Below, in pieces: positions 1-64,000 of a DNA stretch of 64,000 nt. The stretch lies in assembly GCF_902713615.1 (NCBI RefSeq), contig NC_052161.1:136509792-136573791 (forward strand), in the 5' to 3' direction. This stretch comes from Scyliorhinus canicula. Lineage: Eukaryota. The notes under the pieces are model-generated. The model made no database searches. It was not told the origin of the DNA and saw nothing but the letters and a program-made list of their open reading frames with translations. Position numbers and translations under genes: made by a program. Every line of letters begins with the position of its first letter. Positions within the stretch are counted from its first letter, which is position 1.

Positions 1-162
1 GCGGGTTGGCGCAGTGCCCACTTGGCGCCACGAAAGGAGGCTGGAGCGGCGTGAACCGCTCCAGCGCTGTGCTGGCCCCCTGTGGGGGCCAGAATCGGTC
101 GGACCAGGGACCGGTTCGCGCCGTTGTGAAACACTTGGGCTCCATATTGGAGAATCGCCCCC
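1..162. mobile_element. Right end of a GC-rich MITE (cut by the window edge)
   Basis: Ends ggagaatcgccccc and resembles 15700-15838. Confidence 0.7.
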
Positions 163-493
163 AGATGTATTTCATACAGGTTAAAACTACTAATCAGATT
201 TATTTACACTCATAAGATTAATGGGTACCATGCGAGACAGAAACTGCACAGCACCGGTGTTATTTCATAATACATACATCTGGGAATTGTAGTTGAAAGA
301 GTCATTTGTTGTTTCAACATACTCTGTCAAACATTTGAAAAGGCATCAGCGTGTGATTGCTCGGCAAATAACCAAAGCACAGAATTGTGGTGCTGTCTTT
401 GCTGTCAAATCTACTTTACAATATTGATCATTAGAAATGAACAGAAGATCTGTTTTTCCTCAAGATCTAGGTTGAAAAATTGGTGTGCCTGCT

Positions 494-755
494 AATAATA
501 ATAATCTTTATTGTTGTCACAAGTAGGCTTACATTAACACTGCAATGAAGTTAGTATGAAAAGCCCCTAGTCGCCACATTCTGGCGCCTGTTCGGGCAGA
601 CTGAGGGAGAATTCAGAATGTCCAATTCACCTAACAGCACATCTTTCGGGACTTGTGGGAGGAAACCGGAGCACCCGGAGGCAACCCACGCAGGCACAGG
701 GAGAACGTGCAGACTCGGCACAGACAGTGACCCAAGCCGGGAAATGAACCCGGGA
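494..755 (-). mobile_element. V-SINE with gcctacttgtgacaa..(tta)n tail
   Basis: V-domain plus the alternative tail. Confidence 0.85.
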
Positions 756-1193
756 ACGTGGCTGAAAGCCAGTTTGGTTTTCCGGTACTAAGCAGAGCTG
801 CAAGAACTTCAAAACGTGGCTCTGGAGGTTGTCAAGGTTTCTGTTGTGTAAACACTCAGATGCTACACGGAACTACTGATTCATGGAGCTGACTTTAGCT
901 TTCCACTTACGGCGTGATTTCTCAGGAGAGTTCAACGTATCCAAGCAGGACTGATTGCTTTTGGCTTAAATGCTGCACTTCCTTGCAAAGAACAAACTGA
1001 AACCTTGATTGAGTGACTGTCTTCCTGAAGTTATAAATCATATTTCCACAGAAATGGCATTGACAAACTGATTCATTTGTTGCTAATGAATGAACTTAGA
1101 GAACTTCAACTCTGTTGAGATTGCTGTTCAGGGTGTTTTGAGTAAATTTTAAAAAAACCTTCATTTTATTAAAATTTTAAAAAGCACTGACAG

Positions 1194-1415
1194 GGGCAGC
1201 ACGGTGGCACAGTGGTTAGCATTGCTGTCTACGGCGCTGAGGACCCGGGTTCGAATCCCGGCCCTGGGTCACTGTCCGTGTGGAGCTTGCACATTCTCCC
1301 CGTGTCTGCGTGGGTTTCACCCCCACAACCCAAAGATGTGCAGGGTAGGTGGATTGGCCACGCTAAATTGCCCCTTAATTGGAAAAAATAATTGGGTACT
1401 CTAAATTTATTTTTA
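1194..1415 (+). mobile_element. tRNA-derived V-SINE (HE1-like), A-tail variant
   Basis: A/B boxes, V-domain (gcacattctccccgtgtctgcgtgggtttc) and TSD aaaaagcactgacag. Confidence 0.92.
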
Positions 1416-1934
1416 AAAAAGCACTGACAGAAACACTTTGAACCCTTACTTATGAAATAAAATGATTCATACAATTATCAATTGATCTGATGTATAACTT
1501 ATTCCTGATCCACAAACGCAATACTTTCAATAGGCAACGATCAATCCCAAATCATTTTTTTGTCTTAGTTCAGCCTTCGTATTTTGTCTGTTAACATCAA
1601 TTCAAGCCACTTTTTGAAGGTAGTGGACGCTATTTCACGGCCTCGTGTTAGGGCGAGGCAGTTGAATCTCACTAAAGGCCTCTGACGAGGCAACGCTCAA
1701 AACGCCTCATGAGATTTAACAGAGCCTCGCCCTCACTGGGCGTGATCCAGATCACCATTTTCAATGAGCCATTCAGCTCACATAACAATGCATTTGCAGG
1801 GACCTAACGACCGCAACTGGGGGACCTCGCCAAGGGCGTTGTTTACTATTGATTGCCACAAACATGGACCAGGAATGGTCGTGGAGAGCCCCTCAGGAGG
1901 ATGTCTTTGCCAGGGTGAAGCAACAGCTAACGTT

Positions 1935-2617
1935 GTCCGGATTATGACACATTACCAACCCCCGCCCCCAGCCTCATTTGGAGACGTGTGACACCTGGCC
2001 TTACGGAATCGGAGCTGTATTCTCCCACCGCATGGCTGATGGAAGGGAAAGGCCGTCAGCATTTGCGGAGCGCAATTACATCCAAATAGAAAAAGAAGGG
2101 CTGGCCGCCGTATTCGCGGTGAAGAAATGTTACCAGTACGTGTATGGGCGTCGATTCACCGTTGTGACTCAGTCAGACATCTGAAGCTTCCATCGGCGAC
2201 CTGGCCAGGGATCAGTTACCAGTGGTGGTATCCTCAGGCGGCCATCGAGGAACCGGCGTTCCTCAACACGCTATCCGACCCCGACCCAGCACCAGACAAA
2301 GAGGAGCAGGCGTCCTCCTGCTCCACCTTCTTCAGAGGGATGTACGGACTTCGGGGGGTGGGGGGATGTTATAACCCGATTAATCTCCCCGTGAGCTTCG
2401 TGGAGTCCGAGCTCCCCCGCTGAGGGGAGGAGACCCATCAGCGGGTTAGTTAGCTCCAGATCTAAACAGCTGGCCCAGGTAGGGCCCAGGTGTGTGCTGA
2501 GCTGTAGTATAGCCCCGGCTGGGACAGGAGACTGGACTTGTAAATACTTTACTTTTGGTAATCAACCATTTGTTTGACTCTCCTTTCTGGACTCCTCTGT
2601 GACTGTTAAACAAACAA
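1935..2617 (+). mobile_element. Gypsy relic: RNase H fragment, polypurine tract and 3' LTR (from 2367)
   Basis: CDTWPYGIGAVFSH..ERNYIQIEKEGLAAVFAVKK is a Ty3/Gypsy RNase H motif. A G-rich PPT (2353-2366) abuts TGTTATAACC. Confidence 0.82.
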
Positions 2618-3049
2618 TTGAAGCTCATTAATCTGATTGTCTTGCAGGATGCATGTGTCTCGAGGGAGGGCAGGAACTATTGACTGATAAAGCTATTTAC
2701 ATTCAATCATTCTGTCTGTTTGACTTGGATTCTGTGGCAAGCTGGAACGTAGTGTTCCCCCCAAGTTGCCATGTAACAGAGCTGGACATCGGGTAAAGGC
2801 AGATTAGGTTCAACTCAAGTGCCTCCCAGGAGTGAATGTCTGGTTAATACATAAACAAGGCTGCAGGAGGGAAGCAGGTGAGAAGGGCAGATACAGAGAG
2901 AAGCTGAGGGAAATCAATCATCCGCATCTTCTGACATTGTTCCATTGCAGTAGAGAGACTGGTGAAAGTTAGTAATATCTTTCTGGTCAGAGCACCCCCC
3001 CCCACCTCAACCTGACCTTTCGGGGGACTCAATATACAGAGTGTGAGCA

Positions 3050-3444
3050 GTGGCGGCACGGTAGCACAGTGGCTAGCACTGTTGCTTCACAGGGCCAGGG
3101 TCCCAGGTTCGATTCCCGGTTTGGGTCAGTGTCTGTGAGGAGTTTGCACGTTCTCCTCATGTCTGTGTGAGTTCACCAGACAAGGATGCCCACTGTCCCC
3201 GCTGCTGTTCGCACTAGCAATCGAACCGCTAGCAATCGCGCTCAGGGCAGCAAAAAATTGGAGGGGGATCCGAAGGGGAGGTAGAGAGCACAGAGTCTCA
3301 CTCTATGCGGATGATCTGCTCCTCTATATCTCGGACCCACAAAGCAGCATGGACGGAATCATAGCGCTCCTGAAAGAGTTTGGAGCCTTCTCGGGCTACA
3401 AACTCAACATGAGCAAAAGTGAGATCTTCCCAGTACACCCGCAA

Positions 3445-3479
<35 letters not shown>

Positions 3480-5665
3480 GGGGGGGGGGGGGGGCAGCAC
3501 TAAAGGGGCTGCTGCCGTTCAAACAATCCCGAAATAAATTCCGCTACCTGGGGATCCAAATAGCCCATGACTGGAAAGGGATCCACAAATGGAACCTCAC
3601 CAGCCTGACGGAGGAAGTTAAAAAGGACCTGCAAAGATGGAACACACTCCCGCTCTCCCTCGCGGGGAGAGTCCAGATGATCAAAATGAACGTACTGCCC
3701 AGGTTCCTTTTCCTGTTTAGATCCATTCCGATCTACATCCCCAAGGCCTTTTTCAAAGCGCTGGACAAACATATCATGGCGTTCGTATGGGGGGGTAAAA
3801 ATGCTAGGATCCCAAAGAAGGTCATACAAAAAACAAAATCCAGGGGGGGGGCTAGCCCTCCTGAATCTACAATTCTACCACTGGGCGGCAACAGCCGAGC
3901 GAGTAAGGGGATGGATCCAGGAGCCAGAAGCCGAGTGGGTGCGTGCGGAGGAGGCCTCCTGCATGGGAACCTCCCTCCGGACCCTCGCCACGGCAGCACT
4001 CCCATCCCCACCCAAAAAACACTCCACCAGCCCAGTGGTGACAGCCACCCTCCAATCCTGGAACCAACTGCGGCAGCAATTTGGCCTGTACAAAATGTCG
4101 GACAAGGCTCCCATCTGCAACAACCATAGGTTCAAACCAGCACTGACCGACGCCACCTTCAAAAGGTGGAGGCAGGACGGGGGGACACTGACAGTCAGGG
4201 ACCTATACACGGACGACAGGATCGCAACACTGGACGAACTGACAGAGAAATTTCAGCTAGCTGGGGGGAACGAGCTACGGTACCTGCAGCTCAAAAACTT
4301 CCTACGAAAGGAGACAAGGACGTACCCACAACCGCCACGACAGACACTATTGGAAGACCTACTGGACGCAAGTATCCTAGAGAAAGGGAACTGTAGTGAC
4401 ATGTATGACCGACTGGTAGATAGGGACGACACCGTACTGGACGCAACAAGAAGGAAATGGGAGGACGACCTGGGGATGGAGATAGGGTGGGGACTCTGGA
4501 GCGAAGCACTGCATAGGGTCAACTCCACCTCCACGTGCGCAAGGCTCAGCCTGACGCAACTAAAAGTGGTACATAGAGCCCACTTAACGAGAAACCGTAT
4601 GAGCAGGTTCTTCCCGGAGGTGGAGGACAGATGTGAGCGGTGCCAAAGAGGCCCGGCCAACCACGCCCACATGTTCTGGTCTTGCCCCAGACTTGTGGAG
4701 TACTGGACAGCCTTCTTCGAGGCTATGTCCAAAGTGGTGGGGGTGAGGGTGGAGCCATGCCCGATAGTGGCGGTCTTCGGGGTTTCAGACCAGCCAGATC
4801 TATTCCTGGGGAGGAGGGCGGACGCCCTTGCCTTTGCCTCCCTGATTGCCCGCCGTAGAATCCTGTTTGGCTGGCGGTCAGCAGCACCACCCAGAGCTGC
4901 AGACTGGCTGTCCGACCTCTCGGAATCTCTCCAAATGGAGAAAATCAAATTCGCCATCCGAGGGTCGGACGACGGCTTCCACAGAACGTGGGAGCCATTC
5001 ATGCAACTGTTCCGGGACCTGTTTGTGGCCAACGTACATGAGGAAGAATAGTCGGGTGGCCAAGAACCAGGGGAAAATGGACGGGAATCGGGGGAAGGTA
5101 GCCGGGGGGAGGGGGGGGATACGGGCTCGGTATGGGGGTTTGATGGCAAGCCAAGGCCCAAAACCAAACTATAAATAAATGCCTATAAACATGTGCCTCG
5201 GCCATATTGGGGAATGTAAAATATGTATGCTGGCTAAAGGGGGCGGCCACAATTATTGTTATGAAGATGCTTACCTGTAAGTATTCATGTTAAATTTTTG
5301 TGTTTTCCTTTTTTTTTTCTCTCTCTCTAATAACTTGTAATTTGTCATATATAAAATATGAAAACTCAATAAAAAAACATTTATAAAAAAAATGTCTGTG
5401 TGAGTTTCCTCCGGGTGCTCTATGTTCCAGAGGTGTGAAATACGTGCTTGTTAGGTGAATTGGACATTCTGAATTCTCCCTCAGTGTACCCGAACAGGCG
5501 CCGGAGTGTGGCAACTAGGGGATTTTCACAGTAACTTCATTGCAGTGTTAATGTAAGCCTACTTGTGACAATAATAAACATTAATATTAAGTAGGGTGCT
5601 CTTTCCAACGGCCGTTGCAGGCTCGATGGGCCGAATGGCCTCCTTCAGCACTGTAAATTGTGTGA
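3050..5665 (+). mobile_element. V-SINE split by an L1 (3050-3173 and 5392-5665)
   Basis: The SINE head lies before the L1 TSD and the body and tail lie after it. Confidence 0.85.
3174..5391 (+). mobile_element. 5'-truncated L1-clade LINE (second L1 lineage)
   Basis: Begins at TRQGCPLSPLLF, YADD is intact (about 3304), and the CCHC C-terminus ends at 5051, followed by AATAAA and an A tail. 15-bp TSD atgtctgtgtgagtt (3159-3173 / 5392-5406). Inserted in a V-SINE, with frameshifts at G runs. Confidence 0.95.
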
Positions 5666-5879
5666 TATCACAGCGTCAGGATGGCTAGTTGTTCTGCTGA
5701 CATTAGCAATTGTGGGTCGATGGAAGGGGGGGGGATTCCAGATGTGGTGCTTTCACACCTCTGGAACATAGAGAAAATGAAAAACCTTGTGCATATCTTG
5801 AGGGTTAACATAAAGAATTAATGTGAATTTTTTAACCTCAGAACATCCCCAGGCACAAATTACTTGTGAAGTTAAAAGG

Positions 5880-6205
5880 AGAAAGGTTGTAAATACGCAG
5901 CAGGTCCGGCTGCTTCTGTGGAGAGGGACACAGAGTTTTTTTAAGAGTACACAATTCATGTTTCCAATTAAGGGGCAATTTAGCATGGCCAATCCACCTG
6001 CCCTGCACAGCTTTGGGTTGTGGGGGCGAAACCCACACAGACGCGGGGAGAATGTGCAAATTCCACACGGACAGTGACCCAGAGCCGGGATCGAACCTGG
6101 GACCTCGGCGCCAAGAGACAGCAGGGCTAACCCACTGCGCCACCGTGCTGCCACTGAGAGGGACACAGAGTTAATGTTTCTGGGCAATGCCCTCTCATCA
6201 GAAAG
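5880..6205 (-). mobile_element. Penelope-like element relic with a degenerate minimal hammerhead motif, split by a SINE
   Basis: The minus strand reads CTGATGA-gagggcattgccca-GAAAcattaactctg..ctctccacaga.gc.gccggacctgctg. Related pieces lie at about 11830-11897, 13049-13137 and 43000-43110. Confidence 0.55.
5938..6155 (-). mobile_element. V-SINE, A-tail variant
   Basis: 17-bp TSD gagagggacacagagtt (5921-5937 / 6156-6172) at a TT/AA site. Confidence 0.92.
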
Positions 6206-6569
6206 ATGTCCCTGGTATGTAGTTACTGTTGTGCTGTGGTAATGATACAGGATCCTAGTTGTGCACAGCAAGCTGGCTCAGTCTGCCGGCATGGGCCAGA
6301 GTGGTGCCAACAGCAAGAGGTTTGATCACCCGTCTGGCTTGGGTGGATTTGTCAATCGCCTCCTTGCCCTCCCATGGTGCAGATTGTGGCACCGTGGGTA
6401 AGTCCTGCTTTTGGGCAGAAAACTGAAGGGGCAGAAGAAAAGCTGCCTTCGTAATCACATAATCAATTGTCCAAGTGGATAGATGATCATTTTTAATTAA
6501 TGTCACATTAACGCTGCAATGAGCCTGGTGGTGGGCCTGTGGAATTCATTACCACAGGAAGTGGCTGAT

Positions 6570-6910
6570 GGGGCAGCATGTTAGCATTGTGGATAGCACA
6601 ATTGCTTCACAGCTCCAGGGTCCCAGGTTCGATTCCCGGCTGGGTCACTGTCTGTGCGGGGTCTGCACATCCTCCCCGTGTGTGCGTGGGTTTCCTCCGG
6701 GTGCTCCGGTTTCCTCCCACAGTCCAAAGATGTGCAGGTTAGGTGGATTGGCCATGATAAATTTCCCTTAGTGTCCAAAAAGTGTTGGGTGGGGTGACTG
6801 GGTTGTGGGGATAGGGTGGAGGTGTTGGCCTTGGGTAGGGTGCTCTTTCCAAGAGCCTGTGCAGACTCGTTGGGCCGAATGGCCTCCTTCTGTACTGTAA
6901 ATTCTATGAT
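6570..6910 (+). mobile_element. V-SINE (HE1) with CR1/HER1 tail
   Basis: Head, V-domain and tail gggccgaatggcctccttctgtactgtaaattctatg. Confidence 0.9.
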
Positions 6911-7065
6911 ATTCAAGAGGCGGCTGTATAGCACTTGGGGAGAATGGGATCAAAGGCTATGCAGGATTAGGCTATTGTGTTCGATGATCAGCCATGATCG
7001 TGATGAATGGCAAAGCGGGCTCGAAGGGCCAAAAGGCCTCCTCCTGCTCCTATCTACTATATCTA

Positions 7066-7305
7066 TGAAGTTACTGTGAAAACCCCCTCGTCGCCACATT
7101 CCGGAGCCTGTTCGGATTAACAGAACATCCAATTCACCTAACAAGCACGTCTTGCGGGACCTGTGGGAGGAAACCGGAGCACCCGGAGGAAATCCACGTC
7201 GACCTGGGGGGAACATGCAGACTCTGCACAGAAAGTGACCCAAGCCGGGAATCGAACCTGGGTCCCTGCCGCTGCGAAGCAGCCGTGCTAACCACTGTGC
7301 TGCCC
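7066..7305 (-). mobile_element. V-SINE
   Basis: V-domain and tRNA head. Confidence 0.85.
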
Positions 7306-8478
7306 ATGATGAACATAAGACTCATGGAAAAGTACAAAACTCACAAACCGTTAGCATGGTTACAGGTTATTGAAAGGTTTCCTCCCCCCCCCCCCCCCCC
7401 GACATGCTGTTCCCGAGAAGGGGGGTGGATTGGGGATTTAGTAATGCCTTTAAAAAGGAGCTGTTATCTGTTGAGACGAGGGACTGAGGGTTGATGGGGA
7501 CATTAAGACTACTTTTCATTTGAGGGATGTAAAGTCCTTAAAGTAACGGATAAGGAGCTGGCGGGAAAGCAAGGGCCATGACGGAATATCACGGCCTAAA
7601 CTCTGGTTGTGGGTGGCCAAGATGTTCTCTCGCTCCAGACTATTTTGTTTGTTTTTACCCTAAAGTTTTGAGTCTTTTGTTTTCTCTCTTTTCACTGAAT
7701 TCGATCATTTTGTTACAAACATTGACATTATTGAGCATTTATAATCATCATGGTGACAGGTGAGAGGGAACCTTACCCACGGAGACTCTGTGATCGGTTT
7801 CCAAGGAGCAAATGTCCAGGAAGTGACAGAAAATGCAGATACATGTGCAAAGATGAGGCGTTTGTTTCAGAAGTTACCGATCAAGAGGGGAACACATTTA
7901 ACATAAAGCATTCAGAGCAGGTGAAAAACACTCACCTGTTTCCTGCTATTTTATTGGATGCTCAGGAATCCAGTGGGATTATTAAGGGAACAAGGAGAGG
8001 CCAGAGACAATTAACTGCCGTTTCCGCACATGACTTTAAACTAAAGGCACAAGCCAGGTTAAGTATTAATCAAAACAGCTGGTCCTTCAGTCTATTGTGT
8101 ATCTGTTATTGATCGGAAGCAACTTACAGAGAGAAACAGACACCAAGCTGGACAGGTCACATCTTTAATGACGGCATCACGCACTGGGCATACCCATAAC
8201 AGGGTTTTCAATAAGGAAACGTTCCTGGGATGTGGGTGCCGCTGTCAAGGCCGGCATTGAGAGGCCTGCCCAGCCCATTCAGGGGGCAGTTAGGAGTCAA
8301 CCACATTGCTGTGGGTCTGGAGTCACATGTAGGCCAGACCAGCTATGGACGGCAGATTTCCTTCCCTAAAGGAAATGAATGACTGTAGCAATACATCACA
8401 CTGCTTCTCCCGCACCCCCACTTAAAAAAATTTTTTTTAAAAATAAACTATTCATAGGTACCGTATCTTTACATCTGT

Positions 8479-9336
8479 GGGCCGAATCCTACCAGAATTT
8501 GGCAATTCGGCTCCAACAGAAAATCGCCGTGGAAATCTTCAGTTGCGCAGACCGGTTTTTACACGGATAAAACTGAGTAGGCGTGGTTTACATCATCACT
8601 CTGGCCTGGGGGTGGGGGGGGGGGGGGGGGGGGTGTGTGGAGAGTGAGCACGGGGGGGGGGGGGGGGGGGGGGGCACATGGACCCGGGAACCGGCTCCAA
8701 AGACATTGGTGTGCCCTTTAAAGATGGCACCCCAACTAACGCAACAGCTGAACTGCCTGCAGCACCCATTATGGAGGCTTCGGGGGCTCTCCCCACAGTG
8801 CCCCCCCCTCGACATTCATCGCTGGCAGCTTGCATACCTCTTCTTTCCACCACCCCCCCTCCCCCCCCACGTTAATCTCTGGCATCCCCCACTTCAATCA
8901 CTGCTCTTCCCACCATTTACCATGCATCAAAGCACCTCCCTCATGGGCCTCCCCCTAGGATCTTCCCCTGGCATTGCCCTGGCACCTGGCATGTCCCTCT
9001 GCCCCTTGGGGGACTATTCTTACCTCCAGCCCCCTGGAGGGATCTCCTCGACTGCCTCACACTTGGCCAGACCTGTTGTAAACCTCGTCAGCGTGACATC
9101 GGCGAGGTATGAAAATTTAGTGAGGGGGAGGGGGGGGGGGGTCACATGGCGATGTGGCCACTAAAAAATTTATTAAAATGAGGTTCACATCCTTCCGCGT
9201 GACATCGCCATTAGGAGCAGGGGAAAATCGGGAAATGTCATCTTTGTGGCGAGAATCGTGTTTTCCAAGTCTTGTGGAATTGTCCACCCTCGCCGCTGAC
9301 CCGGCTGACGGGGAGTGAGGGCCCAGGATTCCGCCC
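8479..9336. mobile_element. Older Harbinger-like MITE
   Basis: TIR gggccgaatcct / aggattccgccc. Confidence 0.6.
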
Positions 9337-10124
9337 TAAGTTAACTTGGCAAAATAATAACAGAACTCTTCTCACTCTATATTTATAAATCAAATCTAAC
9401 AACTGGTTTGCAAAGTCTTCCTGATCAGTGTACAGGCTTTGCTGTGGAATTACCTTTTGGACAGCCTGGTTTCAGCTCAGGAATTGGAAAAGACTTTGGG
9501 CAGAATTTTCCCGCCTTGGGACTAAGTCCCAGGGGGCCTACAGGGAAACGCGGCATATTTACCGGCCCCGACCTCATTAAACCCAGGGGTTTCGTGCCGT
9601 ATTCCGTGGCGGGGCAAGTCTGATGCCGCGTTGTCCATCATCGTATCTGGCCGCCATATTCAAAAGGCGACCACAATCACTGACCCACTATTCAAGAAGA
9701 AAGAATGCTGCCCCTGGAAATGAAGATGGGTCTCCATGAGTGCTCTGAGATTGGAGGATGAACCTCACGAGAGAAAATATGGATGTCCGGGCACGTTTGA
9801 AGCCTGGAAGATTTCGGGGACACCCAATAGGTGCTCCCCCTGTCTATGTTCCTGGTTAATTTTCATAATTTACTTTCACGTTGTTTAAGTGTTCCCCCCC
9901 ACCTTCTCTTGGTTCAATTCCAGTCGCCGTCTTTTGTGTTCTTTGCTGTAAAAGCCCAAACACACTCTGTGATACATTTTTCTCTTGTTCTTTCTGAGCT
10001 AGCTGGAGATTGAATTCTCCCATTAACTGAGAGTGGAGTTCTGTTGCCGAATCTGTTTGATGGGCCGAGTGGCCTCATTCTGCACGGTAAAGATTCCCTG
10101 ATTCTGTAGTGCCTTTAAAGTGTT

Positions 10125-10435
10125 GAACTAGTTAGAACTGCTGCCCCACAGCGCCAGGGCCCCGGGTTCCCTTGCGTAACTGTTTGTGTGGAGTTTGCAC
10201 GTTCTCCCCTGTCTATGTCTGCGTAGGTTTCCTCCAGGTGCTCCGGTTCCTCCCACAGTACAAAAATGTGCAGGTTAGGTAGGTTGGCCGTGTTAAATTG
10301 CCCCTTAGTGTCCATACATTAGGTGGGGATACGGGGATAGGACGGGAGACTGGGCCTAGCTTAGAGTGCTCTTTCGGACCGGCGGTGCAGATTCAATGGG
10401 CTGAATGGCCTCCTTCTGCACTGTAGGGTTCTATG
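10125..10435 (+). mobile_element. V-SINE (older) with CR1 tail
   Basis: V-domain and tail. Confidence 0.8.
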
Positions 10436-11896
10436 AACTGAAGAATAAAATTTCACTCATCCTAAGGGGACATTGCTGTGGTACTTTCACTCTATAAATA
10501 GGCACAGGTTCATCTTCAGGATGCTTGTCTTCCTACATGGATTATGATGCTACATATGAAGTTATTTGAAGGTGTAAAATCATCCTGTTTCTCTCTGATA
10601 AGGACACTGTGTAAATGCAAATTGCTTGCAACACTGCAGTGCTGCAACGTACAAGGGAGCGCAATTGGAAATGACACAAACTAATGTCCTCATGAACGTA
10701 TTGTGCATTTTCAGTATTCTAGCCGCATTCTGCCAGCACCAATGTGGAGACGCTGAAGGTTATTTAGTTCCAGTTTTGAAACTAGTCATTGGCTGAATGT
10801 TGCAGAGTTCCCTCTTCTTTCACCTCAGCCTAGCAAGTGGCAACATGGTCTGGATTTGTGCTGAACCACAAGCTGGCGTTTGCTCCTTAAACGGTTCAGA
10901 TAAATGTTTAGCATTCCAACTTCCAAAGAGTATTTCTCTACGCACTTATTGTGTTCCGGGGTAATAAAAATTTCCGGAATGTTAGTCTATGTATGTCCCA
11001 CATTGTGTCTTATTGTGTTCGGATGGCAACAATGCCTTCTGTTCCTCACGTAAGTATTTGATTCGAAGCAAGAAAACACAACGTACTGGCTGTGTGTGAA
11101 ACCTGATCTATTTTCCACCCAGCTTAACACATGAACAACTTCCATTTCAAGGCAAACAATTACAAAGAGAGCATTTTTCACATGGGCAAGATCCTAATGT
11201 TTCCTTTATTATTTCTTCTCGTTTTCTGCTGATCCGGTCGCATTCGTATAGGTTTTATGACGAGCGTTACTAATTGTATAATTTGCTTTGCTAGGTTTGA
11301 ACAACATTAGATATGCTCTGGGAGGGTGGGGTGAGGGGGATGAATTTCCATCCCATTCCAGGTGGTAGGCAAGCCGATTTTCCCGTCCGAGGCGAGGAGA
11401 TTTCCAAAACAGCTAGTGGGATTTCACAGCACGATTGTCCCCCTCCTTCCCCGCCCGACAATGGTGTAATGGGGTTCCTGCTTGTAATGTGGGAAATCCC
11501 ATTATCATACATTCCCATGTACTTGGTGAACCTCCCTGTGGTATCATTCCCCCCCCCCCCCCCCCAACTATAAGATTCAGGGTGGGAGATATAGGAGGGA
11601 TATCCGAGGTAGGTTCTTTACTCAGAGAGTGGTTAGGGTGTAGATAGGCACATGGAGCACACCAGAATGACAGGGAGTGGGATAGCTTGATCTTGGTTTC
11701 GGACAATGCTCGGCACAACATTGAGGGCCGAAGGGCCTGTTCTGTGCTGTACTGTTCTATGTAGAGATCCCCCCCCCCCCCCCACCCGTGACATCACATT
11801 GACGGGGTTTACAACAGGTTTTGTAAAACGGAAATAAAAACACAAAATTCTGGGAAAATTCAGCAGGTTTGGAGGAATCTACGACGAGAGCAAGAG

Positions 11897-12590
11897 TTTA
11901 AAAAAAAATCTTTTTATTCGCAGTTTCAACATTATGTACATTGGTGTTTGGGTTAATTTATTGCACAGTGTAACGCAAAAAGGCTTTTTTTTTAACCTTA
12001 CTTCACTTTATTTACAGATTGCCACTGTCTCGTCCTCCCACCTCCCCCCCAGCCCCCCCTTTCCCCAATTCCTCCCCATCTCCATTGCCCACCCCCTCCC
12101 TGATCAATACGGGGGTGGGAGGGGGGGGGGGTGCTCCCCCTCCTCCTTGCTCCCCCCCCCTTCTCTTTTCCCTTTGTCAGTTTCAGCCGTGTTGTTTGTT
12201 TTTGTGGATGAGTGGGGGGGAGGGGGAAATGTTGTTCCTCTTTGCCCCCCCCCCCTCCCCCCCGTCCCCCCGGTTGTGCGTCTCTTCCTTGTTTTTTTTC
12301 TCCCCTCTCTAATCCTTCCAGTCCCCCCTCTGCTGGCGATGGTTGGCCTCAAACAGGTTAGGAACAGACCGACAAATTTCCCCCATGCAGTAAGGGAGTG
12401 GGGGTGGGGATTCCAGTGAGAGAGGCCCCGTGACTGTGGGAGGGGGGGGTCCCTCTGTCCAGGGGGGGGGGGGTCCCTCTGTCCGGGGGGGGGGGGGGGA
12501 ATGGGGGAGTTTCCCCGTGTGCATGGGGGCTATCCTTGTATTTATTTCTATATTGTTTAGATCGGGACGCTCCCTCTTGAGAGAGCGCAC
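11897..12590 (-). mobile_element. L1-derived 3' fragment (last ORF2 codons plus G-rich 3' UTR and tail)
   Basis: The minus strand reads WGKFVGLF/NLFEAN, like the L1 C-terminus WEPFMQLFRDLFVAN. AATAAA and an A/T tail lie near 11900. No TSD was found. Confidence 0.55.
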
Positions 12591-13560
12591 CCCGCCAGCG
12601 TGATGTCATGAAATAAGTTTCAAAAAGTTTGACGGAAAATCCCGGCAGCGGAGCAGAGGGGCGGCAAACGGATTTTCTCGCCTGAATTGAAATGTAGTGA
12701 AAAGAAGAGAAGGGGGGGGGGGGGTTGTTGGGGGTATAGGGTGGATACGTGGGTTTGAGTAGGGTGATCATGGCTCGGCACAACATCGAGGGCCGAAGGG
12801 CCTGTTCTGTGCTGTACTGTCCTATGTTCTATTATGCCAATGCAAAGAGAATTTCAAAGTTTCTGGGACTTGCGTGGGTAAACTAGGGTGAAAGCCCAGT
12901 GCTGAGGGAGTGCGGCATTGTCAGAGGCACTGTGTTTGGAATAGGGACAACCTCCCTGTCCAGCGATGCAAATGTATCGTCAGGCATTCCATGAGCATCT
13001 GAAGGAGTGTCCTGGCCAACATTCCTTCCTCGACCTCAGTGTTGTTGGGATGGGAAAATGCTGGAAAATCTCAGCAAGTCTGGCAGCATCTGTAGGGAGA
13101 GAAAAGAGCTAGCGTTTTGAGTCCGATGACTCTTTGCTTTTCTTCAGTGTTTTTGGTTTGGTTGGATTGGATTTGTTTACTGTCAAATGTACCGAGGTAC
13201 AGTGAAAAGTATTGATCTGTCTGGACTGTACGCAGAACCTCGGTACAGGTGACAATAAACAAATCCAATCTGATCCAACCAACAACACTGAGAACAGAAT
13301 TACCACGCCATTGCTTTCTGTACGGAATTTCATGTCTATGACATTTGTTAAACTCAACAACAATCAGCAATTTGAAGTAATTAATTGTCCGTGAAGTGCT
13401 TGAAAATGCGATAATGAACATTATAAGTGTAATTCTGTCAGGATGAAAAAGTGTTTGCGTTGGATTCGACCCACATTTGCATTTAATAGAGACCAAAGTC
13501 CAAAAATAGTCAGATTTTATCAGATCACAAAAGGTCACCCCACATCAGCTGCTCAAAAAC

Positions 13561-13807
13561 TTTTCAATAGGACGGGTTTGAACCGAGCGGCTGAAGGAAA
13601 ACTGTGTTTATTGTGAAGCTGTTATATTTACAATGTACACCAGCTCCCGGGTCGGCTGTGCAGGCTGCCTACTTGGCTGATTTTATACAGATCTCAATCA
13701 GGAATGTTCCCGGGCTCCCCACCTCCTCAGCGGGGGAGTCCATACTCGGTGAGACTCACTGGGAGACTGATTGTTTCAATCCCATAGGTCTCCCGTGGGT
13801 TATAACA
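13561..13807 (-). mobile_element. Gypsy solo LTR (same family)
   Basis: The minus strand begins TGTTATAACCCACGGGAGACCTATGGG, similar to the LTRs at 29263 and 2367. No TSD was seen. Confidence 0.7.
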
Positions 13808-13809
13808 TC

Positions 13810-14052
13810 GCTAACAAAAACCCCGCCCATAACCAACCCACCCCCAAAAACTTCAGCCCCATAACCAACCCCCCCCCCCCCGTAACTAACCCCTCGTCAC
13901 CAACAAACCCCCCCAAACCACACCCCCTGGTAACCAACCCCTCCCCTAACCAATCCATCCGAACCACCCCCCCTAAACTAACCTCGCCGTCACCAAACCC
14001 CTCCCCAACCAACTGCTCTGGAACCAACCCCCCCCCCCCCCCCGTAACCTCC
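13810..14052 (+). repeat. Degenerate C/A-rich tandem repeat (taaccaaccc-type units)
   Basis: Direct reading of the sequence. Confidence 0.7.
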
Positions 14053-15049
14053 TATTTTCTACAGTTCTGCCCCCTGCCAACATTGAAGTGAAGCCCCGTC
14101 TTCCTCACAGATGAGCACAAGCAGTCACATGGCACCATTTCAAGGGAGATCAATGTCATTCTGTCCAGTCCTCTGGGACAATAATTATCCCCAACTAAAA
14201 TCACTAATTAGACAGATTATCTGGATTTTATCACATTGCTGTTTGCCGGAGCGTGCTTTACATAAACTGGCTGACAACAGTGTCCACATTTCAAAAACGC
14301 TTGACTGCCAGTCGAGAGCTTCGGGATGCCGAGGTCATGTTAGGCGCTATAGTAATGCACATTCCTGTTGTTTCCCGGTTCGAGACTCCACTGTCGCATG
14401 ATGTCAATGAGTATTAAGTTGTTGCAATTAGTGTACTCCCTGTACTGACCATGGAGACCATTGGCAGTGCTGCTGAAGCACTGATATCTTTAAACAATAG
14501 GGAACATCTTGATAGGCTCAAAGTATCCTTTGAGCATTTGGATAGTAACACACGAGGTTCGTGCATGGATTTCCAGCAGCGAGCAGAATGGGGAGACATT
14601 TAACGAGGACCATTCCCACCCAACAGCAGCGTTTGATGCATTCAGTCCTTTAATAACTTTACTTCCATCCTTTGCCATTTATTATTGAACGCAGCTCTAA
14701 CAGATTCAATGCCGGGGAGCAGGTCAGAGTAATAGGAAGACTACATGAGAGATTTTACCAGCCATTTGTCAAGGAGGGCAGCCGAGAAGAAAGATAATCA
14801 TTTCCAAGTGACGCTGTTAAGTGGCTGGAAAATAGTGCCCCCCTTTTTATATTCATCAGACCCTCCCTAAAGTCCGTACTGAACTGTACCTGCATTCAGG
14901 AGCTAGTTGCTTGATTTACAACTTAAGAGGGAAGGATTTGTTTAGTGTTGGAGTCTCTGAGGCCGGGATCAAATGGGGGTCCCAACCCTGCGTTGTGTCA
15001 GAAACAGTTATGTGATACGATTTTCCAAAGAATGGCCGACCGTCGGTCA

Positions 15050-15885
15050 ATAATAATAATCTTTATTATTGTCACAAGTAGGCTTACATTAAGTACTGTG
15101 AAAGTCCCCTCGTCACCACATTCCGGCGCCTGTTCGGCATCAAATTCACCTAACAGCACGTCTTTCGGGACTGTGGGAGGAAACCGGAGCACCCGGAGGA
15201 AACCCACGCAGACACGGGGAAAACGTGCAGACTCCACACAGTCAGTGACCCAAGTGGGAATCGAACCTGGGACTCTGTGGGCGGGATTCTCCGTTGGCAC
15301 CGGTGTGGTTGGTGTGACGCCAGTCGCGGGCCGCTCCAGGCGGCCGGCCCACCGATTCCCCGGCCCGGATGGGCCGAGCGGCCGTATGAAAAGAGCTGAG
15401 GCCTGCCGCCGCCGTTCTAACCTGCTCTGGGCCAGCGGGACCTCGGAGTGCAAGGGTCGGGTGGCGGCCTTTGGAGGGGGGGGGGGTTCTAACCCTGGAG
15501 GGGAGCCTCCGATGTGGCCTGGCCCGCGATCAGGGCCCACCGATTGGCGGGCCGGCCACTTTGGCTGGGGGCTCCTTTCCTACGCGCCGGCCCCTGTAGT
15601 CCTGCGCCATGTTGCGTTGGGGCCGGCACGTTGAAGGAGGCCACTGCGCATGTGCATGTTGGCGCCGGCGCCACTGCACATGCGTGGATCCCGCGGCGCA
15701 CAGTTCGCGCCGGGATCTGCAGCGAACCATTCCAGTGCCGTGCTGGCCCCCTGGAGGCGCCAGAATTAGTCGTGGTAGCAGCTCGTTCACGCCGTCGTAA
15801 AACGCGACAGTGTGGACACTCTGCGGAGAATCCCGCCCAGTAGCTGTGAAGCAATAGTGCTAACCGCTGCGCTACCGTGCCACCC
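15050..15885 (-). mobile_element. V-SINE interrupted by a MITE
   Basis: The SINE halves flank 15279-15838. Confidence 0.85.
15279..15838. mobile_element. GC-rich MITE (PIF/Harbinger-like)
   Basis: TIR gggcgggattctccg / cggagaatcccgccc. Confidence 0.8.
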
Positions 15886-16596
15886 TCTACACAGAGTTTC
15901 AATAAGTGCTTCTGTCTATGTGCTCAGGTGAAACCACAGTTAATGCCCACCACTTGCATATAAGTAATGTGTCCAGAGGGCGGGCTCGCCGGGAGGCTGT
16001 TGTGGGGGAGGGAGTGGATTGGGGCCGGGGGGGGGGGGGGGGGGGGGAGGGCCCTTCCTGGTGACTGGAATATTCCAATTGGCCTGGGTGAATTGGCTTA
16101 ACTGACCATCTGCCGATCGGAGTTGGTCAGCTGTCCTCTCCCCAACTTGGGCTATGAGTAAACGACGCAGACGTGGGACTGTGCTGGCAAACCAGCAGGC
16201 CGATTGCAGCAGGAAAGGCCTGGCTACCCCGAAGCAGTTTAAAACCTCTTCCCAGGAGTTCATACCGGTGCTTCTGTCTGTTCATGCAGGGTGAGCATGG
16301 AGTTTGAGAGTTCTGCATCTTTTAATTTTCTAATATTTTTGACAAACGTACTGGATTGTAACAGTGGTGTTAATTGGGTATTAACCAAGACTTCTCCTGT
16401 GCTCAATGGGATGTGGGCAAGTTCACCATTTGTTACCCCATCCCGAATTGCACCCGAGTAGCTTTCTCGGCCATTTCAGAGTCAACCACACTGCCCTGGG
16501 TCTGGAGTCACGTGTTGGCCCAGACTGGGTAAGGACGGCAGATTTCCTTCCCCAAAGGACTTTAGTGAACCAGATGGATTTTTATGAGAATCTCTG

Positions 16597-16870
16597 TGTT
16601 ATAACCTGCCTGCTTACCATTGGCTGGAGATTAATGACAATCCCACAATCCTTTGGGAGTATGAGCTTCCCCAATGAGGGGGGGGGGGGCGGGGGAGAGA
16701 GAAATCATTAGCAGACTCGCTGCATAAATAAAGCTGGCCAGTTTGGAACCAGCAGAGAGGAGTGAGCAGCAAGGGAAGTTGCTGCTGTTGTATATATATG
16801 TTATTGCAAATAAATGTTATTTCTTTGTATCCTGAAAACTCGTGCTGGATTCTTCGTGGCCCTCACAAAA
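16597..16870 (+). mobile_element. Gypsy solo LTR inserted in a SINE
   Basis: TGTTATAACC start shared with the other LTRs, internal AATAAA, and a 5-bp TSD ctctg (16592-16596 / 16871-16875). Confidence 0.85.
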
Positions 16871-17079
16871 CTCTGATAGTTTCATGGCCACCATTACCGA
16901 GGCAAGCTTTCAATTGCAGATTTTATGAATTTGAATTTAAATTATTTAGCTGCCAAGGTGAGTTTTGAACCCGTTTCCTCAGAGTATTAGCCCGGGCCTC
17001 TGGATTATACAACGCAGTGACATCACCATTACATCACCATCCTCCCCCCACACCCCCTCGCCAAAATGGGAGTGCACAT

Positions 17080-17356
17080 GTAGCTACGAAGAGAGATTGG
17101 ATAGGTCGGGGTTATTTTCCTTGAACAAAGAAAGCTGAAGGGCGACTTAATTATGAGGGCAAGAGATAGAATGGACAGGATAAAGTAGTTTCCTTTGGTG
17201 GAGAATTCTAGAATCAGGGTTCATAGATTCAAGATAAGAGGCGGAAGGGGTAGAGGGGACATGAGGAAGGACCTTTTTAGGCAGAGGGGTGTGAGAGTTT
17301 GCCCGAGTTGGTGGTGGAGGCAGAGACCCTAAACTCTTTAAAAAGTACCTGGATCT
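17080..17356 (+). mobile_element. CR1/HER1 LINE 3' end (continues at 22854-22945 after the L1 insertion)
   Basis: SYEERLDR.GLFSLEQRKLKGDL relic, plus the typical tail gatgggctgaatgg.ctccttctgtgctgta. Confidence 0.8.
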
Positions 17357-17510
17357 TGAGACTTCCGGTGGCGGCGATGACGTAGGAAGCTGCACATTTG
17401 GGAGCTCCCGATTCAAACCGACTTTACGGCTCTTATCAGAGCCCAAAACGGAATTTTTTTCGACGTCTCCCGGTGGGAGAAGGTGTGCTGGTCGACTTTC
17501 TCCGCATTTC

Positions 17511-18354
17511 ATGACTCAAACTCGGAGTGGGAGGGGGGAAAAAACGGCAGCAGCTCCCAGAAAAAACGGGGGAAGGATTCCAAGATGGCGGCCGGCGGAG
17601 CACCAGAGGTGTGGAGGCTGTGGGCCCAGGAGCAGCAAGCTGCTCTCCTGCGCTGTTTTGCAGATTTCAAGGCTGAGGTGCTGAGCTCTCTGCAGGAAAC
17701 GAACAGAAGGCTGTCGGAGATTCAGACGACCCAGGGTGCTGACATCCAGGCGTTGCAGGCACAGGCCACTGAACGAGAGGAGGAGGCCGTGGTCCTCGTG
17801 AGTAATGTGGAGGGGCACGAGGCACTCCATAAGAAGTGGGAAGACCGCTTCGAGGAGCTTGATCACCGCATGAGGCGGAAGAATCTGAGGATCTTGGGCC
17901 TTGCGGAGGGGCTGGAGGGGTCGGATCTGACAACCTACGTGGCCACGATGCTGAACTCGCTAGTGGGGGCCGGGTCTTTCTATCTGCCCCTGGAGCTGGA
18001 GGGAGCACACAGGGTGCTGGCCAGGAGGCCTAAGGAGAACGAACCCCCGCGTGCGGTGCTGGTGAGGTTCCACCGGTTCAGTGATCGGGAGTGCGTGCTG
18101 TGCTGGGCCAAGAAGGTGAAGAACAGCTTTTGGGAGAATGGGGTAGTACGGATCTACCAGGATTGGAGTGCGGAGGTGGCTAAGCGGCGGTCCGGGTTTA
18201 ATCGGACGAAGGAGGTGCTCTATAAGAAGTAGATAAAGTTTGGAATGTTGCAGCCTGCGCGCCTGTGGGTAACTTATTTGGATTGGCATTATTATTTTGA
18301 TTCCCCGGAGGAGGCGTGGGCCTCCGTGCGGACGGAGAAACTGGATTCGAACTA
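17511..18354 (+). pseudogene. L1 ORF1p (coiled coil plus RRM/CTD), disrupted
   Basis: Motifs RRKNLRILGLAEGLEG, AHRV, PRAVLVRF and RIYQD, then IKFGMLQPARL after a premature TAG at 18230-18232. Confidence 0.9.
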
Positions 18355-18983
18355 GGGGTTGGGAGTTGCGGGGTCGGTTGTAATGCTTTATTGCTGGTTT
18401 TTGCTGTTGCTGCGTTTTCTTTTTCTGTACTTTTGTAATTTTGATATGGTTATTTATTGGGATGTTCTGTTTTTTTGTTGGGGGGGGCATTGTTTGAGTT
18501 TTGTATCTTGCGGGGGGGGGGGGGGTTTGTTGTATTCTATGTCGGGTTGGGGGTATGGAGTGGGGCTGGTATTTGGGAGCTGCGTCAGAAGGGTGTGGTG
18601 GGGCAGTGCGAAAGCGCGGGCTTTCCTCTGGTTTCCCGCGCTGCAGGGCTGGGGGGGGGTGGAGATGATGACGGGAGCGGTGCCTGGAGGAGGGACAGGA
18701 TGGGGGATGATCCCACTTTGGGAAGGGTTGGGTTTTTGGCGGGAGTTGCCGGGGTCAGCAGAAGTTAGCTGACCCACGGAAGTACAATGGAGGACGGTTC
18801 GCGGCTAGGAGGGTTCCTAGCCTGGGGGGTGGGGGAGGGGGGGTGGAAAGGGGAATACCGGGTTGCTGCTGGCAGGGTCAGGAAGGAGCTGGTGGGGGCT
18901 GGGGGGACAGAGGTGAGGTGTTGTCGCTGTGGGGACTGGGTCGGGCGGGGGGGTGCTGGCCTGGGGCGGGCAGTCAACGGGCT

Positions 18984-21900
18984 ATGGCTAGTCGGTAGGG
19001 TTGGGGGGGGGGGGGCCTCTGATCCGGTTGGTCACCTGGAATGCGAGAGGATTGAATGGGCCGGTGAAGCGGTCGAGGGTACTTGCTCATCTGAGGGGGC
19101 TCAAGGCAGATGTGGCAATGCTTCAGGAAACCCACCTGAAGGTGGCGGACCAGGTCCGTCTGAGGAAGGGGTGGGTGGGGCAGGTTTTCCACTCTGGGTT
19201 GGATGTGAAGAACCGGGGAGTGGAGATTCTGGTGGGGAAAAGTGTGTCGTTTGAGGCATCGGAGGTGGTGACGGATAAGGGGGGTAGGTATGTTATGGTT
19301 AGGGGCAGGCTACAAGGAGAGACGGTGGTACTTGCTAGTGTGTATGCCCCAAATTGGGACGATGCGGGCTTTATGAGGCGTAATTTGGGACGGATCCCGG
19401 ATCTGGAGGCGGGAGGTCTGATCATAGGGGAGGGGGGGGGACTTCAATACGGTGTTGGATCCTTCACTGGATCGGTCCAGTTCAAGGACGGGTAGGAGGC
19501 CGGCGGCGGCCAAGGTCTGAGGGGGTTTATGGACCAGATGGGAGGGGTGGACCCATGGAGGTTTGTGAGGCCGAGGGCACGCGAGTACTCTTTCTTCTCT
19601 CATGTACATAGGGTTTATTCTCGGATAGACCTCTTCGTGGTGAGTAGGGGACTGAGTCCGAGAGTGGAGGAGGCCGAATATTCGGCCATTGCAATCTCTG
19701 ACCATGCTCCGCATTAGATGGAGTTGACGATGGGGGAGGTGCGGGACCAACGTCCGTTGTGGCGGTTGGATGTGGGGTTGTTGGTGGAGGAGGAGGTGTG
19801 TAGGAGGATCCGGGCAAGTATTATGGGGTACCTCGAGGTGAATGATACGGGGGACGTCCAGGTGAGGATGGTCTGGGAAGCCCTGAAGGCAGTAATTCGT
19901 GGGGAGCTGATATCCATCCGGGCACACAGGGAGAGGAGCGAGAGGAGTGAGAGGGATAGACTGGTGGAAAAGATGCTGGAGGTGGACAGGAGGTACGCGG
20001 AGGCACCAGAGGAGGGATTGTTGGGGGAGAGGCGCAGCCTACAGGCTAAATTTGATTTGCTGACCACTAGAAAGGCGGAGGCACAGTGGAGGAAGGCACA
20101 AGGGGCAGTGTACGAACATGGTGAAAAGTCGAGTAGGATGCTGGCTCATCAGCTCCGCAAGCGGAATGCAGCTAGGGAAATTGCTGGAGTGAGAGATAAT
20201 AGTGGGAATGTGGTGCGGAAGGGGGTAGAGGTGAATGAGGTCTTCAAGGGCTTTTACGGGGAACTGTACCGGTCGGAGCCAACGGGGGAGAGGGGGGGAA
20301 TGGAGAGGTTTCTCGACGGGCTATCTTTCCCGAAGGTGCAGGAGGAGCAGGTGGAGGGGTTGGGGGCGCCGATTGAGCTGGGGGAGCTGGTTAAGGGGAT
20401 CAGGCAGATGCAGTCAGGGAAGGCGCCGGGGCCGGATGGGTTCCCGCTGGAATTTTATAAAAAGTTTGTGGACCTAGTGGGCCCCCTGCTGGTGCGGACA
20501 CTTAATGAGGCGTGGGAAGGGGGGGACTTTGCCCCCGACGATGTCGCGGGCGCTGATTTCTTTAATATTAAAGAGGGACAAGGACCCCCAGCAGTGTGGT
20601 TCATACAGGCCCATATCTCTCCTCAACGTGGATGCCAAGGTGCTGGCAAAAATCCTGGATAGAGGACTGTGTGCCAGGGGTTGTACACGAGGACCAGACA
20701 GGTTTTGTTAAGGGAAGGCAGCTGAACACGAATGTGCGGAGGTTGCTGAATATCGTCATGATGCCGGCGATTGAGGGGGAGGCTGAGATAGTGGTGGCGC
20801 TGGATGCGGAGAAGGCCTTTGATAGAGTGGAGTGGGGTACCTATGGGAGGTGTTGGGGAGGTTTGGATTTGGTGAAGGGTTTATTAGATTGGTGAGGCAG
20901 CTATATGAGGCACCGATGGCGTGTGTGACCACGAATGGGAGGAGGTCGGAGTACTTCCGGCTTTACCGAGGGACCAGGCAGGGTTGCCCCCTGTCCCCCT
21001 TGTTGTTTGCACTGGCAATCGAGCCGCTGGCGATGGCGTTGAGGGAGTCAGGGAGGTGGAGTGGCTTGGTGCGGGGTGGGGAGGAACATAGGGTGTCGTT
21101 GTATGCCGGTGACCTGCTACTGTATGTGGCGGACCCGGTGGGAGGGATGCCGGGGGTGATGGAGCTGCTAGCTGAGTTTGGGACCTTTTCAGGCTATAAA
21201 CTAAATCTAGGCAAGAGTGAGGTGTTTGTGGTCCACCCTGGGAACCAGGAGGAGGGAATTGGTAGGCTCCCGCTTAGGAGGGCAGGGGACAGTTTTAGGT
21301 ACCTGGGGGTGCAGGTGGCCAGGGACTGGGGGACTCTTCACAAGCATAATTTCACCAGGCTTGTGGATCAGATGGAGGAGGAGTTCAAGAGGTGGGACAT
21401 GCTGCCATTGTCGTTGGCGGGGAGGGTGCAGTCCGTCAAAATGACGGTGCTTCCGAGGTTCTTGTTCCTCTTTCAGTGCCTGCCCATCTTCATCCCCAGG
21501 GCCTTCTTTAGGAGGGTGACTAGCAGTATTTTGAGCTTTGTGTGGGCACATGGGACTCCGAGAGTGAAGAGGGTTTTCCTGGAGCGAGGGAGGGATAGAG
21601 GCGGGCTGGCGCTGCCCAACCTTTTGGGGTATTATTGGGTGGCCAATGTGCGTAAATGGGTGATAGGGGTGCGGCGTGGAAAAGAATGGAGATGGCGTCT
21701 TGTAGAGGTACGAGCCTGGGTGCCATGGTAATGGCGCCGTTGCCGCTCTCCCCTAAGAGGTCTACCACGAGCCCGGTGGTGGCGGCGACCCTGAGAATCT
21801 GGGGACAGTGGAGACGGCATAGGGGGGAAACAGGGGGCTCGATGGAGACTCCATTAGGTGGAAATCATCGGTTCATCCCGGGGAACACTGATGGGGGATT

Positions 21901-22740
21901 TAGGGGGTGGCATAGGGTGGGCATCAGTAAATTGAGGGACCTGTTTATTGGCGGGAGGTTTGCAGGCCTGGGGGAACTGGAAGATAAATTTGGCCTTCCC
22001 CAAGGGAACATGTTCAGATACCTGCAGGTAAAGGCGTTTGCTAGGCGACAGGTGGAGGAATTTCCTTTGCTGCCCTCGCGGGGGGCGATGGACAGAGTGC
22101 TTTCGGGGTGTGGGTCGGAGAGGGGAAGGTGTCTGACATCTATAAGGTAATGCAGGAGGTGGAGGAGTCGTCAGTGGAGGAGCTGAAGGCTAAATGGGAG
22201 GGGGAACTAGGGGAGCAGATAGAGGACGGGACTTGGGCGGATGCCTTGGAGAGAGTCAACTCTTCCTCTTCATGTCCAAGGCTTAGTCTCATCCAATTTA
22301 AGGTGCTGCACCGGGCCCACATGTCTGGGACTAGGATGAGTAGGTTCTTTGGGGGTGAGGACAGGTGCACCAGATGTTCGGGGAGTCCAGCGAACCATGC
22401 CCATATGTTCTGGGCATGTCCGGCACTGGAAGAATTCTGGAAGGGGGTGGCGGGGACGGTGTCGAGTGTGGTTGGATCCAGGGTCAAACCAGAGTGGGGA
22501 CTCGCGATTTTTGGAGTTGCGGCGGAGCCGGGAGTGCAGGAGGCGAAAGAGGCCGGTGTGTTCTGGGCTTTGCATCCCTAGTAGCCCGGCGGGGGATCTT
22601 GATGCAGTGGAAAGATGCAAGGCCCCCAAGTGTGGAGACCTGGATCAGTGACATGGCGGGATTTATAAAATTGGAGAGGATCAGTACAAGGGTTCTATAA
22701 ACGGTGGCAGCCTTTTCTGGACTTTCTGGCTCAAAGATAG
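18984..22740 (+). pseudogene. L1 ORF2p (APE endonuclease, RT, C-terminal CCHC), frameshifted
   Basis: Motifs VTWNARGLN, LQETH, SRID, SDH, GKAPGPDG, YRPISLLN, LDAEKAFD, GTRQGCPLSP and CxxC...HMFWAC. Catalytic YADD is mutated to YAGD (about 21102), and there are several frameshifts and stops. Confidence 0.92.
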
Positions 22741-22989
22741 GTATCTAGTTTATGACTGTTATCATTATTGTTAGTATTTTATTGCGGTTCGTTGTTATAT
22801 AAATACAAAATTTTTCAATGAAAATTATTTTTTAAAAAAAAGTACCTGGATCTGCACCTTAAGTACTGTGACCGGTGCCCTCAGGCTGGTATGGACAAGA
22901 TGGGCTGAATGGTCTCCTTCTGTGCTGTAACCTTTCTGATTCAATGATGTGTAAAGTGTGTCTCTGTAAACAAGTGTTTGTAATTGGAG

Positions 22990-25552
22990 GGGTCGATGGC
23001 TGTGAGACACCAGAAACAGATGGGAAACCTGTCTGGAGGATTACGAGGGCAATCACATAGTTGCTGCACCTGTGGTGGTAGGACACGCCCAAGGCAAGGC
23101 TGCCAAAATCGGCACAACGCACACCACCCAGGCTGGAAGACAAAGCCACCTCAGGCTTCACAAATCAACTGGCCCAAACGGGAAGGGTTAATACAATTGA
23201 ATTTCATCACTGCCCCCAATGTGGCCCCAATCCAGATCAAACTCCACCTGGACCTGGAAGTAGACACAGGAGCTGCTGTCTTTCAGACAACTCACAGTGG
23301 GCACTTTGCCCCTGAGCCTGAAGTATACCCAGACCAGGTTGACCACTACGCATCTTGGGAACCATGATGACACTGGTCACACGGGCAGTAGACGGTCCGA
23401 CTCGCATTAATAGTAGTATAAAGAGCAGGACATAGTCTGCTGGGAAGAGACTGGCTGCAACATATTTTTCAACTTATACAAAGCCGTAGGGAAGTATCCT
23501 GCGGTATTCCAGGAAGGCCTCAGAAAAATTAAAGGTGCTAGAGCGAACATTAATGTAGACCTGGAGACCCTACCCAAGTACTTCAGGGCAAGGCCACTCC
23601 CCGATGCCCTACTCACTATAGAAGAGATCGAATTGCAGCGACTGGAGAACCTGGGCATCATATAGTTGGTACAGTTCTTAAAATGGGCTACGCCAGTGGT
23701 GCCAGTATTGAAGCCTGACATGTCTTTGCGGTGACTATAAGAAGACCATCAACAAAGCCTCCCGCCGAGGCCGGCACGCCATACCATGCATTGAGGACCT
23801 ATGCGCAAAACTAGATATGAGCCACCCTTACCTCCAGCTGGAGCTTGATGTGGCATTTAGAAAATATGTAACTATTAATGCCCACAAGGGGGTTATACGA
23901 ATATACTTGTCTACCTTTCGTAATTTCAGCAACGTACGCTATTTTCCAAAGGGTGATGTAAAACATCCTTCAAGGATTGTCCAGCGTGGCTATATACCTG
24001 GATGGTGTATTAATCTCAGGAGCAACCAAGAAGGAACACCTGGAAAATTTGCAGGAAGTCTTATGCCAATTCTCCGACACAGGCGTCAGCTTTAAAAGAG
24101 AAAAATGCGTTTCAGGCAACCGAGGTATCGTATCTCGGGACAGTAGCGACACGGACGGCCTACGCACCAGAGAAGACAAGGTAAAGGCCATAAAAGGAAG
24201 TACGACATCAGGAAATACAGCGGAACGAAAGGTGTTCCTCAGCCTCATAAATTATTATAGAGATTTATACCTAAACTAGACGTCTTGCTGGCACCCTTGC
24301 ACACCTGGTTAAAACGGAATAAGAAGCGGTCATGGTGAACACCACAAGACAAAGCTTTTGAGAAGGTGAAGAAGAAACTATCATCTAATACAGGGTTTTT
24401 AAAAGTGTGGTTCGCAATCAACGAGCGGGTGATGGGAGGTTTGTGGAGCGATCACTTGCGCCGTACCCTCGGGGGTCCCAATCGTAGAAGACCCCAGTGG
24501 CCACTACCGGCTTTTACATGGAGAATGGCGGCCGCTGCCAACGTTTATATGAAAATAAATGGAGGTGGTGTAGAGCCCTCCGGCCAGAAGTGGCAGCAGA
24601 GAGCGGGTCATGTGTCCTGCACACACACTTGACGTCAAGCGCCCTCCAGGTACCTGCTTTTGGTGCCGAATCACAAAGCAGTGTTGCTTCCATTTTCCAG
24701 CTGCTGGCGGGCAAGGTAAGTGAACTGTGAAGATGAATGGTTTTCGTAAAAGTAAGAAATTGCCTGAGGCTCAAAATAGGCAGTTTACCTATTGGACAGG
24801 ATCTCACAACAGAATCTATTGGAGAGAGCTGCTCAGGAGAGTCCAGAGCAGGACAGAGCAGTGCTAGTCTTAGCTTTGAGAGCTCCAGGGCCTCTGGTGA
24901 AAGTCAACAAAGAAGAAACTTAACTCGGGCACAAAGCAGTACGAAGATGATTTCTTGAGGTCTGGTTTTGTCAATTGCGCCAATGCAAGTAAAGATGCAA
25001 AGCCCATGTGTGTTATATGCAGGGAAGTACTGGCAAATGAGAGGAGAGGTTTCAGATTTTGAAAGGGAAGAGGTGGATGAAAAATTCCTTTTGGGGGTGT
25101 TGAGATCCCAGGATCAGTTATTAACTTAGAGCGAAAGACTACACTGCTGTATCTGACCTGTAACACCACATTAAAAATGCACCAAAACCCATGAGGCTGT
25201 CAGCATTCTGGTATAGCATCTCCCAGGAGTACCCAGTGCTGAGTAAAACAAGCATTTTGTTTCTATTGCCCTTCACGACGACCTACCCGCGCGAATTTGG
25301 ATTTTCCTTTTTCATAAAAACCAAAATCGCAAAAGGAACCGGCTGAACTCTGCATGTGATATGTGCATTGGCCTCTCCTCCTTTCACCCTGACCATGAGG
25401 ACCAAGCAAGCTCCCCTTTCGCATTAAAGGTAAGGGAATGTGGCGTGCGTCGCAAGGGTGGGATGGCGTGGGTTTCGAACATCATCCAGTTGGCAAAGAT
25501 GGGTCCCAGGAGAATTAGTTTGAAAATCACTGATCAAACATATTAGCACACC
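22990..25552 (+). mobile_element. Degenerate Gypsy internal region (gag knuckle, protease, RT), interrupted by a hAT
   Basis: Motifs LEVDTGAAV, WATPVVPVLKPD, DY-K-TIN, HPYLQLELD, YVTINAHKG, VAIYLDGVLISG and HLENLQEVL. Pol resumes (LLAH) after the hAT. Confidence 0.85.
24391..25532 (+). mobile_element. Internally deleted hAT (Charlie/Buster, ZBED5-like) transposon
   Basis: TIRs cagggtttttaaaa / tttgaaaatcactg and a degenerate 8-bp TSD atctaata/atcaaaca. Transposase relics DDFLRSGF..KPMCVICREVLANE (about 24945-25040) and the hATC motif LSAFWYSISQEYPVLSKTSILFLLPFTTTY..E.GFS (about 25195-25290). Inserted in Gypsy pol. Confidence 0.88.
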
Positions 25553-26753
25553 CCAGTAGAGTTGGAGTCTATTGCTGTTGCCACAATAGTGACTTTATTT
25601 TCGTATTGTAAATAAACTACGTTAGCCTTCCTGCACGTGTCTCTTGGATTATCACTGGAAGTTTGATCAGTACTGGGAAAAGGGAACTTCTGACTGTGTG
25701 AAACAAGAGGATAGAGGTTAAAGGGAAAATAAAACACTGATGTGAGGGGGTCGCTGGTTAGATCTCCCAGAAGGCAGCAAGATAACTGGTCAGATCTCCC
25801 AGAAGAGGGTGGACAAGGCCTGAGAAACATTACAATGATCGAAATTTTGTGACCATGCTGGAGGCCTGATGGGTGTCAATGAAATTGGGCAGGACGTAGC
25901 AGCAATTTTGGCTGGAACTGCAGTGTTAAGGCACGGCTGATGGCTAATTCTGTGCTGCCCACATCCCAAAGGGAAACCTGAAACAGCTGCCAAAACAGTT
26001 TTTGCAATTTGTATGTTATGAGGGTGTTTTATGCAATCAGAAAATGACGTCTCCAACCAATTGTGATGATTATCATTAAAGTTTATGAAAAATAAAGAAA
26101 ATGTTTAAAAATTACTCTTTAACAGAAGAGTGGCTTCATATAGTTAACAATACGTTAAAACAGTTCCAAAAGATATTAACTTCAACTGCACTTGGTTAAC
26201 TTTCCCTTTTCTGCTTGGTAACAGTCCTTGTAGATTTTTAAATCTACAGAATGCAATAATTTCCCCAAGTATTGCCTTTTTGCTGTTGGGGTGTGCTCAG
26301 AGGCTGAGAGCGACTGGTTTTCCAGGTCACATGGCCCAAATCCTCCCCTAAACTGCATGTGACCCTGGGGTGACATCGCCCCAGAATATATTTGTGGCTC
26401 CCAGAGGTGGTGGTCGGCCTTTGCCAAGTCTCTTCCATCGCCATAGACTTGGTTGAAGCTTCCTCTGCATGGGGTGCGACCAGTCCCCCTAAAAATGGTA
26501 ACCAGGATCCCGTTTACATAGGGCCCCCATTTCCATATTAAGAGGGTTCTTTTCAGAAAATGCTGTTATTTACTGTCAAACAGACACCCCACACCTCCAA
26601 ACATGTCTGGAAAACACAAGCACACCTATCCACAATGGAATTCCAGGTGTTGGTTCTGGAATTCTTCTCTCTAGCTCCGACCTCCTTCAGGGATGGAATT
26701 TTACAGCCCTGTTGTGTGTGTGTGGTGGTTGGGGGAGGGGGGGCGCAGCCGTA

Positions 26754-26788
<35 letters not shown>

Positions 26789-27038
26789 ACCCCAATAGTA
26801 AACCAAAAGGAGGGTTCGGATTGGCAACAATCTCTAAAGAGCCTCTCCGGCATCAGGGTAGAGATGTCGTCAAGAGGAAGGCAGGGTTGGGTCAGGGTGC
26901 ACTGACCCCCAGTCCCATCACCACATCCCCAAAACCGCCCCCATGCCCTCTCCCCCCACGAATAATCACATTCCATACATGGGACAAGTCCCAAAGGGAG
27001 AGCAATTGGAATACGCCCAGTGAGAAGAAAGCGTGTCC

Positions 27039-27044
27039 TTTATT
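27039..27044 (-). terminator. Polyadenylation signal AATAAA downstream of miR-34a
   Basis: tttatt on the plus strand, about 300 nt 3' of the hairpin. Confidence 0.4.
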
Positions 27045-27337
27045 GCGAAGCACATTTTTCCACAGGTTAACATCCATTAGAAAAAATAAGAACCAGTAAT
27101 GTTTGGGTTACTAGCGGAAACCAAACCTCGAAAATGTGCATTGGCCCAACATTTACCACATCAAATCTTTTATGTTTCTTGTTCCTGTATTGAAATATTT
27201 ACTCTCAAGGAGTACCTTTCCCTCCCACTCAGCCGCCTGTTATTATAGCGAAGAATTAAAAAAAATAAGTAGGTTATTCGAGAACATCAAAGGTGCAACG
27301 TCACAAAGTGGGGAGTAGCCAAGGGAGAGTTTGCGTT

Positions 27338-27446
27338 GGGCCGGATACAGTGAAGTGTTTCTGTGGCAGTATACTTGCTGATTGCTTTTTCGCAATGCAC
27401 ACAACAACCAGCTAAGACACTGCCAAAGAAACGCCCACATTTGGCC
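27338..27446 (-). ncRNA. MIR34A: microRNA precursor miR-34a (5p arm 27425-27404; 3p arm about 27384-27362)
   Basis: The reverse complement of 27404-27425 is TGGCAGTGTCTTAGCTGGTTGT, identical to vertebrate miR-34a-5p. The opposite arm reads CAATCAGCAAGTATACTGCCAC (miR-34a-3p type). Flanks GGCCA...GTTTCTT and AGAA...GGCCC match the mammalian precursor. Basal UG at -14/-13 and apical UGUG are present. Confidence 0.98.
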
Positions 27447-28899
27447 AGTGAAAAGGCTTCCCTTATCCTTGTACCTCTCTCCCCACTCGCTCGTCATGAG
27501 TTGAGGCGACGATTGCAGCTGCTGCCCAAAATAGTTTGTGAGTTCGAGCCAGTTCCGGACTCTCGTTAACCCGCCCTGCGGAGAATCCAAATTGCAACAG
27601 CTGGCCAAAGAAGGCACGATCAAACGCCGGCCCAGCCAATCGGAGAGAGATACCCACCCTGCAAATAAGCTTGTTTAAAACCTTCACTCTTCACCAAACT
27701 CTTTATTTTTCCAGGACTCAAGCAGGTTTTCACGGGACCGTTTTGCCAAACGGGATGTCGCAAATTGGTGCGTTCAGTCCGAACATCGGGAATCAGCATC
27801 TAAAGAAATCAGACATTTCATTAATGACAGGTTGCTCCCTTGTTTCGCAAACAGTTTTACTTCACCAGTCCCCATCCCTGCTCTTGGTACCAGCAAGCTG
27901 GGAGATTTACTAAAGCCCCGGATCCTTCCCTGGTGGAAGCCAAACTCCTGTGACAGAGCGGAGCAGGCAACATGGAAGCCAAGTATTTTTAACTAACGTT
28001 CGCCTGGCTTCCTTGGGACGCGTCTCTCTGGCGGGTTACAGATCTACAGGTGCGGAGGCCCCTCAGCTGTGAGCTTGTGATGCAACCCCTGTTAGTGAGT
28101 ATGGGCAGGCTATTCAACCATTCCGGCATCACAGGCAAGACTAATTGTGTCCACGAGCAAGAGTTCACACAAGTACGCAGTTCCAGCAGCGAGACGACAT
28201 TGACTCAAACCCCCCCCCCCCCCCTTGCCCAAGATAGACAAATCTCAGCAACGCAACTTCCACCCACTCAAACCTGCCAAATTTAGACAGGCTCCTATGT
28301 GAAATGAAAATCGCTTATTGTCACGAGTAGGCTTCAATTAAGTTACTGTGAAAAGCCCCTAGTCGCCACATTCCGGCGCCTGTTCGGGAAGGCTGTTACG
28401 GGAATCGAACCGTGCTGCTGGCCTGCCTTGGTCTGCTTTCAAAGCCAGCGATTTAGCCCAGTGTGCTAAACAGCCCCTGTATGTCAAATTAGACCAAAAA
28501 AAAAGTGGGATGTAGGTGTCGCTGTCTAGGCCAGCGTTTGTTACCCACCCCTAATTGCCCCTGAGAAAGTGGTGGTGAACCATCTTTGTGAATCGTTGCA
28601 GTTCATGTGGTGTAGGTACACCCACGGTGCTGTTAGGGAGTTCTAGGATTTTGACCCAGCAACAGTGAAGGAACGGCGATATAGTTCTAAGTCAATAACA
28701 ACTTACATTCATGTCGCACCTTTAACGTAATAAAACATCCTAAAGCGCTTCACAGGAACATTATAAAATAAAATATGGGACATCAAACGGCAACAGAAGA
28801 TATCAGGTCAGCTGACCAAAGGCCTGGACAAAAAGGTAGGTTATAAGAAGTGTGTGAAAGGAGGCAAGTGTGGTAGAGTTGAAGGATGGAATGAAAGAA

Positions 28900-29210
28900 T
28901 TTATAGCGTTTAAGGAGGCCATTCGGCCCATCGGGTCTGCACCGGCCCTTGGAAAGAGCACACTACTTAAGCCCATGCCTCCACCCGATGCCGTAGCCTA
29001 GTAACCCTACCTAATGCTTTTGGACACTATGGGGCAACTTATCATGGCCAATCCACCTAACCTGCACATCTTTGGAATGTGAGAGGAAACTGGAGCAGCC
29101 GGAGGAAACCCACACAGAAAAGGGGAGAAAGTGCAAACTCCGCAGAGACAGTCACCCAAGGCCGGAATTGAACCCGGGACCCTGGAGCTGTGAGGCAGCA
29201 GTGCCACCGT
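28900..29210 (-). mobile_element. V-SINE with CR1 tail
   Basis: V-domain and tail. Confidence 0.85.
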
Positions 29211-29262
29211 TGTAGGTCAGGAACTCCAGAGCTGAAGGCCTAGGCAGCAGAAGCATGGTTAC

Positions 29263-30237
29263 GGTTATAACCCGCACGGGACCTATGGGGTAGAAGCAAT
29301 TAGCCTCCATGTGAGCCTTGTTCAGTATGGGCTGCCCCATTGAGGGTCGGGGAGCCCATGGACTCTCTAATAACCTGTAAGACAAGTTTCGACCAGTTTT
29401 GGAACCGACACCCCAGAGACCTAAAATCTGGAGAGTATTGTACAAACCATAACTTTGTAATAAAACCAGTTTCTATTAGCCACCCGTCTCGGACTCATCT
29501 GTTGTCCCTAAACTGGCAACGAGGATATAAGTGGAGCTACTGACCATCAGACGGACAACCACGTCCTCTGCACTACAAGATTAAGGCTGGAATTTATTTT
29601 TGCAATTCAGAATTTTGTTATTCAGAGGTTTGATGCGGCTATTGAGGATTGAACTCAGTACGCTGAACATCTGTGCTACTTTTTTTGGCCGAATGGTATG
29701 ACCGGTGAAGACCGACAGACGGTAGTCCCTTCACCCGCCTGTGGGGCCCAGATTTCTGGGGAGATAAAAAGCCTGATGCATCCCGCAGCCCCAGAAATCG
29801 AAGACTTTCAAAGAACTGGTGACCCTGGTTGCACAGCATTATAAAGGCACGGTGGCGCAGTGGGTTAGCACTGCTGCCTCATGGCGCCGAGGTCCCAGGT
29901 TCGATCCCGGCTCTGGGTCACTGTCCGTGGGGAGTTTGCACATTCTCCCCGTGTTTGCGTGGGTTTCGCCCCCACAACCCAAAAGATGTGCAGGCTAAAT
30001 GGATTGGCCACGCTAAATTGCCCCTTTATTGGAAAAAATTAATTGGGTACTCTAAATTAAAAATAATTAAAATAACGGCAGGCCATCAGACATTGTGCAG
30101 AGATCACCTGTAACATATAAAGGTCGGCCACTTTTGGAACTGACATCTCAGTTCTGGAGAGTATTGTACACACTATGACTTCGCAATTAAACTAGTTTCT
30201 CTTATCCACTCATCTCAGACACGCCTGTTGTCAGTAA
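29263..30237 (+). mobile_element. Internally deleted Gypsy provirus: 5' LTR, tRNA-Ser PBS, gag fragment, partial 3' LTR
   Basis: 5-bp TSD gttac (29258-29262 / 30238-30242). PBS tggcaacgaggat at about 29514-29526 (complement of the tRNA-Ser(GCT) 3' end, with CpG decay). Gag relic QYAEHLCYFF..KTFKELVTLVAQHY..PSDIVQR. 30107-30237 is similar to 29372-29511. Confidence 0.85.
29845..30072 (+). mobile_element. V-SINE, A-tail variant, inserted in Gypsy gag
   Basis: Gag reading resumes after the element. Confidence 0.88.
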
Positions 30238-30274
30238 GTTACCAATGGCGGATCAATTAAAATCAGGGAAATCA

Positions 30275-30606
30275 GCAGGTGTGTGTGACTTGGAGCGGGC
30301 TTTACAGGTGCCTGTGTTTCCAGACATCTGCTGCCCTTGTTTTTCCAGGTGGCAGAGGTCATGGGTTTGGAAGGCGCTGTTGAAGGAGCCTGGATGAGTT
30401 GCTGCAGGGCATCTTGTAGGTGGTGCACACGGCTGCCACGGTGTGCTGGTGGTGGAGGGAGTGAGTGCTGAAGGCGGTGAATGGGGTGTTAATCAAGCTA
30501 TGATGCTGAGCCTCTTGCGGAGCTGGACTCACCCAGGAAAGTGGAAAATATTCCATCACACTCCTGGCCTGTGCCTTGTAAATGGTGGCCAGGATTTTGG
30601 GAGTCA
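30275..30606 (-). mobile_element. Non-LTR (CR1/L2-group) ORF2 C-terminal fragment
   Basis: TIYKAQARSVMEYFPLSW..SLHHQHTVAAVCTTYKM. A related tail lies at about 28505-28695 (minus). Confidence 0.7.
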
Positions 30607-31182
30607 TTTCTAATGCTCCTACTCAAATGGCTGGCAGACACCGGGGAGTCAGCCATTTTTCTAGCGTTGAGCCATCTCTGAATGAAATCTCAATCTAGTA
30701 GGGCCGTGGCGAGTTAGACACCCTCCAGGTGGATTCAGAACAACGTTGGTGGAGAAGGCTGCCTGGGCCTGCACACACTCGGCTGAACAGCCCTTCACAA
30801 CAATGGCCAGAATATGCTCACTTCTGATTGTGTGTATGGGCGCTTGTTGCAAAGTTTGGAGTGTGTGACGCAAAGATATGGAAAGCATTGGGCGTGGCTG
30901 CTGTGAGTTTCCGGGTAGAAATGTCAGACATCAAACTATTCACTGGGCGCCCCTCTGGGAAATTGGCCATTTGTTCCCTTGCATTAGTTTCAAATCCCCT
31001 GTACTCCCAGGAGGTGATTATTCATTTTGCCTAAATCTTCCGTATTGCTATTTTGGAGAGAGGGGCGGGGGGAAGGAGGAGGGATGTCCCAATATCAACG
31101 AGCTTTTGACAAAGCAGCTTTCTTGGAAATGGGATGTCGCAATGTTACGCATTCCCCCAATTTTACCAGTGGGTGGCTAATT

Positions 31183-31407
31183 TCTTTTTATAAATTTAGA
31201 GTACCCAATTATTTTTTTCCAATTAAGGGGCAATTTGGCATGGCCAATCCACCTACCCTGCACATCTTTGGGTTGTGGGGGTGAGACCCACACAGACACG
31301 GGGAGAATGTGCAAACTGCACACGGACAGTGACCCAGAGCCGGGATCGAACCCGGGACCTCGGCGCCATGAGGTAGCACTGCTAACCACTGCGTCACCGT
31401 GCCCCCC
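31183..31407 (-). mobile_element. V-SINE, A-tail variant
   Basis: TSD approximately cagtgggtgg(ct/ta)aatt. Confidence 0.88.
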
Positions 31408-31912
31408 CAGTGGGTGGTAAATTGTGCATTTTTCAATCGCACATTTACAGAAGGATTTTGTGCCCAACGACAGGTCTATTTCCCCCTCGTCTCCTGAAGC
31501 CTTGCGCTGATATTGGCCACGAGGGTTCCATTTTATCCCCAATTAAAACGATTCCAACCCGCTCTTTCGGCCCATTTTTAAAATTAAACCCTGAATGAAG
31601 AGAGAAGTTGAATTGATAAAGTGCATTTCGTGGCTTCAGGATTTTCCATAACCTATGCAGCCAAACAACTACAATTGAAGTGAAAAGGGTGCCCTGACTA
31701 TAAATTGGTAAATCCACACAGTAGCTCTGCTGAAATCGGCACTTTACCCCAAAGGCAAATAAAACTGGAATAAAAAGAAAGAGGAAAACACACAGAAGAG
31801 TATTGTGTACCAGTAAATAAATAGTAAACACTTCCGCATTGGGGAACGGATAAAGGTTTCATGGCAAACTTTGAAAAGACTGTAACGTAAAGAGGAAGAG
31901 AGAGGTTTCTAC

Positions 31913-32080
31913 CTGTCTGCTTGAACAAGCTTCCTGACGCCTGTAAAGTCAATGCCGGTGACAAAGATATCTTCTGGGTCCCAAAGGGACTGCTCGTTCC
32001 CTCCTGGTTTGAATTCTGCTGCATTGTGGCATCTTCCTGAGCTACCTGCATTGAGGAGCTCACTGCTCAGCAAGCAAAGT
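31913..32080 (-). ncRNA. Candidate first exon of the pri-miR-34a host transcript
   Basis: Runs from the putative TSS to the donor CAG|GTAGAA (GT at 31912-31911). Contains an ATG at 32051, a Kozak-like GCCACAATG, and one p53 half-site GAACAAGCTT (31923-31932). Confidence 0.4.
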
Positions 32081-32160
32081 GTGCATCCAGCTGACTGTAC
32101 TTTATATACCAGTGACAGGTCAGCCTTGGCAACAACCACACCTAACTGTGAGTCACTGCA
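32078..32160 (-). promoter_or_regulatory. Candidate Pol II core promoter for pri-miR-34a
   Basis: TATATAAAG at 32108-32100 (minus) and an Inr-like CACTTT with A at 32080 (28 nt downstream). Also AP-1 TGAGTCA 32149-32155, nuclear-receptor half-site AGGTCA 32117-32122 next to an SF-1/LRH-1-like CCAAGGCTG, and E-box CAGCTG 32088-32093, all in non-repetitive DNA. Confidence 0.5.
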
Positions 32161-32247
32161 CCCTTGCATTTCAGTTCTAGACTTTTATTCCCCACTTCCT
32201 TGTCGCCCTTTTAAAGATAGACTCACATTGGGTTCAAAGTTCAACAT

Positions 32248-32708
32248 TGTGGGAGTCTGCATGTTCTCCCCGTGTCCGCGTGGGTTTCCTCCGGGTGCTC
32301 CGGTTTCCTCCCACAAGTCCCGAAAGAAGTGCTTGTTAGGTGAATTGGACATTCTGAATTCTCCCTCTGTGTACCCGAACAGGCGCCGGAATGTGGCGAC
32401 TCGGGGATTTTCACTGTAACCTCATTGCAGTGTTAATGCAAGCCTACTTGTGACAATAAAGATTATTATTCTCGATATCACAGGCTTTCAGGGCGGCACG
32501 TGACGCACAGGGACTACGGCGCAGGGGACCCGGGTTCGAATCCCGGCCCCGGGTCACTGTCCTTGTGGAGTTTGCACATTCTCCCCGTGTCTGCGTGGGT
32601 TTCACCCCCGCAACCCAAAAATGTGCAGGTTAGGTGGATTGGTCACGCTAAATTGCCCCTTAATTGGAAAAGAATGATAATTGGCTACTCTAAATTTATT
32701 TTTAAAAA
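32248..32708 (+). mobile_element. Two tandem V-SINEs (32248-32470 with tta tail; 32490-32708 with A tail)
   Basis: The second copy has a 13-bp TSD atatcacaggctt (32475-32487 / 32709-32721). Confidence 0.88.
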
Positions 32709-33589
32709 ATATCACAGGCTTGCAGAGAATTTTTTTAAATTACTGATGTACTCGTGTGCTGCACACAGAAATTCCAATGCAGTCTCAGTTCTGCTAACTG
32801 AATTGTGTTTTGTCTATGTGTTTCCAATTAACCTGGCATTCAGCTAACACTGACACTTCCCTTAATTCACAGGTGTGCCGTGACAGGTACAAATATTATA
32901 AGCATTCAAACTGGTTGGGCAACTGGCCTATCACACAAAACACAGCAGCAGTGCCGATGATTCCTGCACAGGACACAATCTTGCTTCATTCATTAAAAAT
33001 CCTGACCATTTTCACAGCCAACTTGGGAAACGCTTTGGAATTCAGTTCAACAAGCTCGCTGCAAACACTCCGGGGCAATGTTACGCCTCAGCTGCTTCAA
33101 AGTCTGTGCAGCTGAATGTGTGTTTAACCCTTTCCCCACACATAAACCCAAAAGAAAGGAGGGGGGAAAACCTGGAAATGGAGGAAACCTGGAAGGATAT
33201 CCAAAAAGGCAGGAAGCACTCAGGAGATTAGGCAGTGGGCAGCAGGCAGAAACCTGACAGGTCAACAGCTTGAACCGTCTCCTGTTTCAGAATGGAAAAT
33301 GGCAGACGAATACTCACATTGATAGAATTAAAACCAGCAAAGAACGGCACAAGTAGACAGCCGGCATTGCTTTGCAAACGGGGAATGGAATGGGTGATTA
33401 AGTTGTAATTTTCTTGGAACAAAGCAGGAGTGAGGAAGCGATCTCAAGGAGATTGCCACTACGGGCGCCATTTCTGCTTTCTTTCCCAGCATAACGAGGA
33501 AGCGGTTTCCGTCACCAGAACAAAAAACAACCGACTCATACCCGTGAAGAGACGCTGACAGCCCCACCTGATCCTGTCCTCCACAAACA

Positions 33590-34062
33590 TGAAAATGAAA
33601 TGAAAATCGCTTATTGTCACAAGTACATAGAACAGTACAGCACAGAACAGGCCCTTCGGCCCTCGATGTTGTGCCAAGCAATGATCACCCTACTCAAACC
33701 CACGTATCCACCCTATACCCGTAACCCAACAACCCCCCCCTCTTACTTTTTAGGTCACTACGGGCAATTTAGCATGGCCAATCCACCTAACCCGCACATC
33801 TTTGGACTGTGGGAGGAAACCAGAGCACCCGGAGGAAACCCACGCACACACGGGGAGGACGTGCAGACTCCACACAGACAGTGACCCAGCCGGGAATCGA
33901 ACCTGGGACTCTGGAGCTGTGAAGCAGCTTCAATGAAGTTACTGTGAAAAGCCCCTAGTCGCCACATTCCGGCGCCTGTTTGGGGAGGCCGGTACGGGAA
34001 TTGAACCGTGCTGCTGGCCTGCTTAAAAGCCAGCAATTTAGCCCAGTGTGCTAAACCAGCCC
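33590..34062 (-). mobile_element. V-SINE nested in a short tRNA SINE
   Basis: The V-SINE at about 33625-33925 interrupts a gggctggtttagcac-type SINE. Confidence 0.8.
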
Positions 34063-34099
34063 CATACAACTTTGGAGCCCTTTAACGTAGCAAAATGGC

Positions 34100-34137
<38 letters not shown>

Positions 34138-35090
34138 AATCAGACACTGAGCCAAAGCAGAGATTAAGAGGGGCGCTCAAATGCTTGGTTTTAAGAAGTG
34201 TCATAAAGAAAGAGTTGGGTGAGGCGAGGCGGAAGGGTTAAAGGAGAGATTTTCAGAGCAAAAACCATGAAAGAATGGAAGGCGAGCTGAGGCTGGGCCA
34301 TAGGGGAGACTGTTTGAAAAGTGTTAATGTTGGAATGATGTTTTAATTTAGGGCCCAATCAACTAAATAGAAGAACAGAAATTAATTGAGGGAGAAATTA
34401 AAAGGGCCGCTCCTGAAAGACAATGGAGGGCAGTCCAAAAAGAACGAAGAGGAATGGAAACTTAGAAACATTAAATCAAAATGTAAAAACTGGGATGGAA
34501 AAAGCGTTCCAAACCCACTGAGCATGGAACGCTATTGGAATGATACTGTCATAGAGTGCGTGCTTTAAGTTGGTAATTGACAGCAGTTGTCCCCAATTGG
34601 AGGAAGATTAGGTCATTGTTAGGGTATATAAACCAGTTCATACTGGCTGTCTGGTGGGGAAGGAGAGGAAATTGTGCTATTATGGTGCAGGCTTGGAAAG
34701 AAACCTGGCTCAAGGAAAGGTCTGACTTCAAATTCATCCTTTCCTCAATGTAAGATTAAGGAAATGTACAAGGATGGAGGGCTGGAGGTTTGCTGGGGTT
34801 ACAGAGTTGCAAAGGAGTGGGCCATGAAGGTATTGAAATAGGAGGAGTATTTCAAATCTGAAGCATTGTGGGAAATGGGAGGCATGGTAAAAAGTAAAGA
34901 CTTGTGTTTCTATAGTACCTATCCCATCCACAGGATGTCCAAGAATATTTTCCAGGCATTGATGTACTTCTGGAATGGAGTCACTGCTGCAGTGTAGGGG
35001 CAGCCTATAGTCCCTGAACTGAGGCTGATATGTTCAAATGGCCCAGAGATGGTTTAATTGACTGATCTCAACTGGGGAATGGTTTACAAT

Positions 35091-35790
35091 GGGGCAGCAT
35101 GGTAGCACATTGGTTAGCACAGTTGCTTCACAGCTCCAGTCCCAGGTTCTATTTCTGATTTGGGTCACTGTCTGTGTGGGGTCTGCACGTTCTCCCTGGG
35201 TGTGATTCTCCGCAAATGCGGCGAATCGTAAAGACTGCCGTGAAACTGGCTGTGGTTCACGGCAGCCTCCGCGCCCCCTCCTGGGACCCGATTTCCCCCC
35301 CCCCCCCCGGGCAGGGCTAGCAGCGGGGCCCCGTGAAGCATGGCATTGTGGCCTTAGCGACTGTTGCTAAGTCCGCGTGCCAAGCGTCACGCCGGCTGAT
35401 GTGCATGATGACGTCAGCCGCGCATGTGCGGGTTGGACAGCTCCAATGTGTTGGGGGGGGGGGGGGGGGGAAGAGAGAAAGTGGGAGGGTGTGAAAAATG
35501 TTGGGGACGCCCTCCTGCTATTCTCTGACCCGTCGTGGGCAGTGGAGAATCTCGCCCCCTGTGTCTGCGTGGGTTTTCTCCGGGTGCTCTGGTTTCCTCC
35601 CACAGTCCAAAGATGTGCAGGTTAGGTGCATTGGCCATGCTAAATTGCCCCTCAGTGTCCAAAAAAATTAGGTGAGGTTACTGGGTTACAGGGATGGGTT
35701 GGAAGTGTGGGCTTAAGTGATGTGCTCTTTCCAAGGGCTGGTGCAGACTTGATGGGCTGAATGGCCTCCTTCTGCACTGTAAATTCTATG
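35091..35790 (+). mobile_element. V-SINE interrupted by a MITE
   Basis: The halves flank 35198-35557. Confidence 0.85.
35198..35557. mobile_element. GC-rich MITE (PIF/Harbinger-like)
   Basis: TIR gggtgtgattctcc / ggagaatctcgccc and a 3-bp TSD cct. Confidence 0.82.
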
Positions 35791-37984
35791 ATGTAAATCT
35801 TTTTTCTTATGTTCTCTACCCAAAGGCAGATCTGACCACAGCATGGTGATCTCCACCATGGACTGGGTAAGGAGGCAGATCCTGAATCCACCCCCCACCA
35901 CCCACCCACCCTCATGAGTCCATGCCACTGTAGTTAGGTTGAGACTCTAATTCCTTTCCATGACATGGCTGATCAGGAATCTCTCCCACTCTCAATGTGT
36001 GACATTGGTGTGGGTTGGCAGGATTGCAGGCTCGTGCTCAACCTGTTTGGTCACATCATGAACATTTCTTGACTATTTAAGTCCTAGGGTGTGACTGGAG
36101 CCCAGAGCCTCTGGCTGACAGGCAGGGCCTCTCTCTCCTTGCTGCACCAAAAGACCTCCCACAATGTGAAGTATGGGATGTGAACAAGAAAAATGGGTTG
36201 AGTGAAGATGAGAAAGAGAGAAAGAATTTCCCCTGAGAAACCGGAATCTAGTTTGGGAATGTGAAGCCTAACCACAGCTTGCTACCAACTGAATTCTAAA
36301 GGGATTGGTAATATACTCTCAACTTCTGCTATCTTTGGGGTCATGTCAGCAATTCTTTAGTCAGGAGCACGCAGATTCTTGTGGGACAAATCTGGGAGTG
36401 TCTCTACCAAGATAAAATATTTACCAAATAGCTTTCATTTGATAATCTAGTTCATACTGGACTTCTCCCAAGAAACCAGAAACTGATTTATTTTTCACAT
36501 CACAATGATACGCAGAATTATTACAAAATGTTGCTTTTGGGTTATGGCACGGCTGTATTCACTTCCAGTCCTTCGTTGCCTCGAAGGTGTTAAGACTCAA
36601 CCACATGATGTGGAACTGGAGTCGGGTAAACGTCAGTACAAAGACCGCCCACTTGCTCCTTTGCGTAACAACGCACATCTCCACCTTGAGCTCAATCCAT
36701 CTCTGCTGGTGAAAACACTTGGCTGGTCTTCAGCATCTCCAGACTCCACTATTCCAATGCTTCCCCGAGCAGCCTCCCAGCTTCACTAACTTCACCTCCT
36801 CCTGAGCTCTGCAGCTTGTACCCTATTCTCAAACCCCTTTCCGCTCACTCAACACCCTCGTTCTCGCTGAATGCTTACATGTTGAACTGAGGCCCTGTCT
36901 GACTTCTCGGGCAGATGTGGAACGTCCCCAAGGCAATATGTCGAAGAGCAGGGGAGTTCTCGTCGACATTCTGCTGGTATTTATCCCTTGAATAAGATCA
37001 CAAAAGACAGAATATCTGGTCATCATCACATTGCTGCTTTTGGGAGCTTGCTGTGTGCAAATTGGCTGCCGTGTTTCCCAAATTACCGCGGTGACTACAA
37101 GTGTTTCACTGGCGGTAAAGCAATTTGGAGTGTGTCATGGTCATGGACGACACTACATAATGTAGTTTAAAAAAAAAAAATCCTCTTGTCTTCCTTTGTC
37201 TTCCATCTGGACAACACCACTGAGAATCCAAACTGGCTACGTGATGAGTGACAGGACACTTTGCCATTGTAAACGTCCAGGGTTTACAAGCAACTACTTT
37301 TGCGATAGTCAATTGAAGCATTCCTCAGCACACACCCTATGTACTGGGTGTATGTTGGCACCGAGAGTGTGCAACATTGGAGTTTCAGATGTGGGGTTTA
37401 GCCAAGGTCTTGTCCGCCAGCTCTGGTGTTCAAGTCGGCATAGAAAGGCCTCACTGCACCGTTTGGAGAACAGCTGGTCACCTCACCACAAACAGAATTG
37501 CTGATCATTCTTTGCATTTCCACTGTTTTGGGCCTGCTCTGTTTAAAATGACTGCCACGATTGCCTGTCTAACAACAGCCGCTGAACTTACAAAGGAGCT
37601 CAGTGGACATGAAGCCTTGAAGGATGTCTGGAAATTGTGGGATATAGGGTGTTATGAAAACGCAAACTCTATGACGGCAGGGGAGACGCGATTCACCATG
37701 TTTCAAGGGACCATTCTTTCCGCTGCTATCCAAACAGTAACGCCCTGGTCTCTGCCACTCTTTGTGGCGGTTACTATCATGGGTGCGGTTTGACGGCTCG
37801 GAAAGTTAGGCCAGAGCCTGCGGGAAGGAGCCCAGGGTTGCAACTCTCCTGAAATTCCTTTCCAATCGTCTCCTTGCGGGCCATCAGAAAATGGGAACGC
37901 CCCTGGCCATCGGGAGGTGGATCTGCCTTCTGATGTCACCAACTTGTGACGCCAGGATGCCCCCAATATCCACTGAGAAGGTTG

Positions 37985-38545
37985 GGAGGAGATTTGATAG
38001 AGGTGTTTAAAATTATGAGGGGCTCTGGACAGGCTAGACGGGGAGGAACTGTTCCCACTGGCAGGAGGGCGGGGAAGCGGAGGACACTGATGGTCAATGG
38101 CGAATGAAGCAGAGACTATATGAGAAACCTCTGCTTTTAAGACAGCAATTACTTAGAATCTGGAATGTAATACCCGAGGGTGTGGTGCAGGCAGACTCAA
38201 TCATGGTTTCAAAAGGCAATTGGGCAATTATCCCTCGAGAAACAAGTCACAGGGCCACGAGGAAAAGGGGTGGGACGAGCTGAGACCCTCGAGCAGCACA
38301 GGCAGCATCTGGATTTGGAAATATATCACTGTCGCTGGGTCAAAACCCAGGACCTCCCGCCCTTCCTCATAGCACTGCGGGTATACCTGCCCCACATGGA
38401 CTGCAGTGGGTCAAGATGGCAGCTCACCACCACCTCCTAGAGGGCAATTAGGGGTGACCCACATCCCTGGAAAGAATATTTTTAAAAAAGGACAAGGGGC
38501 TGAATGGCCTCCTTCATGAGCTGTCTCGTTCTACGATTCTATCCA
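37985..38545 (+). mobile_element. CR1 3' end with a nested second LINE tail
   Basis: GDLIEVFKIMRGLDR relic and tail gggctgaatggcctccttc. 38310-38490 matches a CR1/L2-group tail (cagctcaccaccacct..gggcaattagg). Confidence 0.7.
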
Positions 38546-39428
38546 GTCATGACATCATCGATGGTGCATGACCAGATCATACTCCCTCTAATGCAGCACC
38601 TTTTTTTTACCAAGGCACAGTAAACAATTAGTAAGCACTAAGACCATGCCAAAAAAAAATACAAGGCCTTTCTAGCTGCCTTGTAACAACTCACCACCAG
38701 GGAACCAAATTACATAATCTAACAATCAAAGGTCTGTAATAGCTGATGTTGTCTGCAAACGTACATTTATACAGCACCTGTCCCAACCGTAGGATGTTCC
38801 ACAATGCCCCACAGCCAAAGGGATATTTCTGAAGTGTAGTCACTGTCGTATTATTGGAAACGCAACAACCAATTTGTACACAGCAAACTCACGCAGTCAA
38901 CAGGGCGACAGTGACCGGATAATCCATTTTTAGTGATGATCCTTGATGGGCGAATGTTGTCCCATTGTCAGGGAGAATGTCCCTCCCTGCTCTTCTACGA
39001 AATAACGCTCTGGAATCTTCTACGTTCGCCCAAGAGGACAGACAAGGCCTCAGTTTTAGTGTCTCGCCTGCAAAACAGCACCTCTGACAGCACAGCACTC
39101 CCTCCGTACTGTCCTGGGAATGTCGGCGTATGGACAGAACTGCCCAGCAGGGGGAGTCGTGGCGGGCGAGCGGCTGGTGGACGCTTTGGTCAGAGGTCAA
39201 AAAAACAGTTTCCCGCCATGGGGGAATTAGTTTGCACTCTTGTTATCTCAACCTTCATGGAAAGTTAAAATTGGGTGGAGTGTCCCACTGATTTATTTCG
39301 GGAACCCCATTTGCATCTCATGGATGCTCGTTAAAAACCCAACGCAGCGGGTGGTCGAGGTAGATTCTTTCTTGGACTTTCGGGTTAGTAGGCGCTGCTT
39401 TCAATTCCTTTCACTTTGTCTCCGAGCC

Positions 39429-39820
39429 AGGGGAGTCGGTGGCATAGTGGTATTGTCACTGGAGTAGTAATCCAGAGACCCAGGGTAATGCTCTGGGGTC
39501 CCAGGTTCGAATCCCAGATGGTGAAATCTGAATTCAGTAAAAATCTGTAATTAAAAGTCTAACGATGACCATGAAACCATTGTCGATTGTTGTAAAAACC
39601 CATCTGGTTCACTAATGTCCTTCAGGAAAGGAAATCTGCCGTCCTTACCCGATCTGGCCTATATCTGACTCCAGACCCACGCACACCGATGTGGCTGACT
39701 CTTAACTGCCCCCACTACTGAAGTGGCCGAGCGAGACACTTGGTTCAAAGGCAATTAGGGACGGGCAACAAATGCTCACCCAGCCCAGCGACGCCCACAT
39801 CCAAGAACGAATAAAAATAA
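39429..39820 (+). mobile_element. Second tRNA-SINE family with CR1/L2-group tail (copies also at 60732-61092 plus; 16408-17047, 54835-55150, 8225-8375 minus)
   Basis: A box tggcatagtgg, B box ggttcgaatcc, core gtaaaaacccatctggttcactaatgtcc..ggaaatctgccgtccttacc, and tail gcgacgcccacatcc. Confidence 0.85.
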
Positions 39821-40065
39821 GATATCTGTGTGTGTAGGGAGGGGTGTAAGGGGCATAGTAAGTCCAATCGCTGTTCAGATATGGCACCTGGATGTTACAG
39901 CCGCTGAGCTGATGGCAGAGCAGGCCACTTCCTGCCCGTCCCGCCATGAGATTTAACATACTCCTGCCGACTACATAAAGAATGAGCTGAACAGAGCCAG
40001 ATCTAACGCGGACAGCTTCCCTGTTCTCCGACCCAAGTCACTCCGACTTCCACTCCCGTCAACAG

Positions 40066-40412
40066 CAGCAGCACGGCAGCATTGTGGATAGCACAATCGC
40101 TTCACAGCTCCAGGGTCCCAGGTTCGATTCCGGCTTGGGTCACTGTCTGTGCGGAGTCTGCACATCCTCCCCGTGTCTGCGTGGGTTTCCTCCGGGTGCT
40201 CCGGTTTCCTCCCACAGTCCAAAGATGTGCAGGTTCAGTGGATTGGCCACGATAAATTGCCCTTAGTGTCCAAAATTGCCGTCAGTGTTGGGTGGGGTTA
40301 CTGGGTTATGGGGATAGGGTGGAGTTGTTGATCTTGGGTAGGGTGCTCTTTCCAAGAGCCGGTGCAGACTCAATGGGCTGAATGGCCTCCTTCTGCACTG
40401 TAAATTCTATGA
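40066..40412 (+). mobile_element. V-SINE (HE1) with CR1 tail
   Basis: Near-complete copy, similar to 6570-6910. Confidence 0.9.
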
Positions 40413-41084
40413 TAACAGAATGGATAATTCCGCCCCAAGTCTTGCACTCGAATGTCTGGGCAGGATTGTCGCTCACTCCCTGCGAATGGGTAAATAGACT
40501 GACGGTAAAAATTAACCTGTGAACTGCAGCAGCAAATGTAACTGCTGAGGATCTCCTTATCCCCACAGCCCTGAACATCCACACACCTAAACACTTCTCA
40601 GGTTGCGTGTTCAGGAGATCTGTGGCCGTGTCATACTGACACCGGTATCTAAGAAACTCGCTGAACTGAACTCATTATAATGACTTGGAAAATCGGCAAA
40701 CAACCCACACCCAGTAAACACAGAAGATTAAATGAAACTATGACACAGAGAGTCAAGACTATAATCATTATCTGCCTAAGCGTCGTGCAAAGAAAACAAG
40801 ATAATGTGTAATGTTCCCGAGAATATTTCTTTGTTCAATGTGGCCTTTTTGTTGCAAGCGTGGCCCCTTTAGGATTGTTGTGTATGTCCTCCTCTTGAAG
40901 GGAACATTGGGTGTTTGTTGTTTGTTATATGTGTAGTGTGTTTGAGATTTCTGTGCTCTCATGCACCTGCGCCATATGGAGGGATATGCTGTGTGCTCAG
41001 ACTTCTGGTCCGGGTATTACTGTATCAATCATTCCTCTTTGCAGCTGAATGTTCATTATCTAAACCTCACATTAATGACGTGGT

Positions 41085-42090
41085 CATAGAATCCCGACAG
41101 TGCAGAAGGAGGCCATTTGGCCCATCGATTCCGCACTGACCCTCTGAAAGAGCATCTCACTCATTCTCAACCCCACCTAATCTTTGACACGAAGGGCCAA
41201 TTTATCATGGCCAATCCATCTAACCTGCATGTGTCTTTGAACTGTGAACCAAAGAAACCACGCCAACACGGGGAGAATGTGCAAACTCCACCCAGACAGT
41301 GACCCAAGGCCGCATTTGAACCCGAATCCCTGGCGGTGTGTGGCAGCAGTGCGAGCCACCGTGACGCCCTCCTTTTTTCCAAGAATATGGATCTCTGATT
41401 CGTCTGGAGGTCAATAATCAGGTTCCCGGTGGCATGAATTTAGAACATTCACTTCACGACTGCACATAGGCCGTGTGAACCTGGCGGGGCAACATCTCCC
41501 TGGACCCCGAGGTCAGTAGACGCAGCTTTCACTTTTCTTCCACACTGTCACAGAGATATCGGCTGCCCGCAGCAAAAGCTGTGCCAAGGAAGGGCACAGG
41601 GGAGAGGTGGCAATGAGGCAGGACTTGGGGGGGGGGGGGGGGGGGGGGGGGGGGTGCAAGGAGCAGACTAGAAGAGTGAATGATCCTATGAAGTAACAGT
41701 GGGGAGGGACCCTTCCTGCCTCCCCATTCCCCCGCGCGGATACTTAATTAATGAGCTGACCAGCGCAAGAGTCATAGAATCCCTACAGTGCAGAAGGAGG
41801 TCATTCGGCCCATCGAGTCTGCACCGACCATTCGAAAGACCACCCTACACAGACCCAATCCCCGCCCGTCCCTTGTAAAGCCACCTCACCTTTTGGACAC
41901 TTAAGGGGCAGTTTATCACAGCCAATCCACCCAACCTGCACATCTTTGGACTGTGAGACCAAACCGGAGCACCCGGAGGAAACCCACGCAGACACGGGGA
42001 GAACGTGCAGACTCCGCACAGCCGATCACCCGAGGTTGGAATCGAACCTGGGTCCCTGGCGCTGTGAGGCAGCAGTGCTGACCACCACGA
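41085..42090 (-). mobile_element. Two V-SINEs (41085-41370, 41771-42090)
   Basis: V-domain and CR1 tails. Confidence 0.85.
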
Positions 42091-45000
42091 TCTGTGCGTT
42101 CAGCCACGTGCTTTCCAGCGGACGTCACTCTGACATCCACTCTGACCACTGGACTTAGTCGGGAGAGGTGGGGGAGCAAAGAAACACAAGGCCCTTTAAC
42201 CCTCCGAGCCTGTTTTGCCATTTAGTTAGGATCATGATTGATATTTGACCTAACTCCCCACACTCACCATTGCTTCATAATCCTTGGTAAACTACAATCT
42301 ATCAATGTAAGTTTCAAACTAACAGTTGATCAAGGGTCAATGACCATTTGTGGGAGCGAGTTCCAAACTTCCCCCACTCTTTGTGGAAGGGAATATTTTG
42401 GAGTCTCAATTCGGAAACCGCCGGCTCTAATTTTTTGACTGTGTCCTCCAGTCATTAGTTACCCGAGCTGCGGAGATCGTCTCTCCCAATCTACCCTTTC
42501 CGTTCCCTATCCAATTGATAATGTCTTGGTCAACATTCCACCCTCAACCACTCGCCACCAGAATAGATTGCTCGGTCATTTATCTTATTTACTCTTGGTG
42601 TGACAATGCTCTGTGCAAAATAGTTGCTGCATTTGCCTGCAAGGTGATTCATCTGGGTGGTGCTAGATAAATCCAAATGCTCTGTTTGCAATGGGAGGTC
42701 TTGTGGAGCAGTGGTTAGGGTTGCTGTCTCTGAAGTTCCGGGTTTGAGTCCTACCCCCAAGACTTGATGGGCAAGGAAGGTGGGTTCATAAGCATAAACC
42801 TGCAAAAATCCTTCCAACGCACCAATAGCTGACGAGCGGGGGAGACTCCTCGTCAGCCACTCTTAATGCAGAGAGATGCCCCTCAAGCGATCAGCCTCTG
42901 GTGACAGATTAGTGACCTGTTCCGGGAAAAACCTCGCTATGGGAACAGATGGAAGTCTGCCTTGTACACGGTGCGGGAAGAGAAGCAAATCTCTTTGTCT
43001 CAAATGCTGACTCTATATTTTCTCTTTTCAGACACTGATGGGCCTGCTCTGCAATCACAACGTCTTCTGTATTTCTCTTTCATGCCGGACTGGCAGATCT
43101 CCTGTAGTATTCTTCACTGTCAGTCAGGGGACATATTGCTTTATAATAACAGGGGTCTTGTATTAAAGACAGATATCTCGCTTTTGCAACTTTTTTACTC
43201 CAAGTTAAAGTTCAGCAGTTTTGGAGTTTCAGTCCCTGAATATACATGCCTTAGATCTGAATCTAGGACAATGTTTTTTAAAAAAGAGGCCTATTTGTCA
43301 AATCAAATTAGTCAAATCAAATGCCCTGTAGCAAAATGATTGCATTTCCCATGAATTTATCAAGCAATATAGGACATTGTGCAGGGATGTACGTCATACT
43401 ACACCTCTTGCCGACATGCTTATATGTAAAAACGTGATAATTTCTGTAAGAATTTAAGTTATGTCCAATCATCCTACCTTGAATTGCTTCAGGATGTCAG
43501 GAGGGAGTGACTTTATGACTTGTTCCTGTTGGTGTTTTTTACTCCATGCTGTGTATCGCCTGAAAGTGACAATCGGTGTGTAAATAAGCTCCAGCTATGA
43601 ATCCTCCAACTTTCTGAGTGATGGCAGGCAGGTTGCAAATTCCATACTGGCTCATTTGAGAACTACGCAGACCTGACTAAAATACTGAGGGCTCCTTTTT
43701 GTCCTTCCTCCCACCATTGTCACTCCACGGCCGTTTCAGATATTCCTCCCTTCTTCGGTTTGTGGGGACCTCGTGCAAAGTTTGGCAGCTTAGATTCACC
43801 GAACACATTTGAATCACACTGGCAACGTAAAATCCACGGGAGCCTTTTATTTTATATCTTAGTGTCTCTCCTCACCGTCTGGCTGGATCATTCAGCCTTT
43901 GATCCTGTCACTGACTTTAAAGAGAGACTTAGTCCAACTTGCAAAGGGCTGGTCTACCCAGTGCACGCTGTCAGAAGCACATCACACCCACAGTCTATAA
44001 TCCCATCTGTGCTGAATCATATGATAGGCCCCCTCCCCTTCTCGTTACATCATCCACTCAGCTGAGAGCTAAGCTGCTGTTCAGCTCACGCTATGGAAAG
44101 CTGATAGCAGCTGATAACCGACTCGAGACATTCCGCCCAGCAGGCAATAAATACTGAGGCAGAACTCCCATCGCAGCCTGTGACTTTTTAAATTCTTTCC
44201 TGTCCTTTGCTACACTTCATAACGCAAGGCGATGGCTTCCAAACTGTGGCAAAAATCGAACGTCACCGTAACTACTCTTGTCACAGGAAGCTCCCACTCA
44301 GAGGACGTCACTTAGCAAACATCCCACCTTCTGCCAAATTTGATTTTAGCTGGTGACTTTGGGGCAAGTATTTTGCCCGGTTCCTCTTAGGAAGGTGAGT
44401 TTGCAGCGTCACAGGGCAGGTTCGATCTCGCATTGTTCGCCCTCTTTCCTGACATCCCTGATGGAACATCCAGTTTGATCCAACTACCTTCAGTATTTAC
44501 AGAATAATAGAGAAACAGACAAGGGAACAAACAACACTAGATTGAGGAACGAGCGATTACAGGTTCCACTGTAAAACAGTTGGGGGGGGGAAGATGAATT
44601 CCTCTTACCTGTTTCTGGAGAACTGGCTCACAAATCCAGGATGCAACATCTGTTAACTCGCCTTCCCACTTTTTAAATTTGATATAGACGGATGGAACAT
44701 TGCCTCAAATTCTAAAAGCGAGGATGTGCTTTGTGCTTTATCATTCGCACCGCACACCATCTGATTAGGCCCTGTCAGTCGCCTGAACTCTTTACACACT
44801 GCATTACAGTATTTAGCCTCTATGCAGATTTGCTGTGACAGCTATCTTGTGATTGATTAGTATCCTGGTGGTATAATGGGTGAGAGGTTACTGGTCAGGA
44901 CAGCCAAGACAGTGAGTGTGTGTTTCTGTCCGTGTTTCGGAGGCTGAAAGAGAGATCCCAAGGTCAGCAGCCTATTGGAAAGTGCTAAAGTCAGCAAGAA

Positions 45001-45569
45001 ACAGCCATTGAGCCAACAGCCTGAGAATCAGACTGGGTAAAGCTACTTTATCTGCAGAGAAGGACATTTTGCTCAAGGCCCAAGATACACTGCATCTCAA
45101 CCAATCTGCCTCCGACTGCCTAAAGCTGCAGTCCAGCACAGCAGAAAGAGCTACTGTTTCCAATTTCTATATTTATCAGTGAGCACAAGATAGAGGCTCC
45201 ATAAAGTATTTTGCCCAGAATAAGCAGAGCTCGCTCGTTTCCCCCCCCCCCCCCCCCCCCCCCCCCCCCAGAAAGGATGGGGTGTAAATGTGGAGAGCAA
45301 AATCATTTGCTTTTTTGCTCGGGGCCCTTTCGGAATGCCTCAGCCCCGTGCAGTTTTGCCGCAGTGCTGTACTGCTCAGAGGTCACCCCATGTTTAAGGT
45401 CAGCTGTGGTCAGCGGGTAGCAGCACACTTGTCTCAGAGTCAAAAGATTGCGGGTTCAAGTCCCGCTGCAGAGACTTGAGCACAAAACTCTCCAGTACAG
45501 CGCCGAGGGAATGCTGCACTGTTACAGATACAGGCTGAGAATTTCCGGCCATTCCCGCCGACGGGACCA

Positions 45570-46850
45570 TCATAGAATTTACAGTGCAGAAGGAGGCCAT
45601 TCGGCCCATCGAGTCTGCACCGGCCCTTGGAAAGAGCTCACCTCCTCCCTAACCCCGTAACCCAACCTAACCTTTTTTTTGGGGAGAATGCAGACACGGG
45701 GAGAACGTGCAGACCCCGCACAGACAGTGACCCAAGTAGGGAATCGAACCTGGGACCCTGGAGCCGTGAAGCAACAGTGCTAACCACTGTGCTACCGTCC
45801 CTCCACAGGCAACCCACCCCCTTGTGATGTAAACAACGAGAAAATCCGTTGCCAGCGAGTGGGACTGGACTACAATCACACAGAACCAAAAGAGGCCTTT
45901 CAGCCCATAATGTTTGTGCCAACATTTAGAAAGAGCTAGCCACTCAGCTCCCAGCCAATCTCTTTCCTCACAGCCTTGCATTTTGCACTCCTTGACGTAT
46001 TAATAAAATTCCCTTTTGCACGTTACCATCAAATGGGCTTCTACCAGCCTCTGTGTCCTCTGGGAACAGCTGGTGGAAATAATTTCATTGTATTCCACAG
46101 AATCCCTACAGATCAGCAGGAGGCCATTCGGCCCATTGAGTCTTCACTGACCTTCTGAAAGAACACCCTACCTAGGCGCCCTATTCCCATAACCCTGGAA
46201 CCCCATCTAACCGCTGGACACGAAGGGGCAATTTAGCACGGCCAATCTACCTGCACATCTTTGGACTGTGGGAGGAAACCCACACAGACATGGGGAGAAA
46301 GTGCAAGCTCCACACAATCACCCGAGGCCGGAAGTGGACCCGGGTCCCTGGCACTGTGAGGCAGCAGTGCTAACCACTGTGCCGCCATGCCGAGTAACCT
46401 ATAAACATAATCTCCCCTTCCACTTACACAGACCAGTTTCCTATTCCAGTCCATACGAAGACAATTAACTCTCAAAGAACAATACAGCACAGGAACAGGC
46501 CCTTCGGCCCTTCTTGATACCAACATTTGCCGAAACCCTCAGCACTGCCTTGTGCCGTATCCCTCTATACCCATCCTATCCATGTGTTTGTCAAGCTGCC
46601 TTTTGAACGCCGTTAATGTATCTGCTTCCACAACCTCCCCTGGCAACGTGTTCCAGGCATTCGGCACACACTGCGTTAAAAAACCTGCCTCGCACATCGC
46701 CTCTAAACGTTGCCACTGGTGACAGACCCCTCCACCCTGGGAAAGAGTGCCTGCCCATCCACTCTATCAATGTCCCTCATAATCTTGTAGACCTCTAAGA
46801 GGTCACCCCCTCAACCTTTCTAATGAAAACGAGTCTATTCAGCCTCTCTA
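45570..46850 (-). mobile_element. V-SINEs (45570-45802, 46097-46390) and a CR1 3' fragment (about 46475-46850)
   Basis: Family motifs as above. Confidence 0.8.
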
Positions 46851-47992
46851 AAAGCCTTTGCCTTCCCTCTTAAAGCAGGCTTTCCTTGTTTACACATTTC
46901 CTCACTGAAACTGTTTCTCAATTTAACATCCAGGAGTGACGTTAACTTGAGGGAGCAGTAGGTGCAGAATAATGCGGAGGTTGAAAAAAGGAGGCTTTAG
47001 CCAAAAATGTCTTTTATGTTTTTGCTACTAAGTGTATCCAGCTTGGGATTTGTATGTTTAAAAAAAAACACTTTACAGACAGAAAAATGATTTGCTTCGT
47101 CCCGATTGTAATATCACGTTGCAGGATTTAAGTATCTGTTTGAGTTTCTATTCCAAACTACATTTCAAAGCTTTTTAAATGTTAAGTGCTAAATACAGCA
47201 CTGACATGCAGCAGGCAGTCAGATGTTTGAAAAGGCTGACCCACTTCTGGGAGCATCTCCAATAGTCTGACTCCAATGGATTCTCAAAGTCTCCGAGATA
47301 AAAAGATTGATGTAAGGAGATGGGGAGAGACTGCTGTGGGCCACAGAAAATACCACTCAGGAGATAGAATGGATCAAAGCCACCGGCATTCTGTGTTCAA
47401 CTTTATCTCAGAAGCGGTCAAAGGGCATTCTTTGCACCAGAAAGGATGACATTGTCCAGCCACGCTGACCCAAGGACTCCACTTGACTATTCCCGCTCTC
47501 TGATTCCTTGGCAGTCTTTGTACAAGCACATTTCTTGCCGTCTAGCGCTCATCGTGATTTGATTACTTCTTTCAAACCTTAGATGTGGCACTTGAAAGCA
47601 AACCATCGAGGAGCCAAGTGAGATTCCACACACCCCCCTGCCCCGCCCCCGCCTCGCCCCACACTGCTCTCCATCCTGACCAAACAAAATATGAGTGATC
47701 TGAACTCTGACCTCGGCTGGACGGCCCATTGTTCTGTCAGTACGCAAGACCTTGAAGACACAAAAAAAAAGTTTATGGAATTTTGAAAAAAAAAAGACTG
47801 TGTGAACCTTTTATCAATCCAGGGCTTTCGTTTGATTGCATTTAGTCATAGTCATTACAGAATGAGGCCATTCAATCCATTGAGTCCATGCCATTTATGG
47901 CGCACGAGGGAATAAATTCATCTCGGGCAGAAAGAGAAAAAAGAATGTTCATTTACTATCGCTGTGTTTTTCAGGGCCGACCTGGACATACT

Positions 47993-48650
47993 GGGCGGGA
48001 TTCCCCTGTACCCAGCGGGACGGAGTGGCTGAACCATTCCGGCGTTGGCCCGCCCCAAAGGTGCGGAATCTCCTTTGGCACCATGCCAACCGGGGCCGAA
48101 GGGACTCCGCCGGCCGGCGCGGGTCCCCGCATGTGCAGGAGCGTCAGTGGCTGCTGCCGTCATCCCCACGCATGCGCGGGAGGGGGGGGGGGGTTCACCT
48201 ACGCATCAGCCATCGCGGAGGCTGACACAGCCGGCGCGTAGAAAAGAGTGCCCCCCACGGCACAGGCCCACCCGCGAATCGGTGGGCCCCGATCACGGGA
48301 CAGGCCAACGTGGGGGCACCCCCCGGGGCCAGATTGCCCCGCGCCCCCCCCCCCCCCCCCCAGGACCCCGGTGCCCGCCCACGCCGCCAGGTCCCGCCGG
48401 TAGGGGACTTAGTCTAATTTACGCCGGCGGGACGGGCAAAGAACCAGCGGGACTTCATCCCATCGCGGGCCGGAGAATCGCCGGGGGGGGGGGGGGGGGG
48501 GGGGGGGGCACTGCTAGTGGCCGCCGACCGGCGCGATTCCCGCCCCCGCCGAATCTCCGGTGCTGGAGGATTCAGCGGCCGGTGGGGGCGGGATTCATGC
48601 CGCCCCCCCGGCGATTCTCCAACCCGGCGGGGAGTCAGAGAATCCTGCCC
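47993..48650. mobile_element. GC-rich MITE (PIF/Harbinger-like)
   Basis: TIR gggcgggattc / gaatcctgccc with flanks act/att. Confidence 0.8.
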
Positions 48651-49626
48651 ATTATTACCCCACTCCTCCCTGTTTCTGGAGCTGCACCAAAACTGCTTTT
48701 GTAGGTTCAGAAAACAAGTTGTTGAAATGTCTGTCTCCTGGCCACAAGTGAGCTCTCGGCTTCAAACGACACAGCGAGCACCAGGCGGCTGTGAGAGAGA
48801 TTTCTTCCTCAGGCAATATTGTACGCACGGTGCTGGGTTGGCAGACGTTTATTCCTGGTTTAGTTTTTACTCTCGCTCTGGCACATCACAAAGGTTTCCG
48901 CACACAGAGCTGAAGCAGCCGATGGCTTTCCTCCGGGTGTCCCAGTTTCCTCCCACAAGTCCCAAAAGATGTGCTTGTTAGGTAATTTGGACATTCTGAA
49001 TTCTCCCGCAGTGTACCCGAACAGGTGCCGGAGTGTGGCAACTAGGGGCTTTTCAAAGTATCTTCGTTACAGTTTTAATGTAAGCCGGAGCGCCCGGAGG
49101 AAACCCACGCAGACACGGGGAGAACGTGCCGACTCCGCACAGGCAGTGATCCAAGCCGGGAATCGAACTCGGGTCCGTGGCACTGTGAAGCAACAGTGCT
49201 AACCACTGTGCCACCCTGCAGGGCGAATGGCCGACTTATGCTCTTATGTCTATGTCTTATCGTTATATGATCTAACAAGGCTGAGAACCTTAAAATCAAG
49301 GTATTGTCGGCATGGGGCCAATGTATGAGTAAGGATAGAGGCAGCAGGGTTTGGATAAGGTCATGCTGTCGATATCAGGAGGGTTTAACTATCTGCTTCA
49401 TTCCCCTCCACCCCTAACCAACCAACCAATCCCATTCCCATCCTCGGTTAAGATGGACGTTAATGGTTTTGCCACTTGCGTTTCTCCCAAGGAAAAGGAA
49501 TTAATTTTGTGTTTCAAGAAACGTGCTGCTAAAATTCATCAGGCCAGCAGCGAGCTCTGTGGGTGGTGTGATGTGATGACAGGCTAAAACCAATCGGACG
49601 TTCTAGTTCCGTGTTCTTCAAAGACA

Positions 49627-49716
49627 GGGTCGCGGGCGGGTGGGTCGCGGGCGGGTGGGTCGTGGGCGGGTGGGTCGTGGGCGGGTGGGTCGTGGGCGGG
49701 TGGGTGTTGGGAGGGT
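49627..49716 (+). repeat. 15-bp tandem repeat gggtcgYgggcgggt (about 6 copies), hAT left subterminal
   Basis: Direct reading of the sequence. Confidence 0.9.
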
Positions 49717-50032
49717 CGCGGAGCCGTCCTTCACGGCGTTACCGATTGTGCAAATCCCCGCGCAGCAGCCGGCTTTTAATAACGCCAGCTTCAAGCTGCC
49801 TTTAAAATGGCCGCGAACATGTTAAAAAAATTCGGCCGCATTGCGCATGCACGCACGATCATCGGCGAGCATGCGCCAAACTATGCGCCTGCAAGCCCCT
49901 CGGTGCGCAATGCAGCCTCTATTTTTTTTTAGTGGGGGTCTCAGTGTGAGGGTAGGGGTGGGTCGGGGTGGGGGTCTCTCCCTCCCTCCCCGGAAGCGCG
50001 CTGTTGGCGGGGTTTGTTTATGAAGTGGTGAT

Positions 50033-52350
50033 GCTGCAGCGGGCTGTGTGAGGCGGGGAAGCTGCAGCGGGCTGTGTGAGGCGGGGAGGCTGCAGCGGGC
50101 TGTGTGAGGCGGGGAAGCTGCAGCGGGCTGTGTGAGGCGGGGAGGCTGCAGCGGGCTGTGTGAGGCAGGGAAGCTGCAGTGGGCTGTGTGAGGCGGGGTT
50201 TGGAGCGGGGAAGCTGCAGTGGGCTGTGTGAGGCGGGGAAGCTGCAGCGGGCTGTGTGAGGCGGGGTTTGGAGTGGGGAAGCTGCAGCGGGCTGTGTGAG
50301 GTGGGGAAGCTGCAGCGGGCTGTGTGAGGTGGGGAAGCTGCAGCGGGCTGTGTGAGGCGGGGTTTGGAGTGGGAAGCTGCAGCGGGCTGTGTGAGGCGGG
50401 GAAGCTGCAGTGGGCTGTGTGAGGCGGGGAAGCTGCAGCGGGCTGTGTGAGGCGGGGTTTGGAGTGGGGAAGCTGCAGCGGGCTGTGTGAGGCGGGGAAG
50501 CTGCAGCGGGCTGTGTGAGGCGGGGAAGCTGCAGCGGGCTGTGTGAGGCGGGGAAGCTGCAGCGGGCTGTGTGAGGCGGGGAAGCTGCAGCGGGCTGTGT
50601 GAGGTGGGCTGTGTGAGGCGGGGTTTGGAGTGGGGAAGCTGCAGCGGGCTGTGTGAGGCGGGGTTTGGAACGGGGAAGCTGCAGCGGGCTGTGTGAGGCG
50701 GGGAAGCTGCAGCGGGCTGTGTGAGGCGGGGAAGCTGCAGCGGGCTGTGTGAGGCGGGGAAGCTGCAGCGGGCTGTGTGAGGCGGGGAAGCTGCAGTGGG
50801 CTGTGTGAGGCGGGGAAGCTGCAGTGGGCTGTGTGAGGCGGGGAAGCTGCAGCGGGCTGTGTGAGGCGGGGAAGCTGCAGCGGGCTGTGTGAGGCGGGGA
50901 AGCTGCAGCGGGCTGTGTGAGGGGGGGTTTGGAGCGGGGAAGCTGCAGTGGGCTGTGTGAGGCGGGGAAGCTGCAGCGGGCTGTGTGAGGCGGGGTTTGG
51001 AGCGGGGAAGCTGCAGTGGGCTGTGTGAGGCGGGGTTTGGAGCGGGGAAGCTGCAGTGGGCTGTGTGAGGCGGGGTTTGGAGCGGGGAAGCTGCAGTGGG
51101 CTGTGTGAGGCGGGGTTTGGAGCGGGGAAGCTGCAGTGGGCTGTGTGAGGCGGGGAAGCTGCAGCGGGCTGTGTGAGGTGGGGTTTGGAGCGGGGAAGCT
51201 GCAGTGGGCTGTGTGAGGAGGGCTGTGTGAGGCGGGGTTTGGAGCGGGGAAGCTGCAGCGGGCTGTGTGAGGAGGGCTGTGTGAGGCGGGGTTTGGAGCG
51301 GGGAAGCTGCAGCGGGCTGTGTGAGGCGGGGAAGCTGCAGCGGGCTGTGTGAGGCGGGGAAGCTGCAGCGGGCTGTGTGAGGTGGGCTGTGTGAGGCGGG
51401 GAAGCTGCAGCGGGCTGTGTGAGGCGGGGAAGCTGCAGCGGGCTGTGTGAGGCGGGGAAGCTGCAGCGGGCTGTGTGAGGCGGGGTTTGGAGCGAGGAAG
51501 CTGCAGCGGGCTGTGTGAGGCGGGGAGGCTGCAGCGGGCTGTGTGAGGCGGGGAGGCTGCAGCGGGCTGTGTGAGGTGGGCTGTGTGAGGCGGGGAAGCT
51601 GCAGCGGGCTGTGTGAGGCGGGGAAGCTGCAGCGGGCTGTGTGAGGCGGGGTTCGGAGTGGGCTGTGTGAGGCGGGGAAGCTGCAGCGGGCTGTGTGAGG
51701 TGGGCTGTGTGAGGCGGGGTTTGGAGTGGGGAAGCTGCAGCGGGCTGTGTGAGGCGGGGTTTGGAACGGGGAAGCTGCAGTGGGCTGTGTGAGGCGGGGA
51801 AGCTGCAGTGGGCTGTGTGAGGCGGGGAAGCTGCAGTGGGCTGTGTGAGGCGGGGAAGCTGCAGTGGGCTGTGTGAGGCGGGGAAGCTGCAGTGGGCTGT
51901 GTGAGGCGGGGAAGCTGCAGCGGGCTGTGTGAGGCGGGGAAGCTGCAGCGGGCTGTGTGAGGCGGGGTTTGGAGTGGGGAAGCTGCAGCGGGCTGTGTGA
52001 GGCGGGGTTTGGAGTGGGGAAGCTGCAGCGGGCTGTGTGAGGCGGGGTTTGGAGTGGGGAAGCTGCAGCGGGCTGTGTGAGGCGGGGAAGCTGCAGCGGG
52101 CTGTGTGAGGCGGGGTTTGGAGCGGGGAAGCTGCAGTGGGCTGTGTGAGGCGGGGAGACTGCAGCGGGCTGTGTGAGGCGGGGAGACTGCAGCGGGCTGT
52201 GTGAGGCGGGGAAGCTGCAGCGGGCTGTGTGAGGCGGGGAAGCTGCAGCGGGCTGTGTGAGGCGGGGAGACTGCAGTGGGCTGTGTGAGGCGGGGAAGCT
52301 GCAGCGGGGAAGCTGCCTGGGGAGCGGGGAAGCTGCCTGGGGAGCGGGGC
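50033..52350 (+). repeat. GC-rich minisatellite, 28-bp unit gctgcagcgggctgtgtgaggcggggaa with 40-bp and 13-bp variants
   Basis: Direct reading. The lack of minus-strand stops explains the 834-aa and 890-aa ORFs. Confidence 0.97.
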
Positions 52351-52574
52351 GGGGGCTCCAGCTGCAGTGTGTGGTGAGCGAAGCCTCGGTGCTGAATTGT
52401 TTTGGGTTTGTCCGGGGTCGCCTCATCCCGGGGTTGTGCTGCCAAGCGACAGACGGCCCCGCAGCTCCCCCAACCCCGCCCCAAACACACCGGCCTCTCG
52501 GAGGGGCAGCTCCCCCGCCCACCCACCCACCCTGCCCGGATCAGCCGCCCAGCCCGGGTGGAATTAAGGACCCC

Positions 52575-52960
52575 CCCGCCCAGCCCCAGTGTGCCCTCCT
52601 TCCCCATCCCCATTGTGCCCTATCCCCTCACTCCCATCCTGCCCTCTCCCCCCCACCCCCAGTGTGCCCTCTCCCCCCCCACCCCCAGTGTGCCCTCTCC
52701 CCCCCAGCCCCAGTGTGCCCTCTCCCCCCCCAGCCCCAGTGTGCCCTCTCCCCCCCCAGCCCCAGTGTGCCCTCTCCCCCCCAGCCCCAGTGTGCCCTCT
52801 CCCCCCCACCCCCAGTGTGCCCTCTCCCCACCACCCCCAGTGTGCCCTCTCCCCCCCCACCCCCAGTGTGCCCTCTCCCCCCCAGCCCCAGTGTGCCCTC
52901 TCCCCCCCCCCCCCAGCCCCAGTGTGCCCCCCCCCCCAGCACCAGTGTGTGCCCTCCCTC
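52575..52960 (+). repeat. C-rich minisatellite, about 25-bp unit cccccagccccagtgtgccctctcc
   Basis: Direct reading of the sequence. Confidence 0.93.
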
Positions 52961-53320
52961 CCGGGGTGCCCATTCCGGTGCCCGGCCCCCTCCCTCTGTG
53001 TGACTCTGGCCCTCCCGTGCCACTATTTTAAAAAATGGTCACAGCTTTTTGTTTTACAAGTTAGGGGGGGGGGGTTATTCATTTATTTTAGTCATTTAAT
53101 TTTTTATTTTTTTTTACAATTTCGGGGGGGATTTATTTGATAAAAGCTTACATTAAAAAAATGCAGGACTTTGGACAGATGGAGACTCCATACTTTCCGA
53201 CGCGGGAAGGCTTCACCTTCATCCAACAGGTTCCATTGGAGGAGCGAGTACGAGGGCCAAAGGGACCCAAAGCCATTTCCTCCCGTTTTGGCAGCACCAA
53301 ACAAGGTAAGAGAAAATGGT

Positions 53321-53686
53321 GGGTCGCGAAGGTCGGCAGGCGTGGGTCGCGAAGGTCGGCCGGGTTAGGTCGCGAAGGTCGGCCGGGTTAGGTCGCGAAG
53401 GTCGGCCGGGTTAGGTCGCGAATGTCGGCCAGCGTGGGTCGCGAAGGTCGGCCGGGTTAGGACGCGAAGGTCGGCCGGGTTAGGTCGCGAAGGTCGGCCG
53501 GTTAGGTCGCGAAGGTCGGCCGGGTTAGGTCGCTCAGGTCGGCCGGGTTAGGTCGCGAAGGCCGGCCGGGTTAGGTCGCGAAGATCAGCCGGGTTAGGTC
53601 GCGAAGGTCGGCCGGGTTAGGTCGCGAAGGTCAGCCGGGTTAGGTCGCGAAGGTCGGCCGGGTTAGGTCGCTCAGGTCGGCCGATA
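53321..53686 (+). repeat. 23-bp tandem repeat ggtcgcgaaggtcggccgggtta (about 16 copies), hAT right subterminal
   Basis: Direct reading. CpGs are largely intact. Confidence 0.95.
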
Positions 53687-56027
53687 GGTAAAAATGGGTC
53701 CCTGGAAAAAAAAGTTTGAAGAACAGTGTTCTAGTTTCTGATCACTGTTAGAAGCAGGTCTGCCAGTTCAGTCCCTCGTTTGAGGGTCGCAATACTTCAA
53801 CTGAACCCCACCGTCAGGTTCTTGGTGGAGAACAAAGCACGGGATGGGGCCACTGTTGTCTAGGGAACTGGAGGCTGCCAACAGCTTAGCCTTTGAGCCA
53901 GACTCTCTCAGTATTGGTCTCTGGCACCCCAATTCCAGCAGGCAATGCCCAATCTTGCCAACAGGTTCAATAATAATATTGCAAAATCGCATTACAAAAT
54001 AAAGCGAGGAAACACAAAACCCTTTCATGAGTACATCCAAAGCCAATCTGTCTCCTACTCTGTGATGGAGGCCTGTGCGCACAATGAAGTTTCAGACAGC
54101 TACTTAATCCGATGTAAGGTCTATTTGTGGCACTCAATGCATGAATTATTGAAACAAGTATTATTTGCAGCATCACCGATGATTTAAACAGCGTTAATGG
54201 AGATTGGAGATACAACTCCCTCAGTACCACAGCTCAATTTGACCTTTGCCTTGGCTGAAAAGGCAGGAATAAGGGATCGTGGGTTTGGCAAAATGGCACC
54301 AGACCTATACCCCCTTTCTTCACCCAAAAGATGACTTTAGGAGTCAACCTCAGCAGTAAAGGTCTCTGAACTTTGCAACCATGAAGAGCTTGACACCCGA
54401 GGCGGGGTTTTGTCCTCGTCTGTCAGTCACCCACTTAGGGGGCCAATGTGTTCAAAATGGAAAGCGTGAAGAAAATCAACGTGACCGCTCTGAACCTCCC
54501 ACAAGTCCGCCCGGAGAGAGGAGGGGGAGGGGCGGGTGGTGGGGGGAGGGGGAGGAAATCACTAAAAGACTGACTGTTCTTTTCAGTTTTTAAACAACAA
54601 GTCACATTCCATCAGCTTCCCTATCCCACAAACTTCTTTCAAAGTCAATTCTCCATTCTTTTTCTGGAACTGTCTAACTTTGGAACACGTGAAATCGATT
54701 AAATAATGATGATTTAACAATACAACTAAATATTGTGCAAAAATACAAATAAGAATTTGTACACAAACTAAAATTTCTTGCATTACAAGTGTCCCTTCAG
54801 TAATTTGTCGGGATCTAGGAAAGACATTGACCGAATACAGGTGTCACTGGTAATGCCAACACTTATTGCCCACCCCCAACTGCCCTGAATGGAGTACTTT
54901 GCTCGGCCATTTCAGAGGGCAGTTAAAGAATCAATTCCATTGCTGTGGGGTCTGGAGCCACATGTAGGCCGGACCGGATAAGGACGGAGGATCTTCCTTC
55001 CCTAAAGCACATTAATGAACCAGATGGATTTTTACAGCGATCAGGTCATTTTCTGTGGTCACCATTCTGTTGCTAAATGTACTTATTTAATTGTCTCTAA
55101 ATTCTCTAGCTGCCCTGGTGGGAGTTGAACTCGCGTCTCCAGATCACCAGCCCACTATCAGGACCTCAGTAACCCATGTCCCCAGAGACTTCATAAACAT
55201 TCCTTGCCGGCAATATATTTTATAAAAGATAATAGGCAGGATTAAACTAAAAGTCCCATAGCGAGCACGTTTCGCCGTGTTTCCCGGCGCCCGCAGTGCC
55301 AAGGAACACAACGCTATAAAACGGCAGCCACCTTAGATTGGGGAGCTCAGCGGGGAACGTGCAGCCGAGGCCCCACTTAGCCCTGTTTTCTGCATTGACG
55401 AGCTCCACTCATAGAATCAAAGAATTTACAGTGCGGAAGGAGGCCATTCGGCCTATCAAGTCTGCACCGATCCTTGGAAAGAGCACCTAACCCAAGCCCA
55501 CACCCTATCCCCGTTACCCAGTAACCCTACGCAACCTTTTTGGGCACTGAGGGCACTTTAGCGTGGAACCCCTTAGTGTAGCAAGATATGAGGACCGCAT
55601 TTAAAAATGTTGTCCCAATCTCTGGAGACCCTGCAGCGATCCCCGGGACCACCACCCTCAAGCATTATAGGAGGGTCCCAAGCCCCACTGCACTCCCTCC
55701 CGCCCCCCCAACACACATGGAGGGCACCCCATCCCAATCACCACCAGGCAAAAAGTGCCAGGCAGACAGTGCCAGAATGCCCATGTGGCATCAGCAGTGA
55801 CAGGGTACCACTCTGCCCAAAGGGCATGCCTGGGGGGCATTCCGATCCCCTGGGAGGCCCCACAAGTGCCATTCCATCAGGTCCCTGTTTGCGGAGTCCA
55901 GGGCTGAACGGCGCTCGCCCGAGATCTCTGAGGCGAAGGAGATTGATCCTGTGCCTCGGGAAATCGCACATTAAAGTGAAACTAGCTGCCTCACTTTAGT
56001 ATGCAGTTGTTTTTAGTTTTTTAATTT

Positions 56028-56252
56028 TTAAAAAATAAATTTAGAGTACCCAATTAATTTTTTCCATTTAAGGGACAATTTAGCGTGGCCAATCCACCTA
56101 CCCTGCACATCTTTGGGTTGTGGGGGCGAAACCCACGCAGACACGGGGAGAATGTGCACACTCCACACGGACAGTGACCCAGAGCCGGGATCGAACCTGT
56201 GACCTCGGCAACGTGAGGCAGCAGGGCTAACCCACTGCGCCACCGTGCTGGC
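56028..56252 (-). mobile_element. V-SINE, A-tail variant, inside a MITE
   Basis: TSD approximately ttta(g/a)tatgcag. Confidence 0.85.
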
Positions 56253-58776
56253 CTTTAATATGCAGATTTGCCAAAAAGTGATCCCGCCCACAATTGGGCA
56301 CGATTTACATCGCAACGTCTCGCATTAGATTTCATGAGGTGTTGCGAGCCGGGTAGATCCTGGGAGCGGAAAATTATGGCCAAAAACTCTCAGGAAAGGG
56401 CCACAACGGGACTAGCGATGGGGAGATCTCAGAACGACCCCCCCCCCCCCCCCCCCCCGCCAACAACATATCCAGCGGGGTCATGAACCTGATTACCATT
56501 CATTTAAATACATTTTAATATTCAAAATCGGATTAATGCCAAATCTTCTGGGAACGTCGGATGTTCCCGCCTGCCGACGTGGGAAGAGAGGGATTTTGAG
56601 GGAGGTTTTTCCAACTTCCCCAGCCCAGGACAGGGCACACCGGAATTACCCAGTATTGTTACCATTCAGTTTGAGTCATTGAGCATCTACATAGACCTTA
56701 AGCGGGTGGGGGGGGGAGATTTCTGAGATAGGGTTGAGTGAGTACGTCACATGTGATTCCTCTTGATGGTGTGGTTCAACCCCACCCCTTTTTTCAGTGG
56801 TCACAAGTCTGAGTGTTTTAAGGTTTGGTAGGAATGTAACCGTGCTTCAGCTCCACAGGCTGAGCAGACGCACCTGGATCTTCACTGGGAGGATTCGGGC
56901 AGCTATGCCACTTGGAACCCATGTAGGTGCAGGAGGCAATTAGAAAGCAACATACGATGTTAGCCTTTATTGTAAGGGATTGTGGAACGGGAGCATAAAC
57001 GTCTTGCTGTACTTATGTATGGCTTTGGTGGGACCCACACACACCTGGAATGTTTTTATCGTGGGATGTGGACATCGCTGGCAAGGCCAGCATTAGTTGA
57101 AACTGAAAGGTGTGGTAAAGCCGGAGGGAATCGCTACTGGTCATCAGATGCAGAGACCGGACATGATGGTCATGCTGGGAGGCCGATGCCACCCCTGGAT
57201 GGTCAGGCACATGGCAGTGCAGTGCCCTGATACTGCCTCCTGGAATACTGGCACTGCTAGGCTGGCACCGCCTAGGGGGTGGGGTGGTGAAGGGACAGGG
57301 GCCTGAAGATGACCCCATATCAGGGGTTTGCAACACATGGTTGGGGGGGGAGGGGGCTGGGGCTGCGGCGATGCCCCGAAGACCCGATGCCAGTGATTAA
57401 GGTGGTGGTGGGGAGGGGGGGACGATTCCAGCGGTGATGGGGGAGAAGGGTGGTCCACAAACAGGATTTGAGATTGGGGCGCGCTTTCCAATCTCTGTGG
57501 AGCCAGGCTTGCTGACGTCTTTAGGCCCTGCCCCCCATAATGATAGCGCAAATCAAGCCCCCCTCCTAAAGAATGACAAAGTGTGGTACGCCCTCGACGT
57601 TACACCTGCCTGTTTCTCTGCGAAACGGGCCGGTTCTGTCAGAATCTGACAGCAATCTTTGGGAAAGTTCTGCCCTTTGTTTTTATTCCAGTCCATTTCT
57701 TTTCTGCTCCTCTCCTGAAAACGATTCAGATTCTTGTTCAGCGCACTGACGGTGACCTCTGTTTACCTTGCTGAAATATTTACTCTTTACGTGCAAATCC
57801 ACACAGCGAGTGTAGTCAGCCTGATCCGCTGCCAAAATGTATGGCGTCCTCACCTGGCACCCAACCGTGTGGACTTTCTAGCACAGGTAACCCGGGAGTG
57901 GCAGGGGTCGTGAACTCTGGCCGAGTTGGCCCATTGCTAGCTTAGAGAATGGAACCAAAGGTGCCAGCTGCTACCGGTGCATGACCCACAAAACAGCCAA
58001 CTCCGCAGCAGCCAGGAATCGACCCTTGGACTTTCCTGGTCAACTTGCCTCAGTTCCATGTGAAATGGGGTGTTCGAGGAGGCAGACCCTCACAACATAA
58101 TCCAGGGAAGGGATTTTTGGTTTTCTGTTGAGATGGCCCTATTAGCTGGAGCAACAGGGCTGGTGCACAAATCTATCAACTCAACAAATGTGCAATTCAG
58201 ACATTAAACAGGATTTCTTTCTTGTCTGTAGGCCAGAGGATAGTGATTAATGTTATACTGCTTCCTGCTTTTTGATTGACACAAGCTATACATATGGGTC
58301 TCAAAACTGGTAAAGATCATCTTTGTCTGAATCTAACCTCAAACTGGTGGGAGGCGAAGAAAATCGCTCAAACTGCTCTCGTTAGATTCATTGCAAATAT
58401 AGAAGGAAAACGCAGCTCGTTGCTGATCACTGGGGGCAGGCTCCAAGGACAGGCTCTAGTCCAGGGGACCAGATGTGCTCACCCTCACTTAGAGACTGGA
58501 TCTGGTTCAATTTAAAATCTGGATTGTGTCTATCAGAACTACCCATCGTTGAACAATAAATATGGTAGAGCAACATCCTGTGGTAATAAGTTCGCTGTTG
58601 AGTGTTTTAAGATCTGGTGGGTATGTAACTGCACCGTAGTCCCATCAGAAAAGGTGGATCAGACTCTCCTGGACCTTCCTTTATAGCATTAGTAACCCTG
58701 GGGCATCTATTTCACTCGTAACCTCACGGCATGCAGGCACAGGACGTAAAATGGTACGTCAGCCTTTAGCACAAGG

Positions 58777-59113
58777 GTTGGATTGGATTTGTTTACTGTC
58801 ACGTGTACCGAGGTGCAGTGAAAAGTATTTTTCTGCGAGCAGATCATTAAGTACATGGGAAGAAAAGGGAATAAAAGAAAATACATAATAGGGCAACACA
58901 AGGTACACAATGTAACTACATAAGCACCGACATCGGGTGAAGCATACAGGGTGTAGTGTTAATGAGGTCAGTCCATAAGAGGGTCATTTAGGAGTCTGGT
59001 GACAGTGGGGAAGAAGCTGTTTTTGAGTCTGTTTGTGCGTGTTCTCAGACTTCTGAATCTCCTGCCCGATGGAAGAAGTTGGAAGAGTGAGTAAGCCGGG
59101 TGGGAGGGATCCT
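58777..59113 (-). mobile_element. Rex1/Babar LINE 3' end
   Basis: DPSHPAYSLFQLLPSGRRFRSLRTRTNRLKNSFFP motif and a (TCCAA)n tail. Confidence 0.85.
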
Positions 59114-60373
59114 TATTATGAAAGTTACTGTGAAAAGCCCCTAGTCGCCACATTCCGGCGCCTGTTCGGGGAGGCCATTACGGGTATTGAAGCCACACTG
59201 CTGGCATTGTTCTGCATTACAAGTCAGCTGTTTAGCCCACTGTGCTAAACCAGCCCCTAATCCCAGCATCTAAGAAGGAGGCCATTTGGCCCATCCAGTT
59301 TGCACCAACCCACTGAAAGAGCACCCTACCTAGGCCCACTCCCCTGCCCTATCCCTATAACCCCACCTAACCTGCACATCTTTGGACACTAAGGGGTAAT
59401 TTAGCTTGGCTGATCCAACATAATAACAATCTTTATTATTGCCACAAGTAGGCTTATATTAACACTGTAATGAAGTTACTGCGAAAATGAACTGCGGGAA
59501 GAAACCGGAGCACCCGGAGGAAACCCACGCAGACATGGAAAGTGTGAACTCCACACAGACAGTGACCCAAAGCCGGAATCGAACCCAGGAATCGCTGTGA
59601 GGCAGCAGTGATAACCACTGTGCCACCTTGGCCGCCGTGGTTGGGAGTATAAGAGTAGAAAAGACTCGTTGCATTCATATAAGTCTTGGTGAGACCACAC
59701 ACCTGCAAAACTGTGAAAAGGTTTGGCCTCCTTATCTAGCAAAGGATGTGCTTACTTCAGAAGGAGTGCAATGAAGGGTCATTAGGTGCAGATGACACAG
59801 CAAAAGTGGAGTTTGGGGGTAAAGGTCGGGTACAGTCAGGGAACTTGTCCTCTCTAGCTGTCTGCCGGTCACGTAAAAGGAGGCAGGTATCATTATTTTA
59901 TCACGCCCAGCAACTAGCTGCACCTAGTGACCCTTCATTGCAATCTCTCGAAAGGTAAGCATAGATAAGGAGATCAGGACTGTTCACAGTCTGGCCTACA
60001 ATGTGGCTCCAGCTTCACTGAAATGGTCAAGCCACTCGGCACAGCTCAGGGGCAGCACGGTGGCACAGTCGCTAGCACTGCTCAGGGGCAACTAACGCGA
60101 TACCCACACCTCATGAAAAAAACATTCCAGGTGTGTGTGGGTCTCACCAAAGCCATACATAAGTACAGCAACACGTTTATACTCTCGCACCGCAATCCCT
60201 TTACAATAAAGGCATTTTCCTTCCTAATTGCTTCCTGCACCTACACGGGTTCCTGGTGCCATAGGTGCGCCGAATCCTCCGAATGAAGGTCCAGGAGCGT
60301 CTGCTCAGCCTCTGGAGCTGACGCACGGTTACATACCTACAGAACCTTAAAACACTCAAAGGAGAATATGTTT

Positions 60374-60601
60374 AGGGAGTGTCACAGTGACACAGTGGTT
60401 CGCACTGCTGCCTCACGGTGCCAAGGACCCGGGTTCGATCCTGGCGCCAGGTCACCCTCCGTGTGGAGTTTGCACGTTCTCCCCGTGTCTGTGTGGGTCT
60501 CACCCCCACAACCCAAAGATGTGCAGGCGAGGTGGATTGGCCACGCTAATTGCCCCTTAATTAGAAAAAAAGAATTGGGTACTCTGAATTTATTTAAAAC
60601 A
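60374..60601 (+). mobile_element. V-SINE, A-tail variant
   Basis: 12-bp TSD gagaatatgttt (60362-60373 / 60602-60613). Confidence 0.9.
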
Positions 60602-61619
60602 GAGAATATGTTTGCCAATTCCCCCAACAGAGGACTTGTTACCACTGAAAAAAGGGGTGGTTGACCCACACGTACCATCAAAAGTATTCACATGTTACGT
60701 ACTCACTTGGCCCTAATTGGACACCCCTTGGTGGGGAGCTGGTGACACAGTGGTACTGTCGCTGGACTCGTTAACCTCAAACCCAGTGTAATGTTCTGGG
60801 ATCTGGATTCAAATTCCGCTATTGCAGATGGTGGAATTTGAATTCAATACAAAATTGGGAATTAAAAGCCAAATGATGGCCGTGAAACCATTGTCGATTG
60901 TCGTAAAAACCCATCTGGTTCGCTAATGTCCTTCAGGGAAGGAAATCTGCCGTCCTTACCCGGTCTGGCCTACATGTGACTCCAGACCCACAGCTATGTG
61001 GTCGACTCTTAACTGCCCCTCAAGAGCAATTAATGACCGGCAATAAATGCTGGCCCAGTCTGCGACGCCCATGTTCCATGAACAAATTTAAATAAATCTC
61101 AGAGATTCCCCCCTCGCCTAAGATCCATGTAGATACTCAAACACTCAAAGTGAATGGTAACAGTACAGGGCAATGCTTGTGTGCCCTGGCCCCGGCTGGG
61201 GGAAGCTTGAAAAATATCCCTCAAATTCTCTCTCTCACATCGTAAAAATCCCAAATACGTGTTTGTGTTTATCTGGGTTTGATTTAGTTGCGGCTAATGC
61301 AAGAGGTTTCGCCTTTTGCCATTCTGTCACAGCTAACTCATTCCGGAAAAACAAAAGGACAAGTTACGGTCAGAGAAAATGATTCAGATGTCTGTGTGGT
61401 TAGAAGGTCCCTCAGCCTCCCAACAACTCAGAGGAATAGTACTCGGCCCCATCTGGCAGATGTGACCAATGCACAAAACTACCAAGTTCAAGAGTAGCTT
61501 CCACCCCTCCTCCGCCAGTTGTCTGAAAAGCATCAAGTGATACAAACTCAAAAAGTACAGGACCCAAAACACATGGGATGCAGTTCACAAAATGGGGAGC
61601 GATTATACCACAGGAGACC

Positions 61620-62320
61620 ATTCAGCCCTTCCTGTCCGTGCTAGCCTTCTGCAACTCTCTGTCCTCCATAGCAACCCAGCTAGTCCCGCTCCCTGTCCCC
61701 TTCCCCAGAGCCCCGCAACTTTTGTCTCTTCAACATTTCCCCCTTCAGCTGCTTATCCAATTCCCTTTTGCAAGTCACAATTGAATCGGAGTCCACCGCA
61801 TTCCACATCCTAACCGCTCGCTGCGAGAAAAGGTTTTCCCTCATGTTGTCACGGTTCTCTTTGCCAATCACCTTAAATCGGTGTCCGCCGGTGAATGGTA
61901 ATAGTTTCTCCCTGGCCTACTCTGTTCACACCCTCGGTGATTTTGAAGACGTCTATTGAACCTCCTCTCGATCTTCTCTTCTACAAGCGAAACAGCCCCA
62001 GTTTATCCAGTCTGCCCAGGTAAATGAAGTCCCTCATCCCTGGAACCATTAATTCTCGTAAATGCTTTCTGCATCTTCTAGAATACCTTTCTATAGGCTG
62101 GTTCAGCACAGTGGGCTAAACAGCTGGCTTGTGATGCCGAACAATGCCAGCAGTGCGGGTTCAATTCCCGTACTGGCCTCCCCGAACAGGCACCGGAATG
62201 TGGCGACTAGGGGCTTTTCACAGTAACGTCACTGAAGCCTACTTGTGACAATCAGCGATTATTATTATTATTATTAAAGTGTGGAGCTCAGAATTGGACA
62301 CAATACTCCAACTGAGACAA
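61620..62320 (-). mobile_element. CR1 LINE 3' end, interrupted by a short SINE
   Basis: MRENLFSQRAVRMWN motif and a CR1 tail. Confidence 0.75.
62095..62277 (+). mobile_element. Short tRNA-derived SINE (about 180 bp; other copies 28300-28477 and 59115-59257, minus)
   Basis: Head ggctggtt.agcacagtgggctaaacagctggc, B box ggttcaattcc and a tail shared with one V-SINE variant. Confidence 0.8.
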
Positions 62321-62519
62321 TCCAGCAATCACGCTGAGCCGGCGATGACTTCTGTCCTCCATCAGTCCTTGATCCTGGAGAGGGCCCACCTGTGTCTAGT
62401 TAAGTGCCTGATTAGCACTTACAAGAGTCGGCGCAGGGGGGGCTCGCGCCTGTTCTCCAGCACGCGGGGGAGACCCCATCGCTTCCATTAAATACCGCCC
62501 TGTGTGTCAGCAATGGCTG

Positions 62520-63200
62520 AGTTCCGGGGCTGGAGATCAGAAATCGAGGCTGACACTCCGGTGCGGTACTGAGGGAATGCTGCACTGTCAGAGGCACCAT
62601 CTTTCAGGCAAGGTGTTAAACCGGGGTCCTATCTGCTTTCTCAGGGGGATGGAAAAGGTCCCAGTAGCATGATTGCGAAGAAGAGCTAGGGAGTTATCCC
62701 CGGTACCCTGGTGAATATTCACCTTTCAATCAACATCACGAAAACGCCCTCTGACCGTTACCACACTGCTCTTTGCGGGAGCTTGCTCTGCACAAATTGG
62801 TTGCCGTATTCTGATTCGCAGAATTGTTACGGCACGAAGGGAGGCCATTAATCATTACACCAGTGACTACATTTTAAAAAGTTGTTTTTTTTCTTTTAAA
62901 TTTAAAGTACCTAATTCATTTTTTCCAATTAAGGGGCAATTTACCGTGGCCAATCCATCTACTCTGCACATCTTTGGGTTGTGGGGGTGAAACCCACGCA
63001 GACACGGGGAGAATGTGCAAACTCCACACACACAGTGACCCAGAGCTTGGATTCGAACCTGGGACCTCTGGGCCGTGAGGCCGCAGTGCTAACCACTGCG
63101 TCACCGTGCTGCCCGTACATTAAAAAAAGTTATATGTTGCAAAGCCCTCTGAGCTATCCGGCGGCTGAGAAAGATATCATAAATGCAAGTCTTTCTTTGC
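62520..63200 (+). mobile_element. Deu-domain SINE (SacSINE1/AmnSINE1-like; other copies about 36870-37170, 12895-13330, 14100-14370 plus; 38755-39130 minus)
   Basis: tactgagggaatgctgcactgtcagagg..gaagaagagc.ggagtt..gggagcttgct.tgc.caaattgg..ataaatgcaagtctttc. Confidence 0.75.
62885..63115 (-). mobile_element. V-SINE, A-tail variant, inside a Deu-SINE
   Basis: TSD approximately tacatt..aaaaagtt. Confidence 0.88.
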
Positions 63201-64000
63201 TATTGCTCTTTGCTTTAGTTGTGACTGTCGCACCAAAAGTCCTGTTCTAAATTAATCGCCCTCTCCATCGCCATATTTGCAAATCCAAGTGGACCTCAGT
63301 CCAGGCTCCCAGAGAAGGCCAGTTCTGCTTCACGGAAGATTAATGATCTTTAATTGCCAGTTAATCTCCAGGGACTTTACTTAGTATCTTCTCCTATTCA
63401 GCCACTGTCTCGGCCCTGCAAAGTAATCAGGTTGATAACCCTGTATCACTTCAACCGAGCCCCGAGCCGACGGGTCTTAAAAGCAGCAGCAATCTAAATG
63501 GTCATTCGTCTGTTAATTGTGCAGTGTAGCCCCGCATGATGATGCTGCTAGTTGAAATTTTAGGTGAAGCTAGAGCACTGGTCATGGTGTTGATGTGACC
63601 AGTAAACCCTCCCTCCTCTTTGATCCTTTCCTTGACCACCATCTCCATCCTTCCTTTTGTTTGGTACCATAATCTCCTTTTATCATTTAATCACTCTACC
63701 TCTCACAGATCGTCCCCTTTCACCATTTCCTTCAACTCATCCATCCCTGCCACAGTACGATTTACCGTCTGCCGTGGTGGGATTTGAGCCAGACGACCCC
63801 CAGAGCATTGCCGTAGGTTTGTGGTTTACCACTTCAGTGACCTGCACCACTAACTAGGCCGCAGGAGGAAGCCTGGAATTCAGGGCGGGATTCTCGGCAA
63901 CGGGGGGCGGCGCGCAGTTTGTTGGCGATGGGAGACTCTGCTCCCGCCACTGTCAATGGAAATTGCCACTGGAGACCCCCCACCCCACCCCGGCAGTCAG

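What the first reader, a model, noticed from the sequence alone, without database searches (positions are those of the whole stretch)
27338..27446. miR-34a locus hidden in a TE-dominated window
Seen: the minus strand carries the exact miR-34a-5p sequence, a matching 3p arm, conserved precursor flanks, basal UG and apical UGUG, plus a CNNC-like CGGC about 19 nt downstream. Established: miR-34a is the p53-induced tumour-suppressor miRNA that lies between GPR157 and H6PD in mammals. It is the only confident host gene in 64 kb and is invisible in the ORF track.
Basis: partly seen in the sequence, partly recalled or inferred. Interest (0 to 1): 0.7.

Follow-up and report, generated by a model that had tools for sequence, protein, structure and literature searches.

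The report
Catshark miR-34a microRNA gene
This is the shark copy of miR-34a, a small regulatory RNA gene long known in humans as a p53-switched brake on cell growth; it looks intact and well conserved, and finding it here is ordinary.

Summary
On the minus strand, 27357-27432 matches the Rfam mir-34 model above its curated threshold (63.3 bits against 53.4, E 4e-12). It is the only mir-34 hit on the minus strand in the 64 kb; the sole other one is its own reverse complement. The 109-nt stretch folds into a roughly 35-bp hairpin (-49.3 kcal/mol, z -6.1). The 5p arm (27425-27404) is the 22-mer printed as miR-34a in 206 papers.

The best reading is the catshark orthologue of miR-34a (MirGeneDB Mir-34-P1). 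The mature sequence is identical and the hairpin is solitary, whereas the miR-34b/c and miR-449 paralogues are clusters. An untested lead is another human-1p36 gene noted on the same piece.

Three things were not shown:
- GPR157/H6PD synteny: no exon of either gene was found in the window.
- p53 control: no response element above chance.

The scan also holds a sister note (s1-237860) on this stretch. This is an already known gene kind, so interest is low.

The parts
27338..27446 (-). Pri-miRNA hairpin with basal segments (109 nt). The stem is about 35 bp, and an outer GGCC/GGCC clamp closes the base.
   Evidence: Fold gives -49.3 kcal/mol, z -6.12, with 0 of 200 shuffles as stable. Pair table.
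27357..27432 (-). Match to the Rfam mir-34 precursor model, full length.
   Evidence: RF00456 at 63.3 bits against a gathering score of 53.4, E 4.1e-12. It is the only mir-34 locus in the window at E<=1.
27404..27425 (-). Predicted mature miR-34a-5p (22 nt, the guide strand).
   Evidence: The 22-mer co-occurs with 'miR-34a' in 206 papers. Position confirmed.
27362..27384 (-). Predicted miR-34a-3p (passenger arm). Its ends are inferred from 2-nt overhang geometry.
   Evidence: It pairs with the 5p arm, with 22 pairs in the upper stem. From my memory of the human 3p arm, 20 of 22 positions are the same.
27438..27439 (-). Basal UG motif at -14/-13 from the 5p Drosha cut.
   Evidence: U is unpaired and G is paired, so the motif lies at the single-strand/double-strand junction.
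27400..27403 (-). Apical UGUG motif at the stem-loop junction.
   Evidence: U44 is paired and G45, U46 and G47 are unpaired.
27340..27343 (-). CNNC-like CGGC, 19 nt downstream of the inferred 3p cut.
   Evidence: It lies slightly outside the canonical 16-18 nt position, which I give from knowledge.
27039..27044 (-). First AATAAA downstream of the hairpin. It is a candidate poly(A) signal of the primary transcript, by inference only.
   Evidence: No reads were available to test it.

Best explanation
This is the catshark orthologue of the vertebrate miR-34a gene (MirGeneDB Mir-34-P1), a solitary microRNA hairpin on the minus strand.

Inferred mechanism, from the established animal miRNA pathway:
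1. RNA polymerase II transcribes a non-coding primary transcript from higher to lower coordinates.
2. Drosha/DGCR8 recognises the roughly 35-bp stem, helped by the basal UG and the apical UGUG. It cuts about 13 nt above the basal junction, at 27425 on the 5p side and about 27362 on the 3p side.
3. Dicer removes the 16-nt loop.
4. The 5p strand (27425-27404) is loaded into Argonaute and represses mRNAs that carry matches to its seed.

Shown here: the sequence, the fold, the family match, the motif positions and the solitary state.

Inferred only: transcription, the cut sites, strand choice, the targets, and any induction by p53.
For: - Rfam mir-34 matches the full model above its curated threshold, E 4e-12.
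- The minus-strand match beats its own reverse complement (36.4 bits) and an overlapping lower-scoring match to another family of the same clan.
- The hairpin folds to -49.3 kcal/mol, z -6.1.
- The 5p 22-mer is the one printed as miR-34a in 206 papers.
- The Microprocessor motifs are in register with that 5p start.
- There is no second mir-34 hairpin within 27 kb to the left or 36 kb to the right. Mir-34-P1 is reconstructed as a single gene, and P2 and P3 as clusters.
- The hairpin region has no copy elsewhere in the window, so it is not part of a repeat family seen here.
- MirGeneDB covers a catshark and the elephant shark, and MIR-34 predates vertebrates.
- Lead only: a scan note places SZRD1, a human 1p36 gene, 20.5 Mb away on the same piece.
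Against: - There is no expression evidence.
- Micro-synteny is untested. No GPR157 or H6PD exon was detected among ORFs of 100 aa or more, and short exons would be missed.
- No p53 response element stands above chance: 1 match with 2 mismatches against 2.4 expected.
- The CNNC lies 19 nt out rather than 16-18 nt.
- The sequences of the paralogues used for discrimination come from my knowledge, not from a tool.
Confidence: 0.92

Rival explanations
1. It is a different paralogue of the family: a member of the miR-34b/c (Mir-34-P2) or miR-449 (Mir-34-P3) locus that happens to carry a miR-34a-like mature sequence.
For: All family members share the seed, and the Rfam mir-34 model covers 34a, 34b and 34c, so alone does not separate them. 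Micro-synteny was not testable.
Against: The 5p arm is identical over 22 nt to miR-34a. From knowledge, 34b, 34c and 449 each differ at several positions outside the seed. No partner hairpin lies anywhere in the 64 kb, although P2 and P3 are clusters. The overlapping lower-scoring match from the same clan lost to mir-34.
Confidence: 0.04
2. It is a silent or decaying duplicate, for example one carried by a transposon or a segmental copy, and the working miR-34a gene lies elsewhere.
For: The window is rich in LINE and SINE copies. No expression data could be obtained.
Against: Both arms, the lower stem and the processing motifs are intact. The hairpin region has no self-similarity to the repeats of the window. 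From knowledge, sharks have had no extra whole-genome duplication that would supply a spare copy.
Confidence: 0.03
3. It is a chance hairpin with no biological role.
For: None beyond the absence of read data.
Against: Rfam E-value 4e-12. Fold z-score -6.1 with 0 of 200 shuffles as stable. Exact 22-nt identity to a known miRNA.
Confidence: 0.01

Closest known systems
Human/mouse MIR34A (MirGeneDB Mir-34-P1), the p53-induced miRNA at human 1p36 between GPR157 and H6PD
   Same: The 5p mature sequence is identical. The hairpin architecture is the same, with 5p as the likely guide. The locus is solitary. From memory, the 3p arm is nearly identical, the lower stem is similar, and the outer GGCC clamp is shared.
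   Different: The terminal loop sequence differs, and the last two bases of the 3p arm differ (from memory of the human precursor). No p53 site was found above chance in the 36 kb upstream. The host transcript, promoter and neighbours were not determined.
miR-34b/c cluster (Mir-34-P2a/b)
   Same: Same Rfam family and the same seed.
   Different: That locus is a two-hairpin cluster, and here there is one hairpin in 64 kb. From knowledge, the mature sequences differ outside the seed.
miR-449a/b/c cluster (Mir-34-P3), intronic in CDC20B
   Same: Same Rfam clan (CL00087) and the same seed.
   Different: That locus is a cluster of 3-4 hairpins. Here the mir-34 model was kept as the best match of its clan, and no host coding gene was detected.
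Invertebrate miR-34 (for example Drosophila or Bombyx miR-34-5p)
   Same: Same ancient family, MIR-34, present before the vertebrate ancestor.
   Different: That is the single pre-duplication gene. The catshark hairpin carries the vertebrate miR-34a-type mature sequence.

Membership tests
Rfam RF00456 mir-34 precursor family | Covariance-model score at or above the curated gathering score (53.4 bits) over the full model | tested here: met
   63.3 bits, model positions 1-72 of 72, E 4.1e-12.
Bona fide animal miRNA (MirGeneDB-type structural criteria) | Imperfect hairpin with at least 16 paired positions between the two arms and a terminal loop of at least 8 nt | tested here: met
   22 pairs in the upper stem and a 16-nt apical region, at -49.3 kcal/mol.
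Bona fide animal miRNA (MirGeneDB-type read criteria) | Reads from both arms with homogeneous 5' ends and 2-nt 3' overhangs | not testable with these tools
No miRNA-seq run was listed.
Canonical Microprocessor substrate | Stem of about 35 bp, basal UG at -14, apical UGU/GUG, and CNNC 16-18 nt downstream of the cut | tested here: met
   UG at -14/-13 on the junction, UGUG at the apical junction, and a stem of about 35 bp. The CNNC is at +19, one position outside the usual window, so that one element is only approximately met.
miR-34a / Mir-34-P1 paralogue | Mature 5p sequence identical to miR-34a | tested here: met
   The 22-mer at 27425-27404 co-occurs with 'miR-34a' in 206 papers.
miR-34a / Mir-34-P1 paralogue | Single hairpin, not part of a cluster | tested here: met
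   There is no other mir-34-clan hit in the 64 kb at E<=1. P1 is single, while P2 and P3 are clustered.
miR-34a / Mir-34-P1 paralogue | Lies between GPR157 and H6PD orthologues | tested here: inconclusive
   The human order is confirmed. No exon of either gene was found among 54 ORFs of 100 aa or more, but the window covers only 27 kb and 36 kb on either side, and short exons would be missed. A scan note puts SZRD1 (human 1p36) on the same piece; that is an untested lead.
p53-induced miR-34a | p53 response element (two RRRCWWGYYY half-sites) at the promoter of the primary transcript | tested here: inconclusive
   One match with 2 mismatches at 29380-29399, against 2.44 expected by chance. The promoter itself is not located.

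The most novel reading that the evidence does not exclude
The catshark primary miR-34a transcript might be unusual in one of two ways. It might be a compact, dual-use RNA whose open reading frame runs through the hairpin (126 aa unspliced at 27243-27623; sister note s1-237860 proposes 184 aa spliced). That would make miRNA processing and translation of one molecule mutually exclusive. Alternatively, it might lack p53 control, which would date the p53-miR-34a link to after the split from cartilaginous fishes. My evidence excludes neither reading, but it gives no positive support. ORFs of this size are common in the window (107 of 90 aa or more). The proposed upstream exon lies among SINE copies. 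The absence of a p53 site is uninformative while the promoter is unlocated.
Probability: 0.04. Interest if true: 0.45.

Novelty: already known. Interest (0 to 1): 0.1.

Why it matters
It gives a correct annotation for a gene that ORF-based views cannot see. It anchors this otherwise repeat-filled stretch to the paralogon that holds human 1p36. It also shows that the miR-34a hairpin, lower stem and processing motifs included, has been held nearly unchanged since the last common ancestor of sharks and mammals. None of this is surprising, because MIR-34 is an ancient family and curated miRNA sets already cover a catshark and the elephant shark. The open question is whether p53 drives it in cartilaginous fishes, and this window alone cannot answer that.

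Tried and rejected
ARAGORN was run only beside the hairpin. Two local scripts did read the window file: a self-comparison and an index check of the fold.
2. A second run search, restricted to libraries described with 'miRNA', listed none.
3. A p53 response-element scan gave 1 match against 2.4 expected, so it is not evidence.
4. The CpG-rich block at 48-54 kb, 21-26 kb upstream, could recall the distant human exon 1. It is built of minisatellites and repeat copies, so I do not call it a promoter.
5. The CpG-rich kilobase at 15-16 kb has ORFs that look like the same G/C-rich repeat and have no Pfam hit. I rejected it as a GPR157 first exon.
6. Pfam scans of 54 ORFs of 100 aa or more gave only LINE domains plus three marginal, meaningless hits.
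7. Findings searches for GPR157, H6PD, RERE, CAMTA1 and 1p36 found nothing.
8. Paper searches for Scyliorhinus together with miR-34 found no paper on the subject.

Full report
**What is there.** Read on the minus strand, 27446..27338 is a 109-nt imperfect hairpin. A scan of all 64 kb against Rfam 15 at gathering thresholds gives exactly one hit: RF00456, mir-34, at 27432..27357. It scores 63.3 bits against a gathering score of 53.4, E 4.1e-12, over the full model. The stretch folds to -49.3 kcal/mol. Dinucleotide shuffles average -29.05 (sd 3.31), giving z = -6.12, and none of 200 shuffles folds as well. With permissive filters (E<=1) the only other mir-34 signal is the reverse complement of the same hairpin, at 36.4 bits. 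One overlapping match to another family of the same clan scored lower and was dropped. The minus strand is therefore the sense strand, and mir-34 is the best family.

An index check on the fold gave the following:
- UG sits at -14/-13 from that 5' end (27439-27438), with U unpaired and G paired, which is the basal junction.
- UGUG (27403-27400) spans the apical junction.
- The upper stem has 22 pairs, and the lower stem has 11 pairs plus one bulge. Together with an unpaired U just before the 5p start, that makes a stem of about 35 bp.
- An outer GGCC/GGCC clamp closes the base.
- With a 2-nt overhang, the 3p cut falls at 27362, and CGGC (27343-27340) begins 19 nt later. From my knowledge of the Microprocessor motif literature, the CNNC window is 16-18 nt, so this element is close but not canonical.
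- From memory of the human precursor, the 3p arm matches at 20 of 22 positions, and the lower stem differs partly by paired changes. That is recollection, not a test.

**Which paralogue.** Vertebrates have three loci of this family. A supplementary table of Peterson et al. 2021 (PMC8789304) lists Mir-34-P1 as one gene, Mir-34-P2a/b as a cluster of two and Mir-34-P3a-d as a cluster of four, each on a different ancestral linkage group. PMC6353903 likewise describes Mir34a and Mir34b/c as two separate loci. Here the hairpin is alone, with 27 kb on one side and 36 kb on the other, and its mature sequence is that of miR-34a. That points to Mir-34-P1.

The human order GPR157, MIR34A, H6PD is printed in a list of 1p36 deletions. 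I could not test that order in the shark. Fifty-four ORFs of 100 aa or more gave only LINE domains (RVT_1, zf-RVT, Exo_endo_phos) and three marginal hits of no meaning. Neighbouring windows cannot be reached. Earlier scan notes call this genome a catshark. One note places SZRD1, which from my knowledge is a human 1p36 gene, 20.5 Mb away on the same piece. That is an untested lead and fits 1p36 macro-synteny.

**Surroundings.**
- There are no N bases in the window.
- At least 23% of the window is similar to another part of the window, while 27100-27700 has no such match.
- A LINE with endonuclease and reverse-transcriptase pieces lies at about 17.5-22.6 kb, and another fragment lies at 3.4-5.2 kb.
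- At least four or five copies of one SINE-like family, in both orientations, fill 28.3-32.7 kb, directly upstream of the hairpin.
- A G+C-rich, CpG-rich block at 48-54 kb consists of 28-, 25- and 23-nt minisatellites and repeat copies. I do not read it as a promoter.

'TE-dominated' is a fair description but is not quantified, because no repeat library was available.

**How it most likely works.** By the established animal miRNA pathway, the hairpin is cut out of a polymerase II transcript by Drosha/DGCR8 at 27425 and about 27362. It is then trimmed by Dicer, and the 5p strand guides Argonaute to mRNAs with seed matches. Only the substrate features are shown here. Transcription, cut sites, strand choice and targets are inferred. 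In mammals the gene is driven by p53. In this window the p53 consensus gives one 2-mismatch match, at 29380-29399, against 2.4 expected by chance. The first AATAAA downstream is at 27044.

**What could not be done.** Eighteen listed runs hold parts of 25000-30000 as contigs, and three raw oligo-dT RNA runs of the species were offered. Only local scripts read the window file. No run with 'miRNA' in its library description was listed. No paper in the held library treats miR-34 in Scyliorhinus. A cloudy catshark and the elephant shark are among the species listed in a study that uses MirGeneDB, and MIR-34 is placed before the vertebrate ancestor.

**Verdict.** This is a real, intact and ordinary orthologue of miR-34a, with confidence about 0.92. 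The rivals are another paralogue (0.04), a silent duplicate (0.03) and chance (0.01). The kind is already known, so interest is low. The scan also holds a sister note (s1-237860) on this stretch, proposing a coding frame through the hairpin. I saw nothing that lifts that idea above chance.

Noticed in passing
window 27243-27623 (-), and sister note s1-237860 (27243-32108): A 126-aa ORF starting at TTG runs through the miRNA hairpin. The window holds 107 ORFs of 90 aa or more, so the size is unremarkable. The upstream 'exon' proposed by the sister note lies among SINE copies at 31185-31387 and 32252-32678. A human pri-miR-34a peptide, miPEP133, is described in the literature, but nothing links it to this ORF.
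   Followed up: partly
window 28332-32678: At least four or five copies of one SINE-like family, 77-93% alike and in both orientations, are packed into 4.4 kb directly upstream of the hairpin. They form long inverted pairs, for example 31208-31346 with 32540-32678 (139 nt, 90% complementary). If they are transcribed within the primary transcript, they could form long double-stranded RNA.
   Followed up: no
window 29380-29399: A p53-consensus-like site lies 2 kb upstream of the hairpin, with one perfect half-site and a second with 2 mismatches. The count is no higher than chance (1 found, 2.4 expected).
   Followed up: partly
window 50033-52308: A minisatellite of about 2.3 kb has a 28-nt G-rich unit (about 60 copies by the tandem-repeat finder's 28-nt row; 56- and 68-nt higher-order periods). 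GC is 0.69 and GC skew +0.57, and it creates spurious ORFs of 834-890 aa on the minus strand. Next to it are a 25-nt C-rich array (52575-52916) and a 23-nt array (53322-53683).
   Followed up: no
window 13146-13289: A near-perfect palindrome of about 150 nt folds as a long hairpin (DNA fold -45.4 kcal/mol, z -9.0). It gives weak matches on both strands to a plant miRNA model, far below threshold (38.6 bits against 180). It is most likely an inverted-repeat transposon remnant, not a miRNA.
   Followed up: partly
window 17483-22581 (+): LINE remnant with endonuclease and reverse-transcriptase ORF pieces. It has a strong G-over-C skew, up to +0.45 at 18-20 kb.
   Followed up: no
window 48045-48700 and 14945-15900: Two copies of a very G+C-rich, CpG-rich repeat with long poly-G/poly-C runs. 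They mimic CpG islands in the composition profile.
   Followed up: no
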